Positions 1-64,000 of a stretch of DNA of 64,000 nt are shown here, piece by piece (positions within the stretch are counted from its first letter, which is position 1; every line of letters begins with the position of its first letter). Under the pieces are notes generated by a model. It was not told the origin of the DNA, made no database searches, and saw nothing but the letters and a program-made list of their open reading frames with translations. Both the position numbers and the translations under genes were made by a program. The stretch spans positions 18,662,001 to 18,726,000 of the forward strand of contig CP075492.1 in NCBI GenBank assembly GCA_021613535.1, in the 5' to 3' direction. Source of the DNA: Adineta vaga. Its lineage: Eukaryota; Animalia; Rotifera.

Positions 1-2266
1 CTAACCACCGATAGTTTTCTAAATTGTATCAGATAGAAGATATCAGATATTTACTTTCAATGTAAAATTTGAAAATTCTAATTTAAATTCAATACAAATC
101 AATGTCTAACCACCGATAGTTTTCTAAATTGTATCAGATAGCAGATATCAGATATTTACTTTCAATGTAAAATTTGAAAATTCTAATTTAAATTCAATAC
201 AAATCAATGTCTAACCACCGATAGTTTTCTAAACTGTATCAGATAGAAGATATCAGATATTTACTTTCAATGTAAAATTTGAAAATTCTAATTCAAATTC
301 AATACAAATCAATGTCTAACCACCGATAGTTTTCTAAACTGTATCAGATAGAAGATATCAGATATTTACTTTCAATGTAAAATTTGAAAATTCTAATTTA
401 AATTCAATACAAATCAATGTCTAACCACCGATAGTTTTCTAAACTGTATCAGATAGAAGATATCAGATATTTACTTTCAATGTAAAATTTGAAAATTCTA
501 ATTCAAATTCAATACAAATCAATGTCTAACCACCGATAGTTTTCTAAACTGTATCAGATAGAAGATATCAGATATTTACTTTCAATGTAAAATTTGAAAA
601 TTCTAATTTAAATTCAATACAAATCAATGTCTAACCACCGATAGTTTTCTAAACTGTATCAGATAGAAGATATCAGATATTTACTTTCAATGTAAAATTT
701 GAAAATTCTAATTCAAATTCAATACAAATCAATGTATAACCACCGATAGTTTTCTAAATTGTATCAGATAGAAGATATCAGATATTTACTTTCAATGTAA
801 AATTTGAAAATTCTAATTTAAATTCAATACAAATCAATGTCTAACCACCGATAGTTTTCTAAACTGTATCAGATAGAAGATATCAGATATTTACTTTCAA
901 TGTAAAATTTGAAAATTCTAATTCAAATTCAATACAAATCAATGTCTAACCACCGATAGTTTTCTAAACTGTATCAGATAGAAGATATCAGATATTTACT
1001 TTCAATGTAAAATTTGAAAATTCTAATTCAAATTCAATACAAATCAATGTATAACCACCGATAGTTTTCTAAACTGTATCAGATAGCAGATATCAGATAT
1101 TTACTTTCAATGTAAAATTTGAAAATTCTAATTCAAATTCAATACAAATCAATGTCTAACCACCGATAGTTTTCTAAACTGTATCAGATAGAAGATATCA
1201 GATATTTACTTTCAATGTAAAATTTGAAAATTCTAATATAAATTCAATACAAATCAATGTCTAACCACCGATAGTTTTCTAAACTGTATCAGATAGAAGA
1301 TATCAGATATTTACTTTCAATGTAAAATTTGAAAATTCTAATTTAAATTCAATACAAATCAATGTCTAACCACCGATAGTTTTCTAAACTGTATCAGATA
1401 GAAGATATCAGATATTTACTTTCAATGTAAAATTTGAAAATTCTAATTTAAATTCAATACAAATCAATGTCTAACCACCGATAGTTTTCTAAATTGTATC
1501 AGATAGAAGATATCAGATATTTACTTTCAATGTAAAATTTGAAAATTCTAATTCAAATTCAATACAAATCAATGTATAACCACCGATAGTTTTCTAAATT
1601 GTATCAGATAGCAGATATCAGATATTTACTTTCAATGTAAAATTTGAAAATTCTAATTTAAATTCAATACAAATCAATGTCTAACCACCGATAGTTTTCT
1701 AAACTGTATCAGATAGAAGATATCAGATATTTACTTTCAATGTAAAATTTGAAAATTCTAATTTAAATTCAATACAAATCAATGTCTAACCACCGATAGT
1801 TTTCTAAACTGTATCAGATAGAAGATATCAGATATTTACTTTCAATGTAAAATTTGAAAATTCTAATTCAAATTCAATACAAATCAATGTCTAACCACCG
1901 ATAGTTTTCTAAACTGTATCAGATAGAAGATATCAGATATTTACTTTCAATGTAAAATTTGAAAATTCTAATTCAAATTCAATACAAATCAATGTATAAC
2001 CACCGATAGTTTTCTAAATTGTATCAGATAGCAGATATCAGATATTTACTTTCAATGTAAAATTTGAAAATTCTAATTCAAATTCAATACAAATCAATGT
2101 CTAACCACCGATAGTTTTCTAAATTGTATCAGATAGAAGATATCAGATATTTACTTTCAATGTAAAATTTGAAAATTCTAATTCAAATTCAATACAAATC
2201 AATGTATAACCACCGATAGTTTTCTAAATTTTATCAGATAGCAGATATCAGATTTTTACTTTCAAT
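1..2266. repeat. 105-bp tandem array, ~21.5 copies, runs off the left window edge; probable left subterminal array of the KDZ element
   Basis: Unit ctaaccaccgatagttttctaaa(c/t)tgtatcagatag(a/c)agatatcagatatttactttcaatgtaaaatttgaaaattctaatt(t/c)aaattcaatacaaatcaatgt recurs at 1, 106, 211 ... 2206. There are no unique spacers. Confidence 0.97.
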
Positions 2267-2544
2267 ATCAAAATGGAAAACGCATATCGAAGAATGAGGT
2301 GAGTTTAATTGTCTCCGTTCAAAAAAGAAGTGCGAAGATGAGTATGAAGCGGACTTCTAATATGCATACATATACAGTATATATAGATAGAAATATATAG
2401 AACGAGGAATTAGTGTGGAAAGAGATGTTTGGAATACATATTTGTTATTGAATAATTTGTTGTTTTGAGTTATTTTAATAGGTAATATGAAGAATAGTTG
2501 TTCACAAGATAGTGGGCATTGTAACTTAAAAGATGGAAAGAAAA

Positions 2545-2780
2545 GAAGAAATTCTAACGCGTGTTTACGAACTGATCGAGGACAATTAATACTGAAGAAA
2601 GTAAGATAGAAAGAAAGAATCGGATATATGTATATCAGTTGATCGAGGGCAGTCGAAAGGAAAGAGGACGAGAAATGATCTAACACATGTATATCAGCTG
2701 ATCGAGGACAATTAGTGCTGAAGAATGTAGAAAAGAAAGAATGTAACATATGTATGACAGCTGATCGAGGGCAACGAAGT
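2545..2780. repeat. Degenerate repeat with four ctgatcgagg(a/g)ca motifs (two ~125-bp units)
   Basis: (c/t)tgatcgagg(g/a)ca near 2572, 2639, 2698 and 2761; ggacaatta..ctgaagaa.gta occurs twice. Confidence 0.7.
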
Positions 2781-3122
2781 AACGAACTGTTTAATCATCA
2801 TCAGATATCTTCCGTTGTATTCTGTATTCAGATGGTATTATACATTGTTAACTGTTTGATACTTGTGCTATATTTGTTTTCAGTACTATATAAGAAGATA
2901 CTGTTGAATTCGCATTCAGTATAAAACCTTTCAAGTAAATTTTTTTTTTATTAGATGGATTAGAAAACGCGCGTCTTATATGTCAGTTAAGTAATGAAAT
3001 CGAATTATCTTGATTTTGACGATTTGAATGAAAATCAAAAGTTTATCAAGTAATACAGTTTGAAATAAAATGATGTTTCTTGTTTATAGATATCAATAAT
3101 TGTTCAAATTTAATATTTATAA

Positions 3123-6100
3123 ATGTCGAAGCGTTCAGCTATTATTGATGATAAAACCATATCCGAAATGATGTTGAAGAAGATAACGGAAGCATCAGCA
3201 ATGAATGTTGACATGTCTAAAATTGTAAATTCGGAGCGAATGCAATTGTTAACAACCTACAAGGATATGTATAACTTTGATCCTTCCTTAACTTTTTTTC
3301 TATCACTAGCAATCATGTCGCATTTTGCTCAAAGCTCATATTACACGCACTATTCGAGCTCCGATCATTGTATCGTTCAATTATACTTTTGGCTCCTAGG
3401 ATCTAGTGGTATGTTCAAAATATTCGTTAAATATTTTGTTTTTCCTGTCACGACATCTTTCATGCGAATTTTTTTCTTTTGAGACTGCGTCAAATCTGTA
3501 AATATGTTGGTGTGAATATTTAGATATTTCAATGTTCGAAATTAGTTGTGTGGTAGTAATACTACAACAGTTTTTATGAAATTGAAGAGCCCGATATGTA
3601 TGAATTATTTGAATAAAAAGATCGCGAATGTAGAAATATTGTGTGTCATATAGAATAGATTAGTTAGAGAAAAATAATTAAAGATTAAATAGTGCAATAA
3701 AATCAATGAAAGCAATCGAGAAAGAGAGGCAGATGAAAGAAAGGAAAGAAAAAAAAGTATATATGTCTCTCCTATGGTTCTCTGTACGACATCTATCGAA
3801 AAAAAAGATATATGTGAATCTGTCTATAACATACACACAAATGTTATTACTTATTTAATGTATCTTTCATATTAAACTGTCGCAGCAATAAGTCGAATTC
3901 ATATTGAACAAAAATAATCTGGAAAGTAAAGAATGAATAAGATTAATGAATTAATAATTTATACATTACTGTAAAATCTCTTGAGAGCTTTGGTGTATGA
4001 AATTAATTATTGATTGCTTTATTTCATGTATCGACATTAGTTTACGAAAAGGAAATAAGTTATTTTGCTTTGTAATATCACGTCATTTTTATAAATAGAA
4101 GATTCTTATATGTCGAGTATTGATTTTTATAGTTGAGTACATCTTACAAAGATCTTTTAATGTTGTTTTTGGATTTCTCCTATTTCTTTTAATTATGATT
4201 TCTTTTGTGATATTCAAGGAAGTGGTAAAACACATGCATTCAAACAACTTGAAAAAGCTATCTCAAAAACTGAGAAAATGTTCTCAGCAACATATATGAA
4301 ACCGATTATGGTTAATGGTAGTCCAACTGAATCATCTGTATCATCGATTGTTACTCATACCAATCATATTGGTTTAAGACAACATCTATCTTCTAATAGT
4401 AAGATATTGTTAAACGATGATGCGGATGTAATTGCTGAGTCATATGGATTGTATAACGTAAATGATTTTACAAAAGAGCACGAACGAAATATCATACTTT
4501 GTGGATATGACGGGTAAAAAACAATGTTTAATATAGAGATATGTTGATTATATATCATCGTTATTAGCTTTGGTAAGTCATTCAGAACTACAGGAACAAC
4601 ACTTATACAAATCGAAGACAAGCGTTTGACAATTGCAATTGCTACTACTGGTGGTAAACTCTATAAAAACATGAAAAACTGGATCAATTTTACTGGTTTT
4701 GATGGTTCTCATAACAGATTTTTGTACATGAGTATTCCTAAATTAGGTTATCCAAGGCCTCAAGAGTAAATCTTATTAAGTGACTTTAGACTCATCGTTT
4801 TAGCTTTGTTATTTATAGTTTTCAGATCCGCATGAATTCAAAACACAATCCAACCTTTGCTCATCTAGCTGTGATCACTCATCTATTTGGTACTGTGCGA
4901 TTTGTTTTTGATATGTCACAAGCGGAACGTAGAAAATTTTGCAATGGTATTTAAATTAAGAAACTTTATGATAGATTCTTAGATTTTTTTTAATTTCCAT
5001 TTACTTACTTGCAGCTTCATTTGACGTATCATCAGGAGCACAGATTGAAGATGATCAAACACAACAAACTGGTTCTGCTATGTTCACATTATGGAATTTA
5101 ATTGCCGATTTTAACGAAATGCAAGATCAAATTCCAAATAAACAACGGCAAATTACTGATTTTTACGAAAAAATAAGGACAACTTTTCCAAGATTAGCAT
5201 GTTTAATGCAGCTATACATGAATGCTATGGTGATACTTGAACGTGTTAAAGATTTTGTTATATTTGCTGAAGGAGATCATCAAGATTTGATCATTAGCGA
5301 AGATTTTATAAAGAACGTCGATATGATAATAAAAACTGATTATCATAAATACGATAAAACATATTTACCACGTACCGAAATTCATCAAGAAGTAATGAAT
5401 CCCATGATAATTGTTCAAAAAGAAACCGTATTATCTGCATGGGGTTGGTATGAACACCATCTAAATGTGATTAAAAAATTATTTACAATTGATCATAATT
5501 TCCAAAATAAATCAACTGATATACCACCATCAATTTCACCCAAACAACAAACATTAAAACAGCTAATCATGTATTTGGATTTTAATATTTTTACATTATC
5601 GTCAATAAGTGTGAAACACCCTATCACGGAAAAAACGTATGTAAATGGATTTTTTATTGAAGCAAATGAATAATTTATAACTTATTTCTTGTATAGAGGA
5701 ATAATCAAGAATAGACCAGCTTTAGGTGAGAGAGCACTTCAAGAATTAATGAATGATAATTTACTCAAATTCAATTATTTTTTAACTGATATTCGTGGGC
5801 GTAATGTTAAATCATACATTAAAGTACCGGTGCCATATGAGGATGATCCAACACGAGATGTTTTTATTGCAAACTTATTGAAACATGGCATAGATTTTGA
5901 CGAGTATTGTTCCATTTATAAAACATCTTCACTTCCACCATATAATAATTTTTCAAGTTTAACGTTAGAAATCTTTGAACATAGTGCATGTTTTGTTAAT
6001 GAATATTCAAAGTATCGTGATCAATTAAATCATGTAATTCAAAAACATATCGAAAATTGCGTCATTCGTGAAGTTGTAGAAGGAAATTTTGTTATTCAGA

Positions 6101-7451
6101 ATGCAAATGAATTTACTCGTCAATATGAGGATATTGAGAATTTAGTCTTAAGCAATCAATCAAATCAAGCAAATAGCAAACGTCAATCTTTTAATATAAT
6201 AAATCAAACAAATAAATCAACAACACAATGTAGACATACAACAGTATCCATAGTCAATGTTTCTCGTGATGTTGTTGAAAAAAGTCAACAGGCACAGCAT
6301 CATAGTCCAAAAAGAACATCTTGTGATCAACAGAATGCTATTATAATAGGTAATTATTTCTTCGATTTCCAAATCTCTACATTTACTGATCGCTCTAAAT
6401 AGAAAATTTCACTACTGATGCAGATGGTTTATTAGATGACCCTGATAATTCGCTAATGTCATTATCTGAAAAATCAGGTGACGGTAAAGATGAATCTTCA
6501 AACATATCAACACAGAAAACCATGACAGATAGTATGTTGTTTATTTTGATTCTTTAATGAATTTTCTTTTTCTTAACAGTTACAAATAAAGGTGAACACG
6601 TAAGCGAACAAGCAATCAAAAAAGTCATGCAAAGCATAATGACTGGAAAATCAGTGATTTATACTAAGACAGACCTGAGCATGATATGTAATAAACCGAA
6701 TATCCGACTAACAGCAGTAGATCGTTTGATTGACGCTAAGCTACTTAAATATGAAAGTAATCTATGGATCGAACCGACTCGTGCAAAAAAACCTAAAAAA
6801 GATTTAAAACCTATATTTCGTCCAGGATGGTTAAAGTATGAATTACTTCATATAGTTGTTGTCATTTGTTCTTGGCTTTCGTTTGTAGAATGTGTCCATC
6901 TTCAAATTCAAATGCATCAATATTTGATTTTATACAAACTCTGCAAAAACATGTAAGTAGTCATGTTTCACTGGTTTAAAGTATCTCTAATAAAAAATGA
7001 TTTGATTTTTTTCCAGGTAAATCTTAGTTATGATGATTTTTTAAAATCATTTTATCCTCATTTAAAAGAGAATGTTTTTACACACAATAACTGGAGATTA
7101 TCAGATGAAGTAATCAAAATATTTCAATCAAATATATTTTACAAAGAACACGTTCGATATGACATCGCACGTTTTGGACCAAATGATATAATAAATAATG
7201 AGTTGGATGTAGCAAATCAATTAGCAACATCAACAGCGCCAGCATCACATTTGAACAATTTGCAAGAAGCAACAACAAACGAAAATATAATAGAGATATC
7301 TCAACAACGAATGAGTCATGATAGTGGTGAGGAAGAGGATATTACGTTTACTTGTCCATTGTCAACAAGTGTCAAAAGAAAACTTGGATCTCATACAAAT
7401 TTTCCAGAAAATCCAAGACGCGTGCAACCAAGTAGAGTGAAAAAAAATTAA
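3123..7451 (+). CDS. Multi-exon P-loop ATPase/helicase-like protein (DUF3987-like) with two probable C-terminal winged-helix-like repeats
   Basis: Splicing 3408^4219 gives LLGSSGSGKT (Walker A). Also ILLNDDAD (Walker B-like), LCGYDG^FGKSFRTTG, RLTIAIATT and GFDGSHNRFLY. Introns 3409-4218 and 4514-4567, and introns ending at 4818 and 5014, keep the frame. Later ORFs 5080, 5689, 6627 and 6963 are separated by short GT-AG gaps. Confidence 0.75.
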
Positions 7452-7699
7452 ATACTTCGATAGTATCTCTTTTACCAACAATATTTTATTATATCGACAA
7501 TTTAATGATTGATTTTATTCTCCTTGAACATATTTATAGTTATTAAATCTTTCCATTCGATTGTTCTTTTAATAATCATACTTTTAACTCATTTTAGATT
7601 ACTAATATAAAAGAAAGGAATAATTACGTTGTTTAATCAATATTTTAAACGTACATCTCTCCTATTATTTTCGATTATTTATTTTTATTTGCCAATTGA

Positions 7700-10277
7700 A
7701 TGAGTCAAAATAACCATTTTTTAACTTCAATGAGATCAGTAGAAATTACTGATGAAGAACATGGTTTTATTTTAATGATGCGAACCATGCGCTTGGATCA
7801 AATTATATGTGTTATGATGCTGAATAATTTTTTACCAAAAGAGTTACCTAACAAATTCGATCATATTGTCAATATAATTAATTTAAATTTTAACAAGTCT
7901 TATGAAATTCATACAATAAAAACGCTGATTGAATTCATTTCTATGCATCCGGTATATAATCAATTATTTCAACAACATTCATTAGATGAAATGATACAAA
8001 AATATCAAACAAATAATGTTGCTGGATCTGATGGTGTAAATGAACTATACTTAAAACCTTATACAATCGAGTGCATTCAATGTAAGAAACAGCTGAAACC
8101 AACATTTTCTCATCGTTCAAAGACTGTGATGTCGCTTGTAAGAACCTTCAAAGCACGTATGTAATTTTACCAGATATTTTGGTAATCGATTTATCTTGAT
8201 TCTCTCTAATAGTCATCAGCACTTGCGTTTGTCAAGATTGCAATATTCAAATATTTCCTAATTTTTACATTCATAACAACAAGAAGATTTTCACAGTTGA
8301 GTCGATTAAAAATGATCAATACATTTATTTAAATGGAAATCAAATCTTCGAACAAAACTTACTGATTGATTTTGATCATCAATTAGTTCAGAATACCGTA
8401 TCATTTGAAGGATATACTAATGCGTATAATTTAAAAATCAAAATGATTTTTGAAAGACAAAATCAATCATCATCTGTTATGCAAAGTACTAGTTATAACA
8501 TGTAAGACAATTTTAACTTAGAACATGACTAATATTTACTTACCTTTTACTTCTTAGCACCTATCTTAATGAAAGAAATTTTCAAATGGCTTGGTTATTG
8601 ATTAATGTCGTTAAATTTTTTTTTATGACTACTAATGAAAAATCTATTACTATACCAATGTCTGCACGTGACGTTGATGAATGTAATGATTTTTTTTTAA
8701 TGATTAAATCCGATCTTTATGAAAAATTTGTTAACTTTTGGACGAGACATCAAAGGTTCACAAGGACATGTGATCCAGCAACATGCTCCAGGGTATTCAT
8801 TGTGGATGGTCATCAAAAAGCTAATCGACTTATTTGTCAGCACAAAAACGTATTTGATAATACTATACCTGAACTTGGATCAGTGCAAGTGGGATGTCTA
8901 TATACTCCTCTGAGAAAAGGTATGCTTTTCATTTATTCGAATTACTAGAGTTCTATTATGAACGAATGCACATTTTCGTGGCAACTTTTAGAAATTAGTT
9001 AACGGGAAAAATCATCTTTATAAAGAATTGAGAGAAACAATAAATTTTTAGTAGATTTGGTTAAGTTCAGACGTAAACAGTTGGATATAATAGGTAATAA
9101 AGGAAGTATGCTGATGACTTTTTTATCCATTTCATTTTGTATCTCATGTACATCGAATGTAGTATTTGTTTTATAATACATCTTACACTCTCTTATCATA
9201 TAACGACAGAAAACGTAAGTATTACTTACTCTTATGCATAACTTTCGTTTTTTATCATTTCACTTACCGATCATTATTCTGTTTTTCCTTTTCCTTTATG
9301 ACCTTATTTTTTATATTTACGAAACAGATTTTCGAGATTTTTATATCGCTATAGAACATCATCATAAATCATGCTAAACGTTGTCATTTTTTTCGTACTA
9401 TTATGGTGGAAAGGACGAGGATATAGATATACTATCAATTTAACAATAGACTGTTTGGTTTTCCATCTTGATTGATGATTCTTCTTCTAATTTCATGTTC
9501 TTTGTATAGCTTCTAATGTTGACCACAGGTTCTGTCAACACCATCAACCACCAAGAGCATCATCAAGTGCAATTTATCAATTGATTGATGGGAATAAAGA
9601 AATAGATCTTGACAGATCAGCATTGATTCAGTATATTGACAAAGATGGCAGTTTTAACGATGAGTTGTGTAATGTGTTCAGATCTGGTATTAATAACATA
9701 TCAAAGATAAGTTCATATGGTTTTTTAGCTACTTTCTTGAATTGTTCGGTTATTGTTGGATTCACTGAACAACCATGTTCTGAAGGAAGTGAGTGTAAAG
9801 ACTTTATCTGGATTTGTTTAACAGTAACATCACTGTGTTTTAAAAATAATAGTGAGGCGTGTCCTTCATCATTTATTAACCATAAAGCGGTTCGGTCCAT
9901 TACCTGCAGCAATGTGTTATGATTGTGCATGTACTCTGAAACTCTTTGTTGAAAAACACTTTGGCTCAGAGAATTTGAAATCGACGAATTTTACTGCATT
10001 TCTTCCATCGCTAAGTATGGCAATCGATCGATTTCACGTGAAAAACCATAAAAGAGCTATGTGCAAAACAATAATGAGACCTGATCATGAGTGTCACAAT
10101 GGTATATACAATGCTATTAATACGCAAGTTGCTGAACAAGGTTTTGCTTACTTATCTAAGTTCAAAAATTCGTTCAGAGGATACAATTATCCGAAGTCAA
10201 CGATATTTTTTACAATTCTTTTTCATCTTAAAAATTGTACAATAACTGGTATCAGTCCGTTTGAACAATCAGTATAA
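7700..10277 (+). CDS. KDZ (Kyakuja-Dileera-Zisupton) family transposase with N-terminal CxC zinc-binding region, multi-exon
   Basis: CIQC...CVCQDC..FPNFY; FIVDGHQK..RLIC; RFCQHH; GFLATFLNCSVIVGFTEQPCSEG^MRR (intron 9789-9852); CYDCAC; IDRFHVKNH; NTQVAEQGFAYL. This is the D..D..H..E motif order of KDZ transposases. Confidence 0.85.
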
Positions 10278-10479
10278 AAACTTGATAGGTTTACACGTGT
10301 TTTTTTAAAAGTTTGACCATTATGATTCTTTTCTTTCGTTTGATTCATACCATTTCTAGTGAGCTTTAGTTTCGCTCTAAAAATGCTAAATAAAAAACAC
10401 TCGTGAATATTCTTTTCACGATTTTTCCGTATTATCCAAATTTAATGAAAGGCATGAAAATAATCACAGATAGTTCATG

Positions 10480-11157
10480 TCTACTTACCTGGTGAGTTTA
10501 TTAAAGAATGACACTAAATATCTGATATCTGCTTATCTGGTGAGTTTATTAAAGAATGACACTAAATATCTGATATCTGCTTATCTGGTGAGTTTATTAA
10601 AGAATGACACTAAATATCTGATATCTGCTTATCTGGTGAGTTTATTAAAGAATGACACTAAATATCTGATATCTGCTTATCTGGTGAGTTTATTAAAGAA
10701 TGACACTAAATATCTGATATCTGCTTATCTGGTGAGTTTATTAAAGAATGACACTAAATATCTGATATCTGCTTATCTGGTGAGTTTATTAAAGAATGAC
10801 ACTAAATATCTGATATCTGCTTATCTGGTGAGTTTATTAAAGAATGACACTAAATATCTGATATCTGCTTATCTGGTGAGTTTATTAAAGAATGACACTA
10901 AATATCTGATATCTGCTTATCTGGTGAGTTTATTAAAGAATGACACTAAATATCTGATATCTGCTTATCTGGTGAGTTTATTAAAGAATGACACTAAATA
11001 TCTGATATCTGCTTATCTGGTGAGTTTATTAAAGAATGACACTAAATATCTGATATCTGCTTATCTGGTGAGTTTATTAAAGAATGACACTAAATATCTG
11101 ATATCTGCTTATCTGGTGAGTTTATTAAAGAATGACACTAAATATCTGCTTATCTGG
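10480..11157. repeat. 48-bp tandem array, ~14 copies; probable right subterminal array
   Basis: Unit tctgcttatctggtgagtttattaaagaatgacactaaatatctgata; internal copies are identical. Confidence 0.97.
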
Positions 11158-11256
11158 TCAGTATTAATATAATTGGTGAGATATCAATAACTCAGTTAAA
11201 ATTCATTTTCAATGTTCTTCCAAAAGACAACTAGGACGATCATACGAACGCAATAC

Positions 11257-12141
11257 TCATGCGATTTCTATTGAGCAAAATGTTGAAAATTTTAAACTTT
11301 CGTAATTTTTATATTTTGAAAATTTGTAAATGCGAGTTTTGAAAAGTGGTACCAATTTGATATTTGTCATTCCTTGGTATGTATAACAATCATACAAGAC
11401 GTCAGATGTTATACCGTACATTAAAAGCATAAAGGAAAATGTTAGAGGAAGAAAACATATGAGATAAAGCAATGAAATAGATAATATTTGAATTGTCATC
11501 TTTCGAATTTTTCGCCATTGAATTACTTGTCGAAGACGATATTTTTGTCGTACAACACGTAAGAATAAAGCGATACTAAATATAAGAATTATAAAAATAG
11601 GAATTATTTGATGAGCTATTCCATCGTACATAGCAAATGTATGTGAATCATATGCACATGCATTTAAACATATCAAGAAAATATTAATAGTATTTTCACA
11701 TGATGGAAAGAAGTATGCGATGGTGTAGAATAAAAAACAATAGAAAATAATCACGATAAAAGGGAGATAATGAATAAAGAAACGTTTCTTTCTTGTTGAT
11801 ATCCATCCTTCATGAAAAATAAGAATATGTCTTTCGATAGTTGTCCAAGCAAAGAGTATTGTATGTGTGATGTATATCATCCAATCAAAAAATGACCAGA
11901 TTTGACAAAATATCATAGATCTTTCCCATATACCATCATGATAATAAAAATAGATCATCAATGGATATAATGTCACGTCCATAATAACACTAATGATAAG
12001 AATAAAAATAATCACGTGATTATTAAGAGCATGACGAAGTGTTCGATCAAAAAGAAAATTATAAAGAACAAATAATAAACAGAGAAATGATGGAATTAAT
12101 AGAAGAAGTAATGACCAAAACCACATTGCATTAGATATCAT
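11257..12141 (-). pseudogene. Intronless rhodopsin-like orphan GPCR, truncated before TM7
   Basis: Six hydrophobic segments, LRHALNNH, C in TM3, WTTIERHILIFH, RKMTIQILSIS..LP. After LYDCYTY (~11378) the ORF turns hydrophilic and no TM7 follows. Confidence 0.8.
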
Positions 12142-13073
12142 CGTTTGTAAGTAAAACAGTGTTTTTCTTGTGTTGAGATTTGAAATGAGAATGAAGAGGT
12201 AAAAGTTCTATCTTATATTCCACATGGTTTAGTTAATTATTCACGTCATATTGAATTATATGACATTTTTAATAAGTCAAAAAATGAAATAAATGTAGGG
12301 ATTGCAGCAGCCTATGTTGGGAAATCAGGACATTTTAAAACATGCTAATGCTGTTATTCGATATCAAATTTACATAAAAATAGGAAAAGAGTAACGATTG
12401 AGAGTCAATACTACAATTTGAATTGCTTTAATAAACATAAAAACAATTCCAGAGAAAATAAAATACGTCTTTCTGATTTTGTTTTTATTCTTTTCATTCT
12501 ATCCTCTCTTCAAATTTTCCTGCTTGTCATATTCATTATGTTGAATAAGAACGATTAGAAGAAGAATGTGAAACAACATAGCGCTAAACCAGATACGACA
12601 ATGTGTGGCTACTATTAAACAAGGAAGATTTGAATGATGAGCAAATGTGAAATATTAATATAAGTGTAAGAGTATGCTTTTGAAGCTTAGAAATAATCAA
12701 AGAATCAATTTAATCTGAAGAAAAAATAGAGAAAGTGATAATTAACTAAATTTACTTCCTATCGGAAACAGACCGTAAAATATCAGGATTTTTAATCAAA
12801 AACAGGAAAAACAAGATATTTTTAAAAATCAGAAAAGCAAACGGGCGCCAAGGCCTGTAATCAACATAGATAAGTCTTAATCGGAACTTTCAAATTTAGT
12901 CTGTTCGAAAAATTAATACAGATGACAAAATCTTGAGGGTGAGAATGTGGGCGAATAATAATACTTACACTCATACATTCAAGATCTCTCGTAAGAATGT
13001 ATTGGTGGAAGAGATCGAAAGCGTACATGATAATTTCGCTCAGATATACCCGGCGAATCAGAAGCTCGTCGTG

Positions 13074-15330
13074 TCATCGACTCGTCCCAAACACTACAAA
13101 TTCATTTTCAAAATTTTCCCGATTATTACTGCACAACAGTTCGCCTATTTTCAATAATGGAGCTGGTAAATTTTCGAGTTCTTTCGAATTTATTTTTGTT
13201 AAATCATATTGATTTGCTTGTTGGAAGTTTTCCAGTGCTTTTTGCGAATTATTCATAGACAGATATATCTGCGCAATCTTAAAATATAGAGTGGCAAGAC
13301 GGCTATCATCAGGATTTTGTAAAATAACTTCTAATTGTTTTTCGAAGTAATGCAACGAGAGTTCATAGTTTTCCAATTTGCCGTAAATTGTTCCTCTATT
13401 TTCGTAGGATTTTGTCAGTTCATTTTTGTTAGATGAGTTATTTAGCAAATTCATAAATAGTTGTTTTTGGAGGTATTCTAAAGCCATTTCATAATCTTTA
13501 AATTGCTTTTCATATACAAGGCCAATTGCTTCATATAATAATGGAAGTATACAGAGGTATTTATTACTGGTGATTGAATTTGAAAATCTACTGCTTGCTT
13601 ATAGTATGAAAGTTCGAGTAGAGTATAACCTAAGTGTCTGTAGACGGTACCAATTCTAAAGTAGATCATTACTATAAACAATTTATCATCTTCTCCAGAT
13701 AAATTATAATAATGATTCAAAGCCTTTTCAAAGCAATTTAATGCATAAGTATAAGCATTATTCATAAAATATATTCTACCCATAGTACCATAGATGAATA
13801 CTAGTATCTTATCATCTAATGGTAAAGATGCAAGTGCACATTTAAGAAGTTTTTCGTGCAGTTCTACAGAACATACTTAGATATTGAATTACTCGTTCAA
13901 ACATATTCGCTTCTAAAGACGTATATGTCATCAATTGATAGAGAACATACATCGATGGCATTTTCAATATTGTCCGAAGCTGATGATTCAACAACGTTGA
14001 GACTCCCAAAAACTGTGCCAATATTATTCAAAGTTAAACGCATATCAAGATGATTCGATGGTAATGACTTCTGTGAAAGTTCTAGTGATTTGTTAAGCAT
14101 AGTTAATGCAAGCTCTTTTTTATCTTGCAAAAGATATACATTATCCAAATTATTATAGATACCTGAAACGTCTGGATGATTTTCTGGCACATATGGTAAT
14201 AATATATAAAGTGCTTGCGTGTAATATTTTACTGACTTGTCAAAATCGAAATGTTCTTGATAAACTGATCCTAGATTATTGTATAGTGTTGATAGGTAAC
14301 GCTCGTTATCAGCTGTTTCAGAATCATGAAAGAGATCAAGTGCTTGTTTAAATCGACATCGAGCTGATTCAGTTTGTCCTGCATGAAGATCTATTAAGCC
14401 TATATTACTATATGTTCTGCCCAAAACATGGTTATTTGGTATAGAGAAATTCTCGTTCAGTACAATCACTTTGTCATAATATTGTCGAGCTGATTCATAA
14501 TCACCTTGCTTGTATTTTATAAGACCTAAATTATTGTAAACTAGATCAGTATGTTGATACTTGGAAGAGCATGCTTCGATAAATTTTCTTTTAAATGAAC
14601 AGCTTTCGTGTCCTGTGAATAGCACGTTAGGAGATAACGAAGGTGGTGTTGATTGTTTTAACAAGGCGAGAGAATATTTTTTTGCTCGGTCGAAGTCTCC
14701 CATATTCGTCAGATAGAATCTCAATGTGAGTAGTGTCGGTTCTTCATCTTGCATATAACTGAATTTTCTTATGCCAGCGAATGGTTTATTTGAAACTTTC
14801 ACACTTGCATGAATTTCAAAAAGTACAAATTCATTTTGTAGACGATCTTCACCATTACCAGCATAGATTAATGCAACTGCCCTATCAAAAGTCATTGATA
14901 AAAATGTATTCATTGTTATAAGACCGTCAGTATTTTCTGGAAGTTTTTCAAATTCTTCAATAGGCATAGTGAAATCACGATAGACAGTGAATGACGATTG
15001 TTTTCTTGTTTCTGCTTGATATAAGTTATTTAATTGTTGATGCAGATCACTGAAGAAAAGTCGAAATTGAAATATAGTATCGATATTTTCCGTTAGAAAT
15101 GCACGATTTAAAAGGCACTAGAGAAAGCAATCCCGTGTATACCAGAAAATGGCTTGATTCAGTTCATAATAATCTTCGAAATCTTTAATTTTTTCCAGTT
15201 CAACATCATTACCCGCGTATTGTGATGTACATGATTGAAGAAATTCCTCTTGAGAATAACTGTCATATAAAGTAGATATACGTTTTTTCGTGTTTGTTAA
15301 GATTTGACTTATCGTCGAAATTAGAGAGCT
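13074..15330 (-). pseudogene. ADP-ribosyltransferase (ART) + TPR protein, disrupted
   Basis: AIFWYTRDCFL* (premature stop 15118-15120), TVYR, NTFLSMT, LFEI, QDEE, then many TPRs (YNNLG, YSNIG) split across ORFs 13897, 13478 and 13074. Confidence 0.85.
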
Positions 15331-15739
15331 ACATATGTTGGAAAAGCAGAAACTGTATCGATATCGAACGATCAAACGAACGCAAATGACAGCAAAGACT
15401 GCATGTATTTTCGAATCTCTCATTACCATTTTTCTTTTCGCATGGTTTACTTTATAAACAGAATTGCATGTATGTACATGTATATGAAACACAAGCGACA
15501 ACACGTATCACGCAATCTATATGTAAATTAAAATTGGTAGCAAGGAAGTAACGCGCTCGCGATGTCGTCATATTTATGGCGTATCATGCACACCTGTATA
15601 GAACACATGCAGGTAGTTGAACAACGAATAACCAAAGACATATTCATTCATATCTCATTTGATAAAACATATTGAAGTACTAAAGGATAAAAGGATTTCT
15701 CCTTGATTCTCTTATTTTGGTAGTAATACTTGTCCGTTC

Positions 15740-15997
15740 AGTAATATATAATCATACTGAAAAGAAAATTCTTGGTCATGTAGTAGTGATAACATCTCCT
15801 TTATTCGGTCATATAATTCCGTTATTAGATTTTGCTAAACGTTTATCAGAATATCATTATGTTACTTATATTATATCTGCATCAAAACTTGATATTCTTA
15901 AACCATATGTATTTACTAACAAAACTGAAACTAATACAACGATACAATCAGGAATAGAATTTATCGGTTTAATCGATGGTATTAATGATGACTATCT
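15740..15997 (+). pseudogene. N-terminal fragment of a GT1 UDP-glycosyltransferase
   Basis: HVVVITSPLFGHIIPLLDFAKRL..H.VTYI matches the GT1 N-terminal GHxxP motif. Similarity ends at a degenerate hairpin repeat near 15997. Confidence 0.7.
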
Positions 15998-16578
15998 TGA
16001 GCGTGTGGGCGTTCAGTCTTCATCCATACCCGCATTCACCCTGAGATATATATATATAGTACTGTTTTCAAAATGGTAAAAACCGTTACGATGCTTCGTC
16101 ATGCAGGAGTCATTTTAGAAACAATAATTAAAGTGCATCGCTCCAGTTTTTCTTTCTTTTACTTCCGACCTCTTTTTTTTAATCTCTTTCTTGTTCTTCT
16201 CTTTTGTGAGAAACACCTCAGATTGTGAGTGGGCAAGAGTTGCGAGATTAAGAGTAAACCTTGTATCTGGACATCAGTTTTTCGTGGATCAAATTTGCTC
16301 GTGTGAGGATACCGGTGTAGATTTGTTATAGAAAAATGCTTAGTCAAATTATTGTACCCCCAAAATGTTCTTCTAAAGCTTTGTTGGAAATTTTGTCAAA
16401 ACAGAATAACAATGTACGTCAAGAACACACCTCATACATTTTTCCAAGAATGAAAGTACTCAATTTTGTAAGAACAATTCATGAGTAAACATTACTCATA
16501 AGCAGTGAAAAAGGGAGTATAAAACGACGTTGATGCCGTTCGCTTTTAGTCACAAAAAGAAATTTCATCAAACGGATA

Positions 16579-18048
16579 ATGAATTTTGTTGTTAGTTTCT
16601 TTTTATGTGATGGACCTGTAATTTCGGATCCGATTCGAATTCTAATCTATAGTTATTTGTTATTTGATTGTTTATTGGGCAAAATATCTGCACCACCTCT
16701 TGGTGATACTCCATTACAAGCTCATTTAATATTTCAGAAAACACATCCATTATTTTGGTGTGTGAAAAATGAATTCTCTCGTTTATTTTTATTTTTACAT
16801 AATCATAAATGTTTACAAATACTCGTTCGAATAGCAATAGTTTCATGGATCTGTTGTATAATAGGTTTTGGTGGTATTATTTCAAGATTAATAACAAGTA
16901 TATCAGTTTTCATTCTATCAACAACAATTATTGGTATTGGAAAAATAGGTGTTCGTCATCGTTGGTATGTTCCTACATGGACAATATTGGGATTAGTATT
17001 TACTAAATTTAAAATTTATAGTGTTGATTATTTAATTACTCAATATATTGATAATCGTTATTCTCTTGAACCAAGTCAAGTTATATTTGATAGTGGATTT
17101 TCATCCAAATTTATTCAATGTATTTCATTGTATACATTATTCGCTGCTGGTTTTAGTAAAATTCGACAAAGTGGTATTTCTTGGATATTTCCTGGTACAT
17201 TAATCTTTTATTTATCTGATCCAAGTATAAATAATTATACAATTTTGCCAAAATTTCGAAACACAATCAAACAATATATTATTAAAAAACCTATTCTTGT
17301 TGTGTTTCTAGCAATAAGTTCATTAATTATTGAATTAAGTTCAATTTTTGGAATATTCTTTGTATCTATACGTCTTACAATAGTTATAATAGCATGTCTT
17401 TTTCATCTTGGTATTCTCTTTTTATTAACTCCAAATTTTATACCACAATGTATTTGTTATTTAATGATAATTGATCTTCCATTTCAAAGTAAATTACATC
17501 AAATCAATATACCAGTTAGTTTATTTGATATAATTATTATAAGTATTACAATAATGATTTTAAGTGGTTATCTTCTTAGTTTATTCTATATATATGAAGG
17601 ATGGCCATTCACATCTGTACCAATGTTTTCACTGGATCGTCGACAATTTACTCATGATTATTTACTTGATGAAAATCAATTGAATAATTTAGCATATGAA
17701 TTACCTCTTTCAAATGGAATTTCTATTGGTTGTGAAGATCAATTTAGTTTCGGAAATACATGGATACGAATTACTAAAAATCAAGAAAATATTGATTTGA
17801 TTAAAGATATTTGTGTTCATTTATGTCCGTTTGAATTTACTTTTCGACATCGTTTATTAACAGCATTGATAAGATCTATTATAATTTCGAGAAATGAAAT
17901 GAATATATTTCTTAGTAATATATATCTTGTATTATTATCAAATAATTCACAATTAGTTGTTACAGAGAACGATTTTCTTAATGTTGATATTCATTTTAGA
18001 AATGGATGGAAAACTTATTCAACAACTGAACACCTTAAAGCAGCTTAA
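16579..18048 (+). CDS. Intronless polytopic membrane protein, HTTM-domain-like
   Basis: 489-aa ORF with many TM segments: GKIGVRH, YTLFAAGFSKIRQSGISW, IEL, LFHLGI, EGWPFTSVPMFS. Confidence 0.7.
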   Translation: MNFVVSFFLCDGPVISDPIRILIYSYLLFDCLLGKISAPPLGDTPLQAHLIFQKTHPLFWCVKNEFSRLFLFLHNHKCLQILVRIAIVSWICCIIGFGGIISRLITSISVFILSTTIIGIGKIGVRHRWYVPTWTILGLVFTKFKIYSVDYLITQYIDNRYSLEPSQVIFDSGFSSKFIQCISLYTLFAAGFSKIRQSGISWIFPGTLIFYLSDPSINNYTILPKFRNTIKQYIIKKPILVVFLAISSLIIELSSIFGIFFVSIRLTIVIIACLFHLGILFLLTPNFIPQCICYLMIIDLPFQSKLHQINIPVSLFDIIIISITIMILSGYLLSLFYIYEGWPFTSVPMFSLDRRQFTHDYLLDENQLNNLAYELPLSNGISIGCEDQFSFGNTWIRITKNQENIDLIKDICVHLCPFEFTFRHRLLTALIRSIIISRNEMNIFLSNIYLVLLSNNSQLVVTENDFLNVDIHFRNGWKTYSTTEHLKAA

Positions 18049-18755
18049 ATGACAGAGAAAAAAACTTTGTTATATTTTTTTCTGTTATAGAAAAATATTT
18101 TGATTATTAAATAAATATTCATTTACAGAAAAAAGAAGAAAAATGTGCAGTGCCTCGAAAGAATTCGAGAATTAGTAAAAATTAATGGAAGCACCAAGGG
18201 TAGGTTTATAGTCTCTCCAAAGTGAAAATCATGGTACCGCCATTACTTTAGAATTTCGTTAAATAAGTCTATATTGGGTATAATTCTTCACAATAATAAT
18301 AATTAGTCATCTGATACATAAATATTGACAAAAAAGAACTTGCATAGTCATGACAAATCTATTTTTCTACATAAGGTTTTTTCCAACGTTTTAAAATCGA
18401 ATCATAAAAGGATAAATTTTCTGTTTCTTATCATTAAACTAAAATTTGTATCCTTCATTCTTCTCAATTCATAAAAACAATTGTTTCGAACATTATTTTT
18501 GATTATTTTTAAATATAGATTTATTCTAATGAAGAAGTTTATTTCCGATGGTTATAGATGTCGCTCTGTTAGTAAATATCATGATTCATATTTTTTCGTT
18601 TGATAGAATTGACATGAATAAATGAAAGAAATCACATGACGATACTTCCGAATCGTCACCAAATGACATTTTACGTATGATATTTCAGTGGTATTGATCC
18701 TCTTTCTGTATTTTATGGACTTATTTCTCGTTTCAATGTTCTTCTTTATAAAGAA

Positions 18756-19299
18756 CTAGCGGAGATACCCGCTGCAAAAACGACACAATTTACGTTTTTT
18801 ATCTACAGCAGTGCTTTTCTTATCACCCACAGGACCTCCTCGTTCGTATTTATCCGTCGTGTATCAGAAAATCCTCACACCCTCCTTTTCCGCCCTGACT
18901 TAGTTAGTGTAATCTTTCAGGTCGTCACTCAGCGTATGTTACCTGTCTTCCACACGTGTTTCTCCTCCGTACTGAGATCCTTCCTATATCCCTTTTCGCG
19001 TCATGCACCAGGTCTTTTTTCAGAACTTCGCATCTCTTCATTAGTTCTTTCCTACAGATTTTGTCTGGCTTTGTATACGATATACAGCTCTGTTCCTTTT
19101 AAATCCACTCCTACTGTCCCGCTGCAACTCCAGTCCCATTCTACACCCACTGTCCCGCTGCAACTTCAGTCCGATTCTACACCCCATGTCGACCTTCCTC
19201 TGGATTGAGGGAAGCATTGTGGAAAGTTTGGTGACGTTAGCTATTACAGGGAACGTACGCATAACGAACAAACTTTCTTCTTTATATATATATAGAAGA
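18756..19299 (-). mobile_element. Non-autonomous Helitron-like element
   Basis: On the minus strand it begins A|TCTTCTATATATATA and ends GCGGGTATCTCCGCTAG|T: 5' TC, 3' CTAG, A^T target and a GC hairpin. It shares sequence with 19526-19935. Confidence 0.65.
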
Positions 19300-19525
19300 T
19301 TATATAGATAGATAGATACATATCGATTAAAGAACCTTTAATTGGCACATTTATTGCAAGAAATAAATAGTATTAAATAAAAAAACCTCAAAAGTGGAGC
19401 ACATTCTGTAAGTTTCTACCAAAATAACGACAATTGAAATTCAATACGACTTGGGTGAAATTTCACCCAGACACAGATTCCCATCCTCAAATCAATTTAT
19501 TTTGAAACGGAACATGTAAATTATC

Positions 19526-19872
19526 GTAGATGTGCGCTCAGACGGCCTTCGGCCGCCTTCGCTATCAATTATTTAAAGCTTTTGAGATGCTGCAATCCTA
19601 TTGGTCAATTTCATAGATTGCCTGTAGGAAGCGCAGAATTCATTTTTTTCGGACCAAAGTAAAGGACGACCTTCGCGTGGGCCTAGAGAAGCATTGTGGA
19701 AAGTTTGGGAATGTTAGCTATCATTGAACTGCCTGGGTGAAATTTCACCCACGCTCCCCACCCTCACCTCCCAATGACCATTCTAACCCCATGTCGACCT
19801 TTCCTGGGACCTAAGGAAGCATCGTAGAAAGTTTGGTGATCGTGGCTATTACAGCGACTGAATGCATAGCGA

Positions 19873-19910
<38 letters not shown>

Positions 19911-19935
19911 TTTCTTCTTTATATATATAAATAGA
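19526..19935 (-). mobile_element. Related non-autonomous Helitron-like element with (ACAG)n microsatellite
   Basis: Same end caaactttcttctttatatata; shared gtcgacctt..gaagcat.gt.gaaagtttgg block (two copies); hairpin cggccttcggccg at 19543-19555. Confidence 0.55.
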
Positions 19936-20597
19936 TATTTTCCACATGATTTAAATTTTACCTTTATATCAACAATATTTCCCATTCATAATTGATCGAA
20001 TTATTTCTTTACACATTGACAATAGAGGACATGCCTGTACCAGAATCGATCTCTTTCGATCATATATACATCATATCATTTAGTTTATTCACTCAATTAC
20101 GATTACTGACATTTCAATTTATTAAATCATATAAAATGCTAAGAAATGTTATTAATGAATGTCATCAACTTGTTCTTTTGAAATTCTGTATGTCTATTGG
20201 AAGATAATAATACAGATATCCAGTGGATTGTTGATAGTATCTTATGGAGTTTACCTAAATTAACTTCTTGTACTTTTGATACTCGTATACTCATGATTTT
20301 ATCTTTCGGAATAAAAAGTACTTTACAATGCCTAAAACAATCTTATTATCTATGGAATACTTGTATGTACCTACGGCGTTTGAATTAGTACCAGGTAAAA
20401 TAAATCATTTGATAAAGTAAATGTCTCATCTCAAACATCTTTCTATACGTTCAAAGTTTATTGTTACCGAGAACAGTGTATTATATGGATGTCCAATGAT
20501 AACAAAATCAGACATAACAATCTATGAATCGCCTATAGGATTGATCAAATAGACTATTTATTGAAACATTTTTCTAATTTAATTCATTTAAAAATTT

Positions 20598-20663
20598 CGA
20601 GGGTGTGGGTGAGGGTATGTGCTCTTTACTTCAATCTCACCAACGCTCACACCCATCCTCAAG
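20598..20663. repeat. Telomere-like hairpin element
   Basis: gagggtgtgggtgaggg...cacacccatcctcaag, just past the 3' end of the FkbM gene. Confidence 0.75.
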
Positions 20664-20784
20664 TTGGCACCATCTTTTCCTGAGCACATGATCTCATTAC
20701 ACGAAACAAAAAAAGAAAGATAAAGACATTGTATAAATATTGATATTATTTGACACTGCTTTTTTATATAATACTCCAGATCAA

Positions 20785-21969
20785 TTAGATATGAGTAATA
20801 AGAAGTCTATCTAGAAAAAGTCGAAGATGCTTCTCTTCTCTATGAACACATAGCACATTACTCCACCGTTTAATTTCAAAGACAGGCGACCAACAGTTTG
20901 TCAGACGTGCTAAACCTGTTTTACCAAGCATATAACAGATAAAACCTTCTTTACTTAAAAATTCGATGACTGTTAATAGACTAGTTGTTTTCCAAGTACC
21001 AACTCCATGATTTTCAAATATAAGCAATCTGATTTGCTTTTTTGAGAATAGTTTCTTTGCTCCTTGAAGAACAAGTGGATCCGCACCTTCCGTATCAATT
21101 TTGAGTAAATCTATTTTCTGTTGTATATTTTTTTGTTCAACAAAATCATCAAGTGTCATTGTCGGCGTTTGAAAAATGTTGTCGTTGCTCGCAGTGTCAT
21201 CTCTAGTCATCAATCCGCATGCTTCTCCTCCCGCAGGACATTTCTTCATATTAGCTGTACCCGTAGTATTACTAATCGCTAATCGATGAACATGTAACGT
21301 CGAGAGATTCATCCAAGCGCATGCTTGATCAAGTATTTGATAAGTGCTTTTCATCGGTTCGAACGCATGAATTTTGAGTATAGTATCCATAGGATTATTT
21401 ATCTGTACAGTATTCAGTATTGTTTCATTGCAATCTGAGCAAACGCCACAATCATTGATCTTTAAAACCTGAGAGAGATATCTATACAAGCTTTTCGGAT
21501 TAATATCCTTTTCTGGCATCCACATAGATAACCATGAAACGATAGTATAACCTTTGTTTGCGCCAATGTCAAAGAAAAGTTTATTTTGCTGCGGTGATTC
21601 GTGTAAGTCAGCCAGATACATCATTGAGAGGTAATCGTTTCCGTAACAACTAGACCACAAATTGTCTTTGGATAAGACTTCTTGAAATTTATTCGCTTGT
21701 GTTAATATACTTGTTAAAGAACAGATCATTTCGTTGGAATAATTACTTTGCGACATTGTCTGCGACAAAGCAACAAGCTGCCATAGTTTGGATAAATGAT
21801 TTGAAAAGAGTTTATTTATAATGATAACATTTAATGTAACGAATGTTATCGATATAACAGATAGCATAAGAATAAAAAATGTGTGTCGACGGGTTATTCG
21901 CGTATACATAACTCGTAGTGACAAGATAAATATCTTAAACAATAAAAGTTGAAAAGAAGAACAGTTCAC
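20785..21969 (-). CDS. FkbM-family SAM-dependent methyltransferase with N-terminal membrane anchor
   Basis: FFDIGANKG, IHAFEP, TLDDF, IDLLKIDTEG, LIFE; intronless. The real start is probably the downstream Met (MYTRITRR). Confidence 0.9.
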   Translation of the reverse strand: MNCSSFQLLLFKIFILSLRVMYTRITRRHTFFILMLSVISITFVTLNVIIINKLFSNHLSKLWQLVALSQTMSQSNYSNEMICSLTSILTQANKFQEVLSKDNLWSSCYGNDYLSMMYLADLHESPQQNKLFFDIGANKGYTIVSWLSMWMPEKDINPKSLYRYLSQVLKINDCGVCSDCNETILNTVQINNPMDTILKIHAFEPMKSTYQILDQACAWMNLSTLHVHRLAISNTTGTANMKKCPAGGEACGLMTRDDTASNDNIFQTPTMTLDDFVEQKNIQQKIDLLKIDTEGADPLVLQGAKKLFSKKQIRLLIFENHGVGTWKTTSLLTVIEFLSKEGFICYMLGKTGLARLTNCWSPVFEIKRWSNVLCVHREEKHLRLFLDRLLITHI

Positions 21970-22559
21970 TTACAGCATAACCACATCGAATTCATAAAAA
22001 AAAGTCATGAACAGTTTGTAGGTATAATATTGCTATAAAAGAAGGAATAATACTCATAAGTAAGAATAGTAGAAATTAACACTGTTATAAACTTGGTACT
22101 GAATACATTAGATCATTCGATATAGTCTACGAATTCGAGGAGAATAATTTGGTCGGCAAACTATCTACTGTATATCCATGCCTTTGGCAATAAAATTGAA
22201 AGAGGCAAAATTCTACAAGAAATCTCATGTGACTATGTCATATTATAAGGGAAAATCAATCATTTTATGCTCTAAACTCTAAATCACTATATAATGCACA
22301 TAATTCTTTCTTCCGAAAGAAAGAGTTATAGGCATGTTAAAAACATTAAAGTTTCTTTGTCCAAGCCAATCAGGTGAAATTAGTTTCTAAATCAATAAAA
22401 ACTTACCCGTGATCATGAGACAATGATTCATCATAGATAATCGAGGTTACAGATCTCGAATCAGATGTTAATTTTTGAGATCGTGGCAAAATTTCAATCG
22501 TAACTAGTTTTCACCTATTTCTGATTACTAGTTTCTACTTTTTTAATATAGATGTCTGA

Positions 22560-22802
22560 AAAAAACCAAAGAGAAAAGAAGAAATCAGAAATCTACTAAC
22601 AGTCACACCGTCATATATCTAAAAAAGGAAAAGAAGAAATAAAAAAGCTATGTGCATTCATATCTTCATATTTAAAAAAGGAGAGGAAGATATTAGGCAT
22701 GTGTATGCACTCACATCTTCATATTTAAAAAAGGAAAAAAAAGAAAAAGGAAATCTCTGTGCATTCATACCTTCATATTTAACAAAGGAAAAGAAGAAAT
22801 AG
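22560..22802. repeat. Degenerate ~55-bp tandem repeat, 4-5 copies
   Basis: Recurring cttcatattta aaaaagga..agaagaaat ... tgtgcattca. Confidence 0.6.
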
Positions 22803-23208
22803 GAGGGTGTGGGTGTGTGGGTGTTAGATAGGTGTGATACTAACACACATCCTCACCATAACACCCACACCCACAACGAAGAGAATGTGTAAAAAAACGA
22901 ATATAAATTGAAATGTAAGTTATTAGTGTAGTTGAAAAAAAAGATAAATAAATATCGGATTTTATTCTCGTTTTAGTTAATAATTCAAGGATTAACAATA
23001 TTTTCTATCAATCAGATTGAGTATGTGGGTGTGGAAGAAGGAAAGAAGATCATTCTCACCATCAACCTCGTCTGATAAAATGCTTGAGCAAAGCCGAAAT
23101 AGATTATGGTTAGTTAGACTCACACATTTGCATGTGCTAATAGACTTTATCGTAAAAATAAAATAGCAGTGAAAAAGTGAAACAAGTGAATGATGCAAGC
23201 CAAATAGT

Positions 23209-24020
23209 TTATTCAATAGAGAAGCGTTGAATACGATGATTTTCAAAGTCGACGACATAAAGACGTGCGTGACTATCGAACATCAAACCCCTTAGAAAAT
23301 TGAACTTTCCAGGTTCTGCTCTCCTTCCATTATGACCTAAAATAATCTCACCGATATTTTGACGCCATCGCATTATTCTATGATTTTCCGAGTCTGCGAC
23401 ATAAAGAGTACCTTCCATATCAACAGCAATGTCAGAAGGACCATGTAATTGTGTGAGATTTCCTCCTGGACCTCGACCACCTGCCACGACAATACCATGT
23501 TTAACATCTTGCACCTATTTCACTACACGAGTATTGCCCCATTCTGATACATAAACAGCGCGCTCATGATCGACAAAAATAGAATTGATCTTGCTTAATT
23601 GATTGAGATCATTTCCTTCTTCACTACTACCTGCAACTATTGTTCCGTTCGTCAACATGCCGCCTTTTTCATAACGTCCTACTTCATGTTTACCGTTGTC
23701 AGCAACATAGATATGTCTTTCGTCATCGATCGCCATTCCTGAACATTTGATATTATCAATTACAATTTCACCACGAGTTGTACCATTTTCACGAGACCAT
23801 CGAACTATTCGTTGATTAGAGGCATCGCAGATGAGAAGAGAATTATTTTCTCTATCAATCAAAATATTAGTCGGACCATTCAACTGATTGGATTGATTTC
23901 CTGGCTTATTTCCATCAGCAATTATGCTACCTGTTGTATGACCAGGTTTCCATGACCTCCAGCAACAGTCGTTCCATTCTTTTTCCATGTAGCATTAAAA
24001 GACATGCTTAGAATTCCTAG
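23209..24020 (-). pseudogene. NHL-repeat beta-propeller protein with frameshift and in-frame stop
   Basis: NQLNGPTNI, ICDASNQRI, YVADSENHRI, YVVDFENHRIQRF; TAG at 23515-23517 where Trp is expected; frameshift near 23945. Confidence 0.8.
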
Positions 24021-24567
24021 CATATAAGAAAAGAAAGTAAAACAATCTTTCATTGATGTATGTGCAGATTTTCAAAAAAAACGAAATTTTCAAAATTTGA
24101 GAAATCCACTATTCATGGTAACGAGATAAAAGGAAAATCAAATAAAGAAAAGATTCAGTAGAAAACTATGAAAAGTTTTTTTACAGCAACTAGCAGATCA
24201 TTCCGAATCTTCTATTCTCATCCTAACATTACATTGTATGTTCCAACGTCATATGCTCTTCGGTGAGAACGATACGAACCATTCCGTTCTATTAAAACGG
24301 ACAATATATCTCAATACATCTATTAGTAAGTGGTATATTTAGATTTGATCGAAGATGTTATACATTTTTTTTCGTGGAAATTGACATGCTGCTGTATTCT
24401 TAATATGATGCAACTCTCTTACTTTGTAGGTGTCCAGATGAACATTTAGAACATGACTTTCCACTATTGTCAATAGTTGATTTCAAGTAACAACGTTGGT
24501 CCTCTTGATGCCAAGTGAATGCATTTCATTGACTATTTTTTTAGCAGGCAGCACAGCAGTCAGACGC

Positions 24568-24627
24568 GGGTGTGGGTGTAGATGTGAGTGAAGAAGATGC
24601 ACCCACACCCACACCCACACCCTCAAG
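24568..24627. repeat. Telomere-like hairpin element
   Basis: gggtgtgggtgtagatgtgagtgaagaagatgcacccacacccacacccacaccctcaag. Confidence 0.8.
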
Positions 24628-25265
24628 ATGCGTCATCTTATATTTTGTATTGACTCTCTGAAAATGAATAAATTATTTATAAACTAAGCCGGATTTATCA
24701 GCTCTGTAAAAAATGAGGTGTGGAGATTGGAAAAGAAATGATCGTGGAAACAATACATGACGATTATTTATATATACTTACGAGATGATGTCATTAATAG
24801 ATGAAGAAAATTCTATCTTGAAGCTGATTTGATGAATTTTGTGACGAATTAATAGTAAGAATAATATTTTCGTTCTTTGAGTTCATTATTTTATTGTTCT
24901 TTTTTTCTGATTAACAATCTTTTCTTGTATACTTATTCTTTACTTAAATGTCGTACATTATAGATCAATAAATATCATGATCATGTTTACCCCTTTCTTA
25001 TCTATTCTCATCTAGTCGAAAACAATAACGAAGAGATATTACAAATAATGTCAATATCGATTATTTATTTGAGTTTATTTTTATTGGAAATTTCCAAGAT
25101 ACCTTCACCATCTTCGTATTAGTCATCAACATACGTAATTTAAACAAATATGATCCTTTTTCCTTTTTTATTTTCTCTCTCGTCAGTTATGTTTGTGTTT
25201 TAGATATAACAAGTTACGTTTTCACTGAATTGTAACGAATTTCAATATAAATTTCGAATTCCTCT

Positions 25266-27194
25266 ATGGAAAATATTAAATACCGCCGAAGTGATAGTTT
25301 TCAAGATTTTCACAATGGCAATGATTCAAAAAAACGATTCATCGAGACAAAGAATCAGTGAGTGACATGACTATTTATTATATTTTAGAAATCTTCATGT
25401 CATTTGTTAAAGTATCACTCAATTCGAATATCTTGCCAATGAAACAATTTATGAAATATTTGAATATCTCGATTATTATCATATCTACAAAGCATTTTTC
25501 AATCTCAACATTCGGTTCCATTCACTTCTCATGGAATCAACTCTTCCACTGAAAATCAATCTCTTCACTATGTCTCGATCAGCATTCAATCAGTACAATC
25601 GCGATATAATCATACCGAATACATATCGAATTGAAACTCTTCGAATCGAAAATTATTTCATGTTCGACTATCGAGTACTTGCATTATTCAACAAAAGATT
25701 TCTTCGAACACTGATTCTTGAAAATATCGAAGAAAAATATTTGAAAAATGTTCTTGATCAATTAACTCCATTACCAAACTTATCATCATTGTCTATCGCA
25801 ACAGTTGACAAGTGTCCTCATCAAACCTCGATCTATGGACAGATATTTCGTTTACCTTTCTTGAAATACTGCAAGATATCAGCAGGAGACAGGTGCGACG
25901 GATATCTACCACCATGTGCTATGAACAACTACAGTCCAATTGAACATTTAATTATCGATAGTAGAATACAATGGAGTTGTCTGCATATATTTCTATCATA
26001 TGTTCCTCATCTTCGTCGTTTGCAAATCTCTTTAGATCGAATTCATCCATTCAGAGTAGAAAATCTTCCTTACTACACTATGAACAATTTGTTACATCTT
26101 TCTCTCGAAATGGGTTCTTTTGAAACCTATATGGAGTTACAAAAGCTTTTTAAAAATTATTTTCCATTTCTTGAAGTTTTACATATTTCACTCACTGAAC
26201 AAACTCTGAATGCTAACGAATGGGAACGAATTATTTCATTATATTTACCAAATTTACGTATATTTGATGTTCTCTTCAAAGTATTTCTTCGTGATGATAG
26301 AGAAAAAGCTGCATTCGACAAACAAGTCGATCTGTTACGATCTTCGTTTTGGATCAATCGGCAATGGTTTTTTGATTATAACTTATCGGAAAAATTGAGA
26401 AACAACGAGTATAGAATTCTATATTCAACAAATCCATACAGGTATCTTTATATATACGATTTCAACTAGATTAAAAACGTTTGTTTTGTTTCTTCAGAAG
26501 AAGAGATTATGAAATATTTAATGGATTGAGCGACATGATTCTTCCAAATGAATATACAATTTTCAAATCAGTTGATCATCTACTAATTAAAAGTGAAATG
26601 GCAATGGAAAATTGTGATAATTATTTTCCAAATGTTAATAAAATTACTATAGAAGACGAATTTTCTGCAACTTCTTGTCAAACAATTCCAATCAGTTTTA
26701 GACGTATGTTACCTTTAGAACAACTTCAAACGTTGATTATCAAGTGTCGTGATTTGTCTTTTTTCAAAATGATTGAACTCTTATCTTATGCACCTAATCT
26801 TCGTACATTAACTTCTCAATCAATTCTTTTTCATAATGAGAATGCAACATCGGTTAAAGAAAGTAAAATATTTCAATCAGTATCAGAGACAAATTGCATC
26901 AGAAATTTCATCTGTCACGGCAAATGTACGTTGGATATTGTTGAACTACTTGTTATGTTATTTCCTCACCTACAACACCTTGCAATTTATACAGAATTGA
27001 AAGATTTGGAAGTCATATTAGAATTTTTACTAAGTAAAGACAATGGTAATACATTTGACTTGTTCTTATTTTCCTTAATGTATGCAGATGAACGTTATCT
27101 TCATCTTATGAACAGTCAAATCAAGCTTAAATTTTTACCATATCGATGTAAATTCATTAACTTATTTCGTCGTGAATTATTTCTTTGCTTTTAA
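25266..27194 (+). CDS. F-box-like / leucine-rich protein, 3 exons
   Basis: ATG 25266; intron 25358-25412 gives ITQFEYLANETIYEIFEYLD (F-box-like) in frame with ORF 25531; LRR-like LxxLxI; FWINRQWFF..YSTNPY; second intron ~26442-26498. Confidence 0.8.
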
Positions 27195-27399
27195 TTTCGA
27201 TCATATAAATAGTTCTCGGTCATAAACGAAAATAAACTTGAACCTTTTGACTTCTGAAGCAATATTTCCACTGATATGAGTGTTTGACCGACTGATCATA
27301 GCATATTAATTACGGGTGTGGGTGAGGGTGTTCAATCTTCACCTACACCCACACCCGATCAAAACACAAACTATTTGATTCTATCATCGTGTTCTTTCA

Positions 27400-27860
27400 A
27401 TGATTTTATAACACTCCAAGGGATATTATCTTGATGGTCGTAGATTTCCAAAGTTTTGAGTGTCTATATGAAAAAAATAGGACAAGAGAATTACTTTGCT
27501 ATGCTTCAATGTTTCGGCAAGGTATTGTGCTCCAACAGTGCCGATGCTGTTGTTTTCAAGATTCAGTGTGATAAGTGCCTATCAACGGAAACGAAGATCT
27601 TTATGAAAAAGACAAACGCAAGAAGATAGTCACCGAGTTATTTCGTAGTGCATCAGCGAAATTTTGTCCACCACCAATCCCTATACGATTCATTCCAAAT
27701 CTCAGTGAAGTGAGTGTCTATTTTTTTAAAAGAAAATGAACTTATGGAAGATATAATAATAGAACACGGATCACTGTGTTATATTTTAAGACATCAGCGA
27801 GATATTGTGCTCCAGTAACTTCGACTTCATTCCCAATCAAGTTCAATGTTGTGAGTGTCT
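27400..27860 (-). pseudogene. 3' fragment of an RI-type LRR gene (28-aa exons)
   Basis: Exons TLTTLNLIGNEVEVTGAQYLADVLKYNT, TLTSLRFGMNRIGIGGGQNFADALRNNS and ALITLNLENNSIGTVGAQYLAETLKHSK. No upstream exons recognised beyond the hairpin repeat at 27878. Confidence 0.7.
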
Positions 27861-27877
27861 GTGCGTAAAAAAGAAGA

Positions 27878-27945
27878 GGGTGAGTGGGTGTGGGTGTAGA
27901 TGTGACTGAAGAAGATGTATCCACACCCACACTTACACCCGTCCT
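27878..27945. repeat. Telomere-like hairpin element
   Basis: gggtgagtgggtgtgggtgtagatgtgactgaagaagatgtatccacacccacac; same core as the 24568 copy. Confidence 0.8.
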
Positions 27946-28415
27946 CACTCATAGCCACAGTCACGGGCACATCCTCACACATACACACACCCTAACCAAC
28001 ACAAGTACTCAAACAAACCGAGACAAAAATACCACGCATGTGTTGCTGACTTTTCTTACGTGCAAAATTCTTCAATTTTCATAGTTTATAAAGAAAATTT
28101 TCGCAGGAAAAAACCCGTAAAATTTCATATCAACTCAAAATGTTGTGAAACTTTATCAACTTATCTTACATTGACTCAGGTGTGCACACGAAGGAAAAAA
28201 TCCTTCGAGATAGATAATGTTATTGTCAAGTAGACGTAGTGTTTATAGTTACTACTGATTTACAAAGATTATATATAATTCAGATCGCGCTTGCTGTTTA
28301 TTATTTTATTGATTTCGACGAAACAAACCGCTAAAACTATACATATTAATTAGCAAGGTAAGCATCAGACGGTCAATTTATTCATACTTTTATTTTCAAT
28401 AGGCAAATTCAACAA

Positions 28416-31400
28416 ATGACAAGCGAAAAAGTTCAAAATTTATTCAAGATCATTGATGATTCAATTGCAGCTGATAATTCATTCGAGAAAATCAATTCAT
28501 TATTTGGTGAAGTTTTTGTTTTATTAAATAAACTCGAAGTTGAAGATGAATCATTATATAATGCAGCTAAACATGAACATCATACAAAAAAATCTTCTTG
28601 TTTAAAATCATTTGGAAAAATAGAAGAATCTTTAGAAGAAGAAACATTAGCTATTCGATATGGATCGAAATTACCAAGAGCAATTCAACAAGAACCAATA
28701 AATCCTTTGCTATTACCATTACCAATGGAAGATAATGATGATGAATTAACGATTTCAAAAGCGAAAGCATTTATTGAAAAAAGTTTTCGAGATTTGGCAC
28801 AACACAGATTAATTTCAAATCAGATAAAAAATGAATTAGAAAATTTACTTATTGATTATCTTCTTCCAAATGAAATTCTATCATTTGAACAATATGATAA
28901 TTTAGAAAAATCATCTTCACAAATACATCTTATTGCAAAAACGTTTCAAGATCAAATTACTCTTGATAATAATCTAGAACAAATTGTAACAAACAATGAA
29001 ATTAATTCTGAAGATCCAATAACAGAAATTTCATTCCTTCTCACATTATTTGATACATCAATTGATAAAGGTTTAAATGCATATCGAAGAAATTTTTTTC
29101 AATTTCTTCTAATGAACAAAGGAAACTTGCGTGAAATTTTATTTTCAAATATTCCATTAACAAAAGAACGTATCAATTCTCATGCAAGAAAATTATCGAA
29201 AATCTTTCATCCAGATAAAGCATTAGATGAAAATGATAAAAATGACTTTCGAGAAATATTTGAATGTATTATTAATTCAAAAGAAAATTTATTAAATGAA
29301 TTAACACAAAATGGAACCATTTGCGATCGAGATTTAATTAAAAGATATACAAAAGAAGGACAAAAATTATGGGAAATTGCTCGAGATTATAGTCGAGCAA
29401 GAAATGCAAATTGGAATCAATTTGTTCATTTAAATGAAAATGAATTAAGAAATCGAACAGAAACTGAATTAAAGAAATTTCAAAAGATACATTCATTATT
29501 AGCTTATGAACAATATCGTGCAGCAGCATTAACACTTGGAATAGGAGGTACTGCAGAAGAACGTAGTGAATTAAGACGAATGATGGCGATTACACTTTAT
29601 ACAGGTGAAGAATATTTACAAGCACAAATGTATACAATTGCTGCAATGCATATTCTATTGAATGATACGAATACAAATGAAATTTATTCAAAAATAAACG
29701 GTTTACAAAAATTATTAGGAAAAATTCAAAGTACTCAACGTCAACCTACAACAACAACGACAACAACACCGTTATCGTCTTCAACTCAGCTTGTTTCTGT
29801 TAATAATCAACAGCCATCATCTTCACTTATATTAAAAGCTCAAATGCAAAACGAATTACGATCTATTGTACTTCAACAATGTTTAGTTCGAGGTGAAGAA
29901 AAACAACTTGAAACATCAAAAGAATTAATCTTAGCTGCGAAAACAAAAGTTACTCAATATAATTCTTTAACATTTGGAATGTTAACCACAACTGCTGGTG
30001 CTGCAGTTGCAACAGGTGCACAAGTATATCAGACAATATCAACAGGTTTATTATTAGGTTCAACAATTGGACCAGTTGGAATGGTTCTTGGAGTTACTGG
30101 AGGATTAATTATTATTGCTGGTGGTGCATTATTAACAAAGAAATCTTTTGATATTACTAATAAACTTGGTGATGAACCAATTATACGTGATATACTTAAT
30201 GAAAGATTATCAGAAGCAATGGATTATTGTAAACAACAAATGTATACGAAATTCTTAGAATCATTAGCTAGACCATATTGGAATGAGTCTTATCTAATCA
30301 GAATAGAAATTCATGGTGATTCTGTTGAAATTAAAATTGATTCTCAACATATTATAAAACAATTATTAAAACATGAATTTCGTCCAGATGGTATTGCTTA
30401 TTTATTAATATTACTTGGTGAAGCATTACTTAATAAACCAAAATTAAATGATAAAAATATAAATCTACGACAACCAACACAATCAACATTTAATGAATTA
30501 GCATCAAGTTTATTTCGAGATGTTTTCAAGAAAAATGATAAATTACAAGAAAAAGCGAAACAATTAGATTCACAAGTTCAAAAAAAACATCTAGATAATT
30601 TAACATTAAATAAATTTCAATATTATTGGCGTTCAATGATATCATCAAAATATTCATCGTATGTTTATTCAATACCCGAAGAATATTTTAAAGATGCATT
30701 AAAAACTCCATTTACAACTCGATTAGATGAATTGGGTGATATCGCTCGTTTAAATTATGCAATTACACAAATAATTATTGGTGGTGTCGATAATTTAGAT
30801 GAAAGTCAAGAAACAATTCTGGAAATCAAACGTAAACAAATTTCTACAGAGAATAATCAATTTTTCAAAGTATCACAATTAACAATGCAAGCTATTGATG
30901 ATTTAGTTATGGCATTTGGTCTTCAACCAAAATCTTTAATTGATAATGATTTATTAGTTTTAGAGAATAAAGTTTTATTTGAAAATATCAATATTATGAT
31001 GAGTGGAAATGTTCCTATTAATTGTGAATCTGTTAAAAGTGTATCAAATGCATCAGAACAATTAGAAGCTTTTTGTGAATTATGTAATATGGAAATTATT
31101 TTAACTCAAAAAGAATTTACTGAAAAAGTTAAAGATTTATTTACCAATGAATCAATGAAAGATAAGATTCAACGTATGATGATAAATGATGGAATAGATA
31201 ATATTAACAATTGGATTAATGAACATTTCTGTAAACAACAATGGATTTTATCTGAAATACATTTACCAATTCTATCGCATATATTTAATGTAGAAATTCA
31301 TATTTGTTCTGTTGAAATTCATTCAAATTATGGACGAGTATTTGTTGAACATAGTAATCATACATTTGATTCATCGAGTATTTTTGTTGTATTGAATGAT

Positions 31401-32929
31401 GAAAAGAATATAATTTGTTTATTCAAAATATGTGAATTAAAATTAAATTATTTACTTGATCAATTACATTTAGTTCAAGATATTCAATCAAAAATTCGTT
31501 TATATCATCAAATAGCTTTATATTATCGTTTAAAAGCTGAATATTATGAAACGATACATCGATTAAAAGCTTTACCAATGTGGAATAGTGCTAAAGAATA
31601 TTACTTAAATATCATTCAATTAGATAAAAATGATTTAAAAGCATCACTTGGTTATGGACGTTCTCTTATTATGCTTAGTAAATGGAAAAAAGCAACAGAA
31701 TTCTTACATGAAATCCTTCAATTGCATGAAGATTCGAATGAAGGATGGTATTTATTAGGTTTAGCATATCGAAAATTACGAATCTATGATAAAGCAGAAT
31801 ATGAAATTCGAAAATCACTTTCGAAATCATCAGATTATAAAGATGCTATCAATGAATTGCGAATAATTGAAACTTTACAAACCGAAAAAGTTGATGATCG
31901 TCTGAAAGTTTATGATCGTATGACAACGAGTGATACTCGCCGGAATGAAAACTCTTCAAATTTTAATATTTTATCGATTGATGGAGGTGGCATTCGAGGT
32001 TTAATGCCAGCTGTATGGTTAGCTGAAATTGAACGTCGTACAAATCGTTCAGCCGCATCGATGTTTCATATGATGGCTGGAACATCAACAGGTGCGATTA
32101 TTGCAGCTGGTCTATCTACTCCAAATCTTGATGATGTTTTCAAAGCTCGTTATCGAGCTGCTGATATTGTTGAACTTTATGTTAATCATTCAAATGAAGT
32201 TTTCAAAAAGCCATCAGGAAGATTTTATAATATGCGACGTTATTTATCACAAGAAGCAAAATATATTGATGATGGTCGAAAAACTTATTTGGAAAATATT
32301 TTGATCATACACTTTTATCACAAGTATTAACTGAATTAGTTATTCCAACTGTGAAAAATGATAAGCAAATAACACATTTATTTAATCGTTATGATTGTCG
32401 TCATAATCATGCACGTGATTATGAATTACAAGATATTCTTATGTGTACAACAGCAGCACCAACTTATTTTTCATCATATCAATTAGATAATTGTCAATAT
32501 ATTGATGGTGGCGTTCAAATAAATAATCCAGTTATGGCTGTATATGATGAAGCAATACGATATGGTAAATCAAAAGAAGATATTTTTATTTTATCACTTG
32601 GTACAGGTGATTATGTACCAAACCCGTTACATCCAAATGCGAATCGACATTTATTATTCTATGCAATGAATGTTCAACAAGTTTTGAATATTATTTGTGA
32701 CGGACCACAATATAATATGGATGTTCATATGTTATCGGTTTTAAATAAAGAAAAATATCAACGCTGGCAATTATGGTTCGAAGAACCAATTGAATTAGAT
32801 GCGTATAAAGAGCCATTTATTGAAATCTTATTTGATAAAGCACGAGCATTTTTTGAAGAAATGGAAGGTTATGATAATGATAAACGTTTAGGACTTTTGC
32901 TCGATCGATTAAAAGATGATGCACATTAA
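28416..32929 (+). CDS. Large J-domain / hydrophobic Gly-rich segment / TPR / patatin phospholipase protein with a single frameshift at ~32280
   Basis: RKLSKIFHPDK; Gly-rich hydrophobic stretch; TPRs (GWYLLGLAY); ILSIDGGGIRG, AGTSTG, TAAPTYF, IDGG, LSLGTG. Adding one A in the run at 32279-32283 joins the two ORFs. Confidence 0.85.
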
Positions 32930-32997
32930 TTTCAATAGTTTTCCAACTTTCATTGAAATTAATTTTTTGTTTTTGTAATCTTATAATAAAATTTTAA

Positions 32998-33051
32998 AGG
33001 TGTGGGTGTGGGTAAGGATAATATTCTTCTCTGCACCCATACCCACACCCA
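32998..33051. repeat. Telomere-like hairpin element
   Basis: ggtgtgggtgtgggtaaggataatattcttctctgcacccatacccacaccc; near-identical core at 36538-36605. Confidence 0.8.
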
Positions 33052-33343
33052 GGTTATATAATAATTAAAATTGATCGAATTAAAAGGGTGAAGGGTAAAC
33101 ATGGATAAGGACAATACTCATACCTGTTAGTTAAGAAACTTGTTTTGTTAGATTGAAGAAAAAACATAAGTTATAATTTTCTGAATAATTTCTGTCATGT
33201 ATTTTTTTTAATCTACACAGTATCCAGTAACATCATATGCAAAGCACGTTAAAGGACGTGTGATATATTATTTTGACGCTAATATTACTTCAAAACTCGT
33301 TCATGATTTCCATTCTATTAGTTAATTTACTTATATATTTTAG

Positions 33344-36300
33344 AAAAAAATCACAAGAAAGTAGAAGACAAGAAGCAGTATTAAAAAATATTTCTCAAAC
33401 TATAAATTTCCATGAACAATTATTAAAAAAAAGCATTATATCTATGATTGGTCTAGTCGTTATACTCTTAATTATTAATCATTCTGCAGGTAAAAAGAAA
33501 AATTGATCATTTTGTTTCTACTTAATCATATGATAGTCTTAATAAAAATACGCATTTGCCATTATACGAAAGAAGCTTTCAGAACTTAAAGGCACTCCTC
33601 CTCACAAATAATTTCCTAGTTTTTAATATTGCTTTGCTATAATTTTAAGGACTGAGTGACCTTAGTGAGATATGTGTTTCTGGTAAAAGTTTCAACAACT
33701 AAATTTCATCAGCCGAATGTGGGTGAAGATATTGTCCCTATGCATCCTCACCGACATTCTCGATTATGTCAAAAATGATTAGAAAACTGTCTTCTTTTGT
33801 AAAGGTGTGTCTTACAATCAGCCCAAATTTAGTTTATGTGCATTGTGGGACTCAAATGCAACTACATTTGCTGATGGCGATACAATTGGACAACAACCAT
33901 CGGGTATTTTTATCAACATACAAAACAATATTTATGTAACCGATAGAGAACATGGTCGTATTCTCATATGGGATAATGAAACATCGACTCCAACTAAAAT
34001 TATTAGTGAAGATTTGATCAAACCATGGAGTCTCTTTGTCACGACACAAGATGATATTTTTGTTGATAATGGTAATTTTAACAATCGAATCGACAAATGG
34101 ACAGTGAATACAACGACTCATAAATTCGTCATGAATGTTAATGGTTCTTGTACAGGATTATTTGTTGATATCAATAATAATCTTTATTGTTCGTTGGTAA
34201 ATCATCATCGCGTTGTTAGATTTACACTCGACAACCATCTTGCTCTACCAATGATTGTCGCAGGTACTGGTTGTCCTGGCCCAATAGCTAACATGCTCGA
34301 TCATCCACATGGCATCTTTGTCGACATTGGTTTCAACTTATACGTAGCAGATTCATATAACAATCGAATTCAACAACTTATGCCAAATCAAATGAATGCA
34401 ATCACTGTAGTTGGCTTTGGAGCAGCCGTGTATTTCATACTTAATAGACCGACATGTATTATAGTCGGTGTTGATGGTGATCTTTTTATTGTAGATAGTC
34501 ACAACCATCGAATCGTTCGATCGACAATACATGGAGTTCAGTGTTTAGTTGGATGCTCAGGTAAAAGTGGAGCCATGTCAAGTCAATTGCACAATCCACA
34601 AACAATGGCTTTTGACAGTAATGGTAATATATTTGTCACCGATGTGAACAATCACAGAATTCAAAAATTTATTCTCACTATTAACTCATGCGGTATGTCT
34701 GTTTCCTTTCGATTGGAAGATGAATATAGCGATTGTTTTTTTACGAAAGTATACAGAAGTGTACTATTAAGAGTATCGATGGATATGCTAGTACAGATAT
34801 TAAATGAGTGAAATTTCAACACTCACCTAATTTTCGAAAATAGATAACGATAGAAATATTTAATTTGCCAATCATATCAAGATTATTACTTCAATTATGT
34901 GTTTAGCTGGATAAAAGTTTTAGAAAAACTGAGAAAAAAAAATGATTATTATCATCAAACGTACATTAAAATTTTCACTTCAAGACGGAGTTAGATAGTT
35001 TTTAGTTACTTTTTTCAACTTATATCAAAAACATTTCCTGATCAAACTGAACTGAATTAGATGAAAGAAAAAGACGTACGAAATAATCTATTGATAAGTA
35101 CAACAATTGAAAAAGAATAAAAGTTCAGTGGGTAAACACCAAAATAAAATGCATAATTGCTCATTTGCCCTCTCCCTAATTACGCCACTGATCAGCAGTT
35201 GTTCTACGCTTATATATATTCGATCAAAAAATATTATATGTGTTAGTGCATAGACATTTTTTTCTATGCGCATTGAAATGCGTTAAAAAAGGCTAGTGTT
35301 ACAAAATCTTGCGTGTTTGTGTGATTATGAATTCGTCTATTGCGATCTCACTCGATACTATTATACTTAACATAGAACTATATGTGATTGTCAAAAAATA
35401 TGCTGAATTGAAATATCAATAGAAACAAATCACACGTTTATAAATACTCTCGTGATATTTTCTATATAATTCTAGAAACTACTACGTCGACGAAAACGAC
35501 TACTAGCACTACGACAATTACTGCTACGACGACGAAAATGACTACAAAATTTACAACGACACTATGTGAGAAGCAATCTTTTTACATTTCTGAATTGCTT
35601 TCATTCATTATAGTTTTACATGCATAATAGTGTTATAAAATTTCTAGATTAATTGAGTATAGCAATTAAGAATAACGAATAACTAGTTTGCTTAAATCCA
35701 AGAAAAATTATTCCAGATTTATGTGACAGAACTAAGCACTTATCACTTGATCTTCTATATTTTTGGGATTTCTAATATATAGAATAGTATTTGTTTGTGT
35801 ATATAGCGTGTTATTTCGGTAAAGATTATGTTAATCTCGTCGAAGGTGGACGACGTCATATTAGTCAATTAAAAGTCGGAGATCGAGTCTGGACATTAAG
35901 TCATGATGGCGAACATATAATCGAAGATGAAATCATGTTCATAGGACATGCTGTACCTAATACTCCGAGTTTGTATTATTCTCTATTCTGATTAGTTTTC
36001 TAAATAAATTATTTTAATTTAGCTTATTTTTATACATTCACCACAATTGAAGGACATACAATTAGTTTAACAGATGCAGATTATATAGTCGTTGCTACTA
36101 ATGATAAAATAAACATGGAAATTATTCATGCTTCAAAAGTAACACTTAACCATAAATTAATAATGGCTGGGCGTCGAATTAGTCTTGAAAAATAGTCTTT
36201 TCCATACGTATTGGTTATTATTCTCCAATAACACTTAGTGGATATTTACCTGTAAATAATATCTCAACATCAGTTTATAGTGATATGTAATTATAAAACA

Positions 36301-36558
36301 AATTCATATTTTAATACTATATACTGTTTTGTTTTCTTTAGTTTTCAGGCCTCACACGGTTTCCTTCATAAAATAGTTGCTCCATGTAGAATTTATTATC
36401 GAATAGCGAGATGGTTATTCGGTAATGATTACAATCCATTGGGAAATGGTATTGAAAATGATATTCATCCCATAGGAACATTTGTTCTAAATAATTATAA
36501 ACAAATTGAATTATTTTTCGTCATAATTCCTTTTATAAGGGTGTGGGTGTGGGTGTGA
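33344..36558 (+). CDS. Secreted NHL-repeat + Thr-rich stalk + Hint (Hog-like) protein, possibly decaying
   Basis: Signal-like exon ending 33489; NHL exon 33805-34692; Thr-rich exon 35476-35565; Hint exons from 35807 (S-CYFG..ISQLKVGDRV, ISLTDAD, GYYSPITLSG..VNN). Intron phases are compatible. Frameshift at 36188-36192. Confidence 0.75.
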
Positions 36559-36605
36559 GTAACGGTTATATTCTTCTCTGCACCCATACCCACATCCAAA
36601 CCCTC
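36538..36605. repeat. Telomere-like hairpin element replacing the end of the Hint gene ORF
   Basis: agggtgtgggtgtgggtgtgag...atattcttctctgcacccatacccacatcc. Confidence 0.8.
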
Positions 36606-37311
36606 GCTAGGCAAAGATTCCTTATTCATTTTCTTGTGCTGTTAAAATATATGTAAAAAGAGAAAAACAAGAATGTGAAGTTTTTGCATTCACAGTACAG
36701 AAATAATGTGTATGTATATGTATGTATGAAGCAAAAACAGTCAATTCACTGTTTTTCTTTTACATAGAAATAGAAGAAGAAAAATATTGTGCAATAACTC
36801 TTATTCACTTGAATACTGCGACAAATTGAAATTATGGATGTCGTACAGGTGTTTAATGATAATTAAAAATATCCATCAACCGAATCTGTATCTTTGGTGA
36901 GCGTGTGGGTAAGGGTTAGAAGAGCACTCACACCCGCATCAGTTTTACAAAGTGAAAAAGTATTGGCTGTTGGATGTAGAGATAATACTCATGTTTTGAT
37001 TAGTGCCGAACTGTACGACGCCATTGCAAAAACATAGAAACCTACCGGAAATATAACTAATGCGCGATACATACACACAGCAGGATGTGAGTGAGTGTGG
37101 AATTCGTTTTTTTTATCTAAGCCCACACCCACACTCAATATTAATAAATGACGATAAACATTCGAGTAACAGATTCCAGTTGAATCTGCACTTCGAAGGT
37201 CGAAAATAAACGATGTAGATGAGATTTTACCCACTTTTACGTTCTTCACTTGTTGTGTACTGAAAAGAACACGGTAAAAAAATTCATCATTAGACACGTA
37301 AAAAGAAGAAA

Positions 37312-39407
37312 ATGGCTGATGAAAAGTATTCTGAAATGGCTAGAACAATCTCTAAACAACCAATTCAACGATTTCGAAATGTTACAAAGAATTCTGACGA
37401 ATACGTTCTCCTCTGCTGTAACAAAGATATTGTGTCATCCGATGCTAATCTTGATATTCAGAAGAAAATGAGACAAATTATTGCTGATCTTAAGATCTTT
37501 GATAATCCAGATGCATGTCTTGACTACATGACTGATCTGAAAGATCAAAATATTATTCTTATTTTGTGCAGTTCTTATCATCATCCACTTATTTCCGTTA
37601 TTCATTGTCTACCAAAATTGTCTGCAATTTACGTTTATTGTTTCGAGAAAGAAATTGTCAAAGATTGGACGAAAAACTATACAAAAGTACGGCCTTGCTT
37701 TTTCCTATGCACAACATTAATGTGATCCATCTATTTTTTAAGATCAAAGGAATGTTTACCCAAATAAAAGATCTTGCGATATCTATTTTTACAGATCAGC
37801 GAGTGCGTGATGTTTCGTCTATAAGATGTTTTGATCAACAGCACATTAGAGACAAGTAAGATTATATTCGACTATGAGAATATGATCATAGAAGATATAT
37901 TGCTTATAGAGATTATTTCGAGCGAATTGCAGATGATGCAATTGTAATGAATATTTACAGTACACATCATACTGATACAACGGAAGATCGAGACTTAAAG
38001 AATGCCAATTTCATGTACTTTCAGGTTTTAATTGAAACTTTATTAGATATAACATCGAATCAAAATTCTTCAGCTAAACAAGATCTACTTGAACATTTTA
38101 AACAAATTTATAAAGGTAATATTGCTCAAGAGAATATTATTGAACAACTTGAACATGATTATAAATCCGAAGATGCTATTAAATGGTATACACGACCAAC
38201 TTTTCTTTTTAGTACTCTTAATCAAGCCCTTCGTAATTCTGATTTCGATGTTATCTTTGCTCTACGTTTCTTCATTAACGATTTACATAAAAATTTAGTT
38301 AATGCACATCAAACATTTTTAACTTTACATACCCCAGAAAATCCGGTAATTCATGTTTATCGTGGTCAAAATATTTCTGTCTCAGACCTTAACTTTCTTC
38401 GTCAAAATATTGGACAATTTGTCACTATGCAAAGTTTCTTAAGTACAAGTTTCGATCGAACAATTGCCAAGTTTTTCCTTGGCGCTGCTGCTCCTTCTAC
38501 AGTCGACACAGCAACTATCCTATTTGAATTTCATCTCGATAAACGTATTTCAAATACAAAATCTTATGCAAATATAAAAGAATTGTCCTACTTTCATGAT
38601 GAAGAAGAAGTTCTTATTATGTTAGGTAGTATATTTCGAATTAATCAAATCGAATATAATGATGAAGAAAATATATGGATTGGAATTTTAACTCTATGTA
38701 CTGATGATGATTATGAACTACAAGAATTAATGAAACATTTGAAAAAGGAAATTGGCGAAGGAATTACATCACCAGGCATTTTGTTACATCGACAAGGAAA
38801 TTATGAAAAAGCTGGAGAATATTTTCAACAAATATTATCTGATCCACTTCTTAGTGATCTTGATCGATCAAGATGTTATCGAGGTCTTGCTATGGTTGCA
38901 AATGCATTGCTTAAACATGATGAAGCGCTTGAAAATTATCAAAAACAGATTGAATTATTGAAGAATTCAAACGAAGATGAAGAAATTGGAAGTGCTTATA
39001 CATTTATAGGCGAAGTTTATTTGTTCAAAAAAGACCTTGATAGTGCTCTTTCTTATGAACAAAAAGCACTTGACATTCTTTTACCTTTACGTGCTCCTCA
39101 ACTGTCGAATGTTTATGCTATCATAGCTACAATTTATATGCAAAAGAAAGATTTTTCACAAGCTATTGAATATCATGAGAAAGCACTCGAAGAAGATCGT
39201 GGACGTGTACCAGAAGATCATCTGATTTTTGGAATAACCTATGCAAATATGGGTGCAACTTATCATTTAAATAGAGATTATATAAAAGCTTTGGAATATT
39301 ATAATAAAGCTCGAAAAATCTACTCAAAAACGATAGCACCCAATCATCCAAATGTATTGACTGTTGAAGAAAATATTCGTCGTGTGAACAAATTAATGAC
39401 TGAATGA
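37312..39407 (+). CDS. ART (R-S-E type ADP-ribosyltransferase) + TPR protein, apparently intact, 3 exons
   Basis: Receiver-like N-terminus (AIYVYC); AIKWYT, LNQALR, VYRGQ, FLSTS, LFEF, DEEEVL; C-terminal TPRs. Confidence 0.9.
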
Positions 39408-40243
39408 AAATATTCGATCATGGTCACGACTATTGTCCTTTTCGCGATCGATGGAACATTAACTTCATGTTTGCTTCACAGATTTTTCATTCGATTATAC
39501 GTTTGTTACTTTATAATTAATAGTTTGAGGGATAGGGTGTGGCCGACAGTTAAAAGTATAGTATCACCCACACCCACCCTTTGAAACATGTCATATTAAA
39601 AAAAAAGAAATTAAGTTCTATATATAAAATATGAAGAGTCTTTGCTCTCTGTTTTCAGTTTAGAAAAAAACGTATTTGTTAAATATTGATATAATTATGA
39701 TCAGTTTTTTCTGCAAAATCGGAATATGATAAAATTTTTTCAATTTTGTGGAAAATTTTAATTTATTTCCATCAGAACCTCCAACAATTGATAAAAATGA
39801 ATTTCGAAATCAACGAATTTTAACAAGAATTTTTATTATTTTATTAATTATGTAATTCTTTAGTGAATATAACACAAACAGTAACAATCGAATCAACAAA
39901 TCTTGAACAATATGAAAAATTCTATTTAAAATATTCTCAAAGTTTAACACGTTCATGTATACCGATGCAATAATAATTGTATACAATACCACAGATGCTT
40001 TGTTCATTGTGGATGTACATAATCGAGTCTCTTCAATCAAAATATAACCATCATCAATGAAATATGATTCAATTGTAAGAAGAAAACATAAAACCCATTT
40101 CATAATAATCATGATCCAATGTGTTCGCCATGTTAATAACATTGAATGTTTATGAAAGATACTAGACAGAATGGTTGATTATTAAACCAATTTTTATGTA
40201 AACTTTAATAAGATCCGATGAAATGTAAGATAAAAATCATCAT

Positions 40244-40388
40244 CTTGAGGGTGGGTGTGGGTGTGGGTGATGGTGTTATCGTTTTCTTGAGGGTGTGGGT
40301 GTGGGTGTGGGTGTGGGTGGTGTGGGTGTGGGTGTGGGTGGGTGTGGGTGTGGGTGTGGGTAAAGCAGAGGGACACGCCCACACCCTC
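40244..40388. repeat. Expanded/duplicated telomere-like hairpin element
   Basis: Two cttgaggg starts, a long (tgtggg)n tract, and an end cacgcccacaccctc. Confidence 0.85.
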
Positions 40389-40787
40389 CGTTAATATTAT
40401 TTGTATTTGGAGCTGTACTCCTGGAAAAATATTATTTGCTACCCCGTAAAATCAAATAGCGTTCAATGTGTTAAAGTCATCTTTGCTGCTATAAGCAACT
40501 TCTGCAATTACGTTTCGAATAAACGAAATAAATTCCTTATGAGGATTGGTTCTTAATGATGGTAAGAGTAGATTTAAAATATCGATTTACCTATTTTCTT
40601 AAGGCTCGGTGCAGGTACAATGAATAATGTCATTCATACCATCTCATTTAGTCTCAATCGAAATAATTATTCTCGCCAATTTTCAAATATTATAAAACAA
40701 TAAAATGAAGAAAATGACTATGTTTATTCGTATAGAAAAAATTGTTCCGATTAAGTATAATGTGCATTAAAGTGAATACAACGTTCA

Positions 40788-41480
40788 TTAATCAGGTAAA
40801 TCTTTTTTCCATTGAAGTGTAACTCGTTCCGGCCATGAGTCTTTCAGACGTCGATGTATTGCATTGTAAGAAAATGCTCTAGCTGCTCGTAGATCTTTAT
40901 CGATAGCTTTTCGATTTCGAGAAAACAATTCCATAATTGAAGCGGTCGAAATATATTCACAATATGCAAGATTCATGTGGTACCTATTGTTTTCACGACA
41001 CAATAAACACTTTGCATAATAAATCTTAATCTGCTGTTGTGATGACGAATCATGATATGTTTGTTGAGATAAATAAATGTCTCCTTTATCATCATCCAAT
41101 TCATCAAAGTTAAAATCAATGTTAAAAATTTTTTGCGTATCTTCATTTGACTTGGAGTGGATAAATGTTGAAAGTTCTGCAAGCAACTTTTGTTTGATAT
41201 TCACATCTGACATTTTTTGAAGGCAACTCTCAATCTGTTCTGCTGACAGGTCACACACACATATATGAGTGATGTTTGGTTCCTTGTCTTTTAAGAAATT
41301 CAATAGAAAAGGAAGAGCGAATCCCCCTGTGGCGAAAGTCAGAACCGTACCAAGAAAAACATTGGGCAAGGATATTCTTGATACCAGAGAGTCTTCGGGT
41401 TTCTCGGCATCGTAGATAGGCAAAACAAATTTGTTTCTCTCATCTGATGTTTCAATGGCATCAAAAAATTGCGACCACAT
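40788..41480 (-). CDS. Uncharacterised protein, paralog A
   Basis: 230-aa intronless ORF, collinear with 42973-43644 (LPIYD, LDD.KGDI, YYAKCL, NLAY, SRNR.AI, SWP..VTLQ.K..LPD). Confidence 0.8.
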   Translation of the reverse strand: MWSQFFDAIETSDERNKFVLPIYDAEKPEDSLVSRISLPNVFLGTVLTFATGGFALPFLLNFLKDKEPNITHICVCDLSAEQIESCLQKMSDVNIKQKLLAELSTFIHSKSNEDTQKIFNIDFNFDELDDDKGDIYLSQQTYHDSSSQQQIKIYYAKCLLCRENNRYHMNLAYCEYISTASIMELFSRNRKAIDKDLRAARAFSYNAIHRRLKDSWPERVTLQWKKDLPD

Positions 41481-42972
41481 TGTTTGTATTTTTATAAAAA
41501 TTCGAAGAGTCGTACCAGAAAGAATTATCTAAGTAGAAAATATGGTTTCAGCAAGAATAAAATGATATGAAAACAAATTACAAACATATAGATAAGTACC
41601 CGAAGTAGAACGAATGGTAAGCAAACTATTGTAAACGTCGAATATATTCGCAAGAAAATAGTATCAATTTCTATTGCTGAAAAACGTATCGCATCTTATT
41701 ATTCCGGAAACCATAATTAAAATTTGAACAGAATATCTCAAAATGGTTAACAGTATAAAAAAGATTTATTATGCCAGTATTAACTCGCTAATAACGCAAC
41801 ATCGGCATATCTATTGTTAAATATAATGTAACTTTTATTTAATGAGACTCTTTAAATAAAAACGAATTAATAAATAATGAAAACATATGCTTCTATTTTT
41901 ATTTTTCAAAGAATACTCAGTAGCCTTTTAATAGAATATCCTCTTATCTTAACACTATTTTGGCACATACTATTTGCGTAGTAGGAGTAAAAGCATATTT
42001 AAATCTTAAAAAAGTACATGAGAACAACTAGATAAAAGCTTTGAAATTTTCATGTCAACTAAAATCCAATATACTGCTATGAATTAGCAAGCGAAATACT
42101 TTACTTGATTCAATGCAATGGAAAGAGCTAAACAGAGGTTCTCAGGAAGACAGTCCTTGCATTGAATTATACTAGGATTCCGAAGAAAACGTGAATGAGA
42201 TTTATATCAGATAAAAGTGTCCACTAAAAGAAAAAAAGGAAAAAGATATCACTATGATATTATTTCATAAATGATAAGAAACGTATATGGACGTTTTAAG
42301 TATATAAAAATACGAAGATATGAAAATATTCTCAGATATCAACGGCAAAAAAACCCATTATTAAGCAATAAAGGGAAAAAAGAGATAAAAATATGTGAAT
42401 ATGGTAATGTCCATTCGCACCAAGGGAAAAATATCATTCAGCCAGAAAGCAAAAAGACATGACGCTATAGAAGAAAATGCTCTATGTCGAATTAAAAACG
42501 GTTTATCTTGATACTTACAAATAAGTTGCATCTTACAAAAGCTAGTAAAAGTGCTTTAGATTACAATAGTCGGCAAGAATAGAGTAGATCAAATTAATAC
42601 TAATTCAAGTTCTACATGTAAAGTGAGATCTTGTCTGAAAATAGTTTTTACTAGATCTGTGTTGACATCTATTTTGGCTTTTACTTGAGAAAGTTCATTG
42701 AATCTCTGACAAATCATTAGCTTTTGAATTCATCAACGATCATAAAACATCAAATCAACGAATGAATTCTCGGTTAGAAAAATTTAAATTTATGAGTTTT
42801 TCTTACACATTTTATTTAGAAACAGCTGGTGAAAGGATAACAAATAGTTCGCAACTTTCTTTCATAGAAAAAGTAGAATTAAAATTTACTAAAGCTGTTA
42901 AACACAAACATGCGAGAAGAAGTTCGAGAGTATAATTGAATAAGCAGATATGCAACAGAGCTTAATACTTAT

Positions 42973-43644
42973 TCAATTAGTATCAGGCAACACTGATTTT
43001 AGTTGCAAAGTGACTTGACGAGGCCACGATTGTTCCAGTTGACGATGTAATTTATTATATGCTAATGCTTTGGCAACTTGAAGATCTTGATTAATAGCGT
43101 CACGATTTCGACTCAGAGCATCGACACTATACAATGGAATCTCCGCAACATAGTCATAATATGCAAGGTTTATATCGTATTTGCCGTTTATACGGCGTAT
43201 TAAACATTTTGCATAATAAACGTTGATTTTATGTCGTTCTGATGAATCTTGATACGTTTGTTCATTCACATTGATATCACCTTTTGTGTCATCTAATGTA
43301 GAAAAGTCGAAATCAAGGTTATCAAAGAGTTTTTGCATATTCTCGTTTGATTTATTCATAATATATGGTAAAACTGAGGCAGCTAATTTTTTTCGTAGTC
43401 CTTCATTTGAAACGGAACCCAAACGATTGACAACTTCTCGTGCTGTTAAACCACATGCACTCACATGGCTTAAATTGTTTTCCTGTTTGTCAGGAGGATT
43501 CAATAATGGACCAAAAATCCAGGATCCGACTTTAGTTGCAGCACCCAGCGCACTATAAGATTTTTTTTTCTCCAGCTCTTGTTGAATCAAATGTACATCG
43601 TATATGGGTAAAGTAAAGAGTTCAAGAGTAGTTGTTGTAGCCAT
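42973..43644 (-). CDS. Uncharacterised protein, paralog B
   Basis: 223-aa intronless ORF with the same conserved blocks as paralog A. Confidence 0.8.
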   Translation of the reverse strand: MATTTTLELFTLPIYDVHLIQQELEKKKSYSALGAATKVGSWIFGPLLNPPDKQENNLSHVSACGLTAREVVNRLGSVSNEGLRKKLAASVLPYIMNKSNENMQKLFDNLDFDFSTLDDTKGDINVNEQTYQDSSERHKINVYYAKCLIRRINGKYDINLAYYDYVAEIPLYSVDALSRNRDAINQDLQVAKALAYNKLHRQLEQSWPRQVTLQLKSVLPDTN

Positions 43645-44049
43645 ATTTTCACGATTTTGCCGTTACAATGTCTCTAGAATATAAACGTGCAGCCTGCATG
43701 GCCAATAATAACGTTTATTTTTATACTCTTAAAATTATGCATGAATTCGGTAAAATCCAACAAAACATTGTCATGAAGGATAAAATAACAGTAATCGGAG
43801 TGACGTAAATGTGCAAATACCCACGTGAATATTGATATCATCAAGATAAGTGAAAGGAGAAATCTTTCGTTCTGTCATATAAAATAAGCTATTCTATAAA
43901 AAGACAGTCAAATTGGGTATTTTCATTGCTGCTTTACTCATATATTAATACAATCGGCAGGAACGACTCGTCTCCCAATCATATACATTTGTGTGTAAGA
44001 AGGAAACATTACTTCAAACAACTGTTCTCGCTTCTCACTGTTCAAAACG

Positions 44050-44757
44050 ATGACGTCAAATATGTATAATAAAGCAATGTCCTACATTATACCTACGAAT
44101 TTAAGTGAGGAGGAAATCACGTATGTGGAAGCTCTGCATTTATCGGCGAGGGAAGTGATGAATCGACTTTCAACAATAAATGAACCAGATTTACGGAAGC
44201 AGTTAGCTCAAAAAGTTCTTCCCTTACTTAAAACACCCACAGCGTCCAACAATAAACAAATACTCGATATTGATATTAATACTAAAGAAACGATTTGTTA
44301 TGCTAGCTGTTCATTACAGTTCGTTGATGGGAAATTCGACATGTACTTGGCTTACTACTATTCAACTGGTGTAATATCTACAGCCTTCCAGGCATTACAT
44401 CAACGAATACAAAGTATATGGTCTAATAAACTTGAAAAGCATGGCGATAGAGAGATTACTGATACATGCACAACAAAGGTGATCAGTGATAACAATTCAC
44501 ATGTAGGTGATGACAACGATGTTAGGAATGCAAGCGCAACAAAGGTGACCAGTGATAACAATTCACATGTAGGTGATGACAACGATGTTAGGAATGCAAG
44601 CGCAACAAAGGTGACCAGTGATAACAATTCACATGTAGGTGATGACAACGAGGTTAAGAATGCAAGCGTAACAAAGATGAGCAGTGATAACGGTTTAAGC
44701 ACAGATAATGTTGTGGATGGAAGTTTGAAGCAAAGCGCGTCTACCATGAAACCCTAG
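44050..44757 (+). CDS. Uncharacterised protein, divergent paralog C with C-terminal 21-aa repeats
   Basis: LSAREVMNRL, LRKQLA..VLP, YASC, FDMYLAYY, LHQRIQSIW align to paralog B; tail is encoded by a 63-bp tandem repeat. Confidence 0.7.
   Translation: MTSNMYNKAMSYIIPTNLSEEEITYVEALHLSAREVMNRLSTINEPDLRKQLAQKVLPLLKTPTASNNKQILDIDINTKETICYASCSLQFVDGKFDMYLAYYYSTGVISTAFQALHQRIQSIWSNKLEKHGDREITDTCTTKVISDNNSHVGDDNDVRNASATKVTSDNNSHVGDDNDVRNASATKVTSDNNSHVGDDNEVKNASVTKMSSDNGLSTDNVVDGSLKQSASTMKP
44468..44692. repeat. 63-bp coding tandem repeat, ~3.5 copies
   Basis: caacaaaggtga(t/c)cagtgataacaattcacatgtaggtgatgacaacga(t/g)gtta(g/a)gaatgcaagcg. Confidence 0.9.
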
Positions 44758-46400
44758 TGTTCGATTGCATTGAACGTGCTATTTTGTATTTCTACTTTCT
44801 TAAATTGCCGTTTTCTCGAATTTCATCAGATAGCAAAAAATTATTGTAAACCAACGGGGGATTATTCTTGACTAAATGATTAATATCATTAAATTGTCTT
44901 TTTTCTAATCATCATGAAGATGTGAGTGTGAATGCAGAAGAAATACCAATATTCTCATCTTAATTGTTCTCTTTAAATGATATTTCACAGATCGCTTAAC
45001 AATGAAATATATTGACACAGCACAGAAACATGGCTAGTCATACATAAAAAGGGCGAGAGTACAGAAAAAATGCCCTCGTACTGTCGCCTTACCATCTAAA
45101 CATCAGACGCAGGATAAATGCGTTCAGACGCAGTCAGAATACTTTTTAGCTGTATTCAGATGCGTCTGTTGAGAGGATCGCATTTACACGCAGTCTTCAC
45201 TCAAAAAGAAAAACGCATCTGGACGGTACTAATTCTTTGAAACTACGTTTCAATGCGTTTGTTTTTAGTAGCTTAGACTGACTTCCTCTCCAAAACTACT
45301 GATTCTCTGCCTTTTTAAGTATAGTTAAACAGTCTCGTTTATGTAAAGACGTTCAACTACAAAATATTCTGTCAGCTACAGAATAGTTAGATGGAAATCA
45401 TCATTTATAAGTATGGAAAGATATTCCCAATGACCAGTTGATATCTGTTCTTGAAAAAAATCTCTCACATCACTTGAAAGTCATTGGTTATAAGTATCTG
45501 CTTCATCCGAATCTCATTGAGTATTTTTTATTGTAAATGAAATCGCAAATATGGATAGAGAAAGCAAAAAATACAAATTTGTTTGAAATTGCATTAGATT
45601 ATTGGAAAAAAGTAAAACGATGAGTTGTATTTCCTTCAAAACGACACAAAGTGAACATCGTTGTCTTCATCTGTATGAGTGTACACGTCCAGTCAGGTGC
45701 ATATCCTTTTCTATAATAATATGTTTCGAGCAAGTACAGCTTACAAGGGAACATTCCCAGGTTTTGGAGTGATTTCACCGCGAGACCTAGTGCCCTTAGT
45801 AGATCACAATGAGCTATATCTATGGTCAAAAAAAGTTCGTGCCCTATTTTGTTTCTGAGAAGAACGAGCGTTTCTACTGTCATAATTGTAAAGGATGTGT
45901 CGCATCACTTTATATATTATCTCAACTATTTTAAGTCAAATAAAACTCAAACTTGTCTCGAAAATAGCAATCTTATAATGACAGATGGCATGAGTATGTG
46001 AGTTGTACACACATTTAAAAAGTAGACTTACACATCTTATAATATAAATAAAGGGTGGGCCAGAAGTCCTGACTCGATTTGAATAACTCATTTTTCTAAA
46101 GTGACATACGTGATTATAAATCTGTCTCTGGAATGAAAAGATGCAGTAGGACACGCTCTACAAAACGATTTTTGACTGACCTTGCTATAGCTCATATAGA
46201 AAGAAAGTTATGAGCCTTGAAATGTTTTTCGTAAAAAATAAAAAATAAATGTGAGGCCAGACTATACGGGGGTGCTTCCACTAAAAGTCTCATAGTTTCC
46301 TTGTAACAAAAGATTTTCCATTTGAGTTTCTTCTGTTGTGATGAGAGATAATTGCTCTTTTATAGCCAGCTACAACAACAACAACACTTTAATCGTATTT

Positions 46401-46488
46401 CTTGAGGGTGTGGGTGTGGGTGAGTGTGGGTGTGGGTGGGTGTGGGTGGGTGTGGGTGTCAGTGAAGAAGATATACTCACACCCTCAA
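46401..46488. repeat. Telomere-like hairpin element (type copy)
   Basis: cttgagggtgtg-(tgtggg)n-gtcagtgaagaagatatact-cacaccctcaag; 12-bp perfect terminal inverted repeat. Confidence 0.85.
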
Positions 46489-46519
46489 GAAATACATTTT
46501 TTCTCCTAATAAAACAAAG

Positions 46520-46916
46520 GGAGAGTTTCCTCAAATCCTCTATTCAATCCCTCAAATGTTACCCTGTTTATATAGTAACAATCAAATGAAACGTTACGGT
46601 CTTGCAGATGATACTGGAAAGTTGCTCTGTCGTTTAGAAATAGTATCTTCGACTGATTCTTGTATAATATATAGTTCAGACTCCGGATATGATTTCAGAT
46701 TTGAAGAATCAATTTTGAAACAAATTAATTGCACTATATACACATTTGACTGTACAAGTTTTCCGCCGCAGGGAAAATACGACCGGTTACATTTTTATAG
46801 AATTTGTATAGATGAAAATTCTACCATGCAGCGTTATATTTACCCAGAATCGGGTATGTACTTAAATAACTCATTGTTGACTGTAATGATCTATATGAAC
46901 TTTGATGAGATCATGA
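46520..46916 (+). pseudogene. Internal fragment of a METTL24/Methyltransf_22-like methyltransferase
   Basis: KRYG..DDTGKLLC, CIIYS..SGYDFRFE, CTIYTFDCT, LHFYRICI; bounded on both sides by TGTGGG hairpin elements. Confidence 0.65.
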
Positions 46917-47090
46917 AGAGGGTGTGGGTGTGGGTGTGGGTGGGTGAGGGTGTGGGTGGGTGTGGGTGGGTGTGGGTGTGGGTGTGGGTGGGTGGGTGAG
47001 GGTGTGGGTGGGTGTGGGTGGTGTGGGTGTGGGTGGGTGTGGGTGCGAGAGTGGGCTTTACATCTTATTCTTAACCACCCACACCCACCA
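46917..47090. repeat. Expanded telomere-like hairpin element (~125 bp G-rich arm)
   Basis: (gggtgt/gggt)n followed by accacccacacccacca. Confidence 0.85.
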
Positions 47091-47453
47091 TCTATCATTT
47101 CATACAAAAAGATTAATGATTTCTTTGTATAACGAAGAAACCGATCCAATCGATAAATTATTTTTCTAATGAAATAGACTAGATCGTAGATTTTTAGTCG
47201 ATTTATTATATTGTAAGTAAAGAGTCCTATCTGATATGAATATCAGCTATTTTCTACATGGAAGAGAGGAAGCGAACATCTGTATATGTCTTTTGTTGCG
47301 AGTTGCATAGATTACATCGGCCGTCAAAATTGCTGACGAAGTTGCAATTTCGACGGCCAACATAACTTCGATACACCACATATATATATATACATATGTG
47401 CATAAGAGACAATTGTTTAAGTAATCATATATTTTATTATACTTATTTACATA

Positions 47454-49005
47454 ATGGATGAAATCTTTTCTCTCGATATTCTTTATGTTGATGAATACAT
47501 TCCAGAGCAACTCTGCCAACTTGTTCAAAATGGTTTATGTTCTCAATTAGATACTCGATTGTATGAACTTTCAAATTCTGCCGAATATCTGACAGCATTA
47601 ACTTGGCATTATGGAGAACAATTAAGTTTATTGATGAGTGCAACTCTCAATGGATATGATGATATTGTTCGTGTACTTTTAACTCATTGTGATTCAAAAC
47701 TTCAAATTGAATTAAAAGGACAATTAATTCTTTATGATGAAACGTTAGTCAAAGGTGTAACAGCACTTTATTGTGCATGTTATCGAGGACATTTTACTGT
47801 GGCAAAAACTTTAATCGAATTTGGTCAAGCTAATGTTAGTCAAGAAACAGAACGTCATCCATATTATCCACTTTTTCTTCATGCTACGGTAATGAATCGT
47901 CAAGATATAATTCATTTTCTTCTGGAAAACAAATACGCGGATATAAATGAAACGAAATCGAATGATTCTGATGAATCAAGTGCATTGATATTGGCTGTAC
48001 GTCAAAATCGCACATCTCTTGTCAAATATTTGATAGACAACGGTGCTGATATCAATTATTGTAATCGAAATAGAACATCTAGAGGTTTAACAGCAGTCAT
48101 GTACGCTACGTGATATGATAATGTAGAGATACTTCGACTACTTTATAATGCTGGTGCAAATATTAATATAAAATATAATACAGGAGACACTTTATTCATG
48201 AGAGCTGCTAAATACAATATATTATTCAATTGTTAGTTTCCTACATGAACATTCGATAGATAATACTATAGAAGATCTTGAATTAGCTGCTTGTTATTTA
48301 TTTGATATTTCATCTTCCATTGAGAATATCAATGTAGTATTTAATCTTTTACGAACTGCTTTACAACAACGTCAATTATTACACATAGAAAAAATCAGTA
48401 TTGAACCAATGTATATTTATAATAATCAACAAGAATGTCAAACAATTGATGAACTTGATCGTATTAAAAATGATCGTAATAGAATTTTTATTGAAATATC
48501 ACTTATGCGAGAACGTATTTATGCATCTAAAAAAATATAAAAATTATAGAATTATTAAATGATTATGGTGATCAACTGGCAAATAAGAAAGAACCTAATA
48601 AGTCTTGCTGTTTATATTCGTAGATTACCAAACGAATCTGCACTTCGATTGTTATTGATTTGTGGAAGTCATTGGCTTGATTTCAATACAACTGAACCTA
48701 TTCATTATGATACACCATTTCATATCATATGCAAACGAGATCAAAATAAAAAAATAATTAAATTACTTTTAAATTCTGGTTGTCACATGGATTGTGTAAA
48801 TAAAAGTGGTAAAATTCCGTTAGATTATATAAATGATAAAAAAATTCAAACATTATTTACAACTCCATTTCCTCTCAAATGTTTATGTGCACGAATTATT
48901 GTTAATAAATATTTGTATACAACTACTTTGAATAAATTAACATCAACATTGAAGAAATTCATTTTCTTACATGATAGTTTACATATTGATTTAATCTTGA
49001 AATAA
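47454..49005 (+). pseudogene. Fem-1-like ankyrin-repeat protein, disrupted
   Basis: GVTALYCACYRGH..VAKTLIE, ankyrin repeats, stop at 48111-48113, frameshifts, DTPFHI, C-terminal LKCLCARII box. Confidence 0.8.
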
Positions 49006-49518
49006 AAGAGTTTATTTTTGAGGGTGTGGGTGTTGGTGTGGGTCTGTCGCGAGTGAGAGGAACATCCATTCTTCTCGGATGGCTCAGGATTCAAAGATCG
49101 TAGAAAAAAAGCAGGAAAAAATTGACCATGACATCTGACGTTGATAAGTTCGATCGTCCAGATATCAGGGATCATAAAATCGGCCTCTCAGATTTTGGAG
49201 CGTGAGGTGGAGTATAGTAGGTCTAACATGGGCAGGCCAAGTCAACGAAAAAGTCAGCATGCTTAGACCTCTGACACATAACACTCGGATTTTAATCTGA
49301 CATTTCCGCATTTATTTTCGAAGCTGACGCTGCTATGGACTTACAATTTATTCTTTCAAAATTTTTCTTTAGAAAAAGAGAACATTAATATAATTTAATT
49401 CTTTCACTATAATACAAAGATATTTTTAATTTAAATGGACTCTCTCTCTTTTCTGGAATAATACTTTTACAAAAAAGAAAACTTATTGAATAAAAAGATT
49501 GTTTTTTGTTTCTATGTA

Positions 49519-50109
49519 TTAATTATCCATTTGGTCTGTCATATAAATACAAAACTAGAATTAAATGTACGTATAAATAAAATATATGATAATGAAAATA
49601 ATTTACTTCATCAAAGATAATATAACCACTATGATTTCTATCAATTGAATTAAATTTTAGTTGTAATAGTTGTGTATTTAAATCAAGTAACTCATGACCT
49701 TTTTTAAATTCATCAAAACTTATTCGATGATCATCATTGACATCTAATTGTTGAAATAAATTTTTTAATTTATCATAACGATTAAGCCAACGAATTAATG
49801 TTGAAAACTCATTAAATTCAATCTGACCATTCTTAAGAGAAAAACAATAATATTGTTTTTTTATTATTAATTATTATTTCTTCTTACTCCACTTTTATCA
49901 GCATTTTTATAAGCTCGTATTATTGCATTTTTATGTTTAATAATATGTGGATAATGTTCTTTGATAGCTGTTTGAATTTCTGCTAATGATAATTTTTCAT
50001 CTCCATTATCAAATGTATCGAATAACTAAATTTTATTTTAATAATAAAAATAAATTTATTGATAATTACTTACTTTTCTCAATTCTTTTTCATTAAGATT
50101 TTTTGACAT
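49519..50109 (-). CDS. Small EF-hand calcium-binding protein, 4 exons (absent from the ORF track)
   Basis: MSKNLNEKELRK / LFDTFDNGDEKLSLAE...ADKS / NGQIEFNEF...LDVNDDHRISFDEF...IDRNHSGYIIFDE / FCIYMTDQMDN*. Confidence 0.8.
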
Positions 50110-51640
50110 ATTAGAATAATTTTATCGTAGTATTTTTACTTTTAATAACGAAAAACTCTTGTATAAATAGTCGACGAAATATTGATTATGAGAAAAAGCT
50201 TATTTTCTTTTAGAAATAAAGAATAGATGAATTATTTTTATGCGTCATTTCCATTTTAATACAGACAACATAGTAAGAGAAAAACCCCATCTTTAACAGT
50301 TTGTTATTTACATAATTCTTATTTATGTGGAAAAATTCACAGAATAATGAAAGACGGCAGAAATATCCGTTCCCACACGGGGTGGTGCGGCGGAGCTCGA
50401 AAAAAAAGAGAACTGAAAGAACGTGTTTTGAATTATATTTATCATCACGACTAGTAGAATTAAAACGAAAAATAGAACCAAGCGTAAAAAGTACTTCTAT
50501 AATTCATCAAATAAAATTACTAAATTGACGAATAACTATTTTGGAAATCATAAAGACAATTCAATTCATTTGATTCTCTTCATATTCTTTTTTACAATAA
50601 CGTTCGTCGAAGATGACTCGCTTAATCCTTGACTGAGTTCTTGATAAAAGATAAAACGAGTAACTATCATTTTTCGGATTCGCTTACCCCTTTCTTGACA
50701 GAACTTAAAGGGTGAATCATAAGTCGTAGTACCTCTCAGAAAAAATGTTCAAACTTTGCCATCTTATTCTTTAAAATTGGACCAATATAAGAGAGAAACT
50801 TTATCTCATCAGATTCGGCAATAGTAAAATAAATAATATGAAGTTTTGTTATTTTTCGAAAAACAAAGCTGCATGATTAAAATATCCTTCATTGTGTAGA
50901 TTGTAGAGCTTTTCACGCTGCATCCACAGCAGTATTAGTGGCGTTATCATGGTAGAGCAAGGTTGGGCTGAACCCAACCAAGCGCCTTTTTCTGGTGACG
51001 CCACTAAACAGTATATTTTGTTTTCTTTACAGAACGCATCCTATTGTTGAAAAGTAAAACGTAAAAATGACCCATTTACAAGTATTATGCACTGATTTAA
51101 ATTTTGATAATGAGGAAAACAATTTTCCTACAATATAACCTATATTTTAGGATATGGGGTCTATATAATTGATATATAGTACGAAGATCTGTAGTGGTAA
51201 TAACTACAAATAAATAAAAGCTGCCTTTCAGTTTGCTTTCGACACCACTTATACTGAAAACGGTCTATATTTTCGAGAGAGCTTCAACAACGTCATGAGA
51301 AACTGAATAAATTTATTTTTCAGAAAAATTCAGTAATTTTTTTCTTTTCGCCTACTCAGACAGAAGATAAACAAAAAATGGAAAATTTCTCATCATTTGT
51401 ATTTCTACGTCAATGAATCACGCTATGTCAAAGAAATAAGGATGATGGAGTGTATAACGAGTTGAAAAAAAAAGCATATTCACTTTGTAAAAGTGCAATT
51501 GGACGTTTATCATTAAGACCTAGACTTTAGCTTTATTTACCGTTAAATCTTATCGTTTTATAGTGAACTTCAAGATGTGTATTATTATTTTCTAATTAAA
51601 TATGTCAGATTTAACAATGTCTGTATGATTCTGTTACATT

Positions 51641-52412
51641 TTATTGATTTGTTGACATATTTTCATTAATAACTTCTATGTCATTACAAGCCGATGTATC
51701 CGCCGTCAATTCATTGGGAGTGGCATCGGTACCCTCACATGGTGGATCATATGAAATGTTAAACATTTCCCTATACTCTTGAGATGTTTTGCCTCTAACC
51801 ATATATGCAATTGTTTTACAACCGACACTGACTAATGATTTGATTCCAAGATAATTCGATGCCTATTCTTAATAATAAAATTCTATTCAATGTGCATAGA
51901 AATATAGAATAAAAAATTTAGCATAATAATATCGAAAAGTGTTCCATCTTTAGCAGTAAATTGTTGCGTAAAATTTAAATCCCATTCACTGATATCATCA
52001 GCTCTTAATATAAAATATTTTGTTGTTCTATTTCTTCAAGCAGAAATCTTCACAATCATTACCGTTTAGATTCATAAATATCCCTATTTGGATCATCATC
52101 ATCATCATCATCAAATTCTGGTTGAAGATCATTTTTATGATGATTGCAAAACTCAATAATCTAAGAATAAAATGAAACAGTTGATCAAAGTAAAAATTCA
52201 AATAAACTTACATGTCTTAAAAAGACACTGTTAACTTTGGATAAAGGCACAGATCCACTAAAACCTTCTTCAATTGGGCAAAAGCATAACAATTGAATCG
52301 AAAAGATGAAATACTTACCATCAGAATATAGTTTTAATATTGATGATTGTTGTGCAATATTATCATCAATTTCAAATTCTTCTCCATCATTCGATACGAC
52401 TTTGAATACCAT
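51641..52412 (-). CDS. SKP1: Skp1-like protein, multi-exon
   Basis: VVSNDGEEFEID, VPLSKVNS, IIEFCNHH, DDISEWD..F, LFDII, ASNYLGIKSL..GCKTIAYMVRGKT..YREMFNI. The last donor site looks non-canonical. Confidence 0.85.
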
Positions 52413-53439
52413 GTTACTCTATGATCAACACAAGAAATAATATGTTGTTAATATTTTGTATGCTTTAATAACGAAAGAATTAGTTGGAAAAAACCTCTTC
52501 ACGTCTACCGCCAACTAACTGATAATATGAGAAGAACAACAAAAAACGCTACTTTGTCAGATAAACAGGTGTCGATAGAAACACGTGAGTACGATAATCA
52601 AAATAAACTTGGAAAAAAAGTGCACATTGCATGGTACGATGAAGTATTGAAGTATTACTTTTTTTCCCCGAGACTCATCAGCCTCATCCTTCATCCTCTA
52701 CGAAACCATAGCAATATTAAAATTTTAGGCAGTAGATTTATTTTATCATAGTTTTGAATTACACATTCAGTGATTTCTATCAAAGTTTTCTTAGACGATT
52801 TCCTTCAACTATCCATCCATTCTGTATGGCTCATGTTGTTGGCATGAAATCAATACCATTGGGGTCACAGGTAGCCATTTCGTGTATTTTTCCATTTAAC
52901 ACAGCTATTACTTTGTATAAACCAAGTCCTCCTGATAAAGCAAGTTCAATATAAGGATTCGGCGAAGAATTGCTAAAACGTAGATTAGAAGCACCAACCT
53001 TGCCCTTGTGATCACTGATGATACTGTCATTATGTGTGTAGCGCGACATAGATCCAATGATCTTCGCATCTGTTATTTCCATTTTTGTCACACTTCAGTG
53101 AAACGTTTTTGAAAATATAGTGTGTTACACTATAGACGTAAACTATAATCTAAAACATTTGAAAAACTTCTATTATGGGCCAATGTTTTCAATAAAAAAA
53201 TAAAATATATCTAAAGGTGTCATAACAAACCTTTATATTGTTCTTCAAAAGACGAACATGTCTCTCTCAAAACATAAACGTGGATATCTAATAAAAGTAC
53301 CTTATCTATCTTCTTTGCATTCTTTCAGTCTATTTCTAAAAAGATTGTTTCATTTGAAAAGATACAACCATTGTAAAAAGAAAATTTTCTTCAAATAAAA
53401 TATGTTTCCACGATTATCTTATGTCTCGGATAGTAATTA

Positions 53440-55480
53440 TCATATAAAAGAGAAGATTTTCGTGTGGTTTGGCTCGATGATCAAATAAATAATAATTATG
53501 ATTGTCTTGCTATTCGAACAAAATTATTGGAACTCAATCCAGCTGCTCAATTCTATGAAAATAACACATGCTGAAAAAATTTTCTTGATCATCTTTGCTG
53601 TATATGCAAGACAAAATTTAAGCAAACTAAGTAGTATACTATCTGTACGAGCGATATTTATCTTCTATAAACATCGACAAGATTACCAAGATGATGAAAT
53701 TCAACATTCGAAAATAATTGTTCGATTTACCAATGAAAAAACAATGCATTTACTCTATTCAATCAAAAAGAAAAATCAATAAGAGATTTATCTAAGGAAC
53801 GAGCGACATTTCTATGGCATCAACTTCTCATTTATGTTCTTCGACAAATGATAGATGATGAACATGCTAAAAATGATATGCTCAAGAAATGTATCGATTA
53901 TTATCGACATAGTCAGAAAGAATTGGAGAATATTGAACGATTTCGATCGACATATACACATGAAAGTGCTATTTATTGGTATACGATAGATTCATTCATG
54001 TGTACGTTACTCAATAGAGCATTTCGAACAGAAAATATTCAATTAATCTATGCTTTTCGTTATTTTATTATTGATCTGTGTACTCAATTAGAAAAAGAAA
54101 GTTTGAAATTAAAAAAAAATCAGTATTCTAAAAGTATATCGTGGCCAACAAATTCCTGTTGAAGAATTTAATAAAATACGAAAGAATATCGATAAATTCA
54201 TAGCACCAAATGGATTTTTTTCTGCATGAAAAGATAGGAAAGTTTCGATTGTATATGCTGGAGAAAGTTTAAAAGAAATGACAGCTGTTCTATTTGAAAT
54301 ATAAGTTAATCTATCGTTACGATCAATCACTTTAGCAGATATCAAAGAATTAAGCAATTTTAAAGATGAACATGAAGTACTCTTTTCAATTGATTTTGAT
54401 TCAAATTTGAATCTATGGAAAGTACAATTGACGAATACAGATGATGGTTGGGAATATATTGAAGAATATTTACAAATAGCTGAAGATGAAATGAAAGATA
54501 TGAGTCCAATGATTTGTTTTGGTAGTCTTCTTCTCAAACGAACTTGGACAAATTGATTGTGCTGAGAAATATTTTCGTGATCTTCTTAAAACACTTCCAT
54601 GTGATCATCCAGATATTGCAGCATTAAACATCGGACTTGGACATGTATGTATAAAACGAGGTGATTATCGTTTGGCATTAGAAAAATATCAACGAGTTTA
54701 TGAAATTCGTCAAGAAACATTATCAATTTTAAATCCTCGTATCGCTTCTTCATTGAGAAATTTTGGTAATACATGTCGAGCTATGGGAAATTTTGATCAA
54801 GCTCTTTTTTATTTTCGTGAAGCAATGAAAATTTATGAAAGAAATTATTCGCTTGATCATATTTGTATTGCAATGACATTTGAAGAAATCGGTTTAACAT
54901 ATCAAGACAAAGCTCAATGGGAAATTGCTTTAATTTAGTTAAAAGATGCTCTTAAAATTTTCAAACGTATTTTACCTTCACAACATCCTCAAATTGCTCA
55001 TTGTTTAGTTAGTATAGCAAATTTATATGAAAATATGAAATAATTTGATCTTGCATTAGAATATCTTCATGAAGAATTAAAAATGGATGAAATATGTTTA
55101 CCATCGGAACATTATCATATCAATAATGATTTAAATCGCATAGTTGATACATATAAAACGAAGCATGAATATATGATAAAGATTAACAATCTACAAAGAA
55201 CTATTTGGTGAAAATCATTCACGAGTTATTAATACTCTTTTATGTATTTGTAATTTACTTCTTGAAAAAGTTTGTTAGAGAAAAAAATATATCCATTAAA
55301 TCATTTTAATATCGCCCCGATCATTTGCATTCATTGGTGCAATTTATTATCGGACAAATTGTTATACAATAGCATTAGAATATTTCAATGAAGCTCTGCT
55401 TATATTTCAAAGTATTTATCCATGCGATTACAATATTATTAAGAAAATTCATGAACAAATTATGACAACGAAAAATGCAC
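53440..55480 (+). pseudogene. ART + TPR protein, heavily disrupted
   Basis: VVWLDD, FLWHQL, AIYWYT..LNRAFR, VYRGQ, DEHEVLF and TPRs, with several stops and frameshifts. Confidence 0.85.
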
Positions 55481-55834
55481 TAAGTCATCGGAGGAAATCG
55501 CGAAGACGTTCGACAACAAGGTTTTATTCAAGTTCAAGATCTAGATCTCGATCAGAATCCAGATATTCTCCTAGTTCTATTTTTAGATCCGATCAAAATA
55601 TCACTAATGGTCTCAATCTTCACAGATTAGACCTAAACGATTCGAAAACAAAATTATTTAAAACAAAATCGAAAAAAAAGTCTCGAAAAAATCAAAATGA
55701 ATGAGATGTATTCTAAAATCAGTCTTTGTTCTTATCCTAAATGTCAAATTTAATTGTAAGATAAATTTTCATATGTGTGTTACTTACGAAAGTAAAGTAA
55801 ATATAAGGATAATGAAGGAGTACTTCTTAACTGA

Positions 55835-55890
55835 TTGAGGGTGGGTGAGGGTGAGAGACGAAAAAACAACCACACCCGGCCATCCTCAAG
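55835..55890. repeat. Telomere-like hairpin element between convergent genes
   Basis: ttgagggtgggtgaggg...cacacccggccatcctcaag. Confidence 0.75.
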
Positions 55891-56176
55891 ATGGTAAAAG
55901 TCAATAGTTTATTTACTGGTAGTAATAGTAAAGTGCCAACTCTAATTGTTAGGGATTAAATCATTGATCTTTCAAAAATTACGATTAATTGTCAAAAGTT
56001 TGGCGATTTTGACAGCATGAATTCTCTTACATTTGCAGGAATATTTATTAAACACATGACACAAGTTTATGTAGAAGAAAGAAATAAGCACAAACAACAA
56101 GCGAAAGTAAAATTATCAACAGTAAATTTCCACATTAAGAGGTCTTCTTATAGCAGTTATAACTTTGGCAGTTCCT

Positions 56177-59100
56177 CTACTTTTCTTCTAGTTGATCCCT
56201 GTCAACCCGTATTTCCACATTATCTTGTATTTGTTGACGGAAGAAATGTTTTTGCACATAACGTCCAAAACGAATTAGATAAAAGACATTTTTTTCATCT
56301 TCTTGCATTATTAAATCTTGATGACGTTGTAAAAATTTAAATATACGTGGTCCACGTCCCTCTGTTCTATTTAAAAATCCACATGTAACACAATCCACAA
56401 GATGGCGTATTTGATAACGAAGAATTTCATAATCAGATAAAACATTGTAGATCATCTTATGACGCCATGCTATACTTTGTTCCTTTAAGGATGGAATTTC
56501 ACCGACAGCTACACCTTCAAGTATAAAATATTAATTATATAAGGATTTAATTCCGTAGAATATACTTACTAATCATTAAATTAACAACAAAAATACAAAG
56601 AACAATACCAGTAAGAATAAATATCAAATAAAGTATTGCGTAATAAGCAAAATTACCATCTGATTGACCATAAAGTCGATCTTCATAATTCAGATCAAAT
56701 ATCATTAAACTTGTACGAATCAATGCTTCGATAGGTGTTCCATATACATCTTGATTTTGAAGTAACATCCAAAAAGAAAAACCAAATCCACATACAATAA
56801 TCATTAATACAGGTAAGAATTCAATAAACTTCAATAAAATACATTGTAACATCACAACGTAAATACCAATATGACCATAGGCTACGTATCGAACATATGT
56901 AAGAAAATTAATCCAAGCAAGAAGAAGTGAAATTGAACCAATTTGATATTGAACAGGACAACGGAAGATTACAGGACTAAGCCATGGATACCAATCCCAT
57001 ATAGAGATAAATGAAAGACCTAGAACAGCCATTTCTAGATAACTTGCACCCAAACGTAATATTTTTGGAAAAAGACTTATAACAATTAAGATATTTTTCA
57101 CAATAAATACATACAAAAACGCAAAAGAAACCCATCTAAGTCTTCTGTAGCTATCTGGTTTGAACACTTCTGTTACATTTGCATTAACAAGTGTGTTAGA
57201 TACTCTTTCACATGTTGCCGGATCTTCAGAATAAGTAACATTGATTAAATCATAAAAATATTGTGGATGTTTCGCTTGAAGCATAAGTGCTGTGAATATA
57301 CCCAAATACGTTGAATAGAGTAAAAAGGAAAGAACTAATAAATAGTTGCCAAACATACGAAATTTCGTTTTGCGTAAATACATATTATATGGGTGATCAA
57401 TAAGTTTAGGACATGATGATTGTTGAGAAGCAATAAATAATGGATGATTACGAACTAATATATAACTATTATTGGAATATGGTTTATGATGAGTATCATC
57501 GTTGTTGTTATTCATACAGCAGTAGCAGCAAAATGCACATCTAACTTTTTCACTACCAGTAAGTCTATTAAATCGATCACGACAAGTATATGAAAGTGGA
57601 CCAGGAGCAGAACCTGAAACAATATCAGTGCAATATTCAAAAAAACAATGTGTACTAGATATCAATGACTTTTAGACAGTGCATCATTTTCTAAATGAGT
57701 TGATTTTAGTTATTCAAGAAACAAATTATAAAAATAGTTTTCAACTAGCTTTATGACCAAATGAGACTACGAAATAAAATTTGACAATACCTTGTCTATA
57801 CCATTGTTCAACAGTAAATTCATCTTGATAGAATTCATAATCATAGATTTTCTTAAATACCTTCTGTCCTTCACCACCAACAGTTCGAGTTAGTTTTGTA
57901 TCAATAACATGTAATGCCACATTTGGCATATATCGAATAAGTTTACGCATTGGTGTATCATATGCTTTAATTTCTTTGATAGGTTGTGCATTTCGCATCA
58001 TACTACGCCATAATGGATGTTCAAAAAGAATATCTTTAACTAATTTATCACGACCATTCATAATAGCTATTTCTAAACAATTGTATAATTGTGCATTTCG
58101 AAGAATAGGTGATGCATTGTGTTCAAGTAGGTATTCTGCTACTTCCAAACGATCATATTGACAAGCTAAATGAAGTGGAGTTATACGACGATCGGCAATA
58201 ATATCAACATCCATTTCAACAGTTTCTACCAGATATTTGACAACTTTGAGATGATCTATTTGATGCAAATAGTTTTTTAAGCAAAAAATACATTATCAAA
58301 GTTCAAGAAACTCAGTAGTTATAGGTAGATTAAACGTATCGTATGCACTGAACTTTCTTCGTATAACAATCGAATGTTGAAATGGAAGACATATATAGTA
58401 GCGATCCTGAGAATTTATTAATAAAATAGTAATATAGTCATATCTTTTATTAGATATGCGTGTTCCAAAGGAAATAAGATCTGTACAATGCTTCGCTGTC
58501 AAATAAAAACAAATGACTGAAGTTTTCTCTCAAGATAAAAAAAAGATTTTAGATTGTTTACTTTATCGTAACATTTACTTAACTTCTAGAGAGAAAACAT
58601 TTATTTAGAACTATTCGAATGAATGAATGAAAATATCCGAATAGGATTTCCTCCTTTTGATTGACTTATAGTCAAATTCCATCTGTTACAAAAAATTGAA
58701 CTAGACGAAGTAAATTAGAGTAGAATAATCTTGCACATCTCTACTAAATAAACTATAGTGTATCAATAAACTTACTATTTGCGGCAGCCAGATGAAGACA
58801 TGATTGTCGATCATTATCACCTTGTTTGAATAGGTTATCTCTGGAATCTTTTTTAGTAAACATATCGTAAAAAAATTTGACAATTCCTTCGTATCCCTTT
58901 TCACATGCTACATACACAGCTGTTTGACCAAGATCATTCTTTTTGTCGATTATATTTATAACTGCTGACGATTTTGTATTATACTTCGCGATAATAACTA
59001 ATTGTTTACAGATTTCTAATTGATTTGAGCATACTGCAGTATGTAAAGGTGTGTTGCCAGCATTATCTGGGGTCATCATAACACGCTGCATATTTTTGAA

Positions 59101-62100
59101 CCTTGGTTCCTTGTCAATCATTTTGACTAAATCAAGACCACTTTCACTTTTGGCTAGAATATGTAAAACTGTCTCGCCATCATCATTGCGCTCCGTCCAT
59201 TCAATATTATCTATCTGCAAAAAAATTATGTATATGATGAAAGAAACGTAAAAGTTAATTTAGCCTTAATACTTTGAGTAAATATTTGAAGCATTCATTT
59301 GCTTCGTAGAAAGCAGCAGTTAATAATGGAGTATAACCAGCATTATTTTTCGCATTGATATCATTACGATCTAAATAATAGTTATGTTACTGAAGAGAAA
59401 ATAATTCAATCAGCGTTATATGTTTTTGATGAATTTTATTATGTCGATAGTAGTTTAAAATATAGTGAACTTACCAAAACCTCTTTTGTCTATAAACCAT
59501 TTAAGCATATCAACATGATTGTGGCGGCAAGCCATGTGTATTAATTGGTTCTTTTGGTCTGAATATTTCGTAATACGATCCATAAATGGCTCCAATAAAG
59601 AAAGTTGTTCTAGAATTAATCGATTTTTTGCTGAATGAATTCATAACAGAAAACGAATCAAGATCGAACATAACCGATCATTACTAACTCAGATCATAAT
59701 CAACTTAATTTCCTGTCAAATTGATCAAGTTTTTTCATTCATTCTCGTCTTCCAGATTTAGTAACGATAAAATGACTTAAAATGAGTTGTTGTTTACAAG
59801 ATCAAGTAAATTCAATCCTGATCGGTTTTCATTTATAAATTCATTGAGCAATTTTGAAACTGACAGAAATGAAAATTACCTTCGATTATTTTTCGTTTTG
59901 TGGCAAAATCAAATGCTAACAATAATTGATAGAGATTTATTTCGTTGATCAACTTCTCTATAATATATGGGGAGCAATGACCATGAGAAAGAGCAAATGC
60001 TAATGGACTTCGATTATCCACTGTTGGCGATGTAAGCAGGTCTAATTTGTTTCTTTTCCCAGTCTTATTGTACCATGTATGTAGTAAGTCAAACATATAT
60101 TTAAGATTTTCTGCTGTCTGCAATGGATCACTAGGAATGAACATAAAATGAAATACATTTTCATTCATAGTAGTTCGTGCCTTCAAATGAACAAAAAATA
60201 AGAAAAATAACAATCAGTTAATAATAGAAAAGATATTTCTTACTTTTATATTAGCACCGTTCTCGAGTAAATAAGAAGCAAAATTACATCGATTTGCTAT
60301 AACAGCTAAATGGAGTGGTGTCCGTCCTTCATCATCTACCTGATCAATTTGGAAATTAGGCTTGAAGCGTCGGGTTAACTCTTCCACAATATATGGAATC
60401 TGTTGGTTCGATGATGATAAGTCATTTGCAGCAACGAGATTGCTATTCGTATTATTGGATCTAATAGTATTTTGGGATTGATTAGTATTCCAAAGTTCCC
60501 TCGATTGAGCAGCTACGTGAAGAGCATTTTCACCATGACCACCAAGAATTTTTATATCTAAGAAATATTGATATTTAAATTCTTAGTCATAGACTTAAAG
60601 AAATATGACAAAGATTAATCTTTTTATTATTTCGCGTTTACAGAATATCACTTCAATTTAGTTTAGATGACAAGATAATTCTCAGACGTACTTTTGAAAT
60701 TATTTAGACTTAGATTAATACTTAATTTAATTAATTAGGACCCAATTGTTATGAAAAATATTAATACATACTACATTCATATGAACCCTTCTCGCGCAGG
60801 TCTGTTGTGCCAAGGAGAATTTTTGCTACGAAAGTATTATTTTTTGACACAGCATAATGAAGCGCTGGCCATTGTTTTCTTTCATCTAAGTTGTGTATTA
60901 ACTTTTGAATCTCTCTTTTTTGTAGACGATCATGTTCAACTTTTTTTTCAAATGTATTCCATTTAGTTTCAGCTTCAATTTGAGTTGATGCGGCTGCAGC
61001 CTTAAAATTCATTTTATATAAATGATAATGAAAAGAGTTTATGGTTTATTTACTTCGAATAATAATTGTTGCGCTGGTTTTGAACCTGATCGGCCATAAG
61101 TAATCAATAGCGGATCATCCACCAACATCGTCATACGAAAATCGTTTATTGTTGCTAATAGAGAAACTATAGTCTCTGATTGTTTTATTTCATATGAATC
61201 TCGAGACCTAAAAGTATATTTTTTAAGTTAAAAAAAATGCTCTACGGCTGGGCCGGCCAAGCATAACGGAATTTCATTTTTGCAACTTGTGAGATACATA
61301 TCTCCTGAATAACAAGAGAGATCTTTCTGAAATTTTGGGTATATATAAAGACTAACTGGCTTTACCAGCGCTAAAAATTTCACTGAGTTATCATAAACCA
61401 TAGTGAAGTTATTTCAAAAATATCGTTCGTTACGGAATTTCAAAAAATGGACAACATTTTTCTGCAAAACTAAGCTTCTCATAAATGAACATTCTGCATA
61501 AAAGTTATTCAGTTTTGCACAAGCTATTAGAATATCCCGTCGCTTTAGTTATAAGAAAATCCCTTCAAATAAGGCAGCTTAGAAGTTGAGCGTTACGGAA
61601 TTTCACCAATTTTGTTGTTTTCCACGGAGGATAGTTCAGTAACATTTTTATGATAATTTTAACTATGAAATCGAACTTATTTTTATTTGCAATGATCAAG
61701 AATATTGTTTTCTACTAATCGATTAATTCATTTTCATTTTATTTTCAAAATCTCATGGAAAATTTCATTCATCTTTTTGACAAAAATGAAAAAACTGGAA
61801 AATTTCGTACTTTTTCGTGTTTTTAAACTCGTTGGAGAGAAAAATTATATTGATTTTCTATGTCAGCCAAGTAACTCGGAGTGCTGAACAAACTTCATAA
61901 TATTTAAAGATCATACTGAGTATAACAAACTTTTTTCCTATAAAATACTGATTTTAAACCTTCCCAACGGAGGGGATCGATGGTTGGCCGAGCCTTTATT
62001 GTTTTTCTACAAAATATATAAATAAACTTGTCATTCACCCATCTTGTGAACCCTTTTCGCGCATGGAAACATCTCATAAAGCGTCTTCTAATCCTGATTT

Positions 62101-62423
62101 ACTTAGATTAACATTTCATAAGCTCTTCCTAAACTTCTGAATTTTTTTTTTCGTACACAGTAACATTCAACTTGTTTTCTATATAAATGCATACCTTTGA
62201 TTTTTAGCTGTAACTTGATTGGATTCAGATACGGTCTAAAAATTTTAATTATATCGATGATAATGACAAGAGTTTTTTATTTATTTACTTCGGACGACAA
62301 TTGTTGTGCTGATTTTGAACTGGATCGACCAGAAGCGATTACTAATGGACCATCTACCGACAATGGTTTATGATCATCGTTCGCTGTTGTTCTTGGATAA
62401 ACTGTACTCTTTGATGAATTCAT
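56177..62423 (-). CDS. TRPA-like ankyrin-repeat cation channel, multi-exon
   Basis: Ankyrin exons (GRTPLHLA, GETVLHI, GNTPLHTA, TPLHLAC); DTPMRKLIRYMP; six-TM region with LLAWINFL, GIYVVM, VVNLMI^AVGEI; stop at 56177. The 5' boundary is uncertain. Confidence 0.85.
61244..61997. mobile_element. Probable non-autonomous TIR element in a TRP intron
   Basis: Ends ggctgggccggccaa ... ttggccgagcc (imperfect inverted); internal acggaatttca x3; it interrupts a duplicated unit. Confidence 0.4.
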
Positions 62424-63002
62424 CTAGTGCAAATCTCAATACTTGAAAGTATATTGTTTTTTTTTCTGAAAAAATATGCCTTGTTTTTCATAAAATATAT
62501 AAATGAACTTATCATTAACCTTCATGTAAACCTTTTTCACACATCGAAATATCTCATAAAGCATCTCCTAAGCTCGCTTCATTCATGGAAACATCATATG
62601 AACTATCTTGCACTTATTTCACTTACGCCGAATTCTCATGAATTACGTGATAAAACCTGTTTTATCATCTAGAATAACTACCGAAAGTAATTATGGACGA
62701 GTTTTTCTGGTGATGTCTGGTAACTGCAGTAGTGCAGTGTGCCCAGTAGCACCAAACAGAGGAATACAGTATTTTCAGTATTATTGTTCTATCAAAAAAT
62801 AGTTAGTATATGCAACATGTAGCTGAAGTATATGAAATTTAACGAGAATAGGTAGTCCTTTCTCAATATATTCTCAAATTTTTACAGTGTGTAAAAGCAG
62901 TACCCAAGGGTATAGATATCACTGAATCTTTTAAATCGAAAAAGATTTTATATAACATTTGAAATGCGTAAAAGTGTAAGTCGAGTTGTTTTTATATAAA
63001 GG

Positions 63003-63790
63003 ACAAGTAACATTCGTCCTTGCGACTCATTTGACCCTCGGCTGTGTAAGGCGCGGATATTTTTTCTCTGCGGACCACACCCACACCCACAAGTTACACT
63101 CGTTCCAGCCCCACTCCTGCCTACACTGAAAAACGTTTGGCACCTGATGTACTAAACTTTTTTAAGTTTAGTAAGCTCTAAGAGGTTCGGCGATTATCAA
63201 GAAAAATCATCGTAAGATTTCCTAAATGATATCCGAAACCTTGACAGTTCTGTAGCATGCTCACGGAGCCATCATTGGTTTCGTAATTAAACAAAAGGTT
63301 TAGTCGATTGTCTACTATCTTGAGAGTGGATGCGGGTGAGTGTGGGTTAGAAGTAATTCCCCACACCGACACCTACACCCTCAGCACTTTAAGAACCTTT
63401 TTTTACTGAAACTTACCTTGAAAATAAAGATTTCACTTTTAAGATGAATATTGCTTTAGAATGACGCTGATATTTCGATTGTTTCTTAATCTTTTTTCTT
63501 TTCTATTTCTTATCAATGTCAAGCAACCTTGGCTCACAATGAAAAACTCTATATACGACCATAGTATATAGACGCGTATGATGGTTGTATATCTTAATAA
63601 CTATATACAAGGACAAGCCGTGTATATCTGAAGTCTGTTACTTTCTTTTTTTTCCTCATATAAAGGATAAAGATGAAGATAATCTTTACATTCACAAGAT
63701 AAATATAAGAAAATGAAACAAGTAACGTTCGTCCTTGCGGCTCATTTGACCCTCGGCTGTTTAAGGCGAGGATACTTTTTGTCTGCACAA
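63003..63790. repeat. ~70-bp direct repeat at 63003-63070 and 63718-63787
   Basis: acaagtaac(a/g)ttcgtccttgcg(a/g)ctcatttgaccctcggctgt(g/t)taaggcg.ggata. Confidence 0.8.
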
Positions 63791-63842
63791 TCTCTCGAAA
63801 TTTTGAAAAGATGATCAAGGACATGATGCGCACGAGAGTAGT

Positions 63843-63921
63843 GATGGGTGTGGCTACGGGTGTGGGTTTGAAGTAATTCCCCACATCGACACCCACACTC
63901 ACACCCACCCATACCCTCAAG
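63843..63921. repeat. Telomere-like hairpin element
   Basis: gggtgtgg..gggtgtgggtttgaagtaattccccacatcgacacccacactcacacccacccataccctcaag; core shared with 63325-63383. Confidence 0.75.
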
Positions 63922-64000
63922 ATTTATCTAATAATAAAATTTTCGAAAGAAATAATACATCAGACAGAATACAAATTACATTCTTGCTCTTATTTTACTT

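Follow-up and report, generated by a model that had tools for sequence, protein, structure and literature searches.

The first 11,376 positions of the window (the whole 64,000-nt stretch of the Adineta vaga genome analysed here, GenBank contig CP075492.1, positions 18,662,001-18,726,000) make up the bulk of a mobile two-gene DNA transposon of 12,987 bp, hereafter copy A. In this element a gene for a predicted AAA+ protein of the DUF3987 family (gene 1) is followed on the same strand by a gene for a predicted CxC5 + KDZ transposase (gene 2). Probably, it is an autonomous KDZ/Zisupton element in which the transposase cuts at the terminal inverted repeats (TIRs) and a DUF3987 helicase, acting at the element ends, is needed as well.

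Ends, copies and mobility

An earlier note on this DNA had placed the element at positions 1-11377, a span that takes in most of it, but its left terminus is at C3:18660390, 1,610 bp before the window begins, and its right terminus at 11376. The two ends carry imperfect 29-bp TIRs with 22 matches between them. The left TIR, which starts with GAGGTCATGACAAATCTCAAATTGG, runs inward from C3:18660390 on the plus strand, outside the window, and the right TIR (11348-11376, minus strand) ends with GTCATTCCTTG. Immediately outside, the 8-bp motif GTATGTAT forms a perfect target-site duplication (TSD), with one copy at 11377-11384 and the other at C3:18660382-18660389, adjoining the left end. Five insertions have perfect 8-bp TSDs, namely copies A, B, C and D and the metagenome copy L045, and their sequences reveal no obvious common target; a TSD is absent from copies E and L044.

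Between unrelated flanks, copies A and B share 99.84% identity over 9.5 kb, the borders of the similarity being sharp and located exactly at the inverted repeats. Furthermore, copy A interrupts a gene for a 7TM (rhodopsin-family) receptor, a host gene outside the element whose N-terminal part occupies 11385-12141 on the minus strand, and excising copy A plus one TSD in silico reopens the reading frame. Removing copy B likewise restores another ORF. Two of the five insertions lie inside coding sequence. Copy A is intact, and its near-identical twin B has one frameshift in each gene. The left TIR has 15 matches in the genome as against 0 for the control, and the element termini are also present in another species. 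Copies are mostly located near chromosome ends, on different chromosomes, and their number is low, at 2-6 per family. Given its TIRs, its 8-bp TSDs and the presence of nearly identical copies at sites that are unrelated, the element is indeed the mobile two-gene unit of more than 11 kb that had been postulated from the window.

The two genes and the flanking arrays

The left subterminal tandem array occupies positions 1-2280 of the window (plus strand; 105-bp unit, 21.7 copies) and continues upstream, with the left TIR, to C3:18660390, and the right array spans 10480-11156 (minus strand; 48-bp unit, 14.1 copies). Both contain the 14-mer ATATCAGATATTTA once per unit, on the plus strand in the left array (22 sites) and inverted, on the minus strand, in the right array (13 sites); a shuffled sequence gives 0.25 matches. 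The arrays flanking the gene pair are therefore related and inverted, as the earlier note had it, and no other conserved ORF was found in the interval between them, in agreement with its statement that no further gene is recognisable there. The region 5′ of gene 1 (2281-3122, plus strand), presumably its promoter and 5′ UTR, contains short degenerate repeats at ~2540-2790 and no conserved ORF.

Gene 1 lies on the plus strand. Its first exon (3123-3408) ends in LLGSSG, the first half of the Walker A motif, and is followed by an 810-bp phase 1 intron (3409-4218) with GT at 3409-3410 and AG at 4217-4218. Exon 2 (4219-4513) carries the remainder of Walker A (SGKT), Walker B (ILLNDDAD) and then CGYDG, and exon 3 (4568-4765) carries TTGG and DGSHNRFL, the latter corresponding to the MCM-like 'SRF' arginine-finger-like motif. 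The C-terminal part of the DUF3987 domain is encoded by exons 4 and 5 (4819-4946 and 5015-5636, separated by the intron 4947-5014), and at least three further exons at 5697-7451 (stop codon 7449-7451) encode a conserved C-terminal region without Pfam family; the exact borders of the introns near 6200-6580 and 6820-6960 are ambiguous. The protein would comprise ~1,000-1,100 aa, with a DUF3987-type module, its ATPase motifs intact, in the N-terminal 450 aa.

The motifs reported earlier (ILLNDD, GYDG, here as CGYDG, and DGSHNRFL) were all recovered, and Walker A, GSSG|SGKT, does form only when position 3408 is joined to 4219. This junction is kept in every relative examined, where the intron measures from ~50 to ~1,300 bp, and such conservation gives comparative support to the predicted splicing. 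GSSG|SGKT and ILLNDDAD are either unchanged or altered conservatively in copies A, C and D, in Rotaria, in Didymodactylos and in lineage G of the same genome, and the NRF/SRF motif, Walker A and Walker B are conserved across lineages. A search of sequencing runs turned up no RNA run containing the sequence. Four RNA-labelled runs, nearly devoid of element sequence, gave three perfect contigs of 150-180 nt within gene 1, which cover no splice joints. Checked as possible nested repeats, the 810-bp intron and a 590-bp intron in gene 2 proved to be confined to copies A and B.

For domain searches the window exons were used singly, with public spliced models from relatives as substitutes for the joined gene 1 product. 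Against DUF3987 (PF13148; cut-off 27 bits) single window exons reached 12 bits, below the cut-off, and the spliced relatives P0066, P0067 and P0062 scored 54.9, 48.7 and 44.4 bits (match at 1e-14), in line with the DUF3987-like nature proposed for gene 1. The spliced relatives also match PHROG 2373 'DNA helicase', an uninterrupted paralogous ORF (L034:4661-5908) scored 92.2 bits against DUF3987, and the Atlas neighbours of gene 1 are DUF3987 clusters of rotifers and phages. By way of these homologues, gene 1 is assigned to the DUF3987 family (MCM-like, SF6, AAA+). No DEAD or Helicase_C match was obtained with the window exons or the spliced gene 1 relatives, and sequence searches against solved structures returned nothing meaningful. 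AF2 modelled the paralogous DUF3987 ORF with a pLDDT of 45, and the 886-aa Didymodactylos model, used in a word-based search, matched no cluster but its own.

Gene 2 starts at 7700, 248 bp after the gene 1 stop (7451) and on the same strand, so that the two co-oriented, intron-containing genes are spaced and, in copy A, intact as previously described. For every junction of both genes a frame-consistent GT-AG intron is available. Exon 1 (7700-8156; NCBI model start 7730) is followed by exon 2 (8213-8501) with the CxC5 zinc-cluster domain (PF18718; 31.2 bits for exon 8200-8502, 34.4 bits for the public model P0093, cut-off 26.9), by exon 3 (8558-8919) with VDGHQK, and by intron 3 (8920-9509; 590 bp, GT..AG), which measures ~70 bp in a metagenome relative. 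Exons 4 and 5 (9510-9788 and 9853-10277, stop codon 10275-10277) encode the predicted KDZ catalytic C-terminal part with YDCAC, DRFHVKNH and NTQVAEQ. The publicly available NCBI model I4U23_016773 (P0093) has the same exon structure for gene 2, with the 590-bp intron in place. Against KDZ (PF18758) the window exon 9828-10274 scored 19.8 bits (E 7e-4), under the cut-off of 26.6, and the transposase of lineage H in the same genome, which matches this exon at E 2.8e-9, scored 39.6 bits; the Atlas neighbours of gene 2 are CxC5/KDZ clusters carrying PF18758. Gene 2 is thus classified as a CxC5 + KDZ transposase, the KDZ assignment being made through homologues, which agrees with the KDZ motif series read in it earlier. 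The AF2 model of P0093 had a pLDDT of 68 with a poorly modelled catalytic half, and Foldseek with this model gave no PDB match at E <= 0.001 and nothing below E 0.2.

Association of the two genes and possible roles of gene 1

The gene pair is kept in all six copies of the window's family in the A. vaga genome, and the same gene order occurs on Didymodactylos, Rotaria and metagenome contigs, so the linkage anticipated from the window extends across genomes. A DUF3987 partner also occurs in at least four other KDZ lineages of this genome (G/H, I/J, K and L), all deeply divergent, and in three of them inverted arrays again flank the pair. The position of the genes is fixed in most paired lineages, and the helicases of several lineages barely align with each other. 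For about half of the KDZ matches in the genome no partner was detected. Apart from fragments, all DUF3987 genes found were in the vicinity of a KDZ gene. Both genes are under purifying selection (gene 1, pN 0.27 versus pS 0.65-0.71; gene 2, pN 0.20 versus pS 0.75), gene 1 evolving somewhat faster than gene 2, and their single-exon trees are compatible, though poorly resolved. Gene 1 has accompanied the transposase ever since the lineage arose, and therefore the element probably needs it.

In the mechanism that we propose, the gene 2 transposase would cut at the 29-bp TIRs and integrate the element with an 8-bp staggered cut. The gene 1 protein would load, as an oligomeric DNA motor driven by ATP, onto the element ends, where the iterated motif of both inverted arrays may provide a landing platform, and would open or remodel DNA for synapsis, excision or gap filling; we infer both its biochemical activity as a helicase and its step of action. 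It would then be a second, end-acting protein, as TnpA is for the En/Spm transposase. En/Spm (CACTA) elements encode a second protein (TnpA) besides the transposase (TnpD) and carry short subterminal motifs that are inverted at the two ends, and the rotifer element may work alike. TnpA, however, is no ATPase and has no sequence relation to the gene 1 protein, which belongs to an ATPase family and may bind the arrays.

It is conceivable, though unlikely, that gene 1 instead encodes an initiator helicase for which the arrays serve as iteron-like loading sites, host polymerases copying the element during or after excision so that transposition would be effectively replicative. Four independent lineages have iterated arrays flanking the genes, the C-terminal half of gene 1, which is long and conserved, might bind DNA, and DUF3987 proteins of prokaryotic elements are the replicative helicases (PMC4889955, PMC5862659, PMC11724360). 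Such helicases are, however, almost always accompanied by a primase or polymerase, and no primase, PriCT, Toprim or polymerase domain was found in the exons, the spliced relatives or the rest of the element, where weak domains could escape. Because the helicase is unaccompanied in this way, replicative transposition is without direct support. Moreover, copy numbers are low, opposite orientation of a motif at the two ends usually points to sites for a transposase or for end binding, and a KDZ/Zisupton element has been observed to excise by cut-and-paste without replacement (PMC9977147). Rather unlikely, too, is the idea that a eukaryotic DDE transposon and a phage-satellite-like replicon have merged in this element, with a helicase captured from a prokaryotic mobile element recognising the arrays as origins and with amplification of the excised or nicked element ahead of its reintegration; if true, eukaryotic cut-and-paste transposons would have a replicative route that is not known for them.

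The earlier note suggested an ATPase for target selection or replicative transposition, with MuB, TnsC and IstB as prokaryotic precedents. A regulatory AAA+ ATPase of that kind, for target choice or target immunity, now appears quite improbable. As in those systems, an AAA+-type (P-loop) ATPase gene adjoins a DDE-type transposase gene and is co-inherited with it. Unlike them, the gene 1 relatives match no IstB, MuB or TnsC-type family in Pfam, NCBIfam or PHROGs, all specific matches being to DUF3987 or DNA helicase, that is, to MCM-like replicative helicases of a different AAA+ clade. The five TSDs without obvious common target and the two insertions in coding sequence likewise speak against it, and nothing in the analysis pointed to target selection.

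There is still less reason to regard gene 1 as a passenger that travels with the element in the way TET/JBP genes do in fungal KDZ elements, without a role in transposition but perhaps serving anti-silencing, DNA repair or host benefit. Accessory genes are common in KDZ elements (PMC12730594, PMC12477816), and the somewhat faster evolution of gene 1 would fit. Against this, at least five lineages, deeply divergent from each other, and three bdelloid genera have kept the partner, purifying selection acts on it, its position is fixed in most lineages, and the DUF3987 genes found, fragments excepted, lie in the vicinity of KDZ genes, all of which fits an essential partner better than cargo. Finally, segmental duplication of a host gene pair in repeat-rich subtelomeric DNA, as the location of most copies near chromosome ends and the two copies without TSD might suggest, can practically be dismissed given the sharp borders at the inverted repeats, the five perfect TSDs, the restored host ORFs, the dispersal over different chromosomes and the termini shared with another species.

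Relation to known systems and significance

A new transposon type, as proposed in the earlier note, is not what the element represents, since its family belongs to the known KDZ/Zisupton superfamily, of which it is an autonomous cut-and-paste lineage or variant. Large size, 8-bp TSDs and accessory genes are already described for KDZ elements, and a TSD length of 8 bp for Zisupton (PMC12730594, PMC12477816 for the former, PMC12730594 for the latter). The rotifer element shares these features, the TIRs and a CxC zinc cluster before the predicted KDZ-type catalytic domain, but differs in that its accessory gene is a DUF3987 helicase, constant across lineages, and not TET/JBP, in the long inverted subterminal tandem arrays at its ends and in its bdelloid host. 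No description of a KDZ element with a DUF3987 helicase was found in the accessible literature.

The DUF3987 proteins of phages and mobile elements are replicative helicases related to MCM (PMC4889955), and the bacterial member AgaPH is a proven 5′-3′ helicase (PMC11724360). Like these helicases of phages, satellites and integrative elements, gene 1 is encoded by a mobile element and has the Walker A, Walker B and SRF-type motifs, its Pfam family being reached via homologues. Unlike the prokaryotic proteins, it is an intron-bearing eukaryotic gene with a C-terminal extension of ~550 aa without Pfam family, no primase-polymerase partner or PriCT was found, and its partner is a DDE-type transposase and not a replication module. 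A helicase besides the transposase also occurs in the eukaryotic DDE, cut-and-paste transposons AcademH and KolobokH (PMC10799480, citing Kojima 2020), but theirs are SF2 helicases (DEAD/Helicase_C) joined to other transposase superfamilies, whereas here an AAA+ MCM-like protein goes with CxC5/KDZ.

In public rotifer genomes such genes are now annotated as 'hypothetical' or 'unnamed' proteins. The intact 13-kb copy with defined ends and its twin frameshifted in each gene, to which possible non-autonomous relatives may be added, offer a testable system for the role of an AAA+ motor with a eukaryotic DDE transposase. Eukaryotic cut-and-paste transposons are usually thought to need a transposase alone. 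Here, a clade of KDZ elements keeps a phage-type, MCM-like helicase, and because this gene is kept under selection across bdelloid genera and strongly divergent lineages, the helicase is likely an obligatory second component of the element. Bdelloid rotifers are known for horizontal gene uptake, and a gene of prokaryotic mobile elements has probably been taken over by a eukaryotic transposon.

Structure and insertion sites of the element

The genome of the bdelloid rotifer Adineta vaga comprises 100.8 Mb in six contigs, with a G+C content of ~30%. In the window (C3:18662001-18726000), two co-oriented sets of open exons (gene 1 and gene 2) lie between a left tandem array with a 105-bp unit (1-2280) and a right tandem array with a 48-bp unit (10480-11156). 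The 14-mer ATATCAGATATTTA is common to both arrays, once per unit and on opposite strands (35 matches versus 0.25 expected), which bears out the earlier note's description of two genes between related inverted arrays. All the motifs quoted in that note are likewise present in the two genes, and the Walker A motif of gene 1 (GSSGSGKT) does appear only after position 3408 is joined to 4219 (GT..AG, phase 1).

A second copy (B) is located on the minus strand ~150 kb from the copy in the window (A), with 99.84% identity over 9.5 kb and a different array copy number, and the similarity ends abruptly at both sides. The termini were set by reference to copies C, D and E, which are more distant: the left end is GAGG(T/A)C..CAAATCTCAAATTG, and the right end is its imperfect inverse, matching at 22 of 29 positions. 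Copy A extends from 1,610 bp upstream of the window to 11376, that is, 12,987 bp in total. Perfect 8-bp target-site duplications (TSDs) were found at four copies (A, GTATGTAT; B, GAGGTTAT; C, TGAAAGAG; D, TGACGACG). When copy A and one TSD were removed in silico, a continuous 335-codon open frame was obtained on the minus strand; the N-terminal part of this frame (11385-12141, minus strand) is a rhodopsin-family 7TM receptor, and the other part of the interrupted gene lies just left of C3:18660390. In the ORF listed at 11257..12141 (minus strand), the last 40 codons are transposon-end sequence. Copy B is also inserted within an ORF. Given the sharp ends, the TSDs and the host frames restored on removal of the element, the copies are real insertions and not segmental duplications. 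Moreover, only five positions distinguish A from B over their 8.2-kb bodies, and at two of them B has a 1-nt indel (in gene 1 exon 5 and in gene 2 exon 3), so that copy A is intact and copy B is a very recent, broken twin.

Copy F is 5′-truncated. Copy E (C3:1.00-1.01 Mb) and a metagenome copy (L044) are full-length with intact termini and no TSD, which suggests recombination between copies or rearrangement of the flanks. A genomic search with the left-end pattern gave 15 matches, versus none for a reversed control. Ten of the 15 lie apart from the gene pairs (C1:413361, C1:1031373, C2:433347, C3:670420, C3:16842802, C3:19840621, C5:10537413, C1:12807898, C3:1544050 and C6:948840), with the variant GAGGGCATGGCAAATC common to four of the ten; these sites may represent relatives that are non-autonomous or deleted and are mobilised in trans. 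The remainder of the window encodes ORFs with TPR (13900-14967), an FkbM methyltransferase domain (20788-21969), TPR plus patatin (1,304 aa; 28416-32327), NHL repeats (33807-34808) and ART plus TPR (37947-39404), and the gene mix at 13900-57665 is typical of variable chromosome-end regions.

Exon structure and protein families

A frame-consistent GT-AG intron, most often of 53-68 bp, can be placed at each junction of both genes, and the NCBI model of gene 2 (P0093; I4U23_016773) has identical exon borders, including the 590-bp intron at 8920-9509. The predicted 3408^4219 splice has good comparative support: a junction splitting the Walker A motif also occurs in subfamilies C and D (introns of ~190 and ~95 bp), in Didymodactylos (~50 bp), in Rotaria (~930 and ~1,290 bp) and in two metagenome copies (~225 bp), and Pfam matches of public gene models extend across the equivalent junction. 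The introns of 810 bp (3409-4218) and 590 bp are unusually long in copies A and B compared with those of relatives (~50-225 bp), except for the long gene 1 introns of Rotaria, and their extra sequence has no other occurrence in the genome beyond A and B. RNA-labelled runs contained almost none of the stretch and none of the joints. Run X1, which carries the label of another organism and is presumed to contain RNA, has three short contigs identical to gene 1 (5285-5466, 6167-6317 and 6455-6605), one of them falling inside a putative intron; DNA carry-over and unspliced RNA are both possible sources.

In gene 2, the curated cut-off for CxC5 ('cysteine cluster associated with KDZ transposases') is exceeded by the exon at 8200-8502, and the last exon gives a sub-threshold match to the C-terminal half of the KDZ model. 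The transposase of a divergent lineage in the same genome (H), an uninterrupted 620-aa ORF, exceeds the cut-off for both KDZ (39.6 bits) and CxC5, and aligns with the gene 2 exons of the window (E 2.8e-9). Among Atlas clusters, those closest to gene 2 are CxC5/KDZ families from rotifers and basidiomycetes. A structural search with the AF2 model of gene 2 (pLDDT 68) gave no match. Since 8 bp is the TSD length of Zisupton (PMC12730594), the CxC5/KDZ matches and the TSDs indicate that the element belongs to the KDZ/Zisupton superfamily.

For gene 1, family membership was judged on spliced public models of relatives, as the window exons were searched singly and gave a DUF3987 match of only 12 bits. 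An exon 2 profile built on three subfamilies retrieved 17 proteins among 1.84 billion, the named ones all from the bdelloid genera Rotaria or Didymodactylos. The spliced models in this set match DUF3987 well above the cut-off (1e-14 for P0066) and also PHROG 2373, 'DNA helicase'. The Atlas neighbours of gene 1 are DUF3987 clusters of rotifers and tailed phages, many fused to primase domains. All lineages compared keep both Walker motifs (A and B) as well as a DG..(N/S)RF motif, which resembles the MCM arginine-finger motif. The C-terminal ~550 aa are also conserved, with no family match in the domain search. DUF3987 proteins are MCM-related replicative helicases of superfamily 6 that occur in phages and mobile elements (PMC4889955, PMC5862659), and one of them, AgaPH, is a proven 5′-3′ helicase dependent on Walker A and B (PMC11724360).

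Association of the two genes

For each of the six gene 1 exon copies in the genome, a KDZ exon follows on the same strand, 4.3-4.8 kb downstream. On a Didymodactylos contig, every exon of the two genes is present and in order, at just 28-54% identity, and the gene order is likewise conserved on a Rotaria contig. An unlabelled metagenome assembly holds two 10-kb copies, 99.4-99.6% alike, that contain the complete pair and have the left terminus seen in A. vaga; one has a perfect 8-bp TSD.

Further pairs were sought with the DUF3987 model and paralogous ORFs, and DUF3987 partners were found beside much more divergent KDZ genes of the same genome: head to head in lineage G/H (at least five copies), in the same gene order in lineage I/J, whose ends are inverted pentanucleotide arrays, with inverted arrays of an 8-bp unit in lineage K, and in three copies in lineage L. 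The I/J loci lie at C3:15.25 Mb (L038/L039) and C2:16.21 Mb (L040/L041); locus I is flanked by the microsatellites (TGGGT)44 and (CAACC)42, not by long-unit arrays, and a 3.2-kb insertion with two ORFs separates the genes of locus J. Several KDZ-DUF3987 copies of different families, some as inverted pairs, are clustered in the first 250 kb of C2 (40-46, 160-170, 188-193, 207-212 and 235-240 kb). At least 17 of 33 KDZ matches have a DUF3987-like ORF within 1-8 kb, and DUF3987 sequences away from KDZ genes were only fragments in the genome search. Between subfamilies, pN is 0.27 versus a saturated pS of 0.65-0.71 for gene 1, and 0.20 versus a saturated pS of 0.75 for gene 2. This steady co-inheritance and selection suggest that the element needs the gene 1 helicase.

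Possible role of the helicase and relation to known transposons

Judging from the transposase family and the TSDs, the transposase would cleave at the inverted repeats and integration would occur with an 8-bp stagger; Zisupton excision has been directly observed in Chlamydomonas (PMC9977147). We favour a gene 1 protein that would act at the element ends, as an ATP-driven motor or a synapsis helper using the inverted iterated motifs, and by analogy the second protein of En/Spm could be a parallel. The main rival is a replicon-like role of the helicase, weakened by the domain search, which found no primase or polymerase domain in gene 1 or the element. A regulator resembling MuB, TnsC or IstB, in keeping with the earlier note's suggestion of a role in target selection, and a pure passenger gene are both less likely. 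KDZ elements are known as large, and in fungi their accessory genes include TET/JBP (PMC12730594, PMC12477816). AcademH and KolobokH are DDE transposons with a helicase, but of superfamily 2 (PMC10799480), whereas DUF3987 is a superfamily 6 family. No description of a KDZ-DUF3987 pairing was found in the papers searched. The earlier note's interpretation is supported in part: a mobile element with co-inherited KDZ and DUF3987 genes stands, but not as a new transposon type, as the element is a new variant inside the known KDZ/Zisupton superfamily.
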